Shown here: piece after piece, positions 1 through 64,000 of the stretch
Layout: every line of letters starts with the position of its first letter
How positions within the stretch are numbered: position 1 is the stretch's first letter
Assembly (NCBI GenBank): GCA_964394145.1
Contig: CAYMVL010000043.1
Coordinates: 53,285 to 117,284 of the forward strand
Reading direction: 5' to 3'
From: an uncultured Dehalococcoidales bacterium
Lineage (GTDB): Bacteria; Chloroflexota; Dehalococcoidia; GIF9; AB-539-J10
DNA length: 64,000 nucleotides
The notes under the pieces: generated by a model
What the model saw: the letters and a program-made list of their open reading frames with translations, nothing else
What the model was told of the DNA's origin: nothing
Database searches by the model: none
Translations under genes and position numbers: made by a program

Positions 1-1675
1 TCTTCACTTTGTCCCCGGGCTTAAATCTTATAGCCTTGACCGTACCTCTTTCAGGAGCGGGAAGTTCGTTTTCCATCTTCATGGCTTCCAGTATAGCAAG
101 CGTGTCACCAGCCTCAACTACGTCTCCTTCTCTTACAGAGAAGGAGATTATCAACCCTGGCATTGGTGACAATAGTTCTATATCGGCTTCAGCCGCAGCC
201 AACTTTTCGGCTGTAGGAGCAACTTCCTCTTCTGCGCGCTTTGCCTCTGGTTTCACTGCCGTGGGGGCGCTTACTTCAGGTGGAGGCAGCTCCAAACCAT
301 ATTTCCACCTGAGAAACCTCATCCCGGTAGTGGGGTAAAGGGCATATGTGAGGACGTCGCCAATATCCTGTGCAAGCCCGTTAGTGGCCTCTTTAGCTTT
401 ATCTAACTCGGGCTGCAACATATCCGCAGCCCGGCAGGTGATAGGCTGGCCACCTCGCTCATAGCCCTTGAGGACTGTTTTCTGCACCTCAGGATCGATG
501 GGTGCTGGAGGTCTACCGTACAGGCCGTAGACATAATCCTTCACCTCCCGGGAAATCATTTTATACCTGCCAAATAGGACATTCTGAACAGCCTGAATCC
601 CCAGAATCTGGCTAGTGGGGGTAACCAAAGGTGGATAACCCAGCTCCTTGCGAATTCTAGGCAGTTCATCGTACACCTCAGCCAGGCGATCGAGAGCCTT
701 AGCTTCTTTGAGTTGAGCCACCATGTTGGTAAACATTCCACCGGGAATATGATGCCCTAGCACTCCGGTATCGATCACCGACATCTTGGTGGTGTCTAAG
801 AATTCGCGGTACCTAGGAGCTATAGATTCAAAGTATTCGTCTAGCTCAAGCAAATGCTCCAGGTCGAGTCCAGTATCACGGGCAGTGCCGCGAAGAGCTA
901 CGACTAGAGGCTCCACTGCTGGATGCGCGGTCCTGAAAGCGAAAGGAGCGATGCAAGTATCGACGATATCTACCCCTGCCTCAATAGCCTTCAAGTAACT
1001 CATAGAAGCCATTCCGCTTGTGAAGTGGCTATGAAGATCAACAGGTATCCTCAGAACACCCTTAAGGGCTGCAATTAAGTTATATGCATCATCTGGGGCA
1101 ATAAGCCCGGCCATGTCTTTAATACATAGGCTATCTGCTCCCATATCCTGAATCGTCAAAGCTTTCTTAACGTAGTAATCGATATTGTAAATAGGTCCCC
1201 CGAGTTTCTCTTCAGTAATGGAGTAGCACAATGTTCCCTGAATGTGCCTGCCACAATCTTTAATAACCTTGAAAGCAGTCTTGAAGTTCCGTTCATCGTT
1301 CACGGCATCGAAGACGCGAAAGACATCAATGCCACAATCGGCGGCATGGCGAATGAAAGCAGTGACTATATCATCGGCGTAGTTACGGTAGCCGACCAGG
1401 TTTTGCCCCCGAAGTAGCATTTGAAGTGGCGTGTTAGGCATTCGTTTTTTCAGGATGCGAATTCTGTCCCAAGGGTCTTCGTTTAGAAACCGGGTCATGA
1501 CATCGAAAGTTGCTCCACCCCAGACTTCCATGGACCAGAACCCCACCTTATCCATCTCTGGGGCAATGGACTCCAAATCTTCGGTTCGGACCCGGGTAGC
1601 CAGCAGGGACTGGTGCCCATCACGAAAAGTGAGGTCAGTGATTTTAACCATATCTTCGTTCTTGTTTGAATTCAT
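1..1675 (-). CDS. Pyruvate/oxaloacetate carboxyltransferase subunit (PycB/OadA/5S-like) with C-terminal biotin carrier domain; runs off left edge
   Basis: Manual translation from ATG 1675: MNSNKNEDMVKITDLTFRDGHQSLLATR...EVWGGATFD; biotinyl motif LEAMKMENE near the left edge. Absent from the ORF track because there is no stop in the window. Confidence 0.9.
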   Translation of the reverse strand, partial: MNSNKNEDMVKITDLTFRDGHQSLLATRVRTEDLESIAPEMDKVGFWSMEVWGGATFDVMTRFLNEDPWDRIRILKKRMPNTPLQMLLRGQNLVGYRNYADDIVTAFIRHAADCGIDVFRVFDAVNDERNFKTAFKVIKDCGRHIQGTLCYSITEEKLGGPIYNIDYYVKKALTIQDMGADSLCIKDMAGLIAPDDAYNLIAALKGVLRIPVDLHSHFTSGMASMSYLKAIEAGVDIVDTCIAPFAFRTAHPAVEPLVVALRGTARDTGLDLEHLLELDEYFESIAPRYREFLDTTKMSVIDTGVLGHHIPGGMFTNMVAQLKEAKALDRLAEVYDELPRIRKELGYPPLVTPTSQILGIQAVQNVLFGRYKMISREVKDYVYGLYGRPPAPIDPEVQKTVLKGYERGGQPITCRAADMLQPELDKAKEATNGLAQDIGDVLTYALYPTTGMRFLRWKYGLELPPPEVSAPTAVKPEAKRAEEEVAPTAEKLAAAEADIELLSPMPGLIISFSVREGDVVEAGDTLAILEAMKMENELPAPERGTVKAIRFKPGDKVK

Positions 1676-1785
1676 GCTACCTTCCTACTCAATTCTTGTT
1701 TCTTTGCGGCAAGTTGACAACATTATCAACTCAACACGCCGCTATGGGATAAGCTGACCGATTCAGTTTTTCCCTTCAATTTTCT

Positions 1786-3348
1786 CTAGGTAGGCATTAT
1801 GCCATGCTTTTTTGCCGGCAAATCAACTGCCTTATTCCTAAATAGCTTCAGTGCCCGGCATATGTGAGGCCTTGTTTCTGCCGGGTCTATTATAGCATCT
1901 ATGTGTAACTTGGATGCGGGCAGGTAAGGATTGGCAAATCTCTCCCTGTACTCTTCTATCAACTCTTCCCGTTTCCTGTCAGGGTCCCTTGCCTCTTTTA
2001 TTGTCTTAGACTCAATAACATCGACAGCCCCTTCCGGCCCCATCACCGCCACCTCAGCCGTAGGCCATGCGAAGACTATATCAGCACCCAAGTCTTTCGA
2101 GCACATACCCAGGTAAGATCCTCCGTATGCTTTCCTGATAATTGTGGTTATTTTTGGTACTGTTGCCTCTGAGTAGGCATAGAGCATTTTAGCGCCATGC
2201 CTTATTATTCCACCCCACTCCTGCTGCGTTCCGGGTAAGTATCCTGGGACGTCGACAAAATTCAATAAGGTGATATTAAATGCGTCGCAGAACCTGATGA
2301 ACCTGGAGGCTTTATCGGAGCAGTCTATATCAAGAGAACCGGCGAGATGCATTGGCTGCTGTGCTATAATACCTACAGTATCTCCATCCATTCTGGCGAA
2401 ACAGGTTACAATGTTCCTCGCAAACTTCTCCTGCCACTCGAAAATTACTCCGTTATCCACCACTAATCTGAGTACTTGCTTCATATCATAGGGAGTCTTA
2501 GGACGATCTGGCACTATCTCCCTCAGCTTTGGCTCAGCCCTATCCCAGGGATCACCGGTGTCAACATGCGGTGGTTTCTCCTTGTTATTTGATGGTAAAT
2601 ATCCGAGCAAGGTCTTTATTTGCTCAATGCATTCATCCTCATCTTTGGCAAAAAAAGTTCCATTTCCACTCTTCTCGCAATTGGCTCTGGCACCGCCGAG
2701 CTCCTCCGAATCAACATCCTCCCCAAGGACCGCCCTTATTACTTTTGGCCCGGTAATGAACGCTTGCGTCCTTCTATCCACGGTGAAGATGCAGTCCATC
2801 AACGCTGGTGAATAGACTGCTCCTCCTGCGCAAGGCCCTACGATGGCGCACAGTTGGGGAACAACACCTGAATATATCGTATTTCTATAAAACATGTCCC
2901 CATAGCCGGACAGCGAGTCAACTCCTTCTTGTATTCTGGCGCCGCCGGAATCAGCGACGTACAATATGGGGCAGCCGGCCTTTGCCGCTTCATCCATCAC
3001 CCTGCACATCTTATCAGCATGTCTTCTTCCCAGTGTGCCACCCATAACCGTGAAATCTTGAAAGAAGCCATAGACAGGTCTTCCGTTAATATTTCCGTAC
3101 CCAGCTATAACGCCATCTGCCGGTATGTCCTGTTTATACAAGTCATAGCTTAGGGATTCAGACCTAGCCCATAAACCGATTTCGAGGAACGTGTCCGGAT
3201 CGTAGAGCTTCTCCACCCTCTCCCTAGCTGTGTACTTGCCTTTAGCGTGTTGCTCCTCTACTTTCTTCGCCCCTCCCATCTCCTTTAGCCTCGCCTCTTC
3301 TCTCTTCATCCATTCCAGTTTCTGCAGCGACGTCTGTTCGTTAGGCAC
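1786..3348 (-). CDS. Acyl-CoA carboxyltransferase (PccB/MmdA/transcarboxylase 12S family)
   Basis: DSGGARIQEG, GPCAGGAVYSPA, VDVPGYLPG, RKAYGG, C-terminal KKHGIMP. Confidence 0.93.
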   Translation of the reverse strand: MPNEQTSLQKLEWMKREEARLKEMGGAKKVEEQHAKGKYTARERVEKLYDPDTFLEIGLWARSESLSYDLYKQDIPADGVIAGYGNINGRPVYGFFQDFTVMGGTLGRRHADKMCRVMDEAAKAGCPILYVADSGGARIQEGVDSLSGYGDMFYRNTIYSGVVPQLCAIVGPCAGGAVYSPALMDCIFTVDRRTQAFITGPKVIRAVLGEDVDSEELGGARANCEKSGNGTFFAKDEDECIEQIKTLLGYLPSNNKEKPPHVDTGDPWDRAEPKLREIVPDRPKTPYDMKQVLRLVVDNGVIFEWQEKFARNIVTCFARMDGDTVGIIAQQPMHLAGSLDIDCSDKASRFIRFCDAFNITLLNFVDVPGYLPGTQQEWGGIIRHGAKMLYAYSEATVPKITTIIRKAYGGSYLGMCSKDLGADIVFAWPTAEVAVMGPEGAVDVIESKTIKEARDPDRKREELIEEYRERFANPYLPASKLHIDAIIDPAETRPHICRALKLFRNKAVDLPAKKHGIMPT

Positions 3349-3488
3349 GATGAACCTCCTGTCCAGATTCTAAGCCGCGAATTTAACATTATACCAGCTT
3401 CTTTTCTAATATTCCCAACTCTTGACAGGGTCCATCATTTTTGCTACAGGTTTTCTCAGGTAGAAAGTCACATAAGGAGGTCACTATT

Positions 3489-3830
3489 ATGGAAAGCCAG
3501 TTAGAACTTAACGACGAGCGCCTGAAGCTGAGGGGCAAGTTTGTCCAGGAGCTGCCTGGTCTGTCTAAAGCCGAAAACGGTGTATTCAATGAGGTGTATA
3601 AGGATGGGGCAGTCAGTCGTAAGGTGAAACGTTTGATGGCTCTAGCCCTGGCACTTGGGGTTGGCTGCACCAATTGTATTCTAGCTCAGACCATGGAGGC
3701 GCTGGATGCTGGAGCCACCAAGGATGAGATATTGGAGACTATCTCGGTGGCTGTTGTCTTGAGGGGTACCACCGGCATTGGCGAGTCACTTAGGGTAATT
3801 AAGTTGCTGGAAGAATTGGGGCTGGGATAG
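3489..3830 (+). CDS. Carboxymuconolactone decarboxylase/AhpD-like protein
   Basis: DGAVSRKVKRLMALALAL..GCTNC..A..AGATKDEILE; RBS AAGGAGG at 3474-3480 favours ATG 3489. Confidence 0.85.
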   Translation: MESQLELNDERLKLRGKFVQELPGLSKAENGVFNEVYKDGAVSRKVKRLMALALALGVGCTNCILAQTMEALDAGATKDEILETISVAVVLRGTTGIGESLRVIKLLEELGLG

Positions 3831-3986
3831 CTGAGCCAGCCTTGCGCCGTGGGAAGTTGATTTTATCCGCGTTACAGCTTTAGTCTGGGGCTGTAGTTTC
3901 TCCATCACCTCATATTTTCTATAACAGACACTACAGTAGCAGCCATTCTATAGCGCTGTGCGAATTGTTTGCTATAATTATGAGCT

Positions 3987-4877
3987 ATGGCCGGCGGCGC
4001 TAATCTCGAGGAGACGGGGCTTGGCCGCACCGAATGCGGCAGGCTGACTCTTAATTGGGGCAAGAGAACCTATATTATGGGTGTGGTAAACGTTTCTCCA
4101 GATTCCTTCACTGGCGATGGGCTTGAAACCTGCGAAGAGGCTGTAGTTAAGGCGAAACGCTTGGCCACTGAGGGTGCAGATATTATCGATATCGGTGGGG
4201 AATCTACCCGCCCTGGCTCGGCCTCTATCCCGATTGATGAGGAGCTGCGCCGAATAATTCCCGTAGTGGAGAGATTAAGGAACGAAACAACATTGCCGTT
4301 AAGTGTGGATACTTATAAGGAGGAGGTGGCTCGTTGCGCTCTGGATGCCGGTGCCAATATGGTAAACGATATTTGGGCATTGAAGTATGAGCCGAAGTTG
4401 GCTGAGATGGCAGCTCTAAAAGGAGTGCCTCTTGTCTTAATGAGCAATCAGCGTGATTCGCCACCCTGTGATAATATTATGCCCACGATTATCTCTGACT
4501 TACAGAGAGCTATTGGGGAAGCTTTGGAGCGAGGGGTCTCCTGGGAAAATATCATCGTTGACCCAGGCATTGGCTTTGGTAAAACACAAGCGCAAAACCT
4601 GGAGATTTTACAGAGATTGGAAGAACTCAAGACTCTACGGAGGCCCATCCTTCTGGGTAGCTCACGCAAGTCAGTGATAGGCTGGGTATTGGATTTGACC
4701 TCAAAGAAGAAGTTATCAGGTCTGCCATTCGTTCCCCCCTCTGACCACAGAGTAGAGGGAACTGCGGCCAGCATAGCCATTGGCATTGCCAAAGGTGCCG
4801 ATATTGTCCGGGTACATGATGTCAAAGAGATGGCACTTGTGTGTAAGATGAGCGATGCTATTGTTAGAGGTCGGTGA
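3987..4877 (+). CDS. folP: Dihydropteroate synthase
   Basis: IMGVVNVSPDSF, GGESTRPG, DPGIGFGK, SRKS, IVRVHDV. Confidence 0.96.
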   Translation: MAGGANLEETGLGRTECGRLTLNWGKRTYIMGVVNVSPDSFTGDGLETCEEAVVKAKRLATEGADIIDIGGESTRPGSASIPIDEELRRIIPVVERLRNETTLPLSVDTYKEEVARCALDAGANMVNDIWALKYEPKLAEMAALKGVPLVLMSNQRDSPPCDNIMPTIISDLQRAIGEALERGVSWENIIVDPGIGFGKTQAQNLEILQRLEELKTLRRPILLGSSRKSVIGWVLDLTSKKKLSGLPFVPPSDHRVEGTAASIAIGIAKGADIVRVHDVKEMALVCKMSDAIVRGR

Positions 4878-5362
4878 AAGTATTGGCTACCGCTTATCTC
4901 TGTCTAGGCTCAAATTTGGGAGAGCGCGAAAGAAATTTGACTCAGGCTCTATCAGCGCTGTCGCAAAAGGTAAATTTGAACAAGGTCTCTTCCATTTACG
5001 AGACGGAACCGGTAGGGTACAGAGACCAACCGTTTTTCCTTAACATGGTGTGTCAAATTACCACTGATTTGAGTCCTCGGGAACTACTCCGCCTGGCTAA
5101 AGATATTGAAATCAAAATGGGCAGGCAAATCAGCTTCACCAATGCTCCGCGGCCTATCGATATAGATATACTGTTTTACGACAAGCAGATCATTCAGACC
5201 CAAGAGCTGACCATACCGCATGCCCGCCTGGCAGACAGGGCATTCGTACTCATACCCTTGGCCGAAATTGCCCCTGAGTTGATTCACCCCGGGCTTAATA
5301 AGAGCATTGCCCAATTAGCTGGCGGCGCATCGGGCCATAATGGGGTGCGAAAAATACACTAG
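4874..5362 (+). CDS. folK: HPPK (6-hydroxymethyl-dihydropterin pyrophosphokinase)
   Basis: LGSNLGER, SSIYETEP, PRPIDIDIL, RAFVLIPL; overlaps folP stop. Confidence 0.96.
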   Translation: MKVLATAYLCLGSNLGERERNLTQALSALSQKVNLNKVSSIYETEPVGYRDQPFFLNMVCQITTDLSPRELLRLAKDIEIKMGRQISFTNAPRPIDIDILFYDKQIIQTQELTIPHARLADRAFVLIPLAEIAPELIHPGLNKSIAQLAGGASGHNGVRKIH

Positions 5363-5371
5363 GAGGCTCCA

Positions 5372-5740
5372 ATGTATGAACTCTTTGTAGAAGATCATTT
5401 TGACTCGGCTCATTATCTGAGGCATTATCACGGCAAGTGCGAAAACTTGCATGGTCACCGCTATAAGGTAGTAGTGCGTCTGGAGGGAACCAGGCTTGAT
5501 GAAGCTGGTTTGGCCTACGATTTTGCCCAATTGAAGCGTGAACTGAGGCAAGTTACCGATCGATTTGACCATCATTGTCTCAATGAAGTGATACCTTTTG
5601 ACAAAATTGAGCCCTCATGTGAGAACATTGCCGCTACCATATTCCATGAGCTGCTGCCTCGTATCTCTGAAGCGCCGGTGACGCTAACTTGCGTGGAGGT
5701 GTGGGAATCGCCTACAACAGGAGTGGCCTATCGCCCCTGA
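5372..5740 (+). CDS. queD: 6-carboxytetrahydropterin synthase/PTPS (COG0720), hybrid CExxHGH type
   Basis: FDSAH, KCENLHGH, FDHHCLN, PSCENIA, VWES. Confidence 0.9.
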   Translation: MYELFVEDHFDSAHYLRHYHGKCENLHGHRYKVVVRLEGTRLDEAGLAYDFAQLKRELRQVTDRFDHHCLNEVIPFDKIEPSCENIAATIFHELLPRISEAPVTLTCVEVWESPTTGVAYRP

Positions 5741-5919
5741 GTTTGCTGGCTGGGTGGCAACAAGTTCGGGATTGTATCTGCTATAGGATAGGAATGCTGG
5801 CATTTGGGACAATATAAAGAACCTGTGATAACTTCCCCTCCCTCCTCTTTATCCACATTCAGGTGCAAAGTCCCTTTACATACTGGACAGACTAAGATGT
5901 TTACCAGTTCCTTTTTCAT
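5728..5919 (-). CDS. Trm112-family methyltransferase partner
   Basis: MKKELVNILVCPVCKG...LYCPKC..YPIADTIPNLLP. Confidence 0.88.
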   Translation of the reverse strand: MKKELVNILVCPVCKGTLHLNVDKEEGGEVITGSLYCPKCQHSYPIADTIPNLLPPSQQTQGR

Positions 5920-6005
5920 CCTCAGCTGCAATTATAACATATGAATAGTAATCAGCGAGAAAGTGCTATAATAGTCGAGCATGATACTCTGAAGGAAGGC
6001 AGAAG

Positions 6006-6353
6006 ATGACAACTCAGATCAGGAAGACTTATCGAGGTATAAATCCGGAGATGCTCTATGATGAAATGCGAGGTTTGGCACAAAAGCAAGGCCTTGCGGT
6101 CGATGAAGTTAAGCAACAGACTTATTCCCTCCCTAGCGGATCTACGCAGTCCCGAGTAACCCTGAAATTCAAGACGCAAGGTGAAAAGGCTGAAGACGAG
6201 AAGACTTGCGGGGACGCCCACATTATGAGCTCGCCCGGAGGCGAGACAAAAATGCTCCTTGACCTGGACGAAGACAGCCTGTCTCAGGAAAGGATTTCGG
6301 CCTTCCAGCAAGACTTGGATTTCATTCTTGGGTCATATGAGGTTAAGTGGTAA
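6006..6353 (+). CDS. Hypothetical protein
   Basis: 115-aa ORF with RBS GAAGGAAGG and upstream TGCTATAAT. Confidence 0.75.
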   Translation: MTTQIRKTYRGINPEMLYDEMRGLAQKQGLAVDEVKQQTYSLPSGSTQSRVTLKFKTQGEKAEDEKTCGDAHIMSSPGGETKMLLDLDEDSLSQERISAFQQDLDFILGSYEVKW

Positions 6354-6357
6354 ACAG

Positions 6358-6510
6358 GTGGGCAAAGAGACCAGGCAAGAACGCAGAGAGAAACAGCGCA
6401 TAAAGCAAGAAACTAAGATGCCTCAGCATGGTAAAAGCCTGGCAAGGATCTATCAGGACACCGTATCTAAGAGAGCCAGGATGAAGAAAGTCGTCAAGAA
6501 ACCAAAATGA
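6358..6510 (+). CDS. Small basic hypothetical protein
   Basis: GTG 4 nt after the upstream stop; MGKETRQERREKQR...QHGKSLARIY; start uncertain (ATG 6337 alternative). Confidence 0.5.
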   Translation: MGKETRQERREKQRIKQETKMPQHGKSLARIYQDTVSKRARMKKVVKKPK

Positions 6511-6635
6511 GTCTAATTCGCGGTGTAATAGGGAAATTTCTTCTCAGAGGTCCAATCATAGTCTTGGTTTGCCTGGCTATCGGTTTCGCTATAGCCCGCG
6601 GCGCCAGTTGGGTACTTCAGCGTTTAGTATGGTGA
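6507..6635 (+). CDS. 42-aa single-TM small protein
   Basis: ATGA overlap with previous stop; MSLIRGVIGKFLLRGPIIVLVCLAIGFAIARGASWVLQRLVW. Confidence 0.45.
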   Translation: MSLIRGVIGKFLLRGPIIVLVCLAIGFAIARGASWVLQRLVW

Positions 6636-6936
6636 TCATATCGGTTTCAATTTCGCGTTAGAGTTGAACGTCGGCCAGATTGGGGCCAATGAGTTTCAGG
6701 TTGCTCGTGGCCTCTATCCCTTTGATTAGTAAATCAAATTGGATTGTGCGCCGGGTTACATCAGAAGCTGGCTATTGGAATCTGAGCCGCGAGGCCTGGC
6801 CGTAGCGAGTCAGCTGTAAGATTAGTCTACGCAATCTAGGCGATAAGGGATTACATATGCCCTGTGTCATGTTAAAATTACGCCGGTTGCTTTGTAATGC
6901 CAAGGGAATGGAATTTGGAATTCAGTCTGGAGGGAA

Positions 6937-7530
6937 ATGAGGATGGATGAGTCTTTTACCCAGGACCAAGCAGTCGCCTCTGTTCGTTATGAACTGGCTA
7001 TCACGACGGATGAGGCCAGGCTCGGAACCAAGAAGATATTGTCCCGTGGTGGTAAGAGGCTGGAGGTGATGATACCTGCAGGGGTAGTAGCGGGAAACAT
7101 ACTAAAACTGAGCAACGCCCTGCAGTTAACAGACGACCATCCCGGAGACATTCTGATTCAAGTCAGAATCAAGGAAGAACCACAAGCCAGAGTCGTTGAA
7201 GTCAACGTTATCGAAATCAACGATGATAACTTCGAGACTGAGGTGTTGAAATCAGAACTGCCCGTCTTGGTGGACTTCTGGGCACCATGGTGTGGCCCGT
7301 GCCGTATGATTGGCCCCACTACCGAAAAGCTGGCTAAGGAATACGAAGGGCGGGTCAAATTCCGCAAGATAAACATAGACGAGAATCGCCTGGCAGCCGC
7401 CAAATATATGGTGATGAGCATTCCGCTGCTATTATTCTTCAGGGATGGCAAGGTAGTCGACCAAATCATCGGTGCGGTGCCCGAGTCCGAGCTCCGATCG
7501 AAGGTAGAATCGGTTCTTGCGGCGCAATAG
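6937..7530 (+). CDS. trxA: Thioredoxin with N-terminal DnaJ C-terminal-like domain
   Basis: VDFWAPWCGPCR in C-terminal half; N-terminus ITTDEARLG..LEVMIPAGV..G..LKL..GDILIQV resembles DnaJ CTD. Confidence 0.85.
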   Translation: MRMDESFTQDQAVASVRYELAITTDEARLGTKKILSRGGKRLEVMIPAGVVAGNILKLSNALQLTDDHPGDILIQVRIKEEPQARVVEVNVIEINDDNFETEVLKSELPVLVDFWAPWCGPCRMIGPTTEKLAKEYEGRVKFRKINIDENRLAAAKYMVMSIPLLLFFRDGKVVDQIIGAVPESELRSKVESVLAAQ

Positions 7531-7679
7531 GCCCTTCGGATGGAGCTTTGAGACCGGGATCATCGTGACCGGCTCGCGCTACATGCTAACAGGGATAGAT
7601 ATACCATGTGGCGAAATGTTAACCGATTTGTGCCAGGCTAGAGTAGCATGATGCCTATTGATTTTATGGGAGGTGGGCA

Positions 7680-8132
7680 ATGAAAGCACGTGAAGGGCAA
7701 ATCGGCCGGGTCTTTATGATACGGCTCGAAGATGGGGATCTGTTGCCCCAATGTATTCAGCGTTTTGCTGAGGAGAATGGGGTGTTGAGGGGACATGCTC
7801 TTTTAGTGGGTGGGGTAGGGGGAGGAAACCTCGTTGTTGGTCCGCGACGCTCAGAGGAAATGCCACCGGAGCCGATGGTGTTGCCCGTTGATGGGGCGCA
7901 CGAGGTGCTGGGAGTTGGGGTACTGGCTCCGGGTGAAGATGGCAAACCTGTCCTGCACATGCATGCCGCGCTGGGACGGGCAGGACAGACGATGGCTGGG
8001 TGCGTGCAGCGTGGAGTCACGATATGGCTTGTCGGTGAGGTTGTGCTATATGAAATCCTGGGTGCGGATTTGAGGCGTATCAAGCATGAGCAGAGTGACT
8101 TTGAGCTTCTGGATACTGGGGATGACAGGTGA
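7680..8132 (+). CDS. PPC/DUF296 domain protein
   Basis: GRVFMIRLEDGD, HEVLGVG, LHMHAALG. Confidence 0.85.
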   Translation: MKAREGQIGRVFMIRLEDGDLLPQCIQRFAEENGVLRGHALLVGGVGGGNLVVGPRRSEEMPPEPMVLPVDGAHEVLGVGVLAPGEDGKPVLHMHAALGRAGQTMAGCVQRGVTIWLVGEVVLYEILGADLRRIKHEQSDFELLDTGDDR

Positions 8133-8293
8133 ATTGAAGGTACAATGGCTCAATTATGAAATACTCCGGGGGCCTTGACTGGATGTGACGTGTTGGCTAC
8201 CCGGTCAGCTCGGGATCGCGCGCACTGTTGATTTGCGCCAACTAGGAGCGGTTGCTGGTTGATTTTCCAAAGTGCAACCGAGCATAATATGGC

Positions 8294-8944
8294 ATGGAAT
8301 ACAGGATCACACCTGCTCTCATAATCATTGACTTCCAAAACTGTTTCGTGTCCCCGGGGGGCGCATTCGATCAACTTGGTTATGGCATATCCATATATCA
8401 GAAAGTGTTACCGGTCGTTCAGGGCCTGTATCAGAAGGCAAGGTCGTTGAATATCCCGGTGTTTTTCTCGCAGGCACTCCGCGAGCAATCAGGGATTGAT
8501 ATGCTGGAGAGGGTGCACCAGATTCTGCCTGACAAGCGACGCGAGCGGATTGAAAAAATGCCTCTGTGTATTCGCGGTACGTGGGATAGTGATTTCGTTG
8601 AGGGCTTGAAACCCCAGGACGGCGACCATGTGGTTCACAAGAGACGTGATTCCGTCTTCCAGGATACCGAATTCGGACTTTGGCTACGGTCGATGAGAAT
8701 AGACACTATAATATTCTCAGGGATCGACAGCTCTATTTGCGTGGAGTCTTCCTTGCGTGATGCCTTTAACCGAGGTTGGGATGTGCTTCTGGTATCCGAT
8801 GCTACTGCTTCCCTGAATAACGCCTTCTACCGGACGACACTCGCGGAGATCAGCGAGAATTTCGGTTTGGTCATGACATCTGACGAAGTGTTTCGCAATC
8901 TGAGTGCCTTAGGTGACGGCCGGTTCTTGCTGAAGGTCGAGTAA
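8294..8944 (+). CDS. Isochorismatase-family cysteine hydrolase (RutB-like)
   Basis: IIDFQN, GTWD, KRR.S.F, SICVESSLRDA. Confidence 0.9.
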   Translation: MEYRITPALIIIDFQNCFVSPGGAFDQLGYGISIYQKVLPVVQGLYQKARSLNIPVFFSQALREQSGIDMLERVHQILPDKRRERIEKMPLCIRGTWDSDFVEGLKPQDGDHVVHKRRDSVFQDTEFGLWLRSMRIDTIIFSGIDSSICVESSLRDAFNRGWDVLLVSDATASLNNAFYRTTLAEISENFGLVMTSDEVFRNLSALGDGRFLLKVE

Positions 8945-9421
8945 GTTCTGGATTCTTCAAATGGTTCTCTGCTGAAACTGGCGGGCTATCCATAGCAGTT
9001 CGTAATTGATTCTTAGGCAAGGGAAAGTTATATCCTGTGGCAAACTGTGTCATTGAGTCTAAAGCCGCCCGCATATTCAGGCTTGCCTCAGGTTGATGTG
9101 AGCTGTGGAAGAAATGCCAAATGTGTGCAAAGAAAAGGCAAAAGAGTACAAGTAGAGATTCGACAGCTGATGTCATGCATGTCCGGAGGAGAACCTCTAA
9201 GGGTCTAGATATGCCTCTGAAGAAGGACCACCGTTGATTCATATGGGTTTTGGCCCTGCTTCGGTTTTAAGCTGCTGCGTCGAACCCTTGAGGAGCATGG
9301 ACTCACCCCGGGTGAACAATTCATGGCGCTTGATAACACACGTGCTGGCAAGCTGCTAGATCTATCCCGTGCTGGCATTAAATTAGCTTTTAAGGTAGAC
9401 TATGCTAGAGAGGCCGATGTC

Positions 9422-10591
9422 GTGAATATCGTTATTGCCCCTCAGGGTTTCAAAGGAAACATCAGTGCTCTCCAGGTCGCCCGGGCGATTGACAACGGAA
9501 TTAAACGCGTGATGCCCGAGGCAGTGACTGCCATAATGCCAATGGCGGATGGAGGGGAAGGGACATTAGAGGCTCTGGTTGCTGCAACTGGAGGCACCAT
9601 CAGAGAAACAGAGGTCACAGGCCCATTAGGGGGATCTGTCAATGCCCGGTGGGGCATTCTGCCGGATAAAGCTACAGCCGTTGTTGAGATGGCGGCCGCG
9701 TCAGGTATCATGCTCGTAGCATCCGATGATCTCAACCCGCTAATGGCGACGACATATGGTACAGGGCAGCTAATCTTGGCGGCACTTGACAGTGGCTGTC
9801 GTAAATTGATTATTGGTATCGGCGGCAGTGCCACTAATGATGGTGGTGCCGGCATGGCTCAAGCCCTGGGCGTCCGGCTGTTAGATTCGAAGGGGGCAAG
9901 TCTTCCATTTGGTGGGGCGGCGCTAGCCAGACTGGAGCGCATTGATATGTCCGACATAGACCAAAGGCTGGTAGATTGTAATGTAGTGGTAGCCTGTGAT
10001 GTCACTAACCCCCTTTGTGGTACTGATGGAGCATCGGCCGTTTACGGGCCTCAGAAGGGGGCTACGCAAGAAATGGTTAAGCAGCTTGATGCCGCGCTGT
10101 CTCACTACGCCGATGTTATCAAGAATGACCTGAATATAGAGGTGAAGGATGCTGCTGGTTCCGGGGCAGCCGGCGGTTTAGGAGCCGGGCTCATAGCTTT
10201 CCTCAAAGCTAAGATAATGCCTGGCATTGCTGTCGTTATTGAATCCACCCGGCTGGTAGAGCAACTTACTGATGCCGACCTGGTTTTTACCGGCGAAGGC
10301 AAGATCGATGCCCAGACGGGATGGGGCAAAGTACCAGTTGGGGTTGCCCGGAAAGCAAAGGAGTTCGGAGTGCCCGTTATCGCCCTTGCCGGTGAGGTAG
10401 CCAGTGACTACAGGGCCATCTACGATTACGGAATAGATGGCGTGCTCAGCATTGCTCCGGGCCCCATCAGCCTGAGTCAGTCAATGGCCAAAGCCGAGAA
10501 ATTGATCGCTGATGCAGCAGAATGCGCCCTTAATATATACCTCTGTGGCACTAAGGGTCGCATTCGCAAGCAGACGGGAGGACAATGCTGA
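9422..10591 (+). CDS. glxK: Glycerate kinase (GlxK/GarK family)
   Basis: IVIAPQGFKG, PMADGGEGT, GIGGSATNDGGAG, GAAGGLG, TGEGKID; GTG 9422 preferred over 9323. Confidence 0.93.
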   Translation: MNIVIAPQGFKGNISALQVARAIDNGIKRVMPEAVTAIMPMADGGEGTLEALVAATGGTIRETEVTGPLGGSVNARWGILPDKATAVVEMAAASGIMLVASDDLNPLMATTYGTGQLILAALDSGCRKLIIGIGGSATNDGGAGMAQALGVRLLDSKGASLPFGGAALARLERIDMSDIDQRLVDCNVVVACDVTNPLCGTDGASAVYGPQKGATQEMVKQLDAALSHYADVIKNDLNIEVKDAAGSGAAGGLGAGLIAFLKAKIMPGIAVVIESTRLVEQLTDADLVFTGEGKIDAQTGWGKVPVGVARKAKEFGVPVIALAGEVASDYRAIYDYGIDGVLSIAPGPISLSQSMAKAEKLIADAAECALNIYLCGTKGRIRKQTGGQC

Positions 10592-10646
10592 AATATAAGG
10601 AGTCTCTTGCGCAGAATGTAGCACGGAGGGTAGTTGGGGAAGGGTC

Positions 10647-11735
10647 ATGAAGGCAGTCATACTGGTCGGAGGAGAAGGAACTAGGCTACGCCCGCTGACC
10701 TTTAATACACCTAAGGCCATGGTGCCTATACTAAACCGGCCATTTCTGGAGCACCTGCTACTTTATCTGGCAAAACATGGTATAAGCGACGTAATTCTTG
10801 CTATGGGTTATCTTCCGGACCCCATCCAAAGGAGTCTGGGAAACGGTAGCCATTTAGGGATTAACATCACTTATCTGCTAGAGGACTCTCCCCTGGGTAC
10901 TGCGGGAGCGGTGAAGAATGCGGAGCCTTCGCTGAAGGAATCCTTTGTCGTATTCAATGGTGACATCCTGACTGAAATCGACTTGACAGACATGATCAAG
11001 CGGCACAGGGAAATAAACCCGGAGGTAAGCATAGCGCTCACACCAGTGGAGGACCCCACCATTTATGGGGTTGTGGAGACCGACGCAAAGGGGCTGGTGA
11101 AGAGTTTCGTGGAGAAACCAGCCCGGGAAGAAGTCACCACCAATATGATAAATGCCGGCATATACATCTTGGAGCCCGGGGTTCTCGAGTATATTCCAGC
11201 TGAGACTCGCTGCATGTTTGAGAACTATGTTTTCCCCACACTGCTCAAGACAGGAAAAAGCATCCTGAGCTATCCATCTGAAGCCTATTGGATTGACATT
11301 GGTACACCGGAGAAATACCTGAAGGCACACCATGATCTTCTCTCCAGATGTGGGGACGAAACTGTTCGTACCCAGGGCGAGAGCCGAATCCACTCTACAG
11401 CCCGAATAGAAGGGCCAGCGTTGATTGGAGAAGGCTGCCTTATCGCAGAAGATGCGCGGATAAAGGGTCCTGTTGTGCTCGGGCCGGGATGCCAGATTGG
11501 CAGAGGTGTAGTTGTGGAAGGTGCCGTGTTATGGGAAGGGGTGATGGTGGGGGAAGAGACGGTCATCAGGAACTGCATGATCGGCTCCCACGCCCATGTG
11601 GGCAGCCACTGCCAGATATTAGATGATTGCGTTGTGGGTGACGATGTTAAGATAGGCAAGGAAAGCAACCTTGCCTCAGGGACAAGACTTTCCCCAGAGA
11701 GTTACGGGGATCCAATTACGATGAGAAGCGTTTGA
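10647..11735 (+). CDS. NDP-sugar synthase, probable mannose-1-phosphate guanylyltransferase
   Basis: LVGGEGTRLRPLT..PK, PLGTAG, NGD, FVEKP, INAGIY, WIDIGTP, hexapeptide-repeat C-terminus. Confidence 0.88.
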   Translation: MKAVILVGGEGTRLRPLTFNTPKAMVPILNRPFLEHLLLYLAKHGISDVILAMGYLPDPIQRSLGNGSHLGINITYLLEDSPLGTAGAVKNAEPSLKESFVVFNGDILTEIDLTDMIKRHREINPEVSIALTPVEDPTIYGVVETDAKGLVKSFVEKPAREEVTTNMINAGIYILEPGVLEYIPAETRCMFENYVFPTLLKTGKSILSYPSEAYWIDIGTPEKYLKAHHDLLSRCGDETVRTQGESRIHSTARIEGPALIGEGCLIAEDARIKGPVVLGPGCQIGRGVVVEGAVLWEGVMVGEETVIRNCMIGSHAHVGSHCQILDDCVVGDDVKIGKESNLASGTRLSPESYGDPITMRSV

Positions 11736-11778
11736 AGCTTGCGCTTCAAACGCAATGTTGATATAAAAGGGGGATTAT

Positions 11779-13485
11779 ATGTGTCCTATATGCGGGTTGG
11801 TGAATCGAGATTGCCAGGATACTGACAGTAAGATGCACTCCATGATGAGCACATTGAAAGGCAAGGATGCTGCGGGAGCCTGGCTTGTCTACGACGGGAT
11901 AGCTAAGAGATGGAATGGGGGCATTGAACGAATCAAAGGACAAGCCTTGGGTCAAATTTCGCTGGCTACAAGGGACTTAGCTCCAGAACAACCGGGCTAT
12001 GATCGTAGCGGGAACCTGGTCGTGCTCATAATAGGTAACATTTACAACAATCAGGAGCTAGGATTGAGCCTGGCTTCCGCCCGCAAACCATCTTGCGCCA
12101 GCGACGCGGAACTAGTAGCTCTCCTCTTGGAGGAAAGTTACCAAGGGGACCTGAGCACAGCTCTTAAACAGGTAGCAAGGAAACTCGACGGAGCCTATTG
12201 CATAGCGGCGTCTGACGGCAAACAGATTGCCCTGTTACAGGACCCCACTGGACTTATTCCTGCCTACTATGACGAAAACGACAAGCTGGCGGCTTTTGCC
12301 TCAGAAAAGAAGGCATTATGGGAAATAGGGCTGCGAAATGTAAGACCCTTACGGGCAGGAATGCTCGCTTCCTTTGCTGCAGATGGGATTAGCTTGGCTA
12401 AAGTCCTTCGCTTACGCGATATGGTGGTCGAAGCCACCATAGATGACTTGACTAGTGCTGTTGACAGCTACTCTACCCTGCTTAGAACCGCTGTGGAAAG
12501 AAGGCTACGTAACCTAAAGAAGGTGGGAGTTCTTGTCTCAGGAGGGGTAGACAGCTGCCTTATAGCCAAACTTGTCTCAGACGCAGCGGCCGGGAGAGGC
12601 ATTGAGGTAATAGCTTATACTGCAGGGACAGACGGGGCTGATGATATTGAATACGCGGCGAATTTTGTTCGCGGGCTAGGGCTGCCACACAGGGTGAGAA
12701 GACTGACTCAGCACGAGATAGAGTCATATATACCGCGCGTTATTATCGCAGTTGAAGCGAGAGGCCTGGTGCAAGTGGAAGCTGGCATTGGAGTCTATGC
12801 TGCCCTGGAGGCAGCGAGAGAGGACGGCGTAAAGGTAGTGTTTTCCGGTCAGGGTCCCGACGAACTGTGGGGTGGCTATAGCTGGTATCCCCGGGTGATC
12901 GCCAAAGATGGTTACGAAGTGTTACAGGAAAGGATGTGGGATGACCTCGAAATGGCCGACATAGAGACCTTTGATAGAGAGCGAAAAATTGCATTGGCGC
13001 TCGGCATGGAGCAAGTATTCCCCTACGTCGATATCAGTGTGGTACGTCTGGCGATGAGCGTGTCACCCCGCCTGAAGATAAATTCCGTCGAAGACCACGT
13101 TGGTAAGCGCCCACATAGGGAAGCTGCAAAAAGGCTCGGTGTGCCGATAGAATACGCTGACAGAGCAAAGAATGCAGCTCAGCATGGCACCGGAGTCCAT
13201 GAATTCTTTGACAAGATAGCCCGCAAGAATGGTTTTACACCCGAGCTCGTGGCGCTTGTCGGGTACAGCAGTAATGGGGTCAATGAGAAGAGCCTGGGCA
13301 GTTCTGTCCGCTACGGCTACCTCTATGGTGAACAGGAACTCTGGCAGGTACCAGAGCACATCCAGTTTTTCCTTGATTCAATAGCATACCAGAAGAATCT
13401 GCTTAACGAAGTGGAGAGGTCGAGAATAGAAGTGTTCCTGAAGAAGACTGGCATGCCTGTGAAAGTACGCGCTTGGAATCAGTAG
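11779..13485 (+). CDS. Asparagine synthetase B-like ATP-dependent amide ligase
   Basis: N-terminal MC, SGGVDS PP-loop, SGQGPDELWGGY, K.A.QHGTG. Confidence 0.85.
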   Translation: MCPICGLVNRDCQDTDSKMHSMMSTLKGKDAAGAWLVYDGIAKRWNGGIERIKGQALGQISLATRDLAPEQPGYDRSGNLVVLIIGNIYNNQELGLSLASARKPSCASDAELVALLLEESYQGDLSTALKQVARKLDGAYCIAASDGKQIALLQDPTGLIPAYYDENDKLAAFASEKKALWEIGLRNVRPLRAGMLASFAADGISLAKVLRLRDMVVEATIDDLTSAVDSYSTLLRTAVERRLRNLKKVGVLVSGGVDSCLIAKLVSDAAAGRGIEVIAYTAGTDGADDIEYAANFVRGLGLPHRVRRLTQHEIESYIPRVIIAVEARGLVQVEAGIGVYAALEAAREDGVKVVFSGQGPDELWGGYSWYPRVIAKDGYEVLQERMWDDLEMADIETFDRERKIALALGMEQVFPYVDISVVRLAMSVSPRLKINSVEDHVGKRPHREAAKRLGVPIEYADRAKNAAQHGTGVHEFFDKIARKNGFTPELVALVGYSSNGVNEKSLGSSVRYGYLYGEQELWQVPEHIQFFLDSIAYQKNLLNEVERSRIEVFLKKTGMPVKVRAWNQ

Positions 13486-13741
13486 AAGCTGCTTTATCCT
13501 GGAAAACGTGGCTGTAGCTTCTTGTTCCGTGGGCTACTTTCCATTCATTTTTCACTGTTTCAGGGCCTCTGGTAATGAGAGTGTCGAATAATCTAGAACG
13601 GGCCGGCCTACCTTATTTCTCCACTGTGCCTTGGGCCGTCGCTATTATGACGTGCCTATCCCGGAGTGGTGATTGAAACAGGCCATATCGGCTATACTGT
13701 AGAAAACGAAGTGATTAGCTTCAGTTAATAGGGGGAAGAGA

Positions 13742-15799
13742 ATGCGTATCGAAAGCAGCAAGCAAGTTGAACATTTCGGAGCGGTGAGAGTGCACCCTGT
13801 GCGTCGTATTCTGGAGCTTGACTCTGGCGCCAGGATCCCGTCCCAGCTTAATGAAACCGTTGGGCCACAGAGAATCGAGCGCGACGTTATTGCGGGCATT
13901 CAACAAAGAATGGCTATTGTTCTGCCAATAAAGGATGAGGATTTGAGAGTCTTTGAAGGCGTACTTAGTGGCATTCCCCACGATTGCTTGATGATTGTGA
14001 TGTCTAACAGCGGGCGGGGAGAGATTGACAATCTGAAGAAGGAACAGGAAACGTTGGAGCGATTCTGCATTGCCACGCAGAGGAATGCGTTTATTGTGCA
14101 TCAGAAGGACCCTCATCTGGCAGAAGCCCTGGCCGACTGCGGCTACAACAAAGTCCTTGATGACGAAGGGCTGGTGAGAAATGGTAAGGCAGAAGGTATG
14201 GTCATTGGCATGCTGCTGGCAATGGCAATTGGCAAGGACTATGTTGGATTCATTGATACCGATAACTATATTCCCGGGGCGGTATGGGAATACGTACAGC
14301 ATTATGCCATCGGATTCAGTTTATCAATTTCGCCATATGTTATGACCCGGATTCTATGGAGATACAAACCCAAGATCTCAGGTGAACTATACTTCAAGAA
14401 GTGGGGTCGGGTGTCCGAAATAACGAACAGGTACATAAATCACTTTATATCCAGCAAGGGCAAATTTGAGATTGACGTAATCAAGACCGCCAATGCCGGG
14501 GAACATGCCATGAGTCTGGAACTGGCCAAGAAGCTAACCTATGCCACAGGCTATGGGGTTGAAACACAGGAACTGATGTCCATCCTGGAGCAGTTCTCGG
14601 CCCTGACACCTATAGTTGACAAGACTGTAGCAGAAAAAGGTGTCGACATTATTCAGACAGAGACCATAAATCCTCACGTCCACGAGGAAAGAGGTGAAGC
14701 ACACCTGATTCAGGACATGCTTGCGCCCAGTCTGTCGGTTATCTACCACAGTCCGTTATGCGAAGAAACAACGAAGCAATTGATAACCAAGCATCTGGTA
14801 GAGCTGGAATGCATCCCGGAAGGTGGTGAAGTGCCACAATTGAGAATGCTACCGCCGCCAGAGACCGCTGACAGTCAGAAGTTTGCCAGTTTCCTCGACA
14901 GGCACCTCAATGATTACGCTGTGCCTAAGGGGTCGCCGGTATGGGCCAGCTTACCGTCGGCAGCCCGTAAGGGGCAGGGTGTTACAAAGGTGGTTTTCAC
15001 CGACCTTGACGGCACCTTGCTTCATCCGGTCAGCTACTCCTATGCGGCGGCACTTGATTCTGTTCGGATATTGCAGGAAGCAAGAATCCCCATAGTATTC
15101 TGCTCCGCCAAGACAAGGGCGGAGCAGCAGGTCTACCGGGAAGAACTCGGTGTTAAAGCTCCGTTTATTATAGAGAATGGGGCAGCTATCGTGGTGCCGA
15201 AGGACTACTTCCGGTTTCCCTTCTCTTTTAGCAGAGTTATTGATAACTACCTTCTTATCGAACTTGGACTCCCCTACGAAGAAGTGAAGAACAGGTTAAG
15301 GAAATTGAAAGAAGGATGCGGGGCCAAAGTCACTCTATTCGGCGACCTCAGCACCGAGGAGGTCTCCAAAGCGACCGGATTGAACCTGCTGATGGCGGGA
15401 CTCGCCAAGCAGAGAGACTACAGTGAAACGTTAATAATAGAGGGGAGCAAGAAGCAGATCGAAGCAGCCCTGGCAAAGTTAGGGGGGGTAGGCCTAGACT
15501 ATACCTTTGGAGGTAAATTCTATGAAGTATATCTGGGTGGCGATAAAGGCAAAGCGGTCAAGATTCTAACGGAGCTTTTCAAACTCAACTTTGGCGAAAT
15601 ATACACCCTAGGTATCGGCGACAACCTGAATGACGCAGGGATGCTGGCTGCCGTGGACCTGCCGATACTGGTGCAGAGGGCGAACAACAGCTGGAGCAGA
15701 CTGAAAGTTAAAAATCTCAAACGTGTCACAGGGATTGGCCCTGAAGGCTGGGCTAAAGCAGCGTCGTGGCTATTGGAGAGCGGTAATCAAAGCAAGTAG
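13742..15799 (+). CDS. mgsD: Bifunctional mannosyl-3-phosphoglycerate synthase/phosphatase
   Basis: MpgS half: LSGIPHDC, VRNGKAEGM, GFIDTDNY, WRYKPK, GRVSE, NAGEHAM; HAD half: FTDLDGTL, SAKT.AE, ENGA, DKGKA, GDNLND. Confidence 0.93.
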   Translation: MRIESSKQVEHFGAVRVHPVRRILELDSGARIPSQLNETVGPQRIERDVIAGIQQRMAIVLPIKDEDLRVFEGVLSGIPHDCLMIVMSNSGRGEIDNLKKEQETLERFCIATQRNAFIVHQKDPHLAEALADCGYNKVLDDEGLVRNGKAEGMVIGMLLAMAIGKDYVGFIDTDNYIPGAVWEYVQHYAIGFSLSISPYVMTRILWRYKPKISGELYFKKWGRVSEITNRYINHFISSKGKFEIDVIKTANAGEHAMSLELAKKLTYATGYGVETQELMSILEQFSALTPIVDKTVAEKGVDIIQTETINPHVHEERGEAHLIQDMLAPSLSVIYHSPLCEETTKQLITKHLVELECIPEGGEVPQLRMLPPPETADSQKFASFLDRHLNDYAVPKGSPVWASLPSAARKGQGVTKVVFTDLDGTLLHPVSYSYAAALDSVRILQEARIPIVFCSAKTRAEQQVYREELGVKAPFIIENGAAIVVPKDYFRFPFSFSRVIDNYLLIELGLPYEEVKNRLRKLKEGCGAKVTLFGDLSTEEVSKATGLNLLMAGLAKQRDYSETLIIEGSKKQIEAALAKLGGVGLDYTFGGKFYEVYLGGDKGKAVKILTELFKLNFGEIYTLGIGDNLNDAGMLAAVDLPILVQRANNSWSRLKVKNLKRVTGIGPEGWAKAASWLLESGNQSK

Positions 15800-15873
15800 T
15801 ATAAGGGGTCAACGATGCTGAGCAACGGTGAGGGCAACAAGCTGCCAGCTTAAAATCAGAGTTACCCGGAGGT

Positions 15874-18411
15874 TCAGAACCCTATCTTGAGTGTTACTAT
15901 CTCAAAGGGTTTGACCCAGAATTTTATCTTTCTGCCCCTGAATTTGACCGGCTCTTGCTCCACCTCAAGAAGATTTGCCACGTTTACCGAGGTCGGTTCT
16001 TTGAAGAGCGTTATCTCACCCCATGTCTTCTGTCCCTTTGTTTCAAAGAACCTCAGAATAACGTCATCGGACGCTTCTGCCTTCTTGAAGGCGACCAGCA
16101 CCAGGTTCTCTGGCTTCAACTCAACAAACGAGAACTGGTTCGGGAAGAGCCTGTTCCCTTTTATTTTCAGTGGCAACTGGAAAGCCATCAGATTGTAATT
16201 AAACTCATAAGCTGGCTTGAAGACGTCATTCTCCTTCCAACCCTTCAGATGGGGAAGGATAGCGTATTCAAAGGAATAAGTTTTCAATTCCTGTGCATCA
16301 GGTGTTGGAATGGCGGGACCTGTAACGCCATCGGATGAGAGCATAAGGACGCTCCTCAACAAAGTGAGATAAATGCTGCCATCCCTGACCTCATGCGCAG
16401 GTAGCCCCTTATTAATCAGAGTCACCCCCTTATCCCGATCAGAATAGTCAATCCAGTTCAGGGCAGGATATGTTCCAGATGGATTCTCGACCCACTTTCC
16501 TCTCGGCTTATCATAATACTGGTTGCTACGCCGGGTTATCACTCCAAATTGAGTTTCAGAGTCGTATTTGGGGGAGTTGATGTTCGTCGCAAATTTTACC
16601 CGTATTCGTACTTGAGGATGGTGATTGTTGATGGTAGTAACGAAGTCAATTCTGGGTATATCGTTGTATACAGTAACCTTCTTGGAAACAGAGATGAAGC
16701 AGTGCCTCCAAAGCACAGGCCTCAGCTTATCCCGGAACCGGTAAGGCCATATAAGAGAATAATAGTCAGTTTCCACGTCGATCAGTACCCTCAGGGGAGT
16801 CTTGCTGATGTTGAAGCTCTTAAGTCTGAATTTCCCGAATTCCACGCCCTCATCGCCCTCTGTTTTGAAGGCTTCCTCTAAATTCTGCCGGTGGTAGTAA
16901 AGATCGCCGGTTTCCTCCTCCAGAACCAACTCGTTTCCTCGAACCAGATATTTGCCATCCTGCTTAACTTCAATCAGCCCATTTGCGGGATTTGTGGTGA
17001 CCGTGAAGAACTGGTTCTGAATAGCGTTGCCCCCAATTTTCGTCTTTGCGCGGGGAGAACCGCGCGGGTTCCTCCTTAATATCCTGTAAGTCCTGTAACC
17101 GCAGGGTGGAATGGTTGCCACAAACCCGAGTTTGACGGTCTGATACGAGTCATCCTGATACCGAGAGGACTCCAGGATTTCGGCCTCTAGCTCATCCCTG
17201 CCACTCCTCAACCCACCAATTCTCTTAATCTTCCCCCGGTCGAACCCCAGCTCGACTTCTACCCAATTAGTCACGGACCAGGAGAGCGGGTTAAAGACGA
17301 TGATATCGTCCTGAGTCTGTAGATTCGCAGCGGCGACATCGACGAAGTTGGCCAGGATATCGCTAAGATGAGATTGAAGATATTCGAAGTTATCTCTTGC
17401 CTCTTTGTAGCCTTCGTCCATTCCAGTGCCCGGCACCACGTCATGGAATGCTCCCCAGAGCACCTTTTTCCAGTTGTCTCTGAATTCATCAACCGGGTAC
17501 GGGACGCCGAGAAGCCAGGCAATAGTGCTCCATCTCTCACAGACAAGTATCAGGTGTTCGTATTTTCTCAGGTTCTGCTTTACCCAGATTCTGCTTGAAG
17601 AACAATGAGGGAATATACGTGAGAGTCGTCCTGAGTACATCTCACCGCGTCTGGTCTTGAGGTTGATGGCTTCCTTCTCCACGCTCTTGAAGAATTCAGA
17701 CGGACCTGAAATAAGCATTACAGAGTCATCATGAGACCTGTTCCATTTCTTAACGGCCCGAATGGTCTCGGGCTGAGGAGGGACTGAGCCACTACCTGAA
17801 GGCATCAGCACATGGTCCGTAGCAGCCAACGATTTGAGCAGGTCAAAGCTCTCCCCAAACTTGCTAAGGTCTAACCCGGCTCTATAACCAAGCGGCATAC
17901 AGTGGGTCAGTATCTTCGTTCCGTCTAGTCCCTCCCACAAGAATTCAGACGGACGGTCGTAGTAAGAGCCTCTTCGGAAGGCAAAGTACTTATAGCCTGC
18001 CTTGCTATATATTTGTGGCGATTGAGCGTTATAGCCGAAGCTGTCTGCCCCCCACATTACCGGCACGTCAACTCCAAACTTCTGCTCTACGTAGCGCTTC
18101 CCGAAGAGTATCCCTCTGACCAGCGTTTCACCGTTGGGAATCATCGTGTCAGCCATCAGATATTCGCCACCGGCGATTTCTATTTTGCCAGCCTTTATGA
18201 GCTTCTTGAGCGCGGCGAAAAGACTGGGGTTTCTCCTTTCCAGCTCCTCCAGTAGAACAGTCTGCTCTATCAAGAACTTATAACCGGACTTGCCCATCAA
18301 ATCTATTGCCGGCTTCAAGATAAGCTCGATGGTAATATACAGGTAGTCCTCCTTGGTGAATACCCAAACAGCATCGTAATGGCTGTGGGGGACAAGATAG
18401 ATTGTATGCAT
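15874..18411 (-). CDS. GH38 alpha-mannosidase
   Basis: HSHYDAVW Zn motif, WGADSFG nucleophile region, FHDVVPGT, LTLLRS. Confidence 0.9.
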   Translation of the reverse strand: MHTIYLVPHSHYDAVWVFTKEDYLYITIELILKPAIDLMGKSGYKFLIEQTVLLEELERRNPSLFAALKKLIKAGKIEIAGGEYLMADTMIPNGETLVRGILFGKRYVEQKFGVDVPVMWGADSFGYNAQSPQIYSKAGYKYFAFRRGSYYDRPSEFLWEGLDGTKILTHCMPLGYRAGLDLSKFGESFDLLKSLAATDHVLMPSGSGSVPPQPETIRAVKKWNRSHDDSVMLISGPSEFFKSVEKEAINLKTRRGEMYSGRLSRIFPHCSSSRIWVKQNLRKYEHLILVCERWSTIAWLLGVPYPVDEFRDNWKKVLWGAFHDVVPGTGMDEGYKEARDNFEYLQSHLSDILANFVDVAAANLQTQDDIIVFNPLSWSVTNWVEVELGFDRGKIKRIGGLRSGRDELEAEILESSRYQDDSYQTVKLGFVATIPPCGYRTYRILRRNPRGSPRAKTKIGGNAIQNQFFTVTTNPANGLIEVKQDGKYLVRGNELVLEEETGDLYYHRQNLEEAFKTEGDEGVEFGKFRLKSFNISKTPLRVLIDVETDYYSLIWPYRFRDKLRPVLWRHCFISVSKKVTVYNDIPRIDFVTTINNHHPQVRIRVKFATNINSPKYDSETQFGVITRRSNQYYDKPRGKWVENPSGTYPALNWIDYSDRDKGVTLINKGLPAHEVRDGSIYLTLLRSVLMLSSDGVTGPAIPTPDAQELKTYSFEYAILPHLKGWKENDVFKPAYEFNYNLMAFQLPLKIKGNRLFPNQFSFVELKPENLVLVAFKKAEASDDVILRFFETKGQKTWGEITLFKEPTSVNVANLLEVEQEPVKFRGRKIKFWVKPFEIVTLKIGF

Positions 18412-18677
18412 TTAGACCTCCAGCTTATGTTCCAAGTCTATGCAGAAGAATCTTTACTCGGATAACTCTGGTTTTACCAATTCTAAACTGTCACTGGTTC
18501 TTTATCAACCCCCGTGCAGCAGAGATGGAGCGGCCTGTCTCATTAGCCCCGGTTCAAATCTGATGTAATGGCGCTGTGACGCCTTTGAAGCTCCTGGATT
18601 TGAATTGCTAGCCTATCAAGGTCTAGGGGTGAAAGAATATTCACTGTGTCGCGATATGAGGCCTCTATTTCGCTTCA

Positions 18678-20009
18678 TCAATGGTCACCCCACCATCTCT
18701 TTATCCGGGCGGCAATCTCCTTCTCGTAGCCCTCGTCGCTCGGAAGATAGTAATGCTTGCCTTGAAGGGAAGAGGGCAGGTTTTGCTGCCGCACAAAATG
18801 GCCCGGGTAATCATGGGCATACTTATAGCCCTTTCCATATCCTTCACGGCGCATCAAGCCGGTTACCGGGTTACGCAAATGCAGCGGCACAGGGTCGTTC
18901 TGTCCGTGCTGTATATCCTCTTGAACCTGAGAATAGGCCTGGTACAGTGAGTTGCTCTTGGGAGCAGTCGCAAGATAGACGGCCGCTTGAGCTAGAGCCA
19001 GACTGCCTTCTGGCAAGCCCACAAAGTGCAGCGCCTGCTGCGCAGCCACTGCTATAGTCAAGGCCTGTGGGTCAGCCATGCCCACATCCTCAGAGGCAAA
19101 GCGCACCAGCCGCCGGGCGATATAGAGTGGGTCCTCACCAGCTTCCAGCATACGCCCAAGCCAGTACAAACCAGCGTCGGGGTCAGAACCCCGGAGGGAC
19201 TTATGCAGGGCTGAAATCAGGTCATAGTGCTCCTCGCCAGCCTTATCGTAGAGCAAGGCACGGTGCTGCAGTGCCTCCTCAATGGCAGCCAGGGTTATGA
19301 TTCGCCGCCCATCGCTTTGAGCCGAAGTGGCAAACGTCGCCATCTCCAGGGCATTCAGCGCTACGCGGGCATCTCCGCCGGACATAGTTACCAAATGTTG
19401 CATAGCCTCCTCGGCTATCTCAACTTTTAATTCCCCCAGCCCCCTCTCCACATCGTTAATAGCCCGCCGCATGATGAGCTTGATCTCCTGCTCGCCAAGC
19501 AAATTCAGCCTGAAGACACGGCATCGAGAAAGAAGCGGCGAGACAACTTCAAAGGAGGGATTCTCCGTAGTGGCCCCAATCAATGTAACTGTGCCATCTT
19601 CTACGAAGGGCAGTACTGCATCCTGCTGGGCCTTATTGAAACGGTGAATCTCGTCTATAAAAAGAATCGTCCGCTGCCCGGATACCTTTAACCGCTTCTT
19701 GGCCTCAGTGATAACATGCCGTAAATCAGCTACTCCGGCACTTACCGCACTGATTGGGCTGAAGTAGGACTTGCTAATAGCGGCAATAATCTGGGCCAGA
19801 GTTGTCTTGCCGCTGCCCGGCGGCCCCCATAGTATTATGGAGGGCAATTGGTCCGACTCAATACATTTCCGGAATACGCGCCCGTCAGCAACCAGATGCT
19901 CCTGCCCCACGAACTCGGCAAAGCTGCGAGGGCGCATCCTTGCCGCCAGCGGGGCGACGCGAGGTAGCACAGCTTCCGAGGATGAATCAAACAGAGGCAA
20001 ATTTTGCAT
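18678..20009 (-). CDS. rarA: Replication-associated recombination protein A
   Basis: [52 protein letters not shown]. Confidence 0.96.
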
Positions 20010-20146
20010 TTAGCCAGCACCCCGGACGAGTTAACATAATTATAGCAGCCGCCAGCGGCTGGCGCACTCAAGTTGGTCTGCTACATCTTAGCAGAGAGGA
20101 GCTATCAGCCACGCGCCGCACTGGCGGCGGGCGAAGTAGTGAAGTG

Positions 20147-20530
20147 TCATGCTATGTTGATAACGAATACCTTCTGTTCGACGGCTTCCTCTTCCCAGGG
20201 TCGCTTATAGTCCATAGTTATCTTGGTTGTACCCGCTTTCAAGGCTTTGAACTGGAAATACTCAACACCACCCACACCAACCATCGGCTCCTGCCCCGTC
20301 TCGGCCTGCTCATAAGTCTTCTTCGTTAACTCGAGCATACTGTTATCATAATCCTCCTGCCAGCTAAAGTCAGTTGTAGGATTAGAATCAAGAGCGATAA
20401 TGAATTCCCTATCGACGCCGACACTTATCGCCTGCCCCGGGTCTGTGTAAGTGCCGATTCCGGATGCGCATCCAGCCACCGCAAACGCGCCTATCGCCAC
20501 CAGAGTAACCAGCACCAGAATTCTTTTCAT
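20147..20530 (-). CDS. Chagasin/I42 protease-inhibitor lipoprotein
   Basis: Lipobox VAGC, NPTT, VGVGG, YKRPWE. Confidence 0.88.
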   Translation of the reverse strand: MKRILVLVTLVAIGAFAVAGCASGIGTYTDPGQAISVGVDREFIIALDSNPTTDFSWQEDYDNSMLELTKKTYEQAETGQEPMVGVGGVEYFQFKALKAGTTKITMDYKRPWEEEAVEQKVFVINIA

Positions 20531-20595
20531 CTTTCCTCCTTAGCTATAAACCTGCCCTCAATATTGGATGCCTCGCAATGGCCGCTGTAACTATG

Positions 20596-20843
20596 TTATA
20601 TGGCTGTGAGTCCTGTGTCAACGGTAACGGCATAGTCACCTTCGGTGTGGTTCCAAGGCGGAAGTTCTTGACCCGGGTCTGCCTGCCCGATGCTTCGTGC
20701 ACTCTGCAGCGCAAGATTCCCGTGGATGATGCGGACAGAGGGTAAACCGGCCATGAAAGCATCGTCAAGGTAATGATACACCGGTACAGGGCCTCATTGA
20801 CTGTGAAATGGCGCAGGCTCAATTCCCTGCTTACCGCTTTCAC
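20596..20843 (-). pseudogene. Frameshifted Smr-domain endonuclease
   Basis: Smr motifs split across two frames: ELSLRHFTVNEAL / YLDDAFMAGLPSVRIIHG / GILR..V...VKNFRLG / EGDYAVTV. Confidence 0.75.
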
Positions 20844-22429
20844 AGCGACCTGATAAACTCCAGGCGCAGAATATCACTTGTAGCTTCAGTCACCTTAACT
20901 CCGTCGTCAATGCGCCAGCCGGCTACCCAGATGATCTTTTCACGCGAGCACACTAAAGGAATATGCTCTCGCAATGAGAGGGGTATTTTGGCATTAACCA
21001 TGAATCCCTGGAGCTTCTTGCTAGTATTCATGCCGAGAGGCTGGAATCTATCGCCTGGCTGGCGGCAGCGAATGAACAGCTCAATACCCGTCTTAGCCAA
21101 ATCGAATCGGGCAACAAAACCCCTGTCCTCAGCGGTAGGGACAGTTCGTTCCTGAATAATGCTGGATACGACCCTCCAGCCTGGCAAAAGAGTATCACCT
21201 GGAATATTGAGGGGGAACTCACCTTTCAGCGCTGGAAGTGAGGCAAGGCCATAATCGCCGTTCATCTCATTGGGGACGACTGAAACGGCAGACTCTTCTT
21301 CGCCGCGCTCCTTATATCGCGATGCCTGCGGGGACGCAACGACAATTTCGCCGTAATCAGTCCAGCAACGAAGGCCATGCGGCAGCGAAACCTTCTTACC
21401 CACAGGCTTGCCCAGCAGGTCCCTTATGGCCTCAATATGGCTTGCCTCGATATCATGAGTGTCTCCTATCAGTTTATCAATGGCCGATCTTACTACCTGT
21501 CTTTGCAAAGCTAGAGGCAAAGCGGAGGCCCTAGTCTTATTGATGTAGATAGCGTTTTGTTCTCTTCTGGCCAGATCATTCCATAACTGAAGAGCTTGCT
21601 CTTCAATGAACGCGCTATCATCCCGGGCGATCTTGGCCAAACGAAGGAGCGCCTGCTCTATCGACGGGTTATAGTGGCGAAGCAAGGGCAGAAGTTCCAG
21701 GCGGAGACGATTGCGAAAGAACTCCAATGATAGGTTGCTGGAGTCACTTCGTGGTTGAAGGTGCTGCTCCTGGCAGTAATTCAATGTTTCCTCTCTGGTG
21801 ATATTAAGGAGAGGCCTTATGATGCACATAGTGCTTCGGTCGGCTTCAGTTGTCATTCCTGCCTGAGCATATACCATTGGAGAGCGAGGCTCGAGGCCAC
21901 TTAGCCCGGAGGTCCCTGTTCCTCGCAGTATATGCATCAGTATGGTTTCTACCTGATCATCTCTGGTGTGTCCTATGGCTAGCCCATTTGCTTCGAGTTC
22001 AGTTGCGACGCGGGCAAGGAACTTATAGCGCAACTCCCTGGCTGCCTCTTCCACACAGCAACTCCTTCGGGCCCTGTAGCCGGCTACGTCCTCTGTACCA
22101 AGGGTCAGGGGTACGCCAAGACTATCAGCTAACTCAGCCACGTAGTCGGCATCTGCTTCAGATTCAGAGCCTCGAAGTTGATGATTAAAATGGGCTACAT
22201 GAAGCTCTATACCCAGCTTCTTCTGCCACCTGGCCAGGATATGCATCAGACATACGGAGTCGGCACCCCCCGATACACCGACGAGCAGATTCGAGTGAGC
22301 CGGAATCAGGCCGTGTTGCTGAATGAACTTCAGGACTCTTGAACCTAGGTCAATATCTCTCATCTCGACCGCCTTGTCGCTGCGCCACTCAGGGTCATAG
22401 CTAACGAATGGCTGAGACCTGCTCCTCAT
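20840..22429 (-). CDS. tilS: tRNA(Ile)-lysidine synthetase
   Basis: VSGGADS, AARELRY, GHTRDDQVET, IRPLL, RNRLR, C-terminal TilS-C; start may be 22363. Confidence 0.95.
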   Translation of the reverse strand: MRSRSQPFVSYDPEWRSDKAVEMRDIDLGSRVLKFIQQHGLIPAHSNLLVGVSGGADSVCLMHILARWQKKLGIELHVAHFNHQLRGSESEADADYVAELADSLGVPLTLGTEDVAGYRARRSCCVEEAARELRYKFLARVATELEANGLAIGHTRDDQVETILMHILRGTGTSGLSGLEPRSPMVYAQAGMTTEADRSTMCIIRPLLNITREETLNYCQEQHLQPRSDSSNLSLEFFRNRLRLELLPLLRHYNPSIEQALLRLAKIARDDSAFIEEQALQLWNDLARREQNAIYINKTRASALPLALQRQVVRSAIDKLIGDTHDIEASHIEAIRDLLGKPVGKKVSLPHGLRCWTDYGEIVVASPQASRYKERGEEESAVSVVPNEMNGDYGLASLPALKGEFPLNIPGDTLLPGWRVVSSIIQERTVPTAEDRGFVARFDLAKTGIELFIRCRQPGDRFQPLGMNTSKKLQGFMVNAKIPLSLREHIPLVCSREKIIWVAGWRIDDGVKVTEATSDILRLEFIRSL

Positions 22430-22441
22430 CTCCCGCTGACA

Positions 22442-23053
22442 CTAATAGCTGGTATCGTTAAATGCCAGTAGCCGTGTCCCGTAATCACCAAATTCAAGAA
22501 TGCTTATCCCTCCCGGGTCCAGCTTCACCTTGGGAAGATACTCTAAGGGCAAAGCTAAAGCCTTAAAGATTATGGATAAGGTAACAAAATAGTGGCTGAC
22601 CACCACTACCGTTTCATCCCCGTGCTCCGCCAGCAAGCGTTCGACAGCCTTCCATGACCTTTCCTGCACCTCGGCAAAACTCTCCCCGTCGCGCAGTTTC
22701 TCCTGTCCTCTATCCTGCCACCATCGCATCAGAAACTGGGTGAAGGTAGTATTCATGGAAGTGTTCAGGCTAGCAAAACCCATCCCCTCCAGTCCACCAA
22801 GCTCTATCTCCCTGAGTCCGGCATCAAACTGCACAGGCAGGCGATGATGGTTGGCAATTGCCTCGGCAGTAACCCTGGCCCGCTTCAAAGGGCTGGACAG
22901 TACGGCGGTGACATTCTCTTTCTGCAAGAACGAAGCCAGCCTCCGGGCCTGACTCAACCCCGTATCATTTAGTTCAATGTCGCTATTCCCTCCCTGCACA
23001 CGCCTTTCTTTATTCCACTGGGTTTCACCATGTCTGACTAAGATAAGTTTCAA
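22442..23053 (-). CDS. Histidine phosphatase family protein
   Basis: LVRHGET, SSPLKRA, LREI, VVSH. Confidence 0.9.
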   Translation of the reverse strand: MKLILVRHGETQWNKERRVQGGNSDIELNDTGLSQARRLASFLQKENVTAVLSSPLKRARVTAEAIANHHRLPVQFDAGLREIELGGLEGMGFASLNTSMNTTFTQFLMRWWQDRGQEKLRDGESFAEVQERSWKAVERLLAEHGDETVVVVSHYFVTLSIIFKALALPLEYLPKVKLDPGGISILEFGDYGTRLLAFNDTSY

Positions 23054-23422
23054 TAATTCATCTCCTCGAATTACTTTAATTACGCGCTAGCTAGATTCGT
23101 GTGCCTCCAATTAAAGAGTCGCCGCGGCTGACAGTACTCGCTCGTTATATCCAGAATGGCCATAAAACAGCATACCCGGCCACCTGCCAGGTTCGCCCTC
23201 ATATAAATCCTGGTCAATCAGCCTTGCCATCAAACTTACAAAGGCTTGTGGGTTGTGGCTCGGTTCCAGCCTGGGCTTGTCTGCCGCCAATTCAATACCA
23301 CGATTATACCAGTTGGCCCAACTATTCTGCACAGCTTTCAACTTGAACGATAAAGGCCGAATGAGTGTAAGGGTTATCCTGGTGAGGAACAGGCTGATGA
23401 AATCCTCATACAGTGACCAAAT

Positions 23423-24700
23423 CTAAGGCGCAGATACGATATCCTTTTCCCTGGTGACCACAACCCTCTCTATTTTCATTCCTCGCATTTCGGTGATGAC
23501 AAATTTTAGATTCTTGTACTTGAGTTGCTCGCCTTTGTTCGGTATACGACCCAGATGGCTGAGGATAAAACCGGCCACGGTCTCGTAATCATCTAGAGGT
23601 AGCTCAAGCCCCAACTCTTCGTTAGCTTCTTCAACTCGGAAGCCACCCTCAAGCTCGTACGTACTATCGCCGGTCACCACAAAATCTTTCGGTTCCCCGG
23701 TCAGCTCATCCCTGATATCTCCCATAATCTCCTCCGTCAACTGTCCTAAGGTAACCAGTCCAGCTACGCCACCGAACTCATCTACCACAATTGCCATGCG
23801 ATAGCCAGCGTCTCTCATTTCGGTGAGGAGTTCTCCTAGATGCTTACTTTCGGGGACAAAATAAGGAGACCGCACCAAATCGTCGACTACGGCCTTCTTG
23901 CTAACAGACTCATCAGCCAGCCTCATCAGGACATCCTTGGCAGAGAGGATGCCCACCACATTATCAGTATTATCTTTGTACACGGGGAAGCGGCTATAAG
24001 GCTTTTGTGCATAAATAGCCAGGAAATCGTTTACCCTCGCTCCCAGCTCTACCCAGACGATTTCAGTCCGGGGAATCATCACCTTGCCCACCGGGCGGTC
24101 AGTGAACTCGAAGACTTTGTGCAGCATTACCGCCTCATTCTCTTCTACCACCCCCTCAACCTCACCCGCACTTATGGCAGAACGTATTTCGCCCTCGCTC
24201 AGCATCCTGTCACCTTCGGGAGGCTGGGCTATCATTCTGCTGAATCTGAGGCTAATACGGCCCAGCGCTACGACAAAGGGATAGAAAACCAGCTCCATTA
24301 TCCTGAGCGGATTAACGTAAAGCAAAGACAAGCGCTGGGCGTGATGCACTGCCATGGTCTTTGGGATAAGCTCGCCAAAAACCAGTACCAGCGCCGTCAC
24401 CCCTATGGTGGCAGCCACCGGTCCCCACGGTAGGCCGAGTAATTCCACAGCTATCATGGTGCCGAGGGTGGCCGCAGCCACATTTACCAGGTTGTTACCC
24501 AGCAGGACAGTAGCCAGGAATCTCTCCGGTCTCTCAGATGCTCTGGATAGTTGCTTTGCTCCCTTAACGCCACTCTCTACGAGGTAGCGTATACGGAGCT
24601 TGGGTATGGCAATAAAGGCTGATTCAGCGCTGGAGAAAAAACCTGAAAGTGCCAAACACACTAGAAAGGCTACTAAGAGCCAACTATCGGCGTCGTCCAC
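23423..24700 (-). CDS. CNNM/HlyC-CorC family transporter (DUF21-CBS-CorC)
   Basis: FFSSAESA, FGELIPK, MIPR, YSRFPV, VVDEFGG. Confidence 0.92.
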   Translation of the reverse strand: MDDADSWLLVAFLVCLALSGFFSSAESAFIAIPKLRIRYLVESGVKGAKQLSRASERPERFLATVLLGNNLVNVAAATLGTMIAVELLGLPWGPVAATIGVTALVLVFGELIPKTMAVHHAQRLSLLYVNPLRIMELVFYPFVVALGRISLRFSRMIAQPPEGDRMLSEGEIRSAISAGEVEGVVEENEAVMLHKVFEFTDRPVGKVMIPRTEIVWVELGARVNDFLAIYAQKPYSRFPVYKDNTDNVVGILSAKDVLMRLADESVSKKAVVDDLVRSPYFVPESKHLGELLTEMRDAGYRMAIVVDEFGGVAGLVTLGQLTEEIMGDIRDELTGEPKDFVVTGDSTYELEGGFRVEEANEELGLELPLDDYETVAGFILSHLGRIPNKGEQLKYKNLKFVITEMRGMKIERVVVTREKDIVSAP

Positions 24701-24963
24701 CTGTCACCACCCCCTAGACCCGCCCTATAAAGGAATCGATTATGCTGTCGCAGTAAACTACCATGATAAAGGTCTAACCTTCATTATGATAACATCGAGT
24801 AACTCAGTTGTCAAAAGCCCGTAGCCGCGCCTGTATCTGACGCTGTTCGTTGCAGTGGTGCCCTGCGTCTGATTCACTGCCTCACGAATATATATCTACT
24901 ATCGCTATGAGAAGGGGTATAATAAAGATAAGCATTTAACCGTTCTTGTCGGGAGGTGATGAA

Positions 24964-25158
24964 ATGCCCACATACGAGTTCTGGTGTCCGAAATGCAAGA
25001 AGGAGTTTGAGGTCAAGAGACCAATAGCTGATTTCGACAAGCCTGCTTCCTGCCCTGACTGTGGCACTCAGGGAGAGAAACTGATGTCAACCTTTGCCTC
25101 GAAAGTTGGCTACTCCATGCAACTGCCGGCCAAAACACCTTTCAGAAGGAAGGGATGA
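24964..25158 (+). CDS. FmdB-family zinc-ribbon protein
   Basis: MPTYEFWCPKC...CPDCG; RBS GGAGGT. Confidence 0.85.
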   Translation: MPTYEFWCPKCKKEFEVKRPIADFDKPASCPDCGTQGEKLMSTFASKVGYSMQLPAKTPFRRKG

Positions 25159-25444
25159 AGGGTAGCTCCCCAGGATGGCAGCACCCGGGTGGTAAAAACC
25201 CGGAGCATTGGCCCCACCAGACGGCTTACGGACGCGGAACTGGAAAAGGAGCTTGGGCTCGTGAGGAACGCTTCTGTGATTCAGCACAAATTGTCGACCC
25301 CGGGCTTCGCCAGCACCTCATCCACCAACTCTGGCAAGAGGCTGTGAAACTAAAATAATGTGGGCAAAGTCCAGGATAATTACGGGACGATAAAGTCTGG
25401 CTATTTATTCAAAAGGTTTCTCCGTAAGAATCGAGAGACACTGC

Positions 25445-25472
25445 TTGACAAAATCAGGATTTGTGCTAAATT
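25445..25472 (+). promoter_or_regulatory. Sigma70-type promoter with no credible downstream sense ORF
   Basis: TTGACA (25445-25450), 16 nt, TGcTAAATT extended -10. Confidence 0.6.
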
Positions 25473-25479
25473 TAATTGT

Positions 25480-25590
25480 AATGAGTAACTCCTGCTGTTG
25501 CCACAACAGGAGTTGTTAAATTCCCCTTGTTGTGCTGCCGATAAGGGGAAATGAAATTACAAGCCCCACTTCAGAGTGGGGCTTGTTCTT
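25480..25590 (+). ncRNA. Candidate three-hairpin small RNA convergent with the NYN gene
   Basis: Hairpins at 25487-25514, 25521-25550 and 25559-25586 directly after the promoter. Confidence 0.4.
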
Positions 25591-26170
25591 CTAAGGGCGT
25601 TTCAAATAGACAGTCCTCAAGGTATTCCTGTGTTAGGGGAATTCGTTTGTCTGATGCTTCCCTGAGCGTCTTTGCCCAGCTTTTCCCCGGCACACAGGCG
25701 TTCTCCACCTTCTTGTTTGTTTGCTCACGAATATAGTCAACCGCTTCTGCTAGGTCGCTATCGCCAGAAACCAGGATAGCGGTGTCATAGGCGTTTCTGA
25801 CCGCTAACGTGACCATGTCCACCGCGATTCGGGCATCCACACCCTTCTGTGTATAATCGTGATACTGAAACGATTCCTTGCATTTGGGGCATTCAATTGT
25901 ATGTGTCCTGGGCACGATTCTCCCACGCCGAATCTGGAGATTCTCAATCCAGCCCAACTTATCAAGAAATCGCTGGTGCGACTTGCCCAGAGATGAATTG
26001 GGACGAGGACTCGGAGTAGTGTAATAATAGGCTCGCACCAGGCCACGCCCTGAAACCAGCTTCTTAATTAATCTATCTATGTTTATAGATTTTTGTAGAT
26101 TGAGTCCAAATTTTACGCCGGCATAAAGATTGCCACCATCGATAAATACCATAACACGCTCATTCTCCAA
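25571..26170 (-). CDS. NYN (LabA/DUF88, PIN-fold) domain RNase
   Basis: FIDGGNL, QKGVD, LVSGDSDL; TTG start with GAGGAGG RBS. Confidence 0.9.
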   Translation of the reverse strand: MENERVMVFIDGGNLYAGVKFGLNLQKSINIDRLIKKLVSGRGLVRAYYYTTPSPRPNSSLGKSHQRFLDKLGWIENLQIRRGRIVPRTHTIECPKCKESFQYHDYTQKGVDARIAVDMVTLAVRNAYDTAILVSGDSDLAEAVDYIREQTNKKVENACVPGKSWAKTLREASDKRIPLTQEYLEDCLFETPLEEQAPL

Positions 26171-26470
26171 GGTTTATTACCTCCTCGTTGCTAATCTTGA
26201 CCCTGGCTTTCCAAGGGAAAAATCACGAAAAGAACACCTTGTGATTGATTTTACAACATTGTGCAGGGCAAAGATAGACACCACCGGCGGGAGCAGACTC
26301 TTCTGCAACTTTTGACAGGCAATAGCGCCTGTGCGAGGAAATCCGGGCAAGGCTGATAGAGCCAGATATTGATTCTGAGCCGACTAAGAGTAAATAAGTT
26401 GGCCTTCTGACTCCCGCCAGAATTTGCTCGTTCAATATATGTGAGTATTCCAGTGCAAGTGATTCTTCGA

Positions 26471-26863
26471 CTAGGAATGCGATGCCTTTCTCAGCTTTGA
26501 TACGAGGTCCTCTCTTGCTGGCGAAAAGATTTCGATGGCTTTCAGGCCTTTATCAAGAACGTAGCTTCCGTGCTCTACGTTTGAGGGTATAACGATAACG
26601 TCACCTTTCTTTAGCGGATATAACTTCCCCTCCACTAACTGGCCGCACTCGCCATCCAGGACTACAAAGATTTGCTCTGCTTCATGGTGGTGGGGAGGGA
26701 AGTACCTGTTAGGCTCGACAGTGAGAAAGCTTAGCGTCATAGTTGCAGCGGGCACGAGGTGGCTGTGTGAGCCAGGAGCTAGTTCTACAAGGGGCACGTC
26801 AGGGTAATGAACGACCAGCTTAGTAAACTCCTCCTTGCTGGCATACGGCTGCGTTCTTTCCAT
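26471..26863 (-). CDS. Cupin domain protein
   Basis: PHHHEAEQ...G...IPSNVEH, EIFSPARED; AAGGAGG RBS favours ATG 26863. Confidence 0.87.
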   Translation of the reverse strand: MERTQPYASKEEFTKLVVHYPDVPLVELAPGSHSHLVPAATMTLSFLTVEPNRYFPPHHHEAEQIFVVLDGECGQLVEGKLYPLKKGDVIVIPSNVEHGSYVLDKGLKAIEIFSPAREDLVSKLRKASHS

Positions 26864-27087
26864 TGGACTTATCCTCCTTAGTGATATTTGTGTTTTCGGC
26901 ATAAGTAATATCTGGATTCTTGACCGGGATATAATAGCATCATTGAGCAAAGTCAAGTCTTCACACGGGGCCAAGGGAATTGGGACATATATGGCTCCTG
27001 TTTGTCATTGCATGGCACAGGACTTTGAAGTAATATTCTATTCTGTCCCGCTGGTATTGCAAGGCCGGGAATGGAGAGAAGAACTTG

Positions 27088-27954
27088 ATGTCTACAGCTG
27101 AAATAGGAATCATAGGCGGTAGCGGACTTTACAACATAGAAGGCATGACCGATATTGAAGAGGTGAAGATAAATACGCCTTTCGGTGAACCCAGCGATGC
27201 CATTGTTCTGGGCCAGCTTGAAGGTGTAAGAGTTGCCTTCCTCCCCAGACATGGTAAGGGACACCGTATCAGCCCTGGTGAACTGCCTGCAAAGGCTAAT
27301 ATCTATGCCCTGAAGTCTCTGAAAGTTGAGAGGATTATCTCGGTTAGTGCCGTGGGCAGCCTGAATGAGAAAATCCAGCCTTCGCATCTGGTTATTCCTG
27401 CTCAGCTAATTGATTGCACTAAGGGCCGTGACAGCACTTTCTTCACTGATGGAATCGTGGCGCATATTGCTTTTGCTGAGCCTTTTTGTCCTGTATTGAG
27501 TCAGGCCTTATTCGAGGCGGCTAGCAGGGCGGGAGCTAAGGTGCATAGAGGTGCTGTTTATCTGGCTATGGAAGGCCCACAGTTTTGTACCAGGGCTCAG
27601 TCACAGCTTTACCGTTCCTGGGGTGCCAGCATCATTGGAATGACCGCTTTGCCTGAGGCTAAACTGGCAAGGGAAGCTGAGATGTGCTATGCCATGCTCG
27701 CCTTTGTCACCGATTACGATTGCTGGCATGAGGACTACGAATCTGTGACTACTGAGATGGTTCTAGCCAATCTGGAGAAAGGCGTTGATACCGCTAGGAA
27801 AATCCTGAGACTGGTAATTCCCCTTATCCCTGCCAGAAGAGACTGCCCTTGTGCCAGCGCTCTTAAGAATGCTATTGTTACCTCGCCGAAATACATATCA
27901 GATCGGGCAAAAAGGGATTTGGATTTGCTCATCGGCAGATATTTGGAACGGTAG
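27088..27954 (+). CDS. mtnP: S-methyl-5'-thioadenosine phosphorylase
   Basis: IGIIGGSG, TPFGEPS, PRHG, SAVGSL, MEGPQF, IGMT..PEAKLARE, TDYDCW. Confidence 0.95.
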   Translation: MSTAEIGIIGGSGLYNIEGMTDIEEVKINTPFGEPSDAIVLGQLEGVRVAFLPRHGKGHRISPGELPAKANIYALKSLKVERIISVSAVGSLNEKIQPSHLVIPAQLIDCTKGRDSTFFTDGIVAHIAFAEPFCPVLSQALFEAASRAGAKVHRGAVYLAMEGPQFCTRAQSQLYRSWGASIIGMTALPEAKLAREAEMCYAMLAFVTDYDCWHEDYESVTTEMVLANLEKGVDTARKILRLVIPLIPARRDCPCASALKNAIVTSPKYISDRAKRDLDLLIGRYLER

Positions 27955-28045
27955 CCTGGGAGCAGCATTACCGACTCAGTGATTATCTGCACGCCGGCAC
28001 CGGATACAGTGTGACGGGTCTGCGCAGGTCTGTCGAAAAAGGAAA

Positions 28046-29074
28046 ATGGCAGCCAAATTTGAGTTTAGTTGTTTACCGACTGCTATTGGCAGCATGCCTC
28101 AGCACGAAGCGGGAGAAGCCTGCTCTGTGGTAATGAAGCATCTTCCTGCTATCCCTGCCTGGCCTCAGCTACCTAAACGCTCACCCAGAGAAAACATGTA
28201 TGTTCAGTTCAGCGAAGGTTTCCCCGGTTTAGCTGTGAATGAGGACAAACTTCATATTGAGCCATCAGCGAGCTTTGATACTGAATTGGAGCAAATCTAT
28301 GTTGATTGTGAGGCAGGTAATTTCGGTAACTATGGCATGTCCGCTGAATATGCTGCCGGATTTCATTCCTTTTTAGCCAGGGCCCAGAAACCGCAGATGC
28401 TCAAGGGGCAGATAACAGGCCCCATCACGTGGGGGCTGACGGTTACTCGCCAGGACGGCTTAGCTATCCTTTACGATGATACGCTGGCTGAGGCAGCGGC
28501 CAAGTTCTTGCGACTGAAAGCTTCTTGGCAGGAAAATGCCCTGAGACAGGTTTCCCCCAATACCATCATATTTGTTGATGAGCCATATTTGCTTTCGCTG
28601 GGTTCGGTTTTTGTGCCTGTTCCCGAGGAGAAGGTGCCCGACCTATTGGAGGAGGTGCTTCAGGGTATTAGAGGAATAAAAGGAATGCATTGCTGCGGCA
28701 ACACCAGCTGGCCGGTGCTCTTACGCACTTCAATAGATATCCTCAGCTTTGATGCTTACAATTATGCTTCCTCTCTAAGCGCTTATACTGAGGAAGTGAA
28801 GTCCTTCCTTGAACGAGGAGGCACTATTGCCTGGGGGATCGTGCCCAATGACGAGGATGCTTTACGTATGGAATCCTTATCCAGCCTTTATGACCGCCTA
28901 GGAGAAGCTATGGCTCCCTTTACGAGAGATGGCACAGCATTCAGGCAGATAATAGCTCAGGGGCTTATAACTCCTTCTTGTGGGCTGGGGACTCTGTCGC
29001 CCGAAGCGGCAATTCAGGCTCTGGAATTGACGGCCGGGCTATCAGCCAACCTGAGAAAGAGATATATCCTGTAA
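28046..29074 (+). CDS. Core (single-barrel) methionine synthase, corrinoid-methyl dependent type
   Basis: TAIGSMP, WPQLP, KGQITGP, DEP, HCC, WGIVP, TPSCG Zn ligands; only 342 aa. Confidence 0.8.
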   Translation: MAAKFEFSCLPTAIGSMPQHEAGEACSVVMKHLPAIPAWPQLPKRSPRENMYVQFSEGFPGLAVNEDKLHIEPSASFDTELEQIYVDCEAGNFGNYGMSAEYAAGFHSFLARAQKPQMLKGQITGPITWGLTVTRQDGLAILYDDTLAEAAAKFLRLKASWQENALRQVSPNTIIFVDEPYLLSLGSVFVPVPEEKVPDLLEEVLQGIRGIKGMHCCGNTSWPVLLRTSIDILSFDAYNYASSLSAYTEEVKSFLERGGTIAWGIVPNDEDALRMESLSSLYDRLGEAMAPFTRDGTAFRQIIAQGLITPSCGLGTLSPEAAIQALELTAGLSANLRKRYIL

Positions 29075-29200
29075 CAGGCGGGTAAAATACTGTGACAAAC
29101 ACAGGGCAAGAGCCAATCCGGCACTATTACAGTGGTCATCTACCCGTGACTTCTGTCGGTTGAGGGAAAAGTATATAAACAAGACGAAGAGGATGGCTGC

Positions 29201-29791
29201 TTGAAAACATCGGCGTCGCATACAGAAGCTTCAGGCCAAAAGGGAATCTCCCGTTTCAGTCAAGAAGCAGCGGCAAGCATGTTGTTGTTAACTGGTAAGC
29301 CGGGCACAGGTAAGACTGCCATTATCAGGGAAGCCCTAGCCAGGACGGGAACCAAGGCCGGCGGTTTTTACACTGAGGAAATACGGGCGCGCGGGATAAG
29401 GCAAGGCTTCAAGATTATCACTATCGGCGGGCAGGAAGCAGTCCTCGCACACGTCAATATCTCAAGCCCATACCGGGTAAGTAAGTATAAGGTTGATATT
29501 GACAATCTGAACAGGCTTGGCGTCTCTGCCCTACGACAGGCGTTAGAGAAAGCGGATTTAATAGTCGTTGATGAAATTGGCAAGATGGAGATTATATCGC
29601 CGCAGTTTAGGGAGTCTGTCCGGCAAGCCACGGAAAGTGGGAAGCGGGTTCTGGGCACCATCATGCTTAATGCTGATCCTTTTGCCGACGAAGTCAAGCG
29701 CCATTCCGGGGTTAGAACACTTACGGTAACGGGAGTCAATAATAGGGAGGTCCTGGAGGAGGTGCTGCAATGGCTGAAGTGTGGGGCGTAG
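29201..29791 (+). CDS. NTPase (THEP1/NTPase_1 family)
   Basis: LTGKPGTGKT, GGFYTEEIR, VDEIGKME; start may be 29279. Confidence 0.88.
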   Translation: MKTSASHTEASGQKGISRFSQEAAASMLLLTGKPGTGKTAIIREALARTGTKAGGFYTEEIRARGIRQGFKIITIGGQEAVLAHVNISSPYRVSKYKVDIDNLNRLGVSALRQALEKADLIVVDEIGKMEIISPQFRESVRQATESGKRVLGTIMLNADPFADEVKRHSGVRTLTVTGVNNREVLEEVLQWLKCGA

Positions 29792-29857
29792 GCGACACAA
29801 TCTTCAATCTCAGACTTTGATCTGATTGGCGGATTCTCCGGTGAGGGCTTACCGGTG

Positions 29858-30514
29858 TTATTGAGAGGAGCCTTGACTGCCGTGTTTGATAGAGTTATCC
29901 AGTTTCGTCTCCAGTGCTTTTTGCCGTAAAGCTATCGTTAAATCTCCCCGAGTCCTTTCTATGATGCCACGTATAGCGTCTGTAGTGCGCCTCAGACCAT
30001 GCGTGATGAGTTCCGCAAAGTCCATGGTCATTAATATTGCGTAAATGCCATCCATGGTATCTAGCAATTCCTCACAGCGGGAAAAGTCGTTTTGCCTGAG
30101 ATTGTCCAGTATGTAGCGTCTAAGCTCACCGACCGATTCGCCCAGCCCGTTAAGATAGGCAGCATAGTCTACGTGTAGCGTTTCGGGCCTGGGCAGTTCC
30201 TCTCCGGCGGTTAAGGCCAGCGTTATACATCCTTCAACAAATTCTTTTTGAGCATCGTGGACAAAACCAGAGTAAAGCAACATGCCGTGTTCATCCAGGT
30301 CGTGGTTCATGTCCTGGATTAGCTTTTGGGCGGAAGTCAGGAGCTGCCTGGCCTCATCCTGCTCTCTACGATGTGTGGCACGTATGGCATTGGCGCTGTA
30401 ACGTATTATCTGGCGGGAACTACGCAACGCTTTCTCTCGCGCTTCATCTTTGGCTTCGAAGTACGGGCGCAGTTCCGTAGCAATCAGCTCCAAATCTTCT
30501 ATTTGCTTTGACAT
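29858..30514 (-). CDS. Translin/TRAX-family protein
   Basis: RE..L..SR.IIR, QKEFVE, YLNGLGESVGELRR, LRRTTD. Confidence 0.85.
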   Translation of the reverse strand: MSKQIEDLELIATELRPYFEAKDEAREKALRSSRQIIRYSANAIRATHRREQDEARQLLTSAQKLIQDMNHDLDEHGMLLYSGFVHDAQKEFVEGCITLALTAGEELPRPETLHVDYAAYLNGLGESVGELRRYILDNLRQNDFSRCEELLDTMDGIYAILMTMDFAELITHGLRRTTDAIRGIIERTRGDLTIALRQKALETKLDNSIKHGSQGSSQ

Positions 30515-30605
30515 TTCACCTCACTTACCGGCCCTGGTACTATTATGACACCTTTGCCTGTTGTCTCCAGGATAGGCCTCCATAAGCACCCGTCCGGGCG
30601 CTTTG

Positions 30606-31676
30606 CTATTTCTGCTTCATCAGTGCCATCCTTATGACTAATTGCTGTACCGCTCCCCTGATATCTTCAGAGGCCAATATGGCATTACTGACAGCTATTG
30701 AATCGGCGCCGGCATCTAACACCTGTGCCATGTTGCTTTCATTGATGCCGCCAATAGCTACCAGGGGAAGGGATACAGCCTGTTTGACTTCCCTGAGCCT
30801 GCCTGTTCCTACTACTATGGCCTGCTCTTTAGTTGTTGTAGGAAACATGGAGCCCACAGCAACATAATCCGCTCCCTCACTCTGTGCCCTTATGGCCTGC
30901 GGCACGGTTCTGGCAGTGCAGCCAACTATCTTATCCAGAGGTAGTTCCTTTCGGACGGCAGGCAAGGGCAAATCTCTTTGACCAACGTGCAGGCCATCGG
31001 CATCAACAGCCAAGGCTATATCAAAATAATCGTTTACTATAAATAAGACCCTAGACTCAAAACAAAGGTCTCTAAGTTCTTGGGCCACAGGCAGCAAGTC
31101 TGCTCTATCGCTTTGCTTGTCACGCAACTGGATTACCTTGGCCCCTCCAGCGATAATCTGCCTAGCAACATCCACTTCATCCCTGCCAGCCAGGGCTTGT
31201 CTATCTAAGATAGCGTAAAGCCCCGTTAGCAATCTTCTCTTGTCCTGACGCAATATTCTGGAAAGCAACTCTTTCTCCAGCGTATAGAGGGTGAATCTTG
31301 TCTGACTAAATCTAGCTGAGTCCAGCATTGGACTTATCTCTGGCAGTTTGGCTAGCTCTTCTATTACTCGCAGGGCTTCCTGTACCCTTTTGGCATTCGC
31401 AGCAATTAGGCTGGCTAAGCTCTGTTGAGATTGTCTCGCTGCGCTGGCGATGAAATTTTCTCTGTCAGCGCCGACATCGTGTTCGGAATCTCTTCGAGAT
31501 AATAGTTCTACGGAGAGCAAGCTAGTGTCGCCTGTCAAGTCGTGCCGCATGGCTCTCAGCTGCTGGCTCAACGTAGCGTCATTTAGAAGGAAGCGAGCTA
31601 CATCCTCAAGAAAGCGCAAGCCTTCTCTTGACCTGTTGATATTGGCATCAATGATACGCAGCGGTTGGAGAGGCAT
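30606..31676 (-). CDS. thiE: Thiamine-phosphate synthase with N-terminal ThiD2-like domain
   Basis: RIIDANINRSREGLR..ED; QLRDK, FIVND, GLHVGQ, FPTTTK, VAIGGI. Confidence 0.93.
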   Translation of the reverse strand: MPLQPLRIIDANINRSREGLRFLEDVARFLLNDATLSQQLRAMRHDLTGDTSLLSVELLSRRDSEHDVGADRENFIASAARQSQQSLASLIAANAKRVQEALRVIEELAKLPEISPMLDSARFSQTRFTLYTLEKELLSRILRQDKRRLLTGLYAILDRQALAGRDEVDVARQIIAGGAKVIQLRDKQSDRADLLPVAQELRDLCFESRVLFIVNDYFDIALAVDADGLHVGQRDLPLPAVRKELPLDKIVGCTARTVPQAIRAQSEGADYVAVGSMFPTTTKEQAIVVGTGRLREVKQAVSLPLVAIGGINESNMAQVLDAGADSIAVSNAILASEDIRGAVQQLVIRMALMKQK

Positions 31677-32017
31677 TCTGCAAATCCTTTAGCGGCTCAG
31701 GCAATACGCCCTCTCTGGCCGCCCGTATCTGATCTTGAAGTTGGGACCGCTTCTCCCATTTCTTCGAATCTCTTCTCCGCCCGGCGGCCAATATTCCGAG
31801 GATCCTTGTAATAATCGAGACCTGAGTGCGCCGTTGGTTCTCCACTCTCTTCCCATACTGTCTTCAATGATTTGCGGTAAGCGAAGCCCAAAATAGCGCG
31901 GGACAACCCGGTGCTACCACAGAATGGGCATTTAGGGGTGATGGGAGTGCTAATATCCCTTACGAAAAAGCTTGTCTTTCTATGACAATCCTGGCACATG
32001 AACTCATAAACAGGCAC
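31648..32017 (-). pseudogene. FmdB-family zinc-ribbon protein, probable frameshift near 31745
   Basis: MPVYEFMCQDC..CPFCGS..DPRNIGR; a more protein-like C-terminus (SQLQDQIRAAREGVLPEPLKDL) lies in another frame. Confidence 0.55.
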
Positions 32018-32291
32018 AGAGTTGTTCCTCCGTGGGGCTCAGAGCTGGAAGGAATATCTTCATAGATATTCTTGATATCCCCCGTTTTTATAAACAAATT
32101 CTAGCAAATATGTCCGTTTCAGTGAAAGCCACTGCCCCTGGTTGACATTCCAGGATAAGCCCCTCGCAGCTAATCATAGGCTGTGGAGCTTGACCTTACT
32201 TGGTGCCGGTATTAGGTGGTCACCTGAAGACGCCAAAGTCTATTCTGTAAATTCATAGGGCGGCCAGATTGTTTACCCGGGGTCCACGAAA

Positions 32292-32939
32292 TCAGAGCTT
32301 GACGACTCTGGGCTCAACACGGCATCTTTCAGCAGCAATAATGGCATTGATTTTGGCTACAACGTCATTAAGCTTACCTTGATGGCTTGTCACCACGTAG
32401 TCAAATAACGGCAGCTTTTCTATTTCCTCTTCGGCCTTCGCCGATCGTAGCGCCAGGTCGTTTGCAGATTCGCTCTGGCGCCGTTTTAGCCGCAGTTCAA
32501 GGTCTTTCATGGAAGGTGGCAACAGGAAGATGAATACTGCCTGAGGCAATATCCTTTTTAATGTTGCAGCGCCCTGAACGTCCACCCTCATTATCACATC
32601 CATCCCTTGAGATAGAGCTTGAGCCAATTCATTTCTGGGTACGCCGTAGTAATTACCGTAGACTTTAGCCCATTCTATCAGTTGTCCCGTCTGAATTAGT
32701 TGCTCGAATTCTTGCCGGGATAAGAAATGGTAGTCTATTCCATTCTTCTCCTTGGCACGCCGAGGCCTGGTAGTGGCGGTGACAACATAATGGAAAGGAC
32801 ACGCTAGCTTCTTCATTCTGGCAAGCACAGAATCTTTACCCACGCCAGATGGCCCGGAAAGGACAATAAGCAAGGGGTGGCATCCTTCACTACCAGGCTT
32901 TTTCGCCCGGTACGACGTTAATTCGTCCGTATGTGTCAC
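32292..32939 (-). CDS. gmk: Guanylate kinase
   Basis: LSGPSGVGK, TTRPRR, EWAKVYGNYYG, DVQGA, IFLLPPS. Confidence 0.96.
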   Translation of the reverse strand: MTHTDELTSYRAKKPGSEGCHPLLIVLSGPSGVGKDSVLARMKKLACPFHYVVTATTRPRRAKEKNGIDYHFLSRQEFEQLIQTGQLIEWAKVYGNYYGVPRNELAQALSQGMDVIMRVDVQGAATLKRILPQAVFIFLLPPSMKDLELRLKRRQSESANDLALRSAKAEEEIEKLPLFDYVVTSHQGKLNDVVAKINAIIAAERCRVEPRVVKL

Positions 32940-33208
32940 GTTTCGACTCTTTCCTCAGTCGGTTCGGAGATAGCGGTCAGTCTATGCGCTATGGTTTCTG
33001 CTGTCACAGAAGCCAGCACGATGTGCCCGGTGTCAAAAAGGATAGCAGACTTGGCTTTTCTGGCGTGAGTGGCATCTATCAGCAGTCCTTTCTCTCTTGA
33101 TTCCCTGAGGAGGCGCTTGGTTGGTTGCTGGTTTATGGAGAGCAGGGCGATCACCCTATTTACAGCTATAATGTTGCCAAAACCTATGTGAACCAGTTCT
33201 GTAGCCAT
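32936..33208 (-). CDS. DUF370/RemA-family protein
   Basis: LVHIGFGN, LIDAT..RK; RBS GGAGG before ATG 33208; usual gmk neighbour. Confidence 0.9.
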   Translation of the reverse strand: MATELVHIGFGNIIAVNRVIALLSINQQPTKRLLRESREKGLLIDATHARKAKSAILFDTGHIVLASVTAETIAHRLTAISEPTEERVET

Positions 33209-33296
33209 TTCATCCTCCAGTGTTGATTCTATCCTGCAGCTCTCCAACCGTTCTGCATCTCCTCTTAGGTAGAGCGCAGGTGAAGAGTTTCTCCCT

Positions 33297-34586
33297 TCAC
33301 TCCCCCCGCAAAGTCTGCAAATCCTGCCAGAAGCCAGGGTAGGAAATATCCACTGCCAGTGCATGCTTGATAGTCATTCCACCCTCGGCTATCAAACCCG
33401 CTATGGCTAAGCTCATTGCCAGCCGGTGGTCAGAGTGACTGTGAACCGCCGTGCCTGCCAGAGGTTTCCCTCCATGGATTATCATGCCATCAGGTAACTC
33501 CTGAACGGCAGCCCCGGTCTTGGAAAGTTCGTTTAACAAAGCAGCAATCCTGTCTGACTCCTTTACCCGCAACTCGCTCGCTCCCCTGATCACAGTTTGT
33601 CCTTTAGCTATGCATCCAGCTATGGCTAGCGCGGGAATCTCGTCAATAAGGCGTGGAATTATGTCACCGGCTATCTCGATTCCCCTCAGCTCGCTAGATT
33701 CTACCATAATATCGGCTAATGGCTCCCCCGCCTCCATTCTCTGATTCTCTATTTTAATATTAGCCCCCATGGCGTTAAGGACATCTATGATTCCTGTTCT
33801 TGTGGGGTTAATGCCGCAATTCCTTATCGTTATCCTGGCGTCGGGGTGAATGGCTCCAGCAATCAAAAAATAGGCTGCTGAGCTGATATCTCCCGGAACG
33901 CGAAAGCTGAGGGGGTGTAAAGGCGTCTTCAAAGGCTTCAGGGAGATGGAGCCCCCGTCGCTCTTCAGGTCAGCCCCCATACGACTGAGTAACCTCTCAG
34001 TGTGGTCCCGTGAAGAGACCGGTTGACGCAAGATAGTATCGCCTTGAGCGAAAAGGCCAGCCAGCAGAATCGCAGACTTGATTTGTGCACTGGGAACTGG
34101 CAGGGAAAAATCTATGCCGTGTAGCTTTCTACCTTTGATAACCAGAGGAGCAAAGGAATCTTCCCCCCTGCCCCAAATTTCAGCGCCCATCCTGCGTAGC
34201 GGCTCGATCAACCTCCCCATGGGACGGGAACGCAGAGAGGCATCACCCGTTATAACGGTTAGCAAAGGCTGGCTCGCAAGGAGGCCACCCAGAAGACGCA
34301 TGGTAGTGCCACTATCCGCGGCGTTAAGCACATCGCCAGCTTCCTCAAGGCCACGTTCACCAACTCCCGAAACTAACAAAGTAGGGAATTCATCAGACCC
34401 TGTCTTATTGATTTTCACTCCCAGAGCCTTTAAGCATCTCACTGTGGCCAGACAATCCCTGCCCGAGGCGAAATTGTCAATCCGCGCTTCACCTGTTGCT
34501 AAGCTATTGATTATAGCTGCCCGATGGGAGATAGACTTATCGCCGGGCAAATTGATTTCTCCTCTTAACCTCGGGCAAGGTGTCAC
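33297..34586 (-). CDS. aroA: EPSP synthase
   Basis: PGDKSISHR, SGTTMR, SAQIKS, SRDHTE, PGDISSA, LRVKESDR, DHRLAM; start uncertain. Confidence 0.97.
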   Translation of the reverse strand: MTPCPRLRGEINLPGDKSISHRAAIINSLATGEARIDNFASGRDCLATVRCLKALGVKINKTGSDEFPTLLVSGVGERGLEEAGDVLNAADSGTTMRLLGGLLASQPLLTVITGDASLRSRPMGRLIEPLRRMGAEIWGRGEDSFAPLVIKGRKLHGIDFSLPVPSAQIKSAILLAGLFAQGDTILRQPVSSRDHTERLLSRMGADLKSDGGSISLKPLKTPLHPLSFRVPGDISSAAYFLIAGAIHPDARITIRNCGINPTRTGIIDVLNAMGANIKIENQRMEAGEPLADIMVESSELRGIEIAGDIIPRLIDEIPALAIAGCIAKGQTVIRGASELRVKESDRIAALLNELSKTGAAVQELPDGMIIHGGKPLAGTAVHSHSDHRLAMSLAIAGLIAEGGMTIKHALAVDISYPGFWQDLQTLRGE

Positions 34587-34654
34587 CTTTCTTGTTGCGG
34601 CTTTCGCTGAAGAGCTGTTGTAGATTGTAATTGGAATTCTCCTTCTTGGTGGCT

Positions 34655-35515
34655 TCAGGCCGACAAATTATCCAGCCATTCCTGTCTTGCCCTGTTAGCG
34701 TCAGCCAAAGCTTCTTCCACTCCCTTACCACCCGAGCTTAACAATTGGCAATACCTATCCAATTCTTTGCTGAATTTGCCGGCCCAGTGGAGAATAGCTT
34801 CCGCGTTGCTGAGGCAGATATGAGCATTCACCTCAGGGTTTCCTGAAGCTAAACGTGTGGTATCACGATATCCAGAGGCAGCCAACTTGGACATTTTGCT
34901 CCAGGAGGCATCATTAGCTGTAGCAGATACCAGGGCTGCGGAGAGCAAAACGGGCAGATGACTGATGCCCGCAACCAGATAATCATGCTCTCGAGCATTA
35001 ATGAAGAAAGGCCTGGCGCCGAGTTGTTTTATCATCTCGGCCACCTGTTCTATTGAGCTTTGCGAAGCTTTCCCGGCAGGGGTGAGGCAATAAGTGCATC
35101 CCTGGAACAACTTTGATTCGGCAGCGTCAATGCCGTAGGCTTCTTTACCTGCCATTGGGTGTCCACCGACGAAGTCCACAGTTGGTGGCAGAATCTCCTC
35201 AGCCCAGTTCATGACCTCAACCTTTGTGCTTGCAGTATCGGTAACCACACAGCCACGAGGTAGGTAATCCGCTATCTGAGATAGAATCTCCCTTATGGTA
35301 AGGACCGGCGTTGCAATGATGACCAGGTCAGCCTTTTTTACGGTCTCTGCGATACTTCTTTCAATTCTATCAACTATTCCTGAGCTTAAAGCCTTGGACG
35401 TTACTTCAGGGCGGCGGGCATAACCAATTATCTGCCAGTCTGGCTTAGCTAGCTGCTTCAGCGCAAGCCCTATGGAGCCACCAATGAGTCCCAAACCAAT
35501 AATAGCAACTCGCAC
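34655..35515 (-). CDS. tyrA: Prephenate/arogenate dehydrogenase
   Basis: IIGLGLIGGS, DTASTK, GGHPMAG, HD..VA.ISHLP, RDTTRLA. Confidence 0.94.
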   Translation of the reverse strand: MRVAIIGLGLIGGSIGLALKQLAKPDWQIIGYARRPEVTSKALSSGIVDRIERSIAETVKKADLVIIATPVLTIREILSQIADYLPRGCVVTDTASTKVEVMNWAEEILPPTVDFVGGHPMAGKEAYGIDAAESKLFQGCTYCLTPAGKASQSSIEQVAEMIKQLGARPFFINAREHDYLVAGISHLPVLLSAALVSATANDASWSKMSKLAASGYRDTTRLASGNPEVNAHICLSNAEAILHWAGKFSKELDRYCQLLSSGGKGVEEALADANRARQEWLDNLSA

Positions 35516-35535
35516 TGTTTCATTATAGCATGGGG

Positions 35536-36933
35536 TTAAGCCCGGTCCGCTACAGATAGTCTGTTTTGGGTGACAAAACTTACTCCGAAAAGCAGTACAG
35601 CGCTGAGGGCAAAACCTATGAGACCGAGGTCCTCTTTGAATGGGATATCAAGGCCTGGAATTTCTCCCATCAAGCCTGTTATCCCGCCACCTATCAGAGC
35701 AGCCAGAGCACCTCGTGGTGTCAGCTTCAGCCTCTCTCTGTAGAATCCGGCGATCACTGGAACAACTAAGCCACAGGTGAATATGGTGTAGGCGAAGAGA
35801 AGAGATGCGATAACCCCCTTCAAAACTAGGGCCAGCCCCAGGGCTAGCAGACCCATCCCGATTAGGCTTAAGCGAGTTAGCGGAATGCTTCTCTTGTCGT
35901 CAATCTCGGGGTGTGCTCGCCTAATTATATCCTCGACCAAAATGATGCTCTGGCTAAGAAGGCAGGTATCTGCTGAGGACATAAGCGCTGCTACCAGTGC
36001 GGCGAGCAATAGTCCGCTTAGGCCTGGGGAAAGCGCGGTGGCTACTACCTGAGGGAGAGCCTGCTCGGCAGATATCCCGGGATATATGACTCTGGCAGCC
36101 ATCCCTATAAAGACGACGGCAAAAGCCACAGGAACGAAAAGAAATGCTGACAAGATAGCTGATCGCCGGGCTGTTTCTTCTCCCTTACTACAGAAAAGCC
36201 GAGAATACATGTCTGGGCCAACCACATAAGTCCCTCCAACAAGAATTAGAAAGGACAAGAGCATCTTCCAGTCAAACTCCGGACTCAGAGGGAAAGAGAA
36301 GTAGCCTGACGGTAGTGAGTTAATCAATTGGTCAAGTCCTCCTGCTTGGGATAGAACCAGCGCAAGAGCTGCGAAAATTCCGGGGAAGATAATTGTTGCA
36401 TGGAAAAGGTCAGTGCGGATAACCGAGTATTGGCCCCCTGAAATACAATAGACCAACACGGCTGCTGTAAAGATAGTCATCCAGAAAGGGGCAGAGCCCA
36501 TTCCCAGGATGGATAAGACTTTCCCTGCAGCAACGATTTGTCCTGCTACTACCCCAACCCAGGCGATAACAATGAGAATTGAGGCCGCCAGGCTCATACG
36601 CCGGCCATACTGACTCTCTACCAGCTCTGGTAGAGTATAAAGCGCAGTGGCTCTTATTTTTTTGGCGAAGAAAATACCCACAATGGCGAGCCCGATGGAG
36701 CCAACAAGAAGCCACCAGGCACCGGTCAGACCTTGCTGGAATCCAAGGCCAGCCATCCCAAGAGTCGCCGAACCGCCTATTGCAGTGGCTACGAGCGAGC
36801 CAGTTATAAGAGGCACAGAGCCGCGGCGGTGAGCGACAAAGAATCCATTCTGACTTTTTGTCCTTTTACTACTCCACACGCCAAAGCCGACTATGACTAA
36901 AAGATAAGTTATGATGATAGCTAGTTGTAGCAT
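35536..36933 (-). CDS. Sodium:solute symporter (SSS); candidate biotin transporter
   Basis: Multi-TM, SLVATAIGGSA, YTLPE, SGG..SV..TD, AALMSSADT. Confidence 0.88.
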   Translation of the reverse strand: MLQLAIIITYLLVIVGFGVWSSKRTKSQNGFFVAHRRGSVPLITGSLVATAIGGSATLGMAGLGFQQGLTGAWWLLVGSIGLAIVGIFFAKKIRATALYTLPELVESQYGRRMSLAASILIVIAWVGVVAGQIVAAGKVLSILGMGSAPFWMTIFTAAVLVYCISGGQYSVIRTDLFHATIIFPGIFAALALVLSQAGGLDQLINSLPSGYFSFPLSPEFDWKMLLSFLILVGGTYVVGPDMYSRLFCSKGEETARRSAILSAFLFVPVAFAVVFIGMAARVIYPGISAEQALPQVVATALSPGLSGLLLAALVAALMSSADTCLLSQSIILVEDIIRRAHPEIDDKRSIPLTRLSLIGMGLLALGLALVLKGVIASLLFAYTIFTCGLVVPVIAGFYRERLKLTPRGALAALIGGGITGLMGEIPGLDIPFKEDLGLIGFALSAVLLFGVSFVTQNRLSVADRA

Positions 36934-36999
36934 CCTGGCTTAAGCTAACTATAAGATCAAGGGTGGAGTAACAGCATCTATCTGCTCCATTAAGATGTT

Positions 37000-37923
37000 T
37001 TACGCCAGATGAGTACAGTCCCCGGCAACGGCTGTCCTTATAGAGCCATTGTCAGTTCTTATTATGAGTGCTCCACTGCTATCGATACCCACTGCTTTTC
37101 CCAGTAGCTCCTCACCGGCTGATACTATCCTCACATTCGCATTCAATGTGGATGAAATCTCTTTCCACTGCTCAAGCACATCCCCCTTCGTCAGTATCGC
37201 TTGCTGTTTGAATATTTCCTGTAACAATGAGCCAAGAAATTCTCCCCTTGAGATTTCCCGTTTAAGCTCATCCTTGAGCGACGTCACATCTGCCTCCAAC
37301 TGGGGGATGGACACGTTAGCATTTATGCCAATACCCAGATTCACGAAGTTTATGGTATCTGTTTCTGCCTCCATCTCGGCTAATATGCCGCATACCTTCC
37401 TCCCTTGGATCAAAACATCGTTTGGCCATTTCACTTCTGGAGCTAAGCCAAAAAGCTTTCTAATAGTGGTCGCTACGGCTACAGATGCCATCAAATTTAT
37501 CCTTGGCGCATATACCGGAGCTACATGAGGTCTTAAGATGACAGTGAAATAAATTCCGCCTTCGGGAGAAAGCCATGCTCTCTTCAGTCTGCCCCGTCCA
37601 GCGGCCTGATGCTCGGCAACTATGAGAGTCCCTGCCTCTGCTCCCCCACTTGCTAATTCCTTAGCCGCATCCATTGTTGAGCCAATTTCCCGAAAATGAT
37701 GGATTCTCTGCTCCAGGGAAGGGAATTCTGCAGGCAGCAGCAGGTCGGGTGAGGAGACTATTCTATAGCCCTTGGGTGACGCTTCAAAGATATAGCCGTC
37801 CCGCCTCAAATCGCGAATGTGTTTCCATACTGAAACCCTGGAGATTCCGAGTTCCTGAGCCAGCATCTCGCCAGAAACATAATCTGCGCTCTGGCGAAGG
37901 GCTTCCAATATCTTCCCCTTCAT
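37000..37923 (-). CDS. birA: Bifunctional biotin ligase/repressor
   Basis: N-terminal HTH SGEMLAQELGISRVSVWKHI; GRGR, KWPND, KVCGIL. Confidence 0.95.
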   Translation of the reverse strand: MKGKILEALRQSADYVSGEMLAQELGISRVSVWKHIRDLRRDGYIFEASPKGYRIVSSPDLLLPAEFPSLEQRIHHFREIGSTMDAAKELASGGAEAGTLIVAEHQAAGRGRLKRAWLSPEGGIYFTVILRPHVAPVYAPRINLMASVAVATTIRKLFGLAPEVKWPNDVLIQGRKVCGILAEMEAETDTINFVNLGIGINANVSIPQLEADVTSLKDELKREISRGEFLGSLLQEIFKQQAILTKGDVLEQWKEISSTLNANVRIVSAGEELLGKAVGIDSSGALIIRTDNGSIRTAVAGDCTHLA

Positions 37924-37926
37924 TTC

Positions 37927-37974
37927 GTTAACCTAGAATGTTTAGAGGTTAACTAATTGTTTCAGCCTTGTCAA
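37927..37974 (-). promoter_or_regulatory. BirA operator overlapping the birA promoter
   Basis: GTTAAC-N15-GTTAAC (37927-37953); minus-strand TTGACA (37974-37969), N17, TAACCT. Confidence 0.75.
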
Positions 37975-38072
37975 GTTTGTCCGTGCATGCAACTCTCTTC
38001 CGCTCTATATGCCTAAACCAGTGCAATCCTTCAGGATAAACGTTATAATGGCCATGACGGAGGAACCAGTTC

Positions 38073-39038
38073 ATGTGGCTTAAGACAAGAATGTTCATAT
38101 TGGTGGCGGTGCTATTCGCTATTCTGTACGGCGTGATTACCGGAGTTGGAGTCTGGATAGGAGAAGGCAGCTGGTTAAGCTATGTCATCCTAGCCTTCGT
38201 TATTCTTGGCATCCAGTATCTTATCAGCCCCGCCATAGTGGGCTGGACGATGAGGATAAAATGGACTTCCGAACAGGAAGCGCCGGAGTTACATCGAATG
38301 GTAGCTGAGCTTGCTGAGAGAGCTCATCTTCCCAAGCCCCGGGTCGGCATATCGCAACTCCAGATGCCTAATGCCTTTGCCTTTGGCAGGACCAGCAAGG
38401 ATGGCAGAGTCTGTGTTACTCAAGGCATTCTCAATCTCCTGAGTAAGGATGAGCTCAAGGCAGTTTTGGGACACGAAATGTCTCACATCAAACACCGGGA
38501 CATGATGATTATGACTTTGCTCTCAGCTATTCCACTCGTAATGTATTGGATTGCGTGGGGTACGATGTTTAGGGGATCGCTGGGTGGTCGCGGACAAAGT
38601 GGCATTGTTGCTATTGCTATTGGTATGGGTGCGTTTCTTCTTTACTTCATTACTAACTTGCTTGTTCTCTATGGCTCACGCTTACGGGAGTACTATGCTG
38701 ACCGAGGGAGTGTTGGATTAGGCAGTGAGCCGCATCATTTGGCTTCAGCCCTGTATAAACTCGTCTACGGAAATGCCCGATTCAAAGGGCGACCGGAATT
38801 AAAGCAGGTAGAAGGCGTGAAAGCTTTCTTTGTAAATGATCCCACACGTGCTTGGAGTGAGCTCAAAGAGCTATCTCAAATTGACCGCGATATGAGCGGC
38901 ACGATTGACATGTATGAATTGATGGACTTGAGAGGCAAATACATCAAGCTCACTTTTGCTGACAAGATGATGGAGATTCTCAGCAGTCACCCCAATATGC
39001 TGAAGAGGATCCAGCACTTATCATCGCTGATGGCATGA
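38073..39038 (+). CDS. htpX: Zinc metalloprotease HtpX (M48)
   Basis: PNAFAFG, VLGHEMSH, SRLREYYAD, SHP. Confidence 0.93.
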   Translation: MWLKTRMFILVAVLFAILYGVITGVGVWIGEGSWLSYVILAFVILGIQYLISPAIVGWTMRIKWTSEQEAPELHRMVAELAERAHLPKPRVGISQLQMPNAFAFGRTSKDGRVCVTQGILNLLSKDELKAVLGHEMSHIKHRDMMIMTLLSAIPLVMYWIAWGTMFRGSLGGRGQSGIVAIAIGMGAFLLYFITNLLVLYGSRLREYYADRGSVGLGSEPHHLASALYKLVYGNARFKGRPELKQVEGVKAFFVNDPTRAWSELKELSQIDRDMSGTIDMYELMDLRGKYIKLTFADKMMEILSSHPNMLKRIQHLSSLMA

Positions 39039-39110
39039 GCTATGAGGCTACTGGCTAGAAACCATGCTCAAGAGAAGACACGGGTTCAATAGCAGTCTTA
39101 TGTCTTAAGG

Positions 39111-39536
39111 ATGAGAAGTAAGACATATGTAATATTCTCAGTCACAACAGGCTTACTGGAAGAGCTAGCTTTAGCAGCAATCGTATTCTGGTTACTACCG
39201 GGGTTCGGCATAAATATCCCACTGTGGGCTCTTGTCATTTTGATGGTTGCCCTTGGGGTGTATAACTACATAGGTTATACTCTTGGCAGGAAAGCACTGC
39301 TCAAGAGACCGATGCTGTCACCTGAGGCTATCATTGGTAGCAGGTGTCAAGCCACAACGCCACTGGCTCCTGAAGGTTACGTACGGGTCGCAGGAGAGCT
39401 TTGGAGAGCTTCATCAAGTTCCACGGTCGGGCCTGGCGAAAGCGTGGTTATCGTAGGCATAAAGGGCATGACTCTACTGGTGAGTCCTGCAAGCAAAAAT
39501 AATCATGCAAATAGGAGAGCTGACTACTTAAGCTGA
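39111..39536 (+). CDS. NfeD-family protein
   Basis: TM N-terminus; L.PEGYVRVAGELWRA OB-fold. Confidence 0.85.
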   Translation: MRSKTYVIFSVTTGLLEELALAAIVFWLLPGFGINIPLWALVILMVALGVYNYIGYTLGRKALLKRPMLSPEAIIGSRCQATTPLAPEGYVRVAGELWRASSSSTVGPGESVVIVGIKGMTLLVSPASKNNHANRRADYLS

Positions 39537-39554
39537 CACAGGCAGTTTGAATTT

Positions 39555-40913
39555 CTAGCTAAGCAGCTCTGCCCACATTCCCTGCTTATCAATAGCTACC
39601 AACTTAACTCGGCCTATCTCATTGGTTAGGCGCTTCTGGCTCCTGGTGAATACTCTGATATAGCTATCAGTCAGGCCAGAATATATTCCTTCGCCTGGCC
39701 TTGTTTCCTTCTCCCACAATACAGACGCAGTCTGACCGAGAAAAAGCTCCTGGAAATTGCGCTTAGAAATCAACGATAGCTGCAGCATCCTGAGACTGCG
39801 TTCCCTCTTTACCTCATACCTTACCTGTTCAGGCATCTTGGCAGCCTTGGTTCCAGGTCGGGGTGAGAAGGGGAAAACATGGATGCTTGCAAAACCGGCT
39901 TGCTGGCAGAAGTGATAGCTCTGTTCGAACTCTGCGTCGCTCTCACCGGGTAAACCGACTATGATGTCAGTGGTAATAGCTGCTTCTGGTATCGCTTCCC
40001 TAATGGAAAGCATCGCAGCGCGGTAATCATCAAGTGAATAGCTTCGCCTCATCCTCTGAAGTAAGGCGTCGCTGCCACTTTGAAGGGCCAAGTGGAAGTG
40101 ACGACATACCCTTCTATCTTGACATAAAGCTAAGAGCCTATTAGATAGCTCCTGTGGTTGAATTGAGGAAAGCCTCAATCTCTCGATATCGGTATCGCGC
40201 AGAATACGATCTATCAAATCTGCCAGGTCAACATCGAGTTGTGGGTTGCTGTTCGCGCTGCCATCTTTATATTGCCCGATGTTTGTTCCTGTAAGTATGA
40301 CTTCCTTATAGCCCAGAGCCACTTTCTTTTTGATTTCCATGATTACCTTCGCATAAGGTACGGAATACTCGCAATCCCTTACTCGCGGTACGATACAGTA
40401 GGCACAAGGGCTATGGCAGCCATCCTGGATCTTAATCAAGCTGCGAACCCTGCTGAGGCCATTGCCGAAATCAAATTGTTCCCCTTCTTGTTCTCGAGGC
40501 GCAACTTTGGCCCTATTCTCCACTTCCTCCATTCTGTGGGTATTATCCAGAGCGGAGGCGTCTGTCCTTGAGTTACCCGGGCCTAATAGGCCTGTTACAG
40601 TCTGAAGCAAATTCTGTTTCTCTTTATTGTTCAAAACCAGGTCAGCAATGTTAGCTAGCTCTTCGGGTGCTCTCTGGGCATAACAGCCAGTAGCAATAGT
40701 CAATGCCTGAGGGTTCCTTCTTTTGGCGAACCTGAGCCAGTGGCGTGACTTGCGGTCCGCGATATGGGTGACTGTGCAGGTATTGGCGATGTAAATATCT
40801 GCCGAATCATCAGGAGGCACAATTTGCAGTCCGGCTTCGCTGAATTCAGCTATCAGCGACTCAGTCTCTGCCTGATTAAGCTTGCATCCCAGAGTGTAGA
40901 AAGCTATTTTCAT
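39555..40913 (-). CDS. mtaB: tRNA t6A37 methylthiotransferase
   Basis: TLGCKLNQAE, NTCTVT, KIQDGC...CAYC, HVFPFSPRPGT. Confidence 0.93.
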   Translation of the reverse strand: MKIAFYTLGCKLNQAETESLIAEFSEAGLQIVPPDDSADIYIANTCTVTHIADRKSRHWLRFAKRRNPQALTIATGCYAQRAPEELANIADLVLNNKEKQNLLQTVTGLLGPGNSRTDASALDNTHRMEEVENRAKVAPREQEGEQFDFGNGLSRVRSLIKIQDGCHSPCAYCIVPRVRDCEYSVPYAKVIMEIKKKVALGYKEVILTGTNIGQYKDGSANSNPQLDVDLADLIDRILRDTDIERLRLSSIQPQELSNRLLALCQDRRVCRHFHLALQSGSDALLQRMRRSYSLDDYRAAMLSIREAIPEAAITTDIIVGLPGESDAEFEQSYHFCQQAGFASIHVFPFSPRPGTKAAKMPEQVRYEVKRERSLRMLQLSLISKRNFQELFLGQTASVLWEKETRPGEGIYSGLTDSYIRVFTRSQKRLTNEIGRVKLVAIDKQGMWAELLS

Positions 40914-41054
40914 ATTGCCTTAAGAGATGGATTATATTTGTTGCCCAAAGTCAGGTCAAATAAATCTATACGGCCACTTAGGATGCGGGGTTTTACTAGG
41001 GCTCGGTTTGTGGTATAGTAAATGCCTTTTGGCCAAGAGCCGTTAGAATTGGAA

Positions 41055-42734
41055 ATGAATCATCAGTGGCAGATTTTACCTCAGGCACCAACTGAATATA
41101 TCAATGCTTGTGGCGTGTCTTCTGTAATTGGGCAACTGCTGTATAACCGGGGTGTTAAGCCAGACGAAAGCGAACTGTTTTTAGCCGCTGACCACAGACT
41201 AGAAGGCAATCCCTTTCTGCTTCCGGACGTGCAACAAGCAGTGAGCAGAATATATGCGGCTTTGCTTTCAGGCGAAAAGATTGCCGTCTATGGCGACTTC
41301 GATGTTGATGGTGTCACCGCTACTGCTGTTCTTGTCGAAGGGCTCTCTTGGCTTGGTGCCAAGGCTAGCCCTTATATAGCTAGCCGTTTTTTTGAGGGAC
41401 GTGGGCTGCAATTACCAGCTATAGAGAAGCTTAGTGGGGAGGGGATTAGCCTCCTTATTACTGTTGATTGTGGTATCAGTGACTTTGTGCAAGCGAAAAA
41501 GGCTCAGGAAACAGGGATCGATGTGATCATAACTGATCATCATATCCCACCACCAAACTTGCCTCAAGCCGTGGCTGTAATTAACCCAAAACGAAAGGAT
41601 TCCCTCTATCCCTATCCTGATCTGGCTGGTGTGGGCGTGGCTTTCAAACTCGTACAGGCTTTGCTCTATGGCGATAGCAGGCAAGAAAGGCTAACTGAGT
41701 TGCTAGATCTAGTAGCTTTAGGCACTGTTACCGACCTGGTACCTCTTATAGGTGAGAACCGTTATCTGGTTAAGGAAGGGCTGAAAGTGCTCAATAGCAC
41801 GCATCGTATCGGTCTTCAAGAGATGATGAGGCTGGCTAGGCTGAATGCAGGCGGGCTTGACACCGAGCATATTTCCTTTGCTTTAGGTCCTCGCCTTAAT
41901 GCTGCTGGCAGGATTGCATATGCTGGCAACAGTTATCAGTTGCTAACGACCAATTCAGCAGAAGAAGCTTATCGCCTGGCACTAGAACTGGAGGAAATGA
42001 ATACCGAGCGCCAGCAACTAACCAGTGAAGTATTGGGCAAAGCAAAAGAGAGGCTGGAGGGAAAGCTTTCTCTGCCTCTGCTTATAGAAGGCGATGAGAG
42101 CTATCCCATCGGTATTATTGGACTTGTTGCGGGTAAGCTGGTAGATGAATTTCATAAGCCTGCCATAATTCTCAACATTGGTTCAGAACTATGTCGTGGC
42201 AGTTGCCGCAGCATACCTGAGTTCAACATTATGTCTGCCCTGCAAGGATGCTGCGACTTGTTCCAGAGCTTTGGCGGTCATCCCTTAGCTGCCGGGTTTA
42301 CCTTGGCACGTGAGAACCTTAGCAAGCTCGAGGAAAGGCTCATGGGTTTAGCACAGAGCGAATTATCTGGTCTCGATTTGAAGCCTAAATTGCTGATTGA
42401 CGCTGAGGTTCTCTTATCCACCTTCGCCGGTGACAGCTTCAATATGATTCAAGGGCTGGGCCCTTTCGGGAAAGGTAACTCTTCACCTGTTTTCCTCAGC
42501 CGTCAAGTTGAGGTAACGGAACGTCGGACTTTCGGGAACCAGGGCAGACATTTGGAGTTAAAGCTCAGACAAGGGGATATAACTTGGAGGGCTGTAGGTT
42601 TTGCTTCCCAGAAGACCCAGGAGGAAGTCACGCGTTTCATAGATATAGTGTATAGCTTGGAGAGGATTTCCTGGGGGGGAGAAGAGGCATTGCGTCTCAA
42701 CCTTCGCGACTTTGCCCCAAGTCAGCCTCGCTAG
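41055..42734 (+). CDS. recJ: ssDNA exonuclease RecJ
   Basis: YGDFDVDG, TVDCG, TDHH, GPRLNAAGR, GSCRS, GGH; start 41022 or 41055. Confidence 0.95.
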   Translation: MNHQWQILPQAPTEYINACGVSSVIGQLLYNRGVKPDESELFLAADHRLEGNPFLLPDVQQAVSRIYAALLSGEKIAVYGDFDVDGVTATAVLVEGLSWLGAKASPYIASRFFEGRGLQLPAIEKLSGEGISLLITVDCGISDFVQAKKAQETGIDVIITDHHIPPPNLPQAVAVINPKRKDSLYPYPDLAGVGVAFKLVQALLYGDSRQERLTELLDLVALGTVTDLVPLIGENRYLVKEGLKVLNSTHRIGLQEMMRLARLNAGGLDTEHISFALGPRLNAAGRIAYAGNSYQLLTTNSAEEAYRLALELEEMNTERQQLTSEVLGKAKERLEGKLSLPLLIEGDESYPIGIIGLVAGKLVDEFHKPAIILNIGSELCRGSCRSIPEFNIMSALQGCCDLFQSFGGHPLAAGFTLARENLSKLEERLMGLAQSELSGLDLKPKLLIDAEVLLSTFAGDSFNMIQGLGPFGKGNSSPVFLSRQVEVTERRTFGNQGRHLELKLRQGDITWRAVGFASQKTQEEVTRFIDIVYSLERISWGGEEALRLNLRDFAPSQPR

Positions 42735-43542
42735 TTGTTTCAGCAACTCTAATCCCGTGCCTGAACCTCCGTATTCTGAAAATAAGCCAGGGCACAGTGA
42801 CCGCCAACATGACCAGACTGATGACCTGGCCTTGATGAAGTCCCCATAGAAATGGGTCATTCACGCGGAGGAACCTGATGGCGAAGTCACCCAGGGCATA
42901 AAGAGAAAGATAGAGAAAGAAGAGGGAGCCTTGTGGCTTAAGCCGTTCTCGAAAGCTCCATACAACAGCGAAGACCAGCAGGTTCCACAGCAGGAAATAA
43001 ATCTGCGTGGGATACAGAGGCACTCCCCAATACTCACGAGGAATGGTATCTCGGGGACTATAGATCACCGCAGTGAAGAAAGAATGCAGGGTGCTGGGTT
43101 TACCAAAGCAACAGCCATTTAGGGTACAGCCCAATCTTCCTATAGCCTGGGCCAGGGGTGCTCCAACAGCTATAGAGTCACCCAGGCCAGCAAGACTGGG
43201 GAAAGAAATTTTCTTCATCTTGGTGTACAGCCAGGCTCCCAGTAAAGCTCCTCCAATGGCTCCATATAGCGCAAGCCCAGCAAAACCGATGATATCGATA
43301 GGCTCTTCCGGATGCGTCACAAGGTAGTCAATGACGTGGACCAGCCTGGATACTATAAAGCCACCTATGATTCCCCAAAGGAAAATGCCATAGAGAGTAT
43401 CTTGGGGGAAGCCTATTCTTCTTACCTCACGCGAAGTGACAAGTAGCAATGTCATAACCGCCAAAGCTACCATAATTCCATACCACCTCACCACAAAAGT
43501 ACCGATGGTAAAAGCAACGGGGTCTATATCAATAGTGAGCAT
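42697..43542 (-). CDS. lgt: Prolipoprotein diacylglyceryl transferase
   Basis: IDPVAF, VRWYG, QAIGRLGC..NGCC.G, PTQIY. Confidence 0.93.
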   Translation of the reverse strand: MLTIDIDPVAFTIGTFVVRWYGIMVALAVMTLLLVTSREVRRIGFPQDTLYGIFLWGIIGGFIVSRLVHVIDYLVTHPEEPIDIIGFAGLALYGAIGGALLGAWLYTKMKKISFPSLAGLGDSIAVGAPLAQAIGRLGCTLNGCCFGKPSTLHSFFTAVIYSPRDTIPREYWGVPLYPTQIYFLLWNLLVFAVVWSFRERLKPQGSLFFLYLSLYALGDFAIRFLRVNDPFLWGLHQGQVISLVMLAVTVPWLIFRIRRFRHGIRVAETTSEADLGQSREG

Positions 43543-43549
43543 TTTGTTT

Positions 43550-44476
43550 TCAAGAGAAAATGGCATTGACGAAAGCGTCAGCGTCGAAAGGAGCCATATC
43601 CTGTAGTTCTTCTCCTGTTCCTATGTACGAGATAGGTATATTCAAACAGTCGCGGATAGCAAAGATTATGCCCCCCTTGGCTGTGCCATCTAGTTTGGAC
43701 AAAAAAATACCGGTTACGTCTATAGCTTCCGTGAAATACTTGGCCTGCGTCAGGCCGTTTTGCCCGGTGGTAGCATCCATCACCAGTAGGACTTGATGTG
43801 GGGCCGAGGCATCGTAATTACCTGCTACCCTCTTTATTTTCTTCAGCTCTTCCATTAGGTTAAACTTGGTGTGTAGGCGGCCAGCGGTATCTATAATGAC
43901 TAAATCTGCCTGGCGATTATATGCCGCCTGAATAGCGTCGAAGGCAACCGCCGCCGGGTCGCCACCAGCCTGGTGAGCGACAACCTCGGCTCCAACTTCT
44001 CTGCCCCAGTATTTAAGCTGGTCAATCGCTGCTGCTCTGAAAGTGTCAGCAGCAGCCAGAATTACTCGTTTGCCCTGTGAGGTGAAGCTATAAGCCAGTT
44101 TAGCAATGCTGGTAGTTTTGCCCGAGCCATTGACGCCAACCACAAGGATAATTTGGGGCGATTTTCCGTCTTGCTCTGTACGGACTGGTGAATCCGAGAC
44201 GCCAAGTAAACTCACCATCTCCTCCTTCAGGGCTGACCTTATCTGTGAAGCCTGTGTTAATCTATCTGTTTTCACGCGCCCTTTGACCTTGGCGACGAGC
44301 TTGCCTGTGGTTTCTACTCCAAGATCAGCCATGATAAGTGATTCTTCCAGTTCATCCCACAGCTCTTGACTCACCGACGTTCTATCAAAGAGGCGGACTA
44401 TCTTGCCAAACCAGATATCCTTGCCTTTTCTTGCCCCTGAATCGCTTCTTTTCAACCAGTGAGCCACGTTAGCCAC
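43550..44476 (-). CDS. ftsY: SRP receptor
   Basis: GVNGSGKTT, DTFRAAA, DTAGR, DATTGQN, KLDGTAKGG. Confidence 0.97.
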   Translation of the reverse strand: MANVAHWLKRSDSGARKGKDIWFGKIVRLFDRTSVSQELWDELEESLIMADLGVETTGKLVAKVKGRVKTDRLTQASQIRSALKEEMVSLLGVSDSPVRTEQDGKSPQIILVVGVNGSGKTTSIAKLAYSFTSQGKRVILAAADTFRAAAIDQLKYWGREVGAEVVAHQAGGDPAAVAFDAIQAAYNRQADLVIIDTAGRLHTKFNLMEELKKIKRVAGNYDASAPHQVLLVMDATTGQNGLTQAKYFTEAIDVTGIFLSKLDGTAKGGIIFAIRDCLNIPISYIGTGEELQDMAPFDADAFVNAIFS

Positions 44477-44593
44477 CTATCATATAACTGTGAATATAGT
44501 AGCACAAGTGCAGCGGGCTTTTCAGTCTGCCAAACGAGGAAGCGCAATATCGTCCTGCTATATTAGAAGGTCGCTTGGTATTGCGATTAGAAT

Positions 44594-46861
44594 TCAGCTC
44601 ACTAGCCCTTCAAGCAGCATTACGGCCGCTTTCTTGTCAAGGGGCTGGTTGTTGTTGCCGCACTTCGGCGATTGTATGCAAGACGGGCAACCATCCTTAC
44701 AGGAACACCCCTTAATTAAATTCAGAGTAGCTTGCCAGAGCTGTTCTACTATCTCAAATCCTTTCTCAGCAATGCCGATGCCCCCGGGATACGCATCGTA
44801 GATGAAGATTTGCGCTTTGCCTGTGTCGGGGTGAAAAGGCATGGAAACGCCGCCTATATCGTTCCGATCGCACAGAGCAAACAGTGGGAGTATGCCAATG
44901 GCGGCATGCTCACAGGCGTGCAGGCCACCGTGAAAATCAAGCCCAACATCAGTGATCTTATCGATTGCCTTCTGTGGTAAATCAAACCATAATGACTTGG
45001 TGAGGAAGCTCTGAGGTGGCAAGTCAAGTGTTTCCTCTCCAATAAGCTCCTCAGTGAACTGTCTCTTCTTTTTGAAGCCTACGATTCTAGTAGTAACAGC
45101 GACATCTCCAAAATAGACTCTAGCGCTGCGGCATTCCTTTTCCTTGACCGTCTTTAGCACCCGGATGTCGGTGAGTTCCTTCGTTTGAGTATAGTAATCA
45201 ACATATGCTTGTCTGGCTAAAGCAGTATGCCTGACCAGGTCGAGCTCCATTATAATGTAGGACTCGCCCTGATGCAGATAGATAGCACCAGGGTGTATTT
45301 GAAAGAAGGCAACGCTAGCTTCCACGGTCTCCACAAGACAGCCATGGGAATCAATAATGGCATACTGTCCCGATGTCGCCCTTATATTTACTTCCTGAGC
45401 GGGATAGATAGAGGTGGGAGAAGGATACCATCTCTCACCGCGCTTCCTTATCTTGCCTTCTTGTTCCAAGTCGGCTAGCGTAACATCAAAAGTGTCCCCA
45501 AAGATTTGTTTGCCTTTCTCACTTAACGGCTGCTCCCAGGCAGCACAAAGAAGATGCGGCTTTAAGATATGGGGGTTATCTGGATTAATCAAGGCGTTAT
45601 CGAAGTTTTTACCGAAGAAGAAATCAGGATGATGCATTAAATATTGGTCAAGCGGGTTGTCCTGAGCTATAAGGAAACTCAAAGAACTATGGCTGCTTCG
45701 CCCGCTGCGGCCTGCTTGCTGCCAGGCGCTGGCAATACTTCCTGGATATCCAGTAAGCACCGTTGCCTCCAAATCGCCAATGTCTATTCCCAGTTCTAGA
45801 GCTGTTGTTGCCACAAGGCCTACTAGATGGCCTTGCAAGAATTGGTGCTCAATTCGGCGTCTCTCCTCAGGAATATAGCCTGCACGATAAGGACTGATAA
45901 GTTGTGCCAGTGAGGCAGATAACCGCGATTGGGTGTAGATATAAATAAGCTCAGTCAATTTACGGGTGCGGGCAAAGACGAGGCTACGGATATTTTTTTG
46001 AATAAGCTCAGCAAGAAGGAAAGCAGCTTCGCTATTAGCACTGCGCCGACTGCTTTTAGCTTCGTCGAGGAGCGGTGGGTTCCAGAAGGAAAAGTATTTT
46101 TCACCATGTGGTGAACCATCTTTGATAATTGCGTCAAAGGGTAAACCAGTCAGATTTTCGGCATGCTCTTTGGGATTAGCAATGGTCGCCGAACAACAAA
46201 TAAACTGGGGATTGGAACCGTAGTGAGCACAAATCCGTCTCAACCTCCGCAGAACATTAGCTACGTGAGAGCCAAAAACACCCCGATAAACATGAGCCTC
46301 ATCAATAACCACGTACTTCAAGTGCTGAAGTAACTTGGACCACGATTCATGGTTGGGCAAAATGCCCAGATGGAGCATATCGGGATTGGTGAGTACTATT
46401 CTGGCTTGTCTCTTTATGGCAGTCCTTTGACTCTGCGGCGTATCACCATCAAAAATAGCGATTGCTTTTTCAGAAAGTAGTCCGGGCAAGGCAAGTTGTC
46501 TCAGGCTGCGAAATTGATCCTGGGCCAAAGCTTTAGTGGGGAAAAGATAGAGAGCGGAGTTACTATTATCAATCAACATTGCCTCAAGCGTGGCTATTTG
46601 ATAGCACAATGTCTTGCCGCTTGCACTCGGAGTAGCGACTATTACATTCTTCCCTGCGGAGATAGCGTTTAGCGCCTCTGCTTGATGACTGTAGAGGCGT
46701 GACATGCCTAGAGATTCAAGCCGTGCTTTCAAGGCAGGTTTGAGGGGCTTGTCTAGTTCATCGAAAGTGGGACCTTGAGAGTGGATAAGTTCAATATGGA
46801 TAATCTGCTGTTCGTATGTAGGCAAGTTGATAAGATGATGAAGAAAAACAGCAGCGTCCAT
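44594..46861 (-). CDS. DEAH-box helicase with DUF1998 (MrfA/YprA/Hrq1-like)
   Basis: ASGKT, PTKALAQDQ, DEAH, LELGIDIG, QAGRSGR, C-terminal CSCKDGCPSC. Confidence 0.92.
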   Translation of the reverse strand: MDAAVFLHHLINLPTYEQQIIHIELIHSQGPTFDELDKPLKPALKARLESLGMSRLYSHQAEALNAISAGKNVIVATPSASGKTLCYQIATLEAMLIDNSNSALYLFPTKALAQDQFRSLRQLALPGLLSEKAIAIFDGDTPQSQRTAIKRQARIVLTNPDMLHLGILPNHESWSKLLQHLKYVVIDEAHVYRGVFGSHVANVLRRLRRICAHYGSNPQFICCSATIANPKEHAENLTGLPFDAIIKDGSPHGEKYFSFWNPPLLDEAKSSRRSANSEAAFLLAELIQKNIRSLVFARTRKLTELIYIYTQSRLSASLAQLISPYRAGYIPEERRRIEHQFLQGHLVGLVATTALELGIDIGDLEATVLTGYPGSIASAWQQAGRSGRSSHSSLSFLIAQDNPLDQYLMHHPDFFFGKNFDNALINPDNPHILKPHLLCAAWEQPLSEKGKQIFGDTFDVTLADLEQEGKIRKRGERWYPSPTSIYPAQEVNIRATSGQYAIIDSHGCLVETVEASVAFFQIHPGAIYLHQGESYIIMELDLVRHTALARQAYVDYYTQTKELTDIRVLKTVKEKECRSARVYFGDVAVTTRIVGFKKKRQFTEELIGEETLDLPPQSFLTKSLWFDLPQKAIDKITDVGLDFHGGLHACEHAAIGILPLFALCDRNDIGGVSMPFHPDTGKAQIFIYDAYPGGIGIAEKGFEIVEQLWQATLNLIKGCSCKDGCPSCIQSPKCGNNNQPLDKKAAVMLLEGLVS

Positions 46862-46868
46862 TTATCAT

Positions 46869-47162
46869 TTAAGGAAAGGAAAAGACTTCTACTTCCGAGC
46901 GCAATAACTCTAGGTCGGGATAATTCTGAGTGACGAACTTTATTACGTTGGATAGAATCTCGTCAGCATGCCTTCTACTATTGCTAACACAGACTATGCC
47001 TAAAGTGGCTAATTGCCATGAACCTTGACTGTCAACTTCGGCCACAGATACGTTATAATTGTTCTGGAGCCGCGCAACAACGGATCTGATTACTTGCCGC
47101 TTGCCTTTAAGGGAGTGGTTCTCAGGAAGGCGAAACTCAATTTGGCATACCCCGATTGTCAT
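46869..47162 (-). CDS. DUF503 (YlxP-like) protein
   Basis: HSLKGKR, NVSVAEV. Confidence 0.9.
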   Translation of the reverse strand: MTIGVCQIEFRLPENHSLKGKRQVIRSVVARLQNNYNVSVAEVDSQGSWQLATLGIVCVSNSRRHADEILSNVIKFVTQNYPDLELLRSEVEVFSFP

Positions 47163-47450
47163 CCTTTAATACTCAGTAAGTCTATACATGGGGAGACATG
47201 CCAGTCAAGCTTGTGTAATCCTTTATGTGGTTGGTGACACGTTCTCCTTCCTTGCTCCCTAGCACTCCTGGTTATGCGTTACCTGTGCTCTCATGCATGA
47301 CGCAGCATAATCACTAGTCCATCCTGGTACCATCGGAGATGTTCCTCTCTTAACCCGGCTACGGCGTTAAGTGCCTCCGCCTAATAGGGTTCAATCTTTA
47401 TGAGGAAGCCAGTTCAGACACAAAGAGGAGGCAAGATGGGTTGCAAAGCG

Positions 47451-48422
47451 CTACAGTATGCCCGCGTACTTGAGACCGACAGCAATCAGAAGCTGAACTA
47501 TCGCTATAGGGGCAAGCCATTTAAGACACATAGTCACCATCTGCTCAATCTTGAGCCTGGCGAATAGCGCTTTAATACAAGCCAGAATAAAGACGATGAT
47601 TAACGTTTTGATAATAAAGGCAATGAATCCTACGATCGAGGCGGGGATACCTGACAGGTGCACGCCAGGGATATCGAAGCCGGCAAGAAACAGTGCTGAT
47701 ATCAAAGCTGCCCCCGCCACCATTTCTATGCTTACCATCAGCCTCATCAGAGCTAATCTTCCACCGGAATACTCTACCAGAGGACCGGCGACAATCTCCT
47801 GCTCCGCGGTAGGGATATCGAATGGAATGCGCTCCAGTTTACCTACAAGCGAAACAATAGCTACGATGAAAGACAGTGGCAGCCAGAGGATGAACCAAAC
47901 ATGGTTCAGCTGGTAGCTCACAATATCCGATAGGCTCCAGATGCCGGTTACTAAAGCAGGGGAAAGTATAGCCAGGAAGAACGGTACTTCATAGCCGAAA
48001 AGCTGGGTCAGCACTCTAAACCCACCCACAGCGCCAAAAGGATTTGTGGAGTGCCATCCAGCCAAGAACAGGAACAAAGCGGGCAAGGTCAAAAGGTAGG
48101 CTACCACAATTATGTCTCCTGTAAAGGGATAGACTGACTGGGCAGACCAGATGGGGATATAAATGAAGCCGGTTACCACTGCGGCAATGCCAAAGATAGG
48201 CACAGCTGTAAACATCTTCTTATCTGCCAATCCAGGGACCAATGACTCCTTCGACAAAAGTTTGAAAAAGTCAGCCCAGGGTTGGTAAAGGGGAGGGCCA
48301 ACTCTACTCTGCAGGCGAGCCACCACCTTCCTGTCTATGAACTCACAGAACAGGCTATAAAAAAACAGGAATAGGAATCCCGGAAAAACTATCAAATTAG
48401 CAATGGCAATGCCGACGCTCAT
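47451..48422 (-). CDS. Complex I subunit H-like membrane subunit
   Basis: RKVVARLQSRVGP, ADFFKLLSKE, ERIPFD...AEQE..GPLVEYSG. Confidence 0.92.
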   Translation of the reverse strand: MSVGIAIANLIVFPGFLFLFFYSLFCEFIDRKVVARLQSRVGPPLYQPWADFFKLLSKESLVPGLADKKMFTAVPIFGIAAVVTGFIYIPIWSAQSVYPFTGDIIVVAYLLTLPALFLFLAGWHSTNPFGAVGGFRVLTQLFGYEVPFFLAILSPALVTGIWSLSDIVSYQLNHVWFILWLPLSFIVAIVSLVGKLERIPFDIPTAEQEIVAGPLVEYSGGRLALMRLMVSIEMVAGAALISALFLAGFDIPGVHLSGIPASIVGFIAFIIKTLIIVFILACIKALFARLKIEQMVTMCLKWLAPIAIVQLLIAVGLKYAGIL

Positions 48423-48568
48423 CTTCTTAACTCCTTAGTGGCTGAAGGCCATGCATACCCCTTCAAATCTTCTCCACCTGTCCATGACGTCGTTTCCGCA
48501 TCAGAGACTTGGGAAACTTCCTTCGTAGTCCATTCCCTGGGTTTCAAGCAAAGCTTAAATCTATCCAT
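48419..48568 (-). CDS. 49-aa ORF inside the membrane-complex operon
   Basis: Fills the NuoI-NuoH gap; its stop overlaps the NuoH ATG; MDRFKLCLKPREW...SWTGGEDLKG. Confidence 0.4.
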   Translation of the reverse strand: MDRFKLCLKPREWTTKEVSQVSDAETTSWTGGEDLKGYAWPSATKELRR

Positions 48569-48577
48569 ATCAGCATC

Positions 48578-48967
48578 CTAACGAACTGGCTGAGCCAGTT
48601 TATCAGGGCCATATACTGCCTGATCTTTATCCATAATTGAAATCATAGCCTCATGGGTCATATGAATTGCATCTCTGGGGCAATACTCTTCGCAGAGAGC
48701 ACAGAAACAACACTTGCCCAGGTGTATCTGAGGATACAGCTTGTCCACTATCTTCCCCTTTTTCTCTTCTTCACCAACCTTCACAAGCTCAATAGCCTTG
48801 TTGGGGCAAACCAGAGAACATACCGGGCAACCTGTGCATTTTTCCAGATCTAAGAAGTGCCTCCCTCTGTAGCCCTCCACCGGGGGTAGAGCCTGGTACG
48901 GGAATTGCAGAGTCATCGGTTTCTTGAATAGATTTTTCAACAGCGCAGCAGGTCTAAATATGCTCAT
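48578..48967 (-). CDS. NuoI-like 2x[4Fe-4S] subunit
   Basis: CTGCPVCSLVCP and CCFCALCEEYCP. Confidence 0.92.
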   Translation of the reverse strand: MSIFRPAALLKNLFKKPMTLQFPYQALPPVEGYRGRHFLDLEKCTGCPVCSLVCPNKAIELVKVGEEEKKGKIVDKLYPQIHLGKCCFCALCEEYCPRDAIHMTHEAMISIMDKDQAVYGPDKLAQPVR

Positions 48968-48973
48968 TTCGGC

Positions 48974-50116
48974 TCACCTATCCATATCGGCAGGGCAGGG
49001 GTCCAGGCTCCAGTATATAGCCGGGATATCCGCTATAGATACCCCCTTGGCCAGGAAGGGAAATGCGGTTAAAGTGTGCGAGAAACTAGGCCCCCTGACT
49101 TTTACTCTATAGGGTCTCTCGCTTCCATCGCTCACCATATGGAAACATAGTTCTCCTCTAGCTGCCTCACAGCAGAAATAGGCTTCTCCCTTCGGGATTT
49201 TCTTGGTAATTCCCCACTTGACCTTGAAATCCCCGTCAGGCATCTTATCAACGAGCTGCCTCACCATAGAAATGCTTTCCAGTATTTCTCCTCTCCTGCA
49301 CAAAGACCGGGCGTAGGCATCTGCTTTGTCATCAGATATAACCTTAAAATCTATATGGCCGTACGCATCATAAGGCTCATCTTTTCTCACATCGGTCGCT
49401 ATGCCGGAGGCTCTCAGGTTAGGCCCTGTGATTCCCAGAGCCACCGCATCCTCAGCATTCAGAGTACCTACACCTTTCATCCTCATGGTAAACGTTGTAT
49501 TGTAAAAGACCAGGTTATCATAAAGCTTCATTTGATTCTCCAGATAATCAAGCACCTTGAGAATTTCTTGCCCCATCTCTGGAGTAATGTCTCTTCTGAC
49601 GCCTCCAGGCATGAAATGGCAGGGATATATCCTGCCCCCTGTAATGATTTCATTCAGGCGTATAATCTTCTCCCTATCTCCCCAGGCGATTCTGGTCCCG
49701 CTATCAAGGCCCAGTACCATTGAAAGCACCCCGATCCAGGTTATATGAGACAAAAGTCTGCCCAGCTCTGCCATGATAGTCCTGATGAACTTGCCCCTTG
49801 CAGGAGCCTCAATACCTGCGGCTTTTTCCACCACATTCACATATCCCATCTCATTAGAAAAAGGGTCAAGAATGCATATCCGGTCGGTAAGCATAGTGTT
49901 CTGGGCATGGTTTCTATACTCCATAAGGCGTTCAAAGCCTCTGTGGAGATAACCAGGATGTGGAGTCAGCTCGACTACCTGCTCACCAATACATTTAACC
50001 GCGGCGAAAAAATGTCCTGACGCCGGATGTTGCGGACCGAAGGGGATGGTTGTGAAGCTCAGCTCCGTTTCCTCTAACTCATCCTTCTTGGCCAAAATAT
50101 CCCTTGTCGTCTCCAT
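48974..50116 (-). CDS. NuoD/MbsL-like large subunit lacking a full NiFe ligand set
   Basis: FGPQHP, GYLHRG, RICILD, EAARGE, C-terminal DPCPADMDR; ATG 50116 preferred over 50188. Confidence 0.9.
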   Translation of the reverse strand: METTRDILAKKDELEETELSFTTIPFGPQHPASGHFFAAVKCIGEQVVELTPHPGYLHRGFERLMEYRNHAQNTMLTDRICILDPFSNEMGYVNVVEKAAGIEAPARGKFIRTIMAELGRLLSHITWIGVLSMVLGLDSGTRIAWGDREKIIRLNEIITGGRIYPCHFMPGGVRRDITPEMGQEILKVLDYLENQMKLYDNLVFYNTTFTMRMKGVGTLNAEDAVALGITGPNLRASGIATDVRKDEPYDAYGHIDFKVISDDKADAYARSLCRRGEILESISMVRQLVDKMPDGDFKVKWGITKKIPKGEAYFCCEAARGELCFHMVSDGSERPYRVKVRGPSFSHTLTAFPFLAKGVSIADIPAIYWSLDPCPADMDR

Positions 50117-50573
50117 AGTATTCCCTTTTGACATACTCTCGAATATCGAAATCCTTCCTGAACGGCGGCAGTTCTTCCCAGTCCTCAAGGAATAGTTCGC
50201 TGAGATCCGGGTTCCCCTCGAAGTTTATACCGAATAGTTCGTGCCCTTCCCTTTCATGTATTTGAGCACCTATCCACAGGTCAACAACTGATTTTATTGA
50301 AGGAGACCCCCTGGGTATCCTCGTCTTCACGATCACCCGTATCTTCTTGCTATGTGACCAGAGATGATAGACCAGCTCGAACTCCCCTTCATCAAGATAA
50401 TCAACGCAGGTGACGTCAGAACAGTGGTCAAAACCCATATCTTTAAGCTGCGATAAAATCTGGTAGCATTTTTCTCTTTTTACACCAAGCCATAATATCT
50501 TATCTTCACAAGACGAAGACAGAATCGCATCTTTGAATTTAGACTCGATGCTGGAGATGATTTCATTAACCAT
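50079..50573 (-). CDS. NuoC-like subunit
   Basis: VTCVDY, ERE..ELFGINFEGNP, PPFRKD. Confidence 0.92.
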   Translation of the reverse strand: MVNEIISSIESKFKDAILSSSCEDKILWLGVKREKCYQILSQLKDMGFDHCSDVTCVDYLDEGEFELVYHLWSHSKKIRVIVKTRIPRGSPSIKSVVDLWIGAQIHEREGHELFGINFEGNPDLSELFLEDWEELPPFRKDFDIREYVKREYYGDDKGYFGQEG

Positions 50574-50574
50574 G

Positions 50575-51024
50575 TTAATGACCTTTAAATCCGCCCTTTA
50601 TAGCCTGCATAGCCATCACTATTCCATGACCTATGTTCTCCGGCTTAGGAGGGCAACCAAGAATCCACATATCTACAGGGATATAATTGTCTATTCGCTT
50701 TACCGTGGAATAAGAGTCCCAATACATTCCTCCTGTCATAGGACAGCTTCCCAGAGCCAGAACATACCGAGGCGAAGCCATCTGGTCATAGATCATCTTT
50801 ATACGTTTAAGTCCCTTTTTAGTTACATATCCTGACACAATGAGCACGTCCGCCTGCCTCGGATTTGACACGGCTAATATCCCGAACCTCTCCATGTCAT
50901 AGCCAGACCCCACCCACGGAAGCAACTCCATGAATCCACAGGCTGTGAAGTAATTTATTGCCCATAATGAATAGGTACGTGCTTCATCCCTGGATTTTAT
51001 AACTCGCGGCGTCAATTTCTTCAT
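50575..51024 (-). CDS. NuoB/MbsJ-like small subunit with 3 Cys ligands
   Basis: TACGFME, YDMERFG, PRQAD, GSC..GG, GCPP. Confidence 0.92.
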   Translation of the reverse strand: MKKLTPRVIKSRDEARTYSLWAINYFTACGFMELLPWVGSGYDMERFGILAVSNPRQADVLIVSGYVTKKGLKRIKMIYDQMASPRYVLALGSCPMTGGMYWDSYSTVKRIDNYIPVDMWILGCPPKPENIGHGIVMAMQAIKGGFKGH

Positions 51025-51037
51025 ATCGTGTACACCT

Positions 51038-51358
51038 TCAATCAGACAACAGGACTACCACCGCTACTAAGGCGATGAGCAAATAGACAATGCCTATCAA
51101 GGCAATGTTGCCACCGGGTACAGTGGCAATTACCAGGGCTGCTACATGCAGGACAGTAAAGAAAAAGGCAAAATGGAACAGATGGTACGCGTGCTGTACT
51201 TTCCTGCCAGGAATATCCTCACCACAAGCATAGGTACTGAGCTTTGCCTTGTCCAGGCTTGGCTTCGGACTCAAAGCTATGCTTACTCTATATATCAGAT
51301 ACCCGACAAGCAGGAATATCAAGAACGCGATTGGTGGATAAAGAAGGACCTGTCCCAT
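51038..51358 (-). CDS. NuoA-like subunit
   Basis: Three TM segments, K.STYACGE loop. Confidence 0.85.
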   Translation of the reverse strand: MGQVLLYPPIAFLIFLLVGYLIYRVSIALSPKPSLDKAKLSTYACGEDIPGRKVQHAYHLFHFAFFFTVLHVAALVIATVPGGNIALIGIVYLLIALVAVVVLLSD

Positions 51359-52831
51359 TTAAGCTCCTCCCATACTGGCCATCATAAAGCTTACCACAGG
51401 CTCAACTACTTTCAAACCCAGCTCAGGATAGACTCCAAGCGCAACTGTGAGTACTACCAATATGACGATGGGTACAGCTATAGCCGCCGGAATTCCTTTA
51501 GCCTGCCTGGCTTTCTCAGAGATATCGCGTGAGAAAATGATTTTATTTATAGCAGGCAGGTAATAACATAAGGAAATCAGGCTATTCACTATCAGCAGAA
51601 CTGTCGCTACGATACCCCAGCCACCAGCATCAATGCCTGCTTTGCCGATGAAGAACTTGCTGACAAAGCCATTCAGCGGGGGCACACCTGCTAAGGCAAA
51701 TCCAAAAAAGGCAAAGGCAACACCGATTAGGGGCAGTTTCCGCCCTATTCCCCTCATTTCTTCCATGTCGCGTGTGCCAATAGAATACAAAATGGCTCCA
51801 GCACACAGAAAGGCTCCGCCCTTCATTACAGCATGGTTAAGTATGTGGAAGAACCCGCCCCGGAGTCCAAAGTCACCGGCGGTAGAAAGATACGCAAATG
51901 CTACACCTATTCCTAACAGGATATACCCCATTTGTGCAATACTGGAATAAGCCAGCATCCTTTTCAGGTCTCGCTGCACCATGGCGATGAAATTCCCCAC
52001 GAACATACTGACAATGCCAAATATGATCAGCACAACTCCAGAGTTGACCCCTGGTATTACCGCCAAGACTTTAATCATAATAATAAGTCCGGCTTCAATG
52101 ATTACCCCCGACAACATAGCGCTTATTCCACTGGGAGCAGCGCTGTGTGCGTCAGGGAGCCATGTATGGAGAGGCACTATGGCTGCTTTTACTCCGAAGC
52201 CGATAATAATGAGCCCGACGGCAGCAATTGCTTTCAGTGAATCCATGTTGGTAGTGAGTTTGGCCAGGATAGCCAGGTCCAGACTGCCCGTATACATAAA
52301 TATTAGGGAGATTCCCAGAAGCGCTATGAGGGAACCAAAGACGCTCATAATGATGTACTTCATTGCTGCTTCTATTGGCTCCCATTTCTCTTTCTCAAAA
52401 GCAACCAGAACATACGAGGGTATAGCCATGACTTCGAAGAAGACAAATAGGTTAAATAGGTCTCCGGCGAAACCAATTCCTACGATTCCAGCGATCATGA
52501 TCAGGAGGAGGCCGTAATATTTACCCAGGCCGTCATACTTCTCCATGGAGCTTACAGAAAATATTGACACCAGAGCACCCAGCCCCACAGCTACGAGGCC
52601 CAGGAATATGGCTAACCCATTAGCCTGCAGGTAAGTGTGAGCACCTCCGATAGACCAGGTTACTAGTTCACTTCCAGGATAAAGCGTGGATATCTGGACG
52701 CCAGAGGCGATGAGAAAGGCAAGCGAAACGAAGCCGGTATACTTAGGTTTGTGCAGCAAACGAGCACAAAGATAGCTTACCAGAGCTCCTACAAAGAGGG
52801 TGACGATAGGAAGCAGAAGCGATATGGTCAT
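51359..52831 (-). CDS. MrpD/NuoM-N-like antiporter subunit
   Basis: DLFNLFVFFE, EAAMKY, PLHTWLPDAH, DLKRMLAYSS, NHAVMK. Confidence 0.92.
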   Translation of the reverse strand: MTISLLLPIVTLFVGALVSYLCARLLHKPKYTGFVSLAFLIASGVQISTLYPGSELVTWSIGGAHTYLQANGLAIFLGLVAVGLGALVSIFSVSSMEKYDGLGKYYGLLLIMIAGIVGIGFAGDLFNLFVFFEVMAIPSYVLVAFEKEKWEPIEAAMKYIIMSVFGSLIALLGISLIFMYTGSLDLAILAKLTTNMDSLKAIAAVGLIIIGFGVKAAIVPLHTWLPDAHSAAPSGISAMLSGVIIEAGLIIMIKVLAVIPGVNSGVVLIIFGIVSMFVGNFIAMVQRDLKRMLAYSSIAQMGYILLGIGVAFAYLSTAGDFGLRGGFFHILNHAVMKGGAFLCAGAILYSIGTRDMEEMRGIGRKLPLIGVAFAFFGFALAGVPPLNGFVSKFFIGKAGIDAGGWGIVATVLLIVNSLISLCYYLPAINKIIFSRDISEKARQAKGIPAAIAVPIVILVVLTVALGVYPELGLKVVEPVVSFMMASMGGA

Positions 52832-52880
52832 AATTCCTTCACCCCGCTCAGCATTTCAATCCACTTAGAACTTCGTCTCC

Positions 52881-54656
52881 TCATATTCCCCAGACAAACA
52901 ACAGTATCAAGAATACGATCGCACCTATAACTATGCCTGCGTTGTTGTAATTCAAATCCCCTGTCTGCACTCTCCTGAACCTCTGCCAGAAAGCGAAAAG
53001 GCCCTTGACTATTACAGTGTTGTAGAAAATATCGAACCAGTAAGCTCTGATCAGAGGCAAGGTAGCGCGAGACGGTTCCCTAAAAGCGTTGATGACACTT
53101 GCTCTCCATTTTACAGTAAGTACGGCTATGATAATGGCTGCTACGATAGTAACCGCGATAATCGGACTGGTGAATGAATGATGCATAAGGTCTGCAAGAG
53201 AAATGTGCCCCACCGGATACTGCGACAGCGATGCCACCATGCCGGAGGTATAAGGTGAGATAAAAACCCAGAAAATGATAGAGCCTGCAGCCAGTACTAC
53301 CAGAGGCGCTGTCATTACACGTGGTGCTTCGCGAACCACCGTCTTGGTCCTGCTTTCACCCTGGAATGTAAGCCAGTACATACGCCAGGAGTACGCGGCA
53401 GTGAAGAACGCGGCTATAATGAGAAGGACAAGAGGTCCATAAACACCGTTTTCAAGCATATTTGCCATAATCATATCTTTGGAGAAAAAACCGGTCCAGA
53501 TCGGGATTCCCACCAATGCCAGGAGACCGAAAATAGAGGCAACATGGGTAACAGGCATACTCTTCTTCAGTCCTCCCAGTTCTCGCATATCTTTGGTTCC
53601 TGCCATGTGAATAATGGCGCCAGCGCAAAGGAAGAGGAGAGCTTTAAATATCCCGTGGGACACAAGGTGGAACTGGCTAGCAAGGACCGCCCCTCCCCCA
53701 ATAGCTGCCATCATATAGCCTAATTGACTTATGGTGGAATATGCCAGCACCCGCTTAATGTCCCATTGTGTCAAAGCTATGGTAGCTGCTAAAAATGCGG
53801 TTATAGCGCCAATCCAGACTATCGCAGTAGTCCAATTAGCAACCCCCACAAAGATCGGGTAACTACGGGCAAGCAGGTATATCCCGGCGTTGACCAGACA
53901 AGCAGCATGAATTAAGGAAGTGATTGTTGTGGGAGCTACCATGGCATCTGGTAGCCAGACATGCAGAGGAAACTGGGCCGACTTCCCAACGGCTCCCGCA
54001 ATGAACCCAGCCCCGGCCAGGCCAAGGAGAAGAGGAGAAATGCCAGCCGCGGCGTTTATTATTTCAAAGACATTGAGACTCCCTGTAGCATACCAGAGGA
54101 TCAGTATCCCGGCCAGAAATCCCACATCCCCTATCCGCGTTACAATGAATGCCTTGGTTCCCGCCGGTATTGGCTCGGCATCATGGTAGTAATAAGCAAT
54201 CAAGGCATAGGAGCAGAATCCGATAACCTCCCAGAAGATATACATGACCAGCAGGTTGCTGGTCAGAGCCAGGCCGATCATGCCCCCGATGAAGAGCAAG
54301 GTTTGCCAGTAATAGCGTGATAGGGAATATTGAGGTTCAGCATGCTCCATGTAGCGCAGAGAATACAGCAAAGCCAGAGCTCCAATGGAGCCTGCAACTA
54401 CGGCAACAAAGACGCTGAAGGAATCAAGGCAAACGCCGACGCTTATGTTCACCCCCGGTATCCAGAGAAACTCCTCAACGCTGCCCTCTGCAATACGGGG
54501 TATTAGCGACAGTGTCAAACCAGCGCTTATGAATCCCAGCGTAATGGCATACGCATTTCTTGCTTTGGAGCTTATTCTCTCAACCAGATAGCAAAACGGC
54601 CCACCGATTATAGGTATCAGCACGGCTAATATAGCTATTAAAGCACCAGTCTGCAT
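52881..54656 (-). CDS. NuoL/MrpA-like antiporter subunit
   Basis: FWE, RIGD.G, KSAQFPLHVWLPDAM..PT, IKRVLAYST.SQLG, HGIFKALLFL. Confidence 0.93.
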   Translation of the reverse strand: MQTGALIAILAVLIPIIGGPFCYLVERISSKARNAYAITLGFISAGLTLSLIPRIAEGSVEEFLWIPGVNISVGVCLDSFSVFVAVVAGSIGALALLYSLRYMEHAEPQYSLSRYYWQTLLFIGGMIGLALTSNLLVMYIFWEVIGFCSYALIAYYYHDAEPIPAGTKAFIVTRIGDVGFLAGILILWYATGSLNVFEIINAAAGISPLLLGLAGAGFIAGAVGKSAQFPLHVWLPDAMVAPTTITSLIHAACLVNAGIYLLARSYPIFVGVANWTTAIVWIGAITAFLAATIALTQWDIKRVLAYSTISQLGYMMAAIGGGAVLASQFHLVSHGIFKALLFLCAGAIIHMAGTKDMRELGGLKKSMPVTHVASIFGLLALVGIPIWTGFFSKDMIMANMLENGVYGPLVLLIIAAFFTAAYSWRMYWLTFQGESRTKTVVREAPRVMTAPLVVLAAGSIIFWVFISPYTSGMVASLSQYPVGHISLADLMHHSFTSPIIAVTIVAAIIIAVLTVKWRASVINAFREPSRATLPLIRAYWFDIFYNTVIVKGLFAFWQRFRRVQTGDLNYNNAGIVIGAIVFLILLFVWGI

Positions 54657-54658
54657 AT

Positions 54659-54964
54659 TTACCCTCGAAGCCTCCTGAGGTCCTTGATATCAAGACTCCC
54701 GGTATGCTTATGGGCCACAACTATGAGAGACATGGCAACAGCTGCGGTAATTGCTTCAATTAGAATGATGGTTATCACGATAGCCTGTGCAATTTGTTCA
54801 TTCCCCTGAAAAAAACCTGCCAGAATGAAGGCCAGAGTCACTGCTTTTGCAATAACTTCGATACCAATGAGTAACTGAACGGTATTTCTCTTTGCTAGAA
54901 GACAGTAAATCCCAATCCCAATAAGCAATATAATGGCCACCATATAAAGCTGCCACAAGCTCAT
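54659..54964 (-). CDS. NuoK/MrpC-like subunit
   Basis: GIYCLL..RN...LIGIE, EA, DLRRLRG. Confidence 0.9.
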   Translation of the reverse strand: MSLWQLYMVAIILLIGIGIYCLLAKRNTVQLLIGIEVIAKAVTLAFILAGFFQGNEQIAQAIVITIILIEAITAAVAMSLIVVAHKHTGSLDIKDLRRLRG

Positions 54965-55188
54965 CGCTGTCCCCTTTCTTTGACTAAGGTCAATATGCTG
55001 AAGGTGCCTGCTAGAATGATTAGTAGTTGTAGGAATACGTCTAGTGAACGGAAGCCCCAGAGTGCCTCGCTAAGAGACTTAGCCGCGGTAACGCTTACGG
55101 AAGGTTCCGGGAGAGGAACCAATAATAAAACGGCAAAAACGACGAAGACCACCGTTGCTATTATCCCTATTACGTGTCTTGTCTCCAT
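54961..55188 (-). CDS. Small membrane subunit (NuoJ C-half/MrpB N-like)
   Basis: Two TM segments, LWGFRSLDVFLQ. Confidence 0.75.
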   Translation of the reverse strand: METRHVIGIIATVVFVVFAVLLLVPLPEPSVSVTAAKSLSEALWGFRSLDVFLQLLIILAGTFSILTLVKERGQR

Positions 55189-55189
55189 G

Positions 55190-55429
55190 TTATCTTCTTC
55201 TCGTCAAGCTGATGACCGAGACAAACAAAGCTGTAATTAATCCGGCGCAAACAGAGAGTTCGAATACTCCAGCATAGGCGGAATTCAACTCGAAGAACAT
55301 TATGGAGATTATTACGCTTAGGATTGCCAGTGAAATAGCTGCATAGAGTATGTCCTTTAGCCGGACGGCCACGATAGCACAGGCAACAGCGGCAACAACT
55401 AAGATAACACTAACAGCATTAATGGGCAC
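55190..55429 (-). CDS. Small membrane subunit (DUF4040/NuoJ N-half-like)
   Basis: Three TM segments, A.YAGVFELSVCAGLIT. Confidence 0.8.
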   Translation of the reverse strand: MPINAVSVILVVAAVACAIVAVRLKDILYAAISLAILSVIISIMFFELNSAYAGVFELSVCAGLITALFVSVISLTRRR

Positions 55430-55994
55430 TGCTTTTGCCTCTCAATATGTCTTTAGGAGCGCAACGCCTGCTGATGGGTCGATAAGACAACTTTCCCCAA
55501 ATTGGTGGAGACACCCGTGGCATTTCTATCACTCTCGTTATGAGCAATGCAAGCGTTTCTGGAAAGGTTACCATACCAGACTGATTTTAGTCAATACTAA
55601 GATTTCAAGCATAAAATCTAACCGGGGTGAGGACGCTCAAATCAGGATAGGTTCTAATCGAGCCTGTCTTGAGGAAAATATCTCAGTCTGAACCCGGCCT
55701 AACTCAAGGGCCAAATAGGAGCAAGATTGGAAAAGCTGTACCCCGTTTATTAGGCAAAGACGAAGACCCTGCAGCCCGACCCTTACGAAGAGACAGCACC
55801 TCACATGGCCAGAAATTATATGATTCAACAATCCCCCGTTGGGTCAGGTACTTAGAGTCGAAAGGCCGTCTATGATCGGCTGCATGTCTTCAGCATGAAC
55901 GGGTTGTGTCAATTTCCAGGCCAATCTTGTAATCAAACAGACGCATTCTTGACACCAATACTGTTCTGGTCAGATAATATAATTGGTCTTAGTT

Positions 55995-56066
55995 GCGGGT
56001 GTAACTCAGCGGTAGAGTGCTTGCTTCCCAAGTAAGACGTCGTGGGTTCGAATCCCATCACCCGCT
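55995..56066 (+). tRNA. tRNA-Gly(CCC)
   Basis: GCGGGTG/CACCCGC acceptor stem, TTCCCAA anticodon loop, GGTTCGAATCC; CCA not encoded. Confidence 0.96.
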
Positions 56067-56106
56067 TTGTTGACGCTCCATATTCATCAAAGTATAATTT
56101 GAAAAG

Positions 56107-56382
56107 ATGCGGATAAAGCTAAGTAGCAGCCAGTTGGACGGGTTGTCGCATCAGCTCCCTTTCGAGGTGGTGTTGAAGGAGCCGAGAGATGTTAGAGGCT
56201 TCTTAGAAATTTTGGGGCATAATATGCCCTGGGATGGAATGGGGCTCAATAAGTTTGGCGATCCCCTCAGGAAGCCAAACAGGGTAGCTTTCTCGGTTGA
56301 AGCGATTGACGGTGGATTCATTTGCGATGTTCATCCTGCGTTTGCTTGCTATATCTCCAATATTTTGACAACGGAAAAGTGA
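56107..56382 (+). CDS. Hypothetical protein between the tRNAs
   Basis: 91-aa ORF after TATAAT; no recognisable motif. Confidence 0.4.
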   Translation: MRIKLSSSQLDGLSHQLPFEVVLKEPRDVRGFLEILGHNMPWDGMGLNKFGDPLRKPNRVAFSVEAIDGGFICDVHPAFACYISNILTTEK

Positions 56383-56437
56383 AATCCGCATTGCCAAGTT
56401 ATTCACTCCAATTTATGAGGCTGTCTTACGAAATCAT

Positions 56438-56510
56438 GGGCCGTTAGCTCAGTTGGCAGAGCACCTGACTTTTAATCAGGGTGTCCAGGGTTCGAGTCCC
56501 TGACGGCCTA
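56438..56510 (+). tRNA. tRNA-Lys(TTT)
   Basis: GGGCCGT/ACGGCCT acceptor stem, CCTGA-CTTTTAA-TCAGG anticodon arm, GGTTCGAGTCC. Confidence 0.96.
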
Positions 56511-56674
56511 CAAAACCCCGATTTCAAAGCTAATTTCGCCCTAAATCTCAAAAAATCCCCTCGGAAACCGGCTCCTTTGAGCACCTGATTTGTTAATAAG
56601 AGGGCTCGATTCCCGGGGAATTCGTATTTCGGATAGGGTGAAATTGGCGCGACATTAGCACCCAACTTCTGGCT

Positions 56675-57077
56675 CTGGTCAACCAGTCTCTGCTAGAAGC
56701 AGTAAGCACCAAGAGGCCGGAGAAAGGGCTGGTGCACCACTCAGACCGCGGCAGTCAGTACTGCAGTTATGAATATCAGTGGCTGTTAAGGCAGTTTGGA
56801 CTGGATGTATCAATGAGCGGAAGCGGTAACTGCTTTGATAATGCGCCGATGGAGAGCTTCTGGGGAATTATCAAGCAGGAACTGATTAATCATCGGAATT
56901 ATCGTACCAGGAGGGAAGCAATTGAAGATATTACGGAATATATTGAGATATTTTACAACCGGCAGCGGCGGCATGCTAAACCGGGACTGTTAACACCTGC
57001 AGCCTGTGCAGGCAAATGCTATGCCGGCCTGGTAGCAGAATAAAAGGTTCCGCGTCCATTACTGATATCCGACCCCA
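56675..57077 (+). mobile_element. IS3-family remnant (OrfB C-terminus plus right end)
   Basis: HHSDRGSQY, SMS..GNCFDNAPMESF, YIEIFYNRQRRH; putative terminal IR ending in CA at 57077; no N-terminus. Confidence 0.85.
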
Positions 57078-57081
57078 CTAT

Positions 57082-57112
57082 AAAAAGAAACGGCGCCACA
57101 AATGGCACCGCT
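57082..57112 (-). terminator. Intrinsic terminator downstream of the tRNA-fMet site
   Basis: Minus strand GCGGTGCCA-TTTG-TGGCGCCGT followed by TTCTTTTT. Confidence 0.6.
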
Positions 57113-57162
57113 GACATTGCCTGTCATGTTAGGTTCAATTACATCTGGGTTAGCTTCAAGAT

Positions 57163-57207
57163 TGGTAGCGGGGGTTGGATTTGAACCAACGACCTCCGGG
57201 TTATGAG
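57163..57207 (-). repeat. att site: 3' half of tRNA-fMet(CAT)
   Basis: Minus strand CTCATAACCCGGAGGTCGTTGGTTCAAATCCAACCCCCGCTACCA; tRNA similarity stops exactly at the anticodon loop. Confidence 0.9.
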
Positions 57208-57619
57208 TTGAACGCATGTGCTGATTTGGGATGGCTTCACGTTTGCTATGGTACATATGTTCTATTGCTGAAATGATGTGGCGAACGTGGGGTGATGGGG
57301 CGTGATAGGTGGGCGCGCTGAGTCTATTAGCAGATTATTAGCAAAATGTTTGCAAAATGCCGGGCAGATGTAGAAGGCAAAAATGGAATCGGGCTATGCG
57401 ACTAGTGCATTTGTTAGCCTTCACAGCTTCGCATGGAGAACCGGAGTATACGCCTGGGTCTGAGGCTCTGGGCACTAGGGGTCAAGGCCGCAGTGGAGAC
57501 AGGAGAAGAAACTCGTATTGCAAGTCTCGTTTTGCGCAGTGTGGTAGCACTGGTTTGGAGTATAGCTGTATGGTGGGTCAAGTGTGAACGTGATTAGCTT
57601 GTTGGGTAAATGGTCGGGG

Positions 57620-57647
57620 TTGACATAGGGTGTTTGTATAGTATAAT
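57620..57647 (+). promoter_or_regulatory. Consensus sigma70 promoter of the TA operon
   Basis: TTGACA-N16-TATAAT. Confidence 0.7.
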
Positions 57648-57773
57648 GATGTTGGATAATAAGGAATACCAAATAAATTATATGAGCTTAGGAGTTGTTC
57701 CTATGGACTCAGCATCAAAAGGAAGAGCGGCCTGAAAGGGACGCCGAGACCGCATTTTTGTTTCAGGAGGTGG

Positions 57774-58301
57774 ATGATGGCGACATCTGAAATTGCCTTC
57801 GAATTCAATGAAACTAAAGCGATCGAAACTATACTCTACCTCGCCAATAGAATGTCACGCTCTGATAAATACAACATTTGTAAGATGCTTTATCTCGCAG
57901 ATAAGATCTCCCTTGAGAAATATGGGAGATTCATATTCGGAGAATCCTACTGGGCCATGAAGGAAGGGGCGACACCGTCTAAATCCTATGATCTTCTAAA
58001 AGAAATTGCACGAGAATGTTCTGAAGAACTCAGATTAGAAGGCAATGCTGTTATCCCACTGCGTGATGCCAACTTGGATTATCTAAGTGAATCAGATATT
58101 GAATGTTTAGACCACACAATCAGCATATATGATAGGAACCCTAAAAAAATGCGTCTTGATAGCCATGACGGTGCGTGGGAAAAAGCGTGGCACAATAGAG
58201 GCGAAAAGGGAAGTGCTGATATTTCAGTCAGAAGCATTGCCAGAACACTCGCTGATTCTGAGGACTTGATAGACTATCTAACAAATCGTAATGTTGAATA
58301 A
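57774..58301 (+). CDS. Panacea (DUF4065/SocA) antitoxin
   Basis: F...KAIETILYL, KMLYLAD..SL..YGR.I.GE.Y.AM..G..PS, LSESD, SHD.AW; start may be 57777. Confidence 0.85.
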   Translation: MMATSEIAFEFNETKAIETILYLANRMSRSDKYNICKMLYLADKISLEKYGRFIFGESYWAMKEGATPSKSYDLLKEIARECSEELRLEGNAVIPLRDANLDYLSESDIECLDHTISIYDRNPKKMRLDSHDGAWEKAWHNRGEKGSADISVRSIARTLADSEDLIDYLTNRNVE

Positions 58302-58306
58302 CCTTC

Positions 58307-58672
58307 ATGATTGCCCTATGGCATATCTATCGTGTGAAGAAGTGTCGGTACACAACCCCTCCCAAAGACAAGTATGTTATTATCGTCTGTTTGAACCCTA
58401 ATCCATATGGCTTTCTGGTCAATTCAAGAATAGCTCCCTTTGTCCAAAAAAAACCTGATTTGCTATCTAGCCAGGTTTCTATAACTGCTGATAGATACGG
58501 CTTCTTAAAGCATGATTCGTATATAAACTGTGGTCAGCTGTTTTCGTTCAAGGGCAGTGAATTACATGGTGTTCAAGACGTTCAAAACAATACGAGAAAG
58601 CAAATAGAGAGGGTTGTAGCTAATTCTAAGTTAATCGAGCCTATTTACAAGAGGCTCATATGTGGCAAATGA
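58307..58672 (+). CDS. Putative toxin partner, PemK/MazF-like fold suspected
   Basis: 5 nt after the Panacea gene; PPKDKYVIIV, FLVNS, FLKHDSYINC. Confidence 0.55.
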   Translation: MIALWHIYRVKKCRYTTPPKDKYVIIVCLNPNPYGFLVNSRIAPFVQKKPDLLSSQVSITADRYGFLKHDSYINCGQLFSFKGSELHGVQDVQNNTRKQIERVVANSKLIEPIYKRLICGK

Positions 58673-58709
58673 GTTTAATTATTGGCTATTATAGAGTTTG
58701 CCAGTTTCT

Positions 58710-61292
58710 CTAAGATCGTGTGCCGGCATCTATCTCAGCGAGAAGCTCAGAGAAATTCGTCGCTGTTGACGATTGGAACAAGTCGTAGGGGACTTTCACA
58801 TACTGCCACGCAGTCCCCGCCATGGCTGAGGCATCCCGACACCACTGTGTGGCACGGGCATCCTTGCGCTCCACTTCAATATCTTCGACGCCCTTAGTCT
58901 CGAGCAACCAGTTTTCACCTGTCACAGTGCGGACAATGAAGTCGGGATAGTAATACTTGATCGCTCCTTCGGAATTCTGGTAGTCCAGGGTGAAATAGGT
59001 ATGGAGGTTGTTCTTGACATAAGCAGCAACATCGGACGCCCTGTCCAAAAAGCATGCAAAATCAACCTCAAAGTCATTATCACAGGCAACGAGGTTGAAC
59101 ACGGTCTTCTGCCCGGGATGTACCGGGCGGCTCCACTCATATCCCGGTGTGCTACTGAAGCGCCTGGCCTCGCCAGTTGGCCTGACTTCCTGAGGCTCGA
59201 TACTGCGCTCTCTAATTGCTTCAACGAACGCTGCAAAGATGGCTGCCTTCGCGTCAGGTTTGTTGAGGCGAACGAGGACGTAATCCTCCTCCATATTCAC
59301 CTGCGTGCCAAAAAGGACTGTTTCAATGTAGCCCTTGACAAGGCCAGCCAGACGATGAAACTGACCCGTGAGATGACATTCTCTCTCAATGAGGTTGCAC
59401 ATGACAGAGACATAACCGACCGGGTCAGCAGGAAAGTCGCGCTCAATCTCCTGCTGCTCTACTACCCGAAGGGTGAGCATTTCTACTCCCTTATAGCCAA
59501 ACTTATCTTCTCGCATCAGAAAAGGTTGTGGCGGTGAGACCTGCCCAGGCCTGATGTCATTCAGTCCAAAGGCCTCTAGCCCGCTGGTTGATGTGGTCAG
59601 TGCAGGGCTCAAGATGGGCACTTCGATATCGTATTCCAGCTTGGAGTTGTCTACATAAATAGGTTTGAACTTCGGGCCAACACTATCTACAGGGACCCAC
59701 TCAACCTCCAAGCCTTCCTCCTCCAGCTCATTTCTCCAGAATGGTTTGAACGCCTCGTGCTCAATGACAATAACCTGCTCATCAACGCCAGAGGCAGGCA
59801 GACTCATGCGTCTGAGGCCACGCCCTAGCGTCTGTTCAGGCAGAATTTGGGCTTTGGCAGTGTAAGGTCGCAAGGGAACGATAACCACCACGTTACGAAC
59901 GTCCCAACCTTCCCTGAGCATCAATACGCTCACGATGGCACGGTAGGGATTGTCGTCGCCGTCAACCTGGCGGGCAGCTTGACGGAGCTGATCAATTAAC
60001 GGCTGATTGCTCTTAGCTTCGGTGACTTCTCCCGTCCGGTTAGTGTGGATGTTCAGCACATGCCCAGCAAAGTCCTCTTGGGTTTCCAGCCAGTTATAGA
60101 TATCATCGGCAGCCGTCGTGTTTTCGGTCATGATGAAAAGCACGGGTTTTTTGCCTGTCGGCTGGAAGCGCTGGCTGAACTCTCTCCATTTTCGCATACC
60201 AGCTGTCAGTCGGTCCCGATACTTAACCGAAGCCCTCTTACTCTCTTGCTCAATGATTCCAGAAAGCTCACCCATAATGGGACGTTTAACGATGCCATCA
60301 TCCACCGCTTGAGCTATAGGATAATCCACAATAATTTCCCGGAACAGAGCCCCGCTCTGGTATTTGGGCGTCGCTGTAAAGTCCAGCTGGCAGGCTATCC
60401 CCGGCAATCCACGCGCTTGAAGCTTATCATGAAGACCAACAATAACCTTATGCCATTCTAAATCCTCATTATGAAGATGGTGCCCTTCGTCATCTATCAC
60501 CATCAATTCGTCATGCCGGAGCACCAGATCACGAAGTGCTTCCCCTGTAACGGGAGCGTCCTTCTTCACCGGTGTCCCCAATACACCGGTCATTGCCGGT
60601 GCCTCATTTCGACTTGCGCGGTCCACCGGCGCATCATAAAGCCGCTGAATGTTTGTAAGATAAAGAGCGCCCAGGGTTGAAGGAACTGACGGGCTATCTC
60701 GCAGCACCACGCTCATCTGCCAATGGCTCCGCCATTCCGGAGGGATGAGCGGGTCTTCATCAAAGATACGCCCATCTGCAAAATCCACTTTCAGACGCTC
60801 GTAGACGATGACGTTGGGAGCGATGACCAAGAAGGTCCGAGGAAGGGTTGAGTTGGGTTCAAAGATGGCGTTGAAATAAGACCAGACCACAGCCAGACTC
60901 ATCACCTTCGTCTTGCCAGAGCCGGTAGCCATCTTAAAGACATAGCGAGCGAAGCGGTCTTCGTCGGGACGGATAAGGAAGGGACGCTCCAGCGGGAAAT
61001 TCCTGGCAAGTTCGTAGAGGGAGCGAAGCTGACGTACTTCGTAAAGATAGATGAGAGTCTCTATGGCTTCCCGCTGACAGAAGTAGTAGCCGAATTCTTG
61101 CGGCTTGTCTTTGCGTCTGGTCTTATGGTCTTGCTGAAACCAGTATTGGAAAAGGCGTCTGGTGGTGTCGGTGGCTCCGGGATAACCCTGGGCACGCCAC
61201 TGGTCAACCGCCAAGCGTATTCCTGAAACCAGCGCAGCCCGAGTGGGACGGCGCTGGCGTGGGACAACGTAGGGCGGTAACAGGCGATTCAC
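58710..61292 (-). CDS. res: Type III restriction enzyme Res subunit
   Basis: MATGSGKT, DEGHH, TATP, LREGWDV, QTLGRGLR, YYPDF...LETKG nuclease motif. Confidence 0.9.
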   Translation of the reverse strand: MNRLLPPYVVPRQRRPTRAALVSGIRLAVDQWRAQGYPGATDTTRRLFQYWFQQDHKTRRKDKPQEFGYYFCQREAIETLIYLYEVRQLRSLYELARNFPLERPFLIRPDEDRFARYVFKMATGSGKTKVMSLAVVWSYFNAIFEPNSTLPRTFLVIAPNVIVYERLKVDFADGRIFDEDPLIPPEWRSHWQMSVVLRDSPSVPSTLGALYLTNIQRLYDAPVDRASRNEAPAMTGVLGTPVKKDAPVTGEALRDLVLRHDELMVIDDEGHHLHNEDLEWHKVIVGLHDKLQARGLPGIACQLDFTATPKYQSGALFREIIVDYPIAQAVDDGIVKRPIMGELSGIIEQESKRASVKYRDRLTAGMRKWREFSQRFQPTGKKPVLFIMTENTTAADDIYNWLETQEDFAGHVLNIHTNRTGEVTEAKSNQPLIDQLRQAARQVDGDDNPYRAIVSVLMLREGWDVRNVVVIVPLRPYTAKAQILPEQTLGRGLRRMSLPASGVDEQVIVIEHEAFKPFWRNELEEEGLEVEWVPVDSVGPKFKPIYVDNSKLEYDIEVPILSPALTTSTSGLEAFGLNDIRPGQVSPPQPFLMREDKFGYKGVEMLTLRVVEQQEIERDFPADPVGYVSVMCNLIERECHLTGQFHRLAGLVKGYIETVLFGTQVNMEEDYVLVRLNKPDAKAAIFAAFVEAIRERSIEPQEVRPTGEARRFSSTPGYEWSRPVHPGQKTVFNLVACDNDFEVDFACFLDRASDVAAYVKNNLHTYFTLDYQNSEGAIKYYYPDFIVRTVTGENWLLETKGVEDIEVERKDARATQWCRDASAMAGTAWQYVKVPYDLFQSSTATNFSELLAEIDAGTRS

Positions 61293-63331
61293 GGCACAGC
61301 CACCTCTAACAGTTGCGTAGTGTCATTGCCGAAGATATCTATCACCTTGACCAAGACGTGGTATTTGCCCGACTTTGGGTAAGTATGCGGGTCGCTTATT
61401 ACACGCAGAATCGGGCTTTTGCGGGTGCGATAGCTCTGCCATTCATTGTGAAAGGTATCTCCTGCGTAGCTCCAATCCACCGCCCAGAAGTCAATGTAGT
61501 CCGACCATTTCTTAACCTTGCTACGCACATCATCAGGCACCAGGTCAAGATTGGGGATGATGAAGTCATCAAGACGCACGGTCACAGTCTTAGAATCTTG
61601 CAGCAAAGAGGTCTTGAGGTAAGCCAGCTCGTAGAAATGGACATCGCCCGCCTCAACAGCCTGTTTATCCATGACCTCCCGGGGGATGTAGAGGAGACGG
61701 ATGTCAACAGCCAAGCGCCGCGCCTCAGCGCGGATAGTATCGTGCAGCCCCATCTCCCATTCCCAGCCCAACACATCGAGGGCAGTGTAACGATTCGTTT
61801 GGCACTCTCTGACCACGTCCATGACCTCAGACCGGGTCACAGGGGCATCTGTCGCGCCCACATGGACCCAGCGCCCGGCCTTCTGACCGTGGAGATGAGC
61901 ATAGCCCTCAACCACCTCAGCATGGTAGAGGGCGATGATAAAACGCAGATAGTCAGCAACGGCTTTTGAGCCCTTATCCTGACGCCCATTGAGCACATTG
62001 ACCTGCCAATGCCGGCGCTCATACTTGCCCAGGTTCAACACCTCAAATGGACGGCAGTCGCGGATGTCCAGGAGCCGCTTTCGGGAGACCTGGATAGCAA
62101 AGCGGGAAAGATCGCAGCCAACCCACCGCCGCCCCAGCTTCTCCGCCACAGCCATCGTCGTCCCCGAGCCGCAGAAGAAATCGGCGACTAACGATGTCTC
62201 AGTAGAGGCGAGAGCAATTACCTGTTCGAGGAGCTTCTCGTTCTTTTCTGTGGGGTAGCCCTGACTGGCGCTGTAGGTGGGAATTCCGCTCCAAACCGTG
62301 TCCGCTATCCTAATCTCCGCAGGAGCACGCCAATACTGTGGCTTTCCATCCTTGGGGTCGGCCCTGATAAACTCAAGCTTAGCTCCCGTGTCGCGCCAAT
62401 ACTGCGCCAGAGACCTTCCGCCAGCCTCACAAACGAAGCGCTGGTAGTTTGCCACTGCCTGTAAAGCACGCTCCCGCGACCAAACCCATTGGCCAGACAC
62501 CGGAGTTGTTCCTAGCAATTCATAGCGCATTGTTGGACGATCCGCAGTACTCCACGCGTGGTGCCAGTGCCCCTCTGGGTTGCCAGGGTCGTGTTTGATT
62601 ACCCAATGTGGGCGAAAGCGGGCATTCGGGTATTTTGAACTCCACAGCAATAGATCGTGCCGGATTTGAAGCCGGGATATCTCATGAAATTGCTGCTGCA
62701 GGTTCTTGACCGCTCTGCCCGGCAGAACTATCTCGTTACGGAAGTTGTCGACACCAAAGACCACTTCCATCAACGACCGCACAACGTGACTGACCTCGGC
62801 ACCGATATGAACCATAATGCTGCCATCATCTGACAGTAGTTCTCGCATCAAGACCAACCTGTCGTACATCATCTGGAGGAAAGATTCAAGGCCACGCCCC
62901 CAAGTATCCCTGTAGGCCGTCTCTTCAACTATAGAGGCTTCCTTGACCCACTCCTCATCGCCCACGCGGGCCCGGTAGGAGAAGTTCTGCCCGGTGGCGA
63001 AGGGCGGGTCAATGTAGATGAGGTCGATCTTGCCAGCAAGCGGCTCAAGCCCGATGGAGGAGTCGCCCTGCAGAAGCGAAGCCATGACATACTTATTATC
63101 CCCCCAGATAAGCTTGTTTTTCCAAGAAGTATCAGGAGCTTGGCCTTCGAAGAGCGGCGGGGGTGGCAGGCCAGCCAGCAAAGGCGTCCGCTCACGGGTG
63201 GCACGTGACTGGTTGATGGTCTCAACGACCTGGAAGGGTAGAGCGACACGCTCCACCTGGGTACGCTTGCCCGGCCAGACTAGCTCCGTTCGGGTCGGAG
63301 TCGATTTTTCCCATTCACCGCCTTCAGCCAT
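61289..63331 (-). CDS. mod: Type III R-M Mod subunit (beta-class adenine MTase) with C-terminal extension
   Basis: IYIDPPF, YPTEK, DFFCGSGTT; overlaps the res start. Confidence 0.92.
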   Translation of the reverse strand: MAEGGEWEKSTPTRTELVWPGKRTQVERVALPFQVVETINQSRATRERTPLLAGLPPPPLFEGQAPDTSWKNKLIWGDNKYVMASLLQGDSSIGLEPLAGKIDLIYIDPPFATGQNFSYRARVGDEEWVKEASIVEETAYRDTWGRGLESFLQMMYDRLVLMRELLSDDGSIMVHIGAEVSHVVRSLMEVVFGVDNFRNEIVLPGRAVKNLQQQFHEISRLQIRHDLLLWSSKYPNARFRPHWVIKHDPGNPEGHWHHAWSTADRPTMRYELLGTTPVSGQWVWSRERALQAVANYQRFVCEAGGRSLAQYWRDTGAKLEFIRADPKDGKPQYWRAPAEIRIADTVWSGIPTYSASQGYPTEKNEKLLEQVIALASTETSLVADFFCGSGTTMAVAEKLGRRWVGCDLSRFAIQVSRKRLLDIRDCRPFEVLNLGKYERRHWQVNVLNGRQDKGSKAVADYLRFIIALYHAEVVEGYAHLHGQKAGRWVHVGATDAPVTRSEVMDVVRECQTNRYTALDVLGWEWEMGLHDTIRAEARRLAVDIRLLYIPREVMDKQAVEAGDVHFYELAYLKTSLLQDSKTVTVRLDDFIIPNLDLVPDDVRSKVKKWSDYIDFWAVDWSYAGDTFHNEWQSYRTRKSPILRVISDPHTYPKSGKYHVLVKVIDIFGNDTTQLLEVAVP

Positions 63332-63353
63332 GTGCCCCTTCTGTATTCAATAT

Positions 63354-63728
63354 CTATTTTGCCCACTGACCCAGGGATTCAAAACCCCAGGGCAGTTCTG
63401 CACCACAATTCTCACAAACCCAAATCCCCTGTTCGTTCAGCTTAGCGTGAGCAAACTTTCTGCAATTCTGGCAATAGTATTTCTTGTCTGAAACCCCGGA
63501 CTTGAGAATGGACTCTTCCCTTTGCTTCTGTATCTTCCGCCTAGAAACGTCCTCCACCCAAGAGCGTAATTGATCCCAGTCCTTGAGCCAAAACCCACGT
63601 TGACCGTAATATGGAAGTTTTTCTCGGATAACCTCCAATGAAGCAGGGGGAAATGCTCTCCAGGAAAATCCGTCCTTCTCAGGCAAAACATGAAGTCTAA
63701 TTGCCTCGCTATCGCTGACCTTTTTCAT
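63354..63728 (-). CDS. Hypothetical protein with C-terminal zinc ribbon
   Basis: CQNC...CENC; RBS GGGAGGG; 22 nt upstream of mod. Confidence 0.65.
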   Translation of the reverse strand: MKKVSDSEAIRLHVLPEKDGFSWRAFPPASLEVIREKLPYYGQRGFWLKDWDQLRSWVEDVSRRKIQKQREESILKSGVSDKKYYCQNCRKFAHAKLNEQGIWVCENCGAELPWGFESLGQWAK

Positions 63729-64000
63729 AATTTCCCTCCCTTTGCCTTCTCGTTTCTTCCGAAATCGGCTGGCAAGGTAGTGACCTAATGACCGGTTGAC
63801 TTTCGAGTGTGGACCAGACGGGATAGATTCGCCATTAGATGCCCTGACTGCCTTCGCATATTCTCTTACAGTATAACAACATATTAATCACAGCACTGTG
63901 TGGCTGTCAATGGGTGTTTGTGGTCAGAAGGGGTTTTAGGGAGAGCTTAGCTGTTTGGTTCGCCGAGTAGCCAATTGACGGAGACTCTGAGAGCTTTGGC

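What the first reader, a model, noticed from the sequence alone, without database searches (positions are those of the whole stretch)
9422..18411. Mannosylglycerate locus with an embedded amide ligase: candidate mannosylglyceramide (or novel amidated osmolyte) pathway
Seen: co-directional glycerate kinase, GDP-mannose pyrophosphorylase-like gene, AsnB-like ligase and fused MpgS-MpgP, facing a GH38 mannosidase. Known: MpgS/MpgP make mannosylglycerate (MG) from GDP-mannose and 3-phosphoglycerate; AsnB-like enzymes adenylate and amidate carboxylates; mannosylglyceramide is a known solute of Rhodothermus marinus, and I know of no assigned amidating enzyme. Inference: the ligase amidates the glycerate carboxyl of MG/MPG to give a neutral solute, and the locus covers precursor supply, synthesis and turnover.
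Basis: partly seen in the sequence, partly recalled or inferred. Interest (0 to 1): 0.85.

Follow-up and report, generated by a model that had tools for sequence, protein, structure and literature searches.

The report
Amide ligase inside mannosylglycerate operon
A divergent asparagine-synthetase-like enzyme that has lost its glutamine-splitting site is built into the gene cluster for the stress solute mannosylglycerate in a group of uncultured Dehalococcoidia, which makes it a testable candidate for the unknown enzyme that turns this solute into its neutral amide.

Summary
Window 9422-18411 holds glycerate kinase, a ManC-like nucleotidyltransferase, an AsnB-like gene (11779-13485), a fused MpgS-MpgP gene and a convergent GH38 gene.

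The proposed synteny test came out strongly positive.
- In 151 genomes of the same order, 33 carry an ortholog of the AsnB-like protein. 31 of these also carry mpgS, and 16 have the two genes adjacent.
- In 80 metagenome loci, 64 have mpgS or mpgP beside it. Where both are present (47), it lies between them in 46.
- No AsnRS was found in any of the 151 genomes, so it is not a housekeeping asparagine supplier.

New finding: the glutaminase domain is degenerate. The N-terminal Cys is not conserved, and the Arg49, Asn74 and Glu76 equivalents are lost. The ATP-binding motifs are kept.

Best reading (about 0.5): an ammonia-dependent, ATP-driven amidation of the glycerate carboxylate of MG or MPG, giving mannosylglyceramide. 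The chemistry is inferred and was not shown here. Rhodothermus could not be searched. A derived subgroup sits next to glutamate dehydrogenase instead, and the intact-glutaminase sister lies in a nitrogen-assimilation cluster.

The parts
8294..8944 (+). Isochorismatase-family cysteine hydrolase (amidohydrolase-like); possible amide-turnover enzyme, weakly linked
   Evidence: Pfam Isochorismatase 136 bits. Best NCBIfam hits are RutB and biuret amidohydrolase, both below cut-off. The Asp, Lys and Cys positions align with those of RutB 8bkd (their role as the catalytic triad is recalled). Orthologs lie directly after the AsnB-like gene in L006, L044, L106 and L110, but only 6 of 151 order genomes have one.
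9422..10591 (+). Glycerate kinase (longest ORF starts at 9323; likely GTG start at 9422)
   Evidence: Gly_kinase 502 bits and TIGR00045 492 bits. In-frame GTG at 9422 after AGAGAGG. No glyK match in the other fetched loci.
10647..11735 (+). ManC-like sugar-1-phosphate nucleotidyltransferase, probably mannose-1-phosphate guanylyltransferase (GDP-mannose supply)
   Evidence: NTP_transferase 187 bits plus hexapeptide-repeat (LbH-type) matches. man1P_GTase_Rv 314 bits, below the 440 cut-off. It is a regular member of MG clusters with and without the AsnB-like gene.
11779..13485 (+). AsnB-like carboxylate-adenylating amide ligase with a degenerate glutaminase domain (P0001, 568 aa): the gene in question
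   Evidence: Pfam and NCBIfam hits are below the asparagine-synthase equivalog cut-offs. Alignment A1. PDB profile alignment. AF2 model pLDDT 86.6. Foldseek top hit is 1ct9. Synteny and co-occurrence.
13742..15799 (+). Fused mannosyl-3-phosphoglycerate synthase/phosphatase (MgsD type)
   Evidence: PRK14502 1004.9 bits against a 762 cut-off; Osmo_MPGsynth 470 bits; MPGP TIGR02461 261 bits. It is 77-80% (MpgS part) and 68-73% (MpgP part) identical to the fused genes of G038, G020 and G042.
15874..18411 (-). GH38 alpha-mannosidase family protein, candidate mannosylglycerate hydrolase
   Evidence: Four GH38 domains. Only NCBIfam hit is mannosylglycerate hydrolase at 296 bits, below the 1138 cut-off. 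It recurs in MG clusters with and without the AsnB-like gene.

Best explanation
The AsnB-like protein is an accessory enzyme of the mannosylglycerate (MG) pathway. Its C-terminal PP-loop domain adenylates the glycerate carboxylate of MG, or of the phosphorylated intermediate MPG, using ATP. The acyl-adenylate is then attacked by free ammonia, because the glutaminase site is dead. The product is the neutral amide mannosylglyceramide.

Shown here:
- the gene content;
- the conserved embedding of the gene between mpgS and mpgP;
- its co-occurrence with mpgS;
- the loss of the glutaminase residues;
- the retention of the ATP-binding motifs;
- the lack of AsnRS.

Inferred:
- the substrate (MG versus MPG);
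- the nucleophile;
- the product;
- any role of the GH38 enzyme, the cysteine hydrolase and glycerate kinase in turnover.
For: 1. Co-occurrence. In 151 genomes sampled from the order, orthologs at E<1e-50 occur in 33 genomes and mpgS occurs in 43. 31 of the 33 ortholog genomes have mpgS, and only 2 of the 108 genomes without mpgS have the ortholog. Fisher's exact test gives p=4e-20; within one genus the table 14/2/1/14 gives p=7e-6. Related genomes are not independent, so these p-values overstate. One exception, G096, has an mpgP fragment at a contig end.
2. Adjacency. In 16 of the 31 genomes with both genes, the matches lie 42-1245 bp apart.
3. Position in the cluster. Of the 80 best metagenome loci, 64 have mpgS or mpgP in the flank. 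47 have both, and the gene lies between them in 46, with all genes co-directional in 39.
4. Persistence through rearrangement. The link survives at least five gene orders and a swap of split mpgS/mpgP for the fused gene in this window.
5. Ancestry. MG-linked members occur in all three subclades of the 25-row clade (SH-aLRT 99), so the link is probably ancestral.
6. Not housekeeping. AsnRS was found in 0 of 151 order genomes. GatB is present, AsnA was not found, and no canonical AsnB was found in this genome.
7. Likely still an adenylating enzyme. SGGVDS, GPDE and the Lys that aligns with E. coli K449 / human Lys-466 are invariant or nearly so. The AsnB fold is retained, with TM 0.71/0.81 to 1ct9.
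8. Dead glutaminase. Residue 2 is Cys in only 32 of 68 metagenome loci. It is Ser, Gly, Thr, Ala or Tyr in 16 of the 22 clade proteins read from the window and genome loci (the canonical L029 left out). In this protein the Arg49, Asn74 and Glu76 equivalents are Ser, Ile and Asn. The roles of these residues come from passages of PMC6748925.
9. A cysteine amidohydrolase with aligned Asp-Lys-Cys positions is adjacent in the window and at four other loci.
10. In the passages I read, mannosylglyceramide is described as a solute and no biosynthetic enzyme is named. No paper in the searched library links an AsnB-like gene to MG.
Against: - There is no biochemical or expression evidence for any step.
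- In the passages read, mannosylglyceramide is reported only from Rhodothermus, and no Rhodothermus genome could be searched here.
- The clade was found only in this order: 0 of about 389 other Chloroflexota genomes at E<=1e-60.
- A derived monophyletic subgroup (8 rows, SH-aLRT 100) is not next to MG genes. It follows a glutamate dehydrogenase and/or an L-2-hydroxyglutarate-oxidase-like FAD enzyme, which points to nitrogen or 2-oxoglutarate metabolism.
- The nearest paralogue with an intact glutaminase (L029) lies in a GOGAT-Amt-GS-NrpR cluster and passes the asparagine-synthase equivalog cut-off. The ancestor was therefore probably a nitrogen-assimilation enzyme.
- The Gln at the E. coli Glu348 position is family-wide and is not special to this clade.
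- The amidohydrolase ortholog was found in only 6 of 151 genomes, and two of those six carry the AsnB-like ortholog.
- The DNA holders are aquatic and freshwater-sediment metagenomes, where the need for a salt-type neutral solute is not obvious.
Confidence: 0.5

Rival explanations
1. The enzyme joins the MG or MPG carboxylate to a nucleophile other than ammonia. That could be an amine or amino acid, or an intramolecular hydroxyl. The product would be an undescribed N-substituted amide or cyclic derivative of MG.
For: The synteny and co-occurrence evidence is the same as for the best explanation. AsnB-fold enzymes are known that do not use glutamine-derived ammonia (recalled chemistry): beta-lactam synthetase and carbapenam synthetase form intramolecular amides, and TsnB9 transfers hydroxylamine. 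All three are among the structural neighbours. The glutaminase residues are lost across the clade.
Against: No gene for making or supplying a special amine recurs in the cluster. The core is only mpgS, manC, the AsnB-like gene, mpgP and GH38. AsnB itself accepts free ammonia (abstract of PMC3854871, seen in the listing). A primary-amide hydrolase-like gene is adjacent in 5 loci. The protein is closer in sequence to AsnB (140.6 bits) than to beta-lactam synthetase (44.1 bits) or CarA (46.4 bits).
Confidence: 0.15
2. It is an ammonia-dependent asparagine synthetase, or it amidates another nitrogen metabolite. On this reading it sits with the MG genes only because both respond to the same stress or nitrogen signal, and MG is not its substrate.
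For: The sister paralogue L029 passes TIGR01536 (320.8 bits against 267.1) and lies in a glutamate synthase / ammonium transporter / glutamine synthetase / NrpR cluster. The derived subgroup sits behind glutamate dehydrogenase genes, and one MG-linked locus (L020) also has two GDH genes next to mpgP. Sources annotate the family as asparagine synthase.
Against: No AsnRS was found in 0 of 151 genomes of the order, and GatB is present, so free Asn has no use in translation. The gene is almost never found without mpgS: 2 of 108 mpgS-negative genomes, one of them an assembly gap. It lies between the two MG enzymes in 46 of 47 loci, which is tighter than co-regulation needs. It falls below both asparagine-synthase equivalog cut-offs.
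Confidence: 0.2
3. It is a catalytically inactive pseudoenzyme that serves as a scaffold or regulator of MpgS/MpgP.
For: One of its two active sites is clearly dead. Several synthetase-site residues conserved in E. coli and human AsnB differ. These are Gln at E. coli Glu348 and Val-Gln-x-Glu at E. coli 322-325. The human E364Q variant is inactive (PMC6748925 passages).
Against: The PP-loop SGGVDS, GPDE and the phosphate-binding Lys are invariant or nearly so. 79 columns are invariant over proteins only 38-77% identical. The same Gln and Val-Gln-x-Glu residues occur in the intact-glutaminase sister that passes the asparagine-synthase model, so they do not mark inactivity in this family.
Confidence: 0.07

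Closest known systems
Asparagine synthetase B (E. coli AsnB, PDB 1ct9; human ASNS 6gq3)
   Same: It has the same two-domain fold (Foldseek TM 0.71/0.81) and is the best PDB sequence match (140.6 bits with the clade profile). The PP-loop SGGxDS, the GxDE motif and the Lys aligned with K449/Lys-466 are kept.
   Different: - The glutamine site is lost. Cys1 is not conserved, and the Arg49, Asn74 and Glu76 equivalents are Ser, Ile and Asn here.
- Gln replaces E. coli Glu348 / human Glu-364.
- It is below the NCBIfam cut-offs (204.6 against 267.1; 169 against 499).
- It has a conserved C-terminal GSSxRYGYxY extension.
- Its genomic context is MG synthesis rather than amino-acid metabolism.
AsnO, the amidotransferase of the N-acetylglutaminylglutamine amide (NAGGN) osmolyte pathway (TIGR03104)
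   Same: It is a precedent for an AsnB-family enzyme that amidates a carboxylate of a compatible solute and is encoded beside the solute's synthase. That role is recalled from Sagot et al. 2010, which I did not read here. The listing only shows papers that pair asnO with NAGGN.
   Different: The match to the family model is weak (116.6 bits against a cut-off of 570.1). AsnO is described as a glutamine amidotransferase, whereas this clade has lost the glutaminase residues. The substrate is a dipeptide rather than a glycosyl-glycerate.
Beta-lactam synthetase and carbapenam synthetase (1jgt, 1q15)
   Same: They have the AsnB fold with a non-functional N-terminal domain and form an amide by carboxylate adenylation without glutamine. 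That chemistry is recalled. They are structural neighbours at ranks 7-22.
   Different: The sequence relation is much weaker (44-46 bits). They perform intramolecular ring closure in antibiotic pathways. Nothing in this cluster suggests a cyclisation substrate.
Mannosylglyceramide of Rhodothermus marinus
   Same: It is the predicted product: the neutral amide of MG, accumulated in place of MG as salinity rises (review PMC1224877, passages).
   Different: In the passages read it is described as a solute and no biosynthetic enzyme is named. The organism is a thermophile of another phylum. Its genome could not be searched here, so no homology link is established.
MgsD, the bifunctional MG synthase of Dehalococcoides (Empadinhas et al. 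2004)
   Same: The window's 685-aa gene is a full-length member of this family (PRK14502 1004.9 bits). The enzyme is described in passages of PMC13390484 and PMC4918011.
   Different: In those passages MgsD is discussed alone and no amide ligase is mentioned. Most relatives with the AsnB-like gene have split mpgS and mpgP genes rather than the fusion. The original paper is not held in the library.

Membership tests
Glutamine-hydrolysing asparagine synthetase (AsnB, TIGR01536 / PRK09431) | Score above the curated equivalog cut-off | tested here: not met
   TIGR01536 204.6 bits against 267.1; PRK09431 169 bits against 499. The paralogue L029 passes at 320.8 bits.
Glutamine-hydrolysing asparagine synthetase (AsnB, TIGR01536 / PRK09431) | N-terminal nucleophile Cys directly after the initiator Met | tested here: inconclusive
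   The window protein starts MCPICG. Residue 2 is Ser, Gly, Thr, Ala or Tyr in 16 of the 22 clade proteins read from the window and genome loci (canonical L029 left out). It is Cys in 32 of 68 metagenome loci.
Glutamine-hydrolysing asparagine synthetase (AsnB, TIGR01536 / PRK09431) | Glutamine-binding and oxyanion residues Arg49, Asn74, Glu76, Asp98 (human Arg-48, Asn-74, Glu-76, Asp-96; PMC6748925 passages) | tested here: not met
   Aligned to the intact paralogue L029 (GHTRLAIV, NGEIYN, DSE), the window protein has Ser, Ile, Asn and Asp. All four positions vary across the clade.
Glutamine-hydrolysing asparagine synthetase (AsnB, TIGR01536 / PRK09431) | Synthetase-site Glu (E. coli Glu348 / human Glu-364; human E364Q is inactive) | tested here: not met
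   Gln358 is invariant in A1, within SGQGPDE. The same Gln is present in the intact-glutaminase sisters, so it marks a wider subfamily.
AsnB superfamily (PP-loop carboxylate-adenylating amide-forming enzymes) | PP-loop SGGxDS, phosphate-binding Lys and the two-domain AsnB fold | tested here: met
   SGGVDS at 254-259 and K464 aligned to E. coli K449. AF2 model pLDDT 86.6. Foldseek top hits are 1ct9, 9b6c and 6gq3.
NAGGN amidotransferase AsnO (TIGR03104) | Score above the equivalog cut-off | tested here: not met
   116.6 bits against 570.1.
Bifunctional MG synthase MgsD (PRK14502) | Full-length match above cut-off, with GT55 MpgS and HAD-IIB MpgP domains | tested here: met
   1004.9 bits against 762, covering residues 1-675 of 685. 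TIGR02460 464.6 bits and TIGR02461 261.3 bits are both above their cut-offs.
Mannosylglycerate hydrolase MngB (NF007331) | Score above the equivalog cut-off | tested here: not met
   296.4 bits against 1138. All GH38 domains are present. The function is suggested only by context.
Isochorismatase-like cysteine amidohydrolases (RutB, BiuH, CSHase) | Asp-Lys-Cys catalytic triad (the identity of the triad residues is recalled) | tested here: met
   Asp in IIIDFQN, Lys in VVHKRRDS and Cys in SSICVES align with the corresponding RutB 8bkd residues. The protein is below the RutB and BiuH equivalog cut-offs.
Mannosylglyceramide-forming enzyme (no family defined) | Converts MG or MPG plus ATP plus a nitrogen donor to the amide | not testable with these tools
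   This needs an enzyme assay or solute analysis.

The most novel reading that the evidence does not exclude
This clade is the missing mannosylglyceramide synthase. It would be an ammonia-dependent, glutaminase-dead AsnB derivative that acts between MpgS and MpgP, possibly on the phosphorylated intermediate. On this reading many uncultured sediment Dehalococcoidia make the neutral amide, a solute so far reported only from Rhodothermus. They could then switch between anionic MG and the neutral amide, with a cysteine hydrolase and the GH38 enzyme taking it apart again.
Probability: 0.45. Interest if true: 0.8.

Novelty: new variant of a known kind. Interest (0 to 1): 0.7.

Why it matters
In the passages I read, the amide form of mannosylglycerate is described as a Rhodothermus solute and no enzyme is named for its synthesis. 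In the library I could search, no paper links an AsnB-like gene to MG.

This locus gives a concrete gene with unusually clean comparative evidence that can be tested by simple co-expression. If confirmed, it would have three consequences:
- it would add a step to a textbook compatible-solute pathway;
- it would show a new substrate class, a glycosyl-glycerate, for the AsnB superfamily, and a case of a glutaminase domain being given up for free ammonia;
- it would offer a route to make the neutral solute biotechnologically alongside MG.

It would also correct the blanket annotation "asparagine synthase (glutamine-hydrolysing)" now given to hundreds of metagenomic copies.

Tried and rejected
- Housekeeping AsnB: rejected. 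No AsnRS was found in 0 of 151 order genomes. The own genome has GatB and no AsnA. Its only other Asn_synthase ORF (P0283, 308 aa) lacks the N-terminal domain.
- Glycerate kinase as a conserved cluster member: rejected. There was no glyK match in the 40 genome loci, in L006 or in the 80 metagenome loci.
- Isochorismatase hydrolase as a general partner: weak. An ortholog is present in only 6 of 151 genomes, although it is adjacent at 5 loci.
- Gln358 as evidence against Asp as substrate: dropped, because the intact-glutaminase sister also has it.
- Mapping of E. coli D384/R387: left open. The HMMER alignments to 1ct9 and to human ASNS disagree by three residues.
- Promoter and terminator scan of 8000-18800: 12 and 12 sites, against 10.4 and 9.1 expected, so it is not informative.
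- Genome-contig scan with the single protein: found only one locus, L006.
- Protein Atlas: the nearest clusters are generic asparagine-synthase families from Chloroflexota and archaea, with no further lead.
- The listing of cluster members on 10 representatives: only generic names.
- Sequencing runs: no RNA holder is listed, and read laying was not used.
- Supplementary files of papers were not consulted.
- Empadinhas et al. 2004 (PMC421594) is not held in the library, so I could not check what it says about genes flanking mgsD.
- The careful tree did not finish within the time limit. The quick IQ-TREE tree with SH-aLRT support was used instead.

Full report
**What is in the window**

The region 8294-18411 carries six genes.
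- An isochorismatase-family hydrolase at 8294-8944 (+).
- Glycerate kinase: longest ORF 9323-10591 (+). An in-frame GTG at 9422 behind AGAGAGG gives the usual N-terminus.
- A ManC-like nucleotidyltransferase at 10647-11735 (+).
- An AsnB-like protein of 568 aa at 11779-13485 (+), stored as P0001.
- A fused MpgS-MpgP gene at 13742-15799 (+), matching PRK14502 at 1004.9 bits against a cut-off of 762.
- A convergent GH38 gene at 15874-18411 (-).

The window is contig C43 of a 1.6-Mb, 45-contig genome that is 94% complete. The only named relative found is an uncultured Dehalococcoidales MAG.

**Is the AsnB-like gene tied to the MG genes?**

I searched the same evenly drawn sample of 151 genomes of the order twice.
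- Orthologs of P0001 (E<1e-50, 38-77% identity) occur in 33 genomes.
- mpgS (PF09488) occurs in 43 genomes.
- 31 genomes have both, 2 have the ortholog alone (G096, G112), 12 have mpgS alone, and 106 have neither.
- Fisher's exact test gives p=4e-20 for the order. Within the largest genus the table is 14/2/1/14, p=7e-6. Related genomes are not independent, so these p-values overstate the case. However, presence and absence co-vary inside several genera (g2, g5, g8, g11, g23).
- G096 has the first 50 positions of an mpgP match at the very end of a contig, so it is probably an assembly gap. G112 is 83% complete.
- In 16 of the 31 genomes with both genes, the two matches lie 42-1245 bp apart on one contig.

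**Gene order**

I fetched 40 regions and mapped the window's proteins onto them by tblastn. Five arrangements recur.
1. mpgS-manC-asnBL-mpgP, all co-directional (L010-L014).
2. GH38-mpgS-asnBL-mpgP (L015).
3. mpgS> <asnBL manC> mpgP> GH38> (L016-L018, L020, L022).
4. mpgP .. mpgS> <asnBL .. manC (L019).
5. The window's own order: glyK-manC-asnBL-mgsD, with GH38 convergent.

The window's manC, asnBL and GH38 are closest to those of G060 (79, 77 and 68% identity), which has split mpgS and mpgP genes. Its fused gene is closest to the fused genes of G038, G020 and G042 (77-80% in the MpgS part). So the association survived an exchange of the synthase type.

MG clusters without the AsnB-like gene also exist. 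One is in a genome of the same genus (L030), and others are L034, L036, L039, L041 and L043. The gene therefore behaves as an accessory to the pathway.

A scan of metagenome contigs with the clade alignment returned 193 relatives, of which the best 80 were kept. These 80 are biased toward the window's own subclade and may overlap the genomes above.
- 64 of the 80 have mpgS or mpgP in the flank.
- 47 have both, and in 46 of these the gene lies between them. All genes are co-directional in 39.
- 4 follow a DAO-family gene.
- 2 are followed by the isochorismatase-family gene.
- 2 short contigs show only manC.
- 8 show none of these.

**Not a housekeeping asparagine synthetase**

- The AsnRS model TIGR00457 finds nothing in any of the 151 genomes.
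- In the own genome the best matches to that model are far below its cut-off. GatB is present and AsnA was not found.
- This fits tRNA-dependent Asn formation, which needs no free asparagine (established knowledge of the GatCAB route).
- The only other Asn_synthase ORF in the genome (P0283, 308 aa) has the synthetase domain alone plus a C-terminal CxxC..CxxC motif.
- P0001 falls below both asparagine-synthase equivalog cut-offs.

**Anatomy of the protein**

The AF2 model is confident (pLDDT 86.6, pTM 0.88). Its best structural matches are E. coli AsnB, human ASNS, beta-lactam synthetase, TsnB9 and CarA.

The synthetase half is conserved in alignment A1. A1 has 20 sequences that are 38-77% identical to the window protein and contains 79 invariant columns. 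The PP-loop SGGVDS, GPDE and Lys464 are kept. Lys464 aligns with E. coli K449 and human Lys-466, the phosphate-binding lysine (PMC6748925 passages).

The glutaminase half is degenerate.
- Residue 2 is Cys only in the window's subclade. Elsewhere it is Ser, Gly, Thr, Ala or Tyr. It is Cys in 32 of 68 metagenome loci.
- Aligned against an intact paralogue (L029: Cys1, GHTRLAIV, NGEIYN, DSE), the window protein has Ser, Ile and Asn at the Arg49, Asn74 and Glu76 positions.
- According to the PMC6748925 passages, these residues mediate glutamine recognition and thioester stabilisation.

I conclude that glutamine is not the nitrogen donor. This is an inference.

I first took Gln358, at the position of E. 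coli Glu348 / human Glu-364 (whose E364Q variant is inactive), as a sign of a non-aspartate substrate. The intact paralogue and a broad archaeal and bacterial subfamily carry the same Gln, so I withdrew that argument.

The positions that are specific to the clade are Asp394, Asp399, Asn402 and Trp364. Their structural role could not be mapped here.

**Phylogeny and the awkward subgroup**

A quick IQ-TREE tree of 35 rows gives a 25-row clade (SH-aLRT 99) with three subclades, and each subclade contains MG-linked members.

Nested inside one subclade is a monophyletic group of 8 rows (SH-aLRT 100) that is not next to MG genes. These genes follow either or both of two neighbours.
- A glutamate dehydrogenase.
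- A DAO-family FAD enzyme whose best model is L-2-hydroxyglutarate oxidase, at 248.5 bits against a 299 cut-off.

Most genomes of this subgroup still have mpgS elsewhere. One MG-linked locus (L020) has two GDH genes beside mpgP.

This can be read in two ways. GDH might supply ammonia to an enzyme that can no longer use glutamine. Or the clade might belong to nitrogen metabolism.

The sister paralogue L029 passes the asparagine-synthase model. It lies in a cluster that holds glutamate synthase subunits, a response regulator, an ammonium transporter, glutamine synthetase and NrpR. So the ancestor was probably a nitrogen-assimilation enzyme.

**Range**

In a phylum-wide sample of 401 genomes the clade profile matched at E<=1e-60 only G000, G004 and G014, all of one family. 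None of the roughly 389 genomes outside the order matched.

A profile search of 1.84 billion representatives found only about a dozen 50%-identity clusters that carry the clade's C-terminal RYGY and DxETxxRE(N) motifs. The names retrieved for them are generic.

**Turnover genes**

- GH38 recurs in MG clusters with and without the AsnB-like gene, so it is a plausible MG hydrolase. It scores far below the MngB cut-off.
- In the isochorismatase-family protein, the Asp, Lys and Cys positions align with those of RutB (their role as the catalytic triad is recalled). An ortholog sits directly downstream of the AsnB-like gene in L006, L044, L106 and L110. Orthologs occur in only 6 of 151 genomes, so this is a supportive detail and not a rule.
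- Glycerate kinase is linked only in this genome.

**Literature**

- "Mannosylglyceramide" occurs in 5 papers of the library. In the passages I read it is a Rhodothermus solute favoured at high salt, and no enzyme is named.
- Searches pairing mannosylglycerate or mannosyl-3-phosphoglycerate with asparagine synthetase or synthase returned only unrelated papers.
- The "glyceramide" search added nothing relevant (listing only).
- Papers on Dehalococcoides and Dehalogenimonas mention mgsD alone (passages).
- The original mgsD paper is not held.
- Subscription journals are mostly outside this library, so "not in print" means not found in these searches.

**Verdict**

The functional link between this AsnB clade and MG synthesis is well supported by comparative genomics.

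The most economical chemistry for an AsnB-fold adenylating enzyme embedded between MpgS and MpgP is amidation of the glycerate carboxylate with free ammonia, giving mannosylglyceramide. I put this at about 0.5.

The rivals and their odds are:
- a nitrogen-metabolism enzyme co-located with the MG genes, about 0.2;
- conjugation to another nucleophile, about 0.15;
- a pseudoenzyme, about 0.07.

It is a new variant of a known enzyme kind, in a pathway step that has no assigned enzyme in the literature I could search.

Noticed in passing
L026:5187-7916 and L023-L027, L042, L046, L047, L121, L123, L128, L129: A derived subgroup of the AsnB-like clade (N-terminus MTWIGG) always follows a glutamate dehydrogenase and/or an L-2-hydroxyglutarate-oxidase-like FAD enzyme, with a gap of about 15 bp. 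A tyrosine recombinase gene often lies downstream. This could be a second context for the same enzyme or a change of function.
   Followed up: partly
G000:C34, L002:1489-2415 (P0283): The genome's second Asn_synthase-domain gene encodes only the synthetase domain (308 aa, TGDGSDE motif). It ends in a CxxC..CxxC zinc-ribbon-like tail and follows an XTP/dITP diphosphatase gene. Its function is unknown.
   Followed up: partly
L029 (G018:C8), about 3000-14000: A compact nitrogen cluster was seen. It holds three archaeal-type glutamate synthase subunit genes, an intact-glutaminase AsnB that carries Gln at the E. coli Glu348 position, a response regulator, an ammonium transporter, a 112-aa ORF, glutamine synthetase and an NrpR-type regulator. 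NrpR is usually discussed for archaea.
   Followed up: partly
window 6937-7530 (+): A 197-aa ORF joins a DnaJ C-terminal-like segment to a thioredoxin domain. Thioredoxin-like genes also sit next to manC in L019 and L043.
   Followed up: no
window 7680-8132 (+); L036:13291-13725: A PCC-domain (PF03479) protein lies upstream of the cluster. A 74%-identical copy lies about 3 kb from the MG cluster of G076.
   Followed up: no
window 13742-15799 versus L010 (G060): The window's cluster is a mosaic. manC, the AsnB-like gene and GH38 are closest to a relative with split mpgS/mpgP genes. The fused mgsD is closest to fused genes of other genera. This suggests replacement of the split genes by a fused one at the same site.
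   Followed up: partly
window 15874-18411 (-): A GH38 enzyme is the recurrent hydrolase of these MG clusters. From recall, the characterised hydrolases of free MG belong to GH63, and E. coli MngB (GH38) acts on the 6-phosphorylated form. A GH38 enzyme acting on free MG would be a small novelty of its own.
   Followed up: no

Follow-up and report, generated by a model that had tools for sequence, protein, structure and literature searches.

The window, i.e. the whole 64,000-nucleotide stretch of DNA that was analysed, comes from a genome assembly that is 94% complete, and the Dehalococcoidia origin proposed by a first-pass annotation of the sequence was supported. DNA of this host was seen solely in freshwater or aquatic metagenome runs, possibly its own source. 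None of the runs listed with the sequence was an RNA run, which says nothing either way on expression.

Between positions 47451 and 55429, on the reverse strand, lies one operon of eleven contiguous ORFs, all with intact frames, in the order J1-J2-K-L-M-A-B-C-D-I-H. Genes were assigned with Pfam and NCBIfam profiles on the ORF translations, and the products were compared with those of other loci, among them L009 and L008, the nearest loci and the only further ones of the same type, and the NiFe-hydrogenase operons L104 and L105. L009 keeps all eleven genes, at 50-79% identity.

J1 (55190..55429, 79 aa) and J2 (54961..55188, 75 aa) correspond to the N-terminal half of a NuoJ/MbhD-like and the C-terminal half of a NuoJ/MbhE-like split subunit, respectively. 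J1 matched PF13244 MbhD (3.6e-5) and PF00499 (2.9e-6), neither match reaching its curated cut-off, and no family was matched by J2 in the Pfam scan. Since J1 aligns with residues 3-74 of the unsplit J protein of L104 (160 aa; 49% identity) and J2 with its residues 94-155 (E 2.6e-7), and since the same split is found in L009 (65% identity for J1, 50% for J2), this is a real split gene and not a frameshift. K (54659..54964, 101 aa) is NuoK/MbhG/MrpC-like (PF00420, 6.2e-19), with one Glu in each of two transmembrane helices, as assigned by eye. Two antiporter-like subunits follow: L (52881..54656, 591 aa), of NuoL type, bearing a short lateral helix as well as a C-terminal anchor helix, and M (51359..52831, 490 aa), which is MbhH/MrpD-like (PF00361, 2.1e-68). 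A (51038..51358, 106 aa) is a NuoA-like three-helix subunit with a YACGED loop; its PF00507 match (4.7e-4) is below the cut-off and its PDB matches to Nqo7, ND3 and NdhC are weak (E 0.06-0.6), while identity to the A genes reaches 48-49% in L104/L105 and 52% in L009.

The peripheral part comprises the small subunit B (50575..51024, 149 aa), the NuoC/MbsK-like C (50079..50573, 164 aa; PF00329, 1.3e-35), the large subunit D (48974..50116) and the NuoI/MbsN-like I (48578..48967, 129 aa). D has 380 aa from an ATG at 50116, as in the database copy, although its ORF stays open upstream to a TTG at 50188. I, a ferredoxin-type subunit for two [4Fe-4S] clusters, matched TIGR01971 (1.4e-29, below the cut-off) and Fer4 families, carries two full CxxCxxCxxxCP motifs and is presumed to be the electron entry point. 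Finally, H (47451..48422, 323 aa) is a NuoH/MbhM-like membrane anchor (PF00146, 2.8e-76). By our reading of the sequences, the charged residues conserved in the NuoL, NuoK and NuoH motifs are retained in L, M, K and H. The earlier reading of two antiporter subunits, split NuoJ-like genes and a NuoA thus stands, the last on a weak match, as does that of a locus without NuoEFG and maturation protease: the ORFs scanned from 43550 to 61292 include no NuoE/F/G-like or HycI-like gene, and no sulfur-handling gene was found adjacent to the operon in the window.

Catalytic subunits and large-subunit phylogeny

D carries the motif ...TDRICILDPF... and ends in ...SLDPCPADMDR, and B has its sole three Cys (C29, C94 and C123) in ...YFTACGFMELL..., ...GSCPMTGG... 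and ...GCPPKPE...; RICILD, DPCPAD, ACGFME and the three Cys had been correctly read in the translations by the first-pass annotation. Its statement that the complex is not a hydrogenase also holds, and a NiFe hydrogenase was rejected: D has lost two of the four NiFe Cys and has no C-terminal extension, and B lacks the CxxC.

The best PDB match of D was MbsL (6u8y_L; 5.4e-83, 282 bits, one full-length stretch) vs. 5.7e-73 and 249 bits in two stretches for Nqo4, a small margin. For B, the best match was MbsJ (6u8y_J; 2.8e-42). In the 6u8y alignments, RICILD lies over RICVPE and DPCPADMDR over DNCPPDIDR of MbsL, and TACGFME of B lies over TGCGGIE of MbsJ, with a Phe at the position of MbsJ C25 and the three Cys lined up with the MbsJ ligands C28, C93 and C123. 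This F-C-C-C pattern recurs in six of the seven close-tier loci, the remaining one being truncated, and in 12 of the 19 mid-tier loci, the other seven being fused forms. Of all subunits, B is conserved best within the close clade (75-81% identity), and its three Cys, as well as both cluster motifs of I, are conserved across phyla.

As for the two Cys of the large subunit, the first is replaced by Asp in L008 and in L009, which is a complete operon, the second is missing in some close relatives, and the same two are kept in FpoD (two representatives above the FpoD cut-off). According to the available text of PMC7684303, catalysis in MBS is placed at the three-Cys proximal cluster and amino-acid side chains are not required. 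Because FpoD has the Cys pair as well and relatives have partly lost it, and because the MBS mechanism does without side chains, it is the three-Cys small subunit that is diagnostic; of the MBS signature claimed earlier, this part is retained and the Cys pair is not. A non-Cys fourth ligand on the proximal cluster of B is conceivable.

A tree of the large subunit (IQ-TREE, 94 rows, 360 columns) placed D in a 12-row clade (100/99), nested in a 26-row clade (99/96) that is the sister of a 15-row MBS-type clade. The joint 41-row group is supported at 100/98, with the NuoD-type sequences (98/85) and the four-Cys hydrogenases (100/99) outside. On this sequence phylogeny, D sits beside the MBS-type clade and outside MBS proper. 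Two members of the MBS-type clade scored 347 and 362 bits against 6u8y_L vs. 249 and 237 against Nqo4, and one operon of that clade, MrpE-F-G included, is arranged exactly like mbs. A grouping of the 26-row clade with NuoD and FpoD, which the first-pass annotation had named among the results that would count against it, was rejected by the AU test (delta lnL 89.5, p 0.0009). No biochemistry was found in the published literature for members of the 26-row clade.

Membrane arm and possible partners

L scored 443 bits with TIGR01974 (cut-off 407.5), and its best PDB sequence matches were NdhF (2.7e-86) and Nqo12 (2.9e-84), vs. 5.4e-39 for MbsH. Its AF2 model (pLDDT 86.6) shows helices 538-560 and 568-589 after TM15, and the top Foldseek matches were all NuoL/NdhF/ND5, with MrpA at rank 24. 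The complex-I-like arm described earlier is therefore confirmed for L, but not for M, which is closest to MbhH (6cfw_H, 1.2e-77; then MbsH, 4.5e-55), nor for H, whose PDB matches were MbhM (1.3e-34), NdhA/Nqo8 (about 1e-33) and MbsM (2.6e-31) and whose tree joins it first to L008/L009 and next, with 100/100 support, to the H subunits of NiFe-hydrogenase operons.

Identity of H, A, J1 and K to their counterparts is 40-52% in L104/L105 (L-L-M-J-K-A-B-C-D-H-I) vs. 21-39% in MBS-type or mid-tier operons. B shows a clear reverse preference (45-58% to MBS-type/mid-tier loci vs. 36-39% to L104/L105) and D a smaller one (40-50% vs. 37% to the hydrogenase D), whereas for C (36-53% vs. 29-36%) and I (33-47% vs. 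32-39%) the ranges overlap. Among the loci examined, the nearest relatives of the membrane subunits outside the operon type thus come from true NiFe-hydrogenase operons, so that the operon is chimeric, combining a B-C-D-I cassette of MBS-like type with a hydrogenase-related membrane arm.

This ancestry bears on the partner of the arm. Contig C25 of the same genome carries a true hydrogenase module, with CxxC in B, RVCGIC, DPCMAC and a C-terminal extension in D, and two HycI genes beside it. The module lacks membrane subunits, and the genome holds a single set of H, A, J, K, L and M, with no antiporter-like or NuoH-like genes found beyond those of the operon at 94% completeness. The arm might then also, or mainly, serve this orphan hydrogenase as part of an H2-evolving or H2-consuming machine, the MBS-like module being alternative or auxiliary: the B and D of C25 share 57-70% identity with the B and D of L104/L105, whose H, A and J are the nearest to the operon's outside its type among the loci examined, and in the L104/L105 genomes an MBS-like B-C-D-I cassette stands alone. 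We consider such sharing doubtful. The operon has a full B-C-D-I-H set, and the same eleven genes are kept in L009, which argues that the MBS-like module is the arm's co-evolved partner; the C25 module, which has Mvh, Hdr and MetV-like genes around it, may be soluble, and a second arm could be missing from the 94%-complete assembly. Furthermore, we know of no precedent for two peripheral arms docking alternatively.

Proposed function and comparison with known systems

With a probability of about one half, the operon encodes a ferredoxin-oxidising, ion-translocating, non-NiFe complex of the MBS/MBX lineage, of chimeric make-up and with an acceptor other than protons or quinone. Such a complex, of a lineage itself derived from group 4 hydrogenases, would take in electrons at the NuoI-like subunit, through its two [4Fe-4S] clusters, and pass them to the proximal [4Fe-4S] cluster of the small subunit, held by three Cys ligands only, whose free iron would, as in Pyrococcus MBS, form the catalytic site. 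The most likely function is that of a ferredoxin-driven pump in which the open iron site reduces a non-quinone acceptor. A plausible acceptor is sulfane sulfur, the likeliest candidates being sulfane-sulfur or disulfide compounds such as polysulfide or organic polysulfide; the S-S bond reduction proposed earlier is an inference, as are ferredoxin as the donor and the nature of the pumped ion. Coupling to the two antiporter-like pumps would run via the NuoH-like, NuoA-like and J/K subunits, the NuoL-like pump clamping its neighbour by the short lateral helix and the other being MbhH-like, and the ion gradient would feed the ATP synthase. The genome contains an ATP synthase, and two POR-type enzymes and ACS for ferredoxin supply; Rnf was not found in it at 94% completeness.

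An 11-subunit, complex I/Fpo-like enzyme that hands electrons from ferredoxin to a carrier in the membrane (menaquinone, a phenazine-like or another lipophilic compound) is unlikely. The NuoD model NF004739 scores D at 388 (cut-off 360), TIGR01974 and the NuoB model NF005012 are also above their cut-offs, every source name of the relatives reads 'NADH-quinone oxidoreductase subunit D/L', and the NuoL-like subunit with its lateral helix, the NuoA-like gene and the Cys pair shared with FpoD representatives point the same way. However, the name of NF004739 carries little weight, since the four-Cys hydrogenase P0137 passes it as well (365 bits), and the FpoD model scores D at 314 vs. a cut-off of 600. 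The position of the quinone-binding Tyr, which is Tyr in all NuoD-type rows except four, is Ile in D, and B has no tandem CC. In the 94%-complete genome, neither UbiA prenyltransferase (0 matches; positive controls 14/14) nor MqnA (0 matches; positive controls 4/14) was found, and subphylum II Chloroflexi are described as having no quinone synthesis in the available text of PMC5736913. Together with the AU test, these data reject a canonical quinone reductase, and the earlier verdict to that effect is upheld for the canonical type. The catalytic core being like archaeal MBS and neither that of a hydrogenase nor of a quinone reductase, the automatic label 'NADH-quinone oxidoreductase' probably misnames the complex.

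Improbable, too, is a ferredoxin:NAD(P)+ oxidoreductase working with a separate GltD/SudA-like flavoprotein, comparable to the older Mbx model and to bacterial mbx-like NuoI-GltD fusions. In many bacterial loci of MBS type the I protein is ~600 aa long, the 611-aa PRK13984 model is matched at its N-terminus by the operon's I, a GltD-like gene (Fer4_20 + Pyr_redox_2) lies directly 3' of H in L009, and GltD substitution is described in the available part of Degli Esposti 2015 (PMC4758237). Five GltD-like paralogues (39-46% identity) occur in the host genome, but all five are encoded away from the operon, the 129-aa I is a simple two-cluster protein, and this function would leave the conserved three-Cys cluster without a role; polysulfide, moreover, is the named substrate of P. 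furiosus Mbx/MBS in the accessible text of PMC7684303. A redox-dead relic, acting only as a cation/proton antiporter or unexpressed, is very unlikely: although the complex has lost the NiFe site and its relatives differ in the large-subunit Cys, the eleven frames are intact, the I cluster motifs and the three Cys of B are kept across phyla, and both B and the L009 operon are well conserved at the identities given above.

The ferredoxin-driven pump favoured here resembles, among known systems, the 'Ehr' or mbx-like complexes, reportedly described by Marreiros in 2013, in that both are related to hydrogenases, lack NiFe ligands, keep vestigial Cys and have antiporter-like subunits and an undefined acceptor. 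In the available text of PMC4758237 and PMC6349859 (Matheus Carnevali 2019), these are Mrp-containing operons with GltD-type subunits, or FDH-linked Ehr; a three-Cys small subunit combined with a NuoL, MbhH and NuoA arm appears in neither text, nor do Dehalococcoidia. With 11-subunit complex I, NDH-1 and Fpo, the operon shares a NuoL-type subunit with lateral and anchor helices and NuoA-, NuoH-, NuoJ- and NuoK-like subunits, and with Fpo and NDH-1 the absence of NuoEFG; unlike them, it has only two antiporter-like subunits, a lateral helix of about 23-27 residues, neither the quinone-site Tyr nor the tandem CC, and no quinone prenyltransferase found in the genome. Concerning MBH, the P. furiosus NiFe hydrogenase (PDB 6CFW), M and H have their best matches in MbhH and MbhM, and H, A, J and K are related to those of the L104/L105 hydrogenase operons as described; unlike in all of these, two NiFe Cys, the small-subunit CxxC, the C-terminal extension and an operon protease are lacking.

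MBS (formerly MBX), the membrane-bound sulfane sulfur reductase of P. furiosus (PDB 6U8Y), is the best structure match of both D and B. It differs from the complex by its Mrp Na+/H+ module (no MrpE/F/G or MnhB-domain genes were found in the operon or the 94%-complete genome, MrpG included), its gene order, its sister-clade position, its archaeal rather than Dehalococcoidia host, its non-ligand Cys (MbsJ C25), wholly absent from B and not displaced, its MbsH' TMH15-16 in place of a separate NuoA-like gene, and its helix-bearing subunit, which in the operon is NuoL-like. The two nevertheless have in common two retained large-subunit Cys, a proximal cluster with three Cys ligands, a NuoI-like two-cluster entry subunit without NuoEFG, two antiporter-like subunits of which one has a lateral helix, and the same large-subunit supergroup.

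The operon and its catalytic subunits

The operon consists of eleven contiguous minus-strand ORFs (J1, J2, K, L, M, A, B, C, D, I and H; window 47451–55429), with gaps or overlaps of at most 49 nt between neighbours, except between I and H (155 nt). In Pfam and NCBIfam, K, B, C, D and H match the NuoK, NuoB, NuoC, NuoD and NuoH families, respectively, I carries two 4Fe-4S motifs, L (591 aa) scores 443 bits against the NuoL model TIGR01974 (cut-off 407.5) and M (490 aa) matches Proton_antipo_M. The matches of A (106 aa, located between M and B) to NuoA and of J1 (79 aa) to MbhD/NuoJ are weak, and J2 (75 aa) matches no family. The split NuoJ-like genes noticed in the first-pass annotation are real, since J1 and J2 align with the two halves of the single 160-aa J of L104 (a NiFe-hydrogenase operon from another genome), and J is also split in two in L009, which carries the same eleven-gene operon. 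The reported absence of NuoE/F/G-like and maturation protease genes likewise holds among the ORFs scanned (43550–61292). Nothing was recognised in the I-H gap (48423–48577), the operon's sole long intergenic gap, and a scan of 47000–56200 gave 13 promoter-like sites for 12.9 expected and 6 terminator-like sites for 7.9 expected, counts that are uninformative.

Concerning the catalytic subunits, the best PDB match of the large subunit D is MbsL of the Pyrococcus furiosus membrane-bound sulfane reductase, MBS (6u8y_L; E 5.4e-83, 282 bits, in a single full-length stretch), followed by Nqo4 (5.7e-73) and by MbhL (8.5e-49) of the NiFe hydrogenase of the same organism, MBH. That of the small subunit B is MbsJ (6u8y_J, 2.8e-42), followed by NdhK (5.9e-37). 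All the motifs read in the first pass were found: DRICILDPF and a terminal LDPCPADMDR in D, and FTACGFMEL, GSCP and GCPP in B, which has no other Cys. The Cys pair of D aligns with C85 and C385 of MbsL (RICILD on RICVPE, DPCPAD on DNCPPD), and the exactly three Cys of B with C28, C93 and C123 of MbsJ, the position of MbsJ C25 being occupied by Phe. In the available text of PMC7684303, C28, C93 and C123 are the cluster ligands of MbsJ, C25 being present and too distant to bind; the free iron of the cluster is proposed to bind and cleave polysulfide, by a mechanism requiring neither protons nor amino-acid residues. At the level of sequence, B has what three-Cys binding of a proximal [4Fe-4S] cluster, as in MBS, would take.

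The NiFe pattern of D is C-D-C-D, the protein stops at DMDR without a C-terminal extension and the B loop holds a single Cys, features which, together with the lack of a protease gene in the operon, rule out a group 4 [NiFe] hydrogenase. The position of the quinone-ligand Tyr (Tyr87 of Nqo4) is Ile in D, and B reads ACG vs. ACC in NdhK, without the tandem CC.

Large-subunit phylogeny and conservation of the cysteines

The large-subunit sequences comprised the 120 best of 6368 matches (E ≤ 1e-20), the 150 best of the 9878 50%-identity-cluster representatives scoring at E ≤ 1e-3, and the second paralogue of the genome. At the NiFe-Cys columns of these 271 sequences, C-D-C-D was found in 74, C-E-C-D in 40 and C-C-C-C in 46, most of the others being of the NuoD type (D-x-V/I-E/D), nearly always with the Tyr. 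After removal of rows with fewer than 300 aligned residues, 179 were used for FastTree; a careful IQ-TREE was run on 94 rows and 360 columns (LG+C20+F+G4 PMSF), and both are consistent with a quick IQ-TREE on the placement of D. The rows are database proteins (P. furiosus MbsL and MbhL, EchE, HycE and named FpoD and NuoD being left out), and the clades were anchored by PDB bit scores, NCBIfam scores, Cys patterns and operon content. The row of locus L018 is a hydrogenase paralogue, and the Hadarchaeota MBS-like D is thus left out of the tree.

In the careful tree, the window's D falls within a 12-row close clade (100/99), which forms a 26-row clade (99/96) with a clade of ~660-aa fused proteins and a "mid-tier" clade. 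The sister of this 26-row clade has 15 rows; both join in a 41-row group (100/98), and the NuoD-type rows (98/85), FpoD rows (100/100) and four-Cys hydrogenases (100/99) are placed elsewhere. The 15-row clade is of the MBS type, since two members score 347 and 362 bits against 6u8y_L vs. 249 and 237 against Nqo4, a CTGCG motif like that of MbsJ is present in its small subunits, and its Thermobrachium celere locus has the exact mbs order (MrpE-MrpF-MrpG-MbhD-MnhB-K-H-H'-M-J-K-L-N). The phylogeny suggested in the first pass as a check hence groups D with sequences of the MbsL type and leaves NuoD, FpoD and NiFe hydrogenases outside, D being in a sister clade and not within the MBS type. Forcing the 26-row clade together with NuoD and FpoD lowers the log-likelihood by 89.5 units and is rejected by an AU test (p 0.0009), a test formally weakened because the groups were named with a first tree already known. 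The names given by NCBIfam do not help here, because the "NuoD" model NF004739 scores above its cut-off for MBS-type, Fpo-type and four-Cys hydrogenase proteins alike. Labels such as "NADH-quinone oxidoreductase subunit D" in MAGs of anaerobes probably mask functionally different enzymes.

The best 80 of 591 confirmed stretches were tiered by identity to the window's D, and the residues equivalent to C25, C28, C93 and C123 of MbsJ were recorded. The pattern is F-C-C-C in six of the seven loci of the close tier (≥59%; the seventh is truncated) and in 12 of the 19 loci at 45–50%, the other seven carrying fused forms. At 38–44% (54 loci), 39 have C-C-C-C, seven G-C-C-C and three F-C-C-C, the remaining five being cut by ORF calls or absent; the three F-C-C-C loci belong to the mid-tier clade by tree. 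On these patterns, what stays constant across the 26-row clade is the small subunit with its three Cys. Bacteroidales and Chlorobiota members of the MBS type were seen to have Gly at the first of the small-subunit Cys positions.

As for the large subunit, one Cys kept per pair had been taken as part of the MBS signature. The equivalents of C85 and C385 are indeed present, but the feature is not specific: FpoD keeps both, two representatives above the FpoD cut-off having both Cys and the Tyr, and the first is lost to Asp in L009 and in the partial locus L008. In several close relatives of D, the first Cys is replaced by Asn, Ser or Asp, or the second by Val or Gly. In the available text of Degli Esposti 2015 (PMC4758237), vestigial Cys are already noted in mbx, mbx-like and Fpo proteins, and a GltD substitution is described.

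Two further protein forms were observed. In MBS-type operons of sulfur-oxidising Gammaproteobacteria and relatives (Thiodiazotropha, Sedimenticola, Thiohalocapsa, Parasulfuritortus), the NuoI proteins measure 600–900 aa (L047, L048, L053–L055, L060, L061, L065, L071 and others). Fused proteins of ~600–680 aa (mostly ~660), with NuoB, NuoD and Fer4 domains and only a NuoC gene adjoining, occur in MAGs of Bathyarchaeota/Hecatellales, Anaerolineae, Heimdall- and Promethearchaeota and Thermoplasmata (L024, L028, L030, L032, L034, L044 and L064; proteins P0071–P0107). No membrane genes were found in the flanks examined, and a regex look at their domain order and cluster motifs gave nothing clear.

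Membrane arm and genome context

The best PDB matches of L are NdhF (2.7e-86) and Nqo12 (2.9e-84), with MbhH at 2.1e-50 and MbsH at 5.4e-39, and those of M are MbhH (1.2e-77) and then MbsH (4.5e-55). H is closest to MbhM (1.3e-34), NdhA and Nqo8 being at ~1e-33 and MbsM at 2.6e-31, and A matches only Nqo7, ND3 and NdhC, weakly (E 0.06–0.6). AF2 modelling of L (pLDDT 86.6, from a 32-row alignment) puts helices 538–560 and 568–589 after TM15; they are modelled as a lateral helix of ~23–27 residues, much shorter than that of NuoL, and one anchor helix. In our reading of the model, the lateral helix is long enough to clamp one adjacent subunit. Foldseek searches with this model returned NuoL/NdhF/ND5 chains as all the top matches, MrpA coming at rank 24.

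Among the best 80 of 591 loci, only L009, from a Desulfobacteraceae MAG, reproduces all eleven genes and their order (50–79% identity). The L009 operon is flanked by two flavoproteins, the upstream one being a class I pyridine nucleotide-disulfide oxidoreductase (L009:2-1165). L008 (Dehalococcoidales MAG, 3.8-kb contig) carries B-C-D-I-H, and the other close-clade loci, from Eubacteriales, Aminicenantes, Bathyarchaeia and Hadarchaeota MAGs, B-C-D-I alone. In the Eubacteriales (L104, G302:C3) and Aminicenantes (L105, G303:C114) genomes, H of the window finds its best match (52%) in a separate L-L-M-J-K-A-B-C-D-H-I operon; the D of that operon is a genuine NiFe large subunit (RICGICSHSH, DPCICCAER plus extension) and its B has CNAC. 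These two genomes are the mirror image of the window's genome, with the MBS-like B-C-D-I alone on another contig.

The identities to L104/L105 are 47–48% for H (from ORF calls; 52% by search), 48–52% for J1 and 40–43% for K, vs. 26–36, 28–39 and 21–34%, respectively, to the MBS-type and mid-tier operons; A is 48–49% identical to L104/L105. For the peripheral subunits, the corresponding values are 36–39 vs. 45–58% (B), 29–36 vs. 36–53% (C), 37 vs. 40–50% (D) and 32–39 vs. 33–47% (I). The operon is of chimeric ancestry: its membrane subunits are nearer to the hydrogenase operons and B is clearly nearer to the MBS-type and mid-tier ones, D less so, the ranges of C and I overlapping. In a careful tree of 21 H proteins (no complex I outgroup), H of the window, L008 and L009 (95/91) join both hydrogenase-operon H at 100/100, and the mid-tier and MBS-type H fall apart from them. 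The mid-tier locus L012 (L012:3769-11438, uncultured archaeon) has a full MBH-type operon (MrpE-F-G, MbhD, MbhE, MnhB, K, H, an ORF without assignment, M, B-C-D-I) with a non-NiFe C-E-C-D pattern in D and a single Cys in the B loop, so that an MBS-like active site sits in an MBH architecture. Membrane arms of at least three kinds (MBS-type, MBH-type and NuoL/MbhH hybrid) thus carry the MBS-like catalytic cassette. The window's locus is a concrete case of exchange between hydrogenase-type and MBS-type peripheral arms, and bears on the assembly of complex I in evolution.

The assembly totals 1.62 Mb in 45 contigs (94% completeness, 2.9% contamination). The Dehalococcoidia host assumed from the start is supported by EPSP synthase, whose six named relatives among 120 listed are five "Dehalococcoidia bacterium" and one "Chloroflexi bacterium" (73–75% identity); those relatives of L that carry names are "Chloroflexota". 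The operon's PF00361 (antiporter-like) genes and H, A, J and K homologues are the only ones in the genome. UbiA (PF01040), MqnA (PF02621), Rnf and MrpG (PF03334) had no match in this 94%-complete genome, vs. 14, 4, 4 and 7 of the 14 controls, respectively, and the reductive dehalogenase family matched neither here nor in the control genomes, which makes that result uninformative. The genome also encodes two POR-type genes, ACS, ATP synthase alpha and beta, and seven molybdopterin enzymes; three of the seven molybdopterin-oxidoreductase genes lie at 29490–46956 of the window's contig, at most 24 kb upstream of the window start.

Directly upstream of the operon are an IS3-family transposase fragment (56732–57043; 103 aa, the match being confined to the C-terminal end), a SocA/Panacea-domain protein with a 121-aa ORF after it (57774–58672) and a ResIII / BPTD_3080-like restriction-type helicase (860 aa; 58710–61292), neighbours which, with the scatter of the close relatives over several phyla, point to horizontal transfer. 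In 300 other genomes sampled from the same class (8 of the same family; G244 unpublished), no close relative of D was found, the best match having an E of 8.9e-80 and the listed matches identities of 36–42%. Elsewhere in the window (13742–15799), a compatible-solute gene encodes a 685-aa fusion of mannosyl-3-phosphoglycerate synthase and a HAD phosphatase domain, a fusion known in Dehalococcoides. No RNA sequencing run was listed as containing the sequence, which was found in four DNA runs from aquatic, freshwater or freshwater-sediment metagenomes, possibly its own source; small shares were listed for two salt-marsh runs.

Proposed function, rival explanations and known systems

On the observed gene content, motifs, phylogenetic placement and chimeric ancestry of the operon, and on its genome context, a mechanism can be proposed in which electrons would come from ferredoxin, an analogy drawn from MBS, MBH, Ech, NDH-1 and Fpo-type enzymes, all without NuoEFG. 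The proximal cluster's open iron would be the catalytic site, a sulfane or disulfide would be the acceptor, and both antiporter-like subunits would pump ions, as their sequences suggest. In our reading against the NuoL motifs, the TM5 Glu, TM7 Lys and TM12 Lys are intact in both. In a quinone-free genome without detected Rnf, the operon is the sole candidate for a ferredoxin-driven ion pump, and is probably what determines the energy yield of the organism.

The first rival is a complex I or Fpo-like enzyme that reduces a carrier. A NuoD-type quinone reductase is contradicted by the Ile in place of Tyr, the missing tandem CC, a clade outside NuoD and the lack of quinone genes among those searched, and Fpo by a score of 313.8 against NF040602 (cut-off 600), the same Ile at the methanophenazine-site Tyr and the separate clade of the FpoD representatives.

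The membrane arm might instead be shared with an orphan hydrogenase. A second PF00346 gene of the genome, on contig C25 (L005:1071-11518), encodes a true NiFe large subunit, complete with the four Cys and a C-terminal extension. It belongs to a catalytic module of group 4 type that also comprises a small subunit with CxxC, a NuoC-like gene, a ferredoxin and two HycI genes. Around the module lie MvhDGA, a FlpD/Fer4 protein, a MetV-like protein and HdrA; membrane genes are absent there, and no membrane subunits for the module were found anywhere in the assembly. Its B and D share 57–70% identity with their counterparts in the L104/L105 hydrogenase operons. That the sole H/A/J/K/L/M set serves two interchangeable heads, the operon's MBS-like B-C-D-I and the NiFe B-C-D-I of C25, we regard as improbable. 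If it did, the cell could choose, for one ion pump, whether its terminal reaction reduces protons or instead a sulfane or some other acceptor, and the mirror arrangement in two other phyla, with the hydrogenase on the arm and the MBS-like cassette orphaned, would be the same system reversed. On a wider view of this reading, the 26-row clade, hosted by Bathyarchaeia, Asgard archaea, Thermoplasmata, Chloroflexota and others, would be a widespread, unstudied respiratory family with catalysis at a [4Fe-4S] cluster whose iron is open.

A ferredoxin:NAD(P)+ enzyme working with a GltD-like protein is favoured by a GltD-like gene (Fer4_20 and Pyr_redox_2) directly after H in L009 (L009:9197-10564) and by five GltD-like paralogues elsewhere in the window's genome. 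The weakest alternative is a redox-dead relic, against which the conserved three Cys of B speak.

To our knowledge, a three-Cys iron-sulfur cluster that reduces S-S bonds, as proposed in the preferred sulfane or disulfide reductase reading, is known from one hyperthermophilic archaeal enzyme only. With the window's locus and its relatives, the MBS catalytic signature, its fourth Cys deleted outright, is found in bacteria and archaea of many phyla. Marreiros 2013 is reportedly the original Ehr paper, and may describe related complexes. A full-text literature search found no paper on Mbx together with Dehalococcoidia, and the only relevant one found for "Mbx-like" or "MBS-like" was Degli Esposti 2015. 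In their available text, two single-cell papers on Dehalococcoidia/Chloroflexi (PMC4959651, PMC5736913) mention an "11-subunit Nuo lacking NuoEFG", and PMC6349859 cites the Ehr concept.

Compared with known systems, the thirteen-subunit MBS has an Mrp module (MbsA/B/C, equivalent to MrpE/F/G, plus MbsD and MbsE), whereas the operon is without MNHE, MrpF, MnhG and MnhB, four families all present in L022, a locus of the MBS-type clade. In MBS, chamber loop 1 comes from TMH15-16 of MbsH', in contrast to the operon's separate 106-aa NuoA-like gene and its L with one anchor helix. The more complex-I-like membrane arm claimed in the first-pass annotation stands in part: L is NuoL-like and counterparts of A, H, J and K are present as in complex I, but against complex I's three antiporter-like subunits the operon has two, the first NuoL-like with a short helix and the second MbhH-like.
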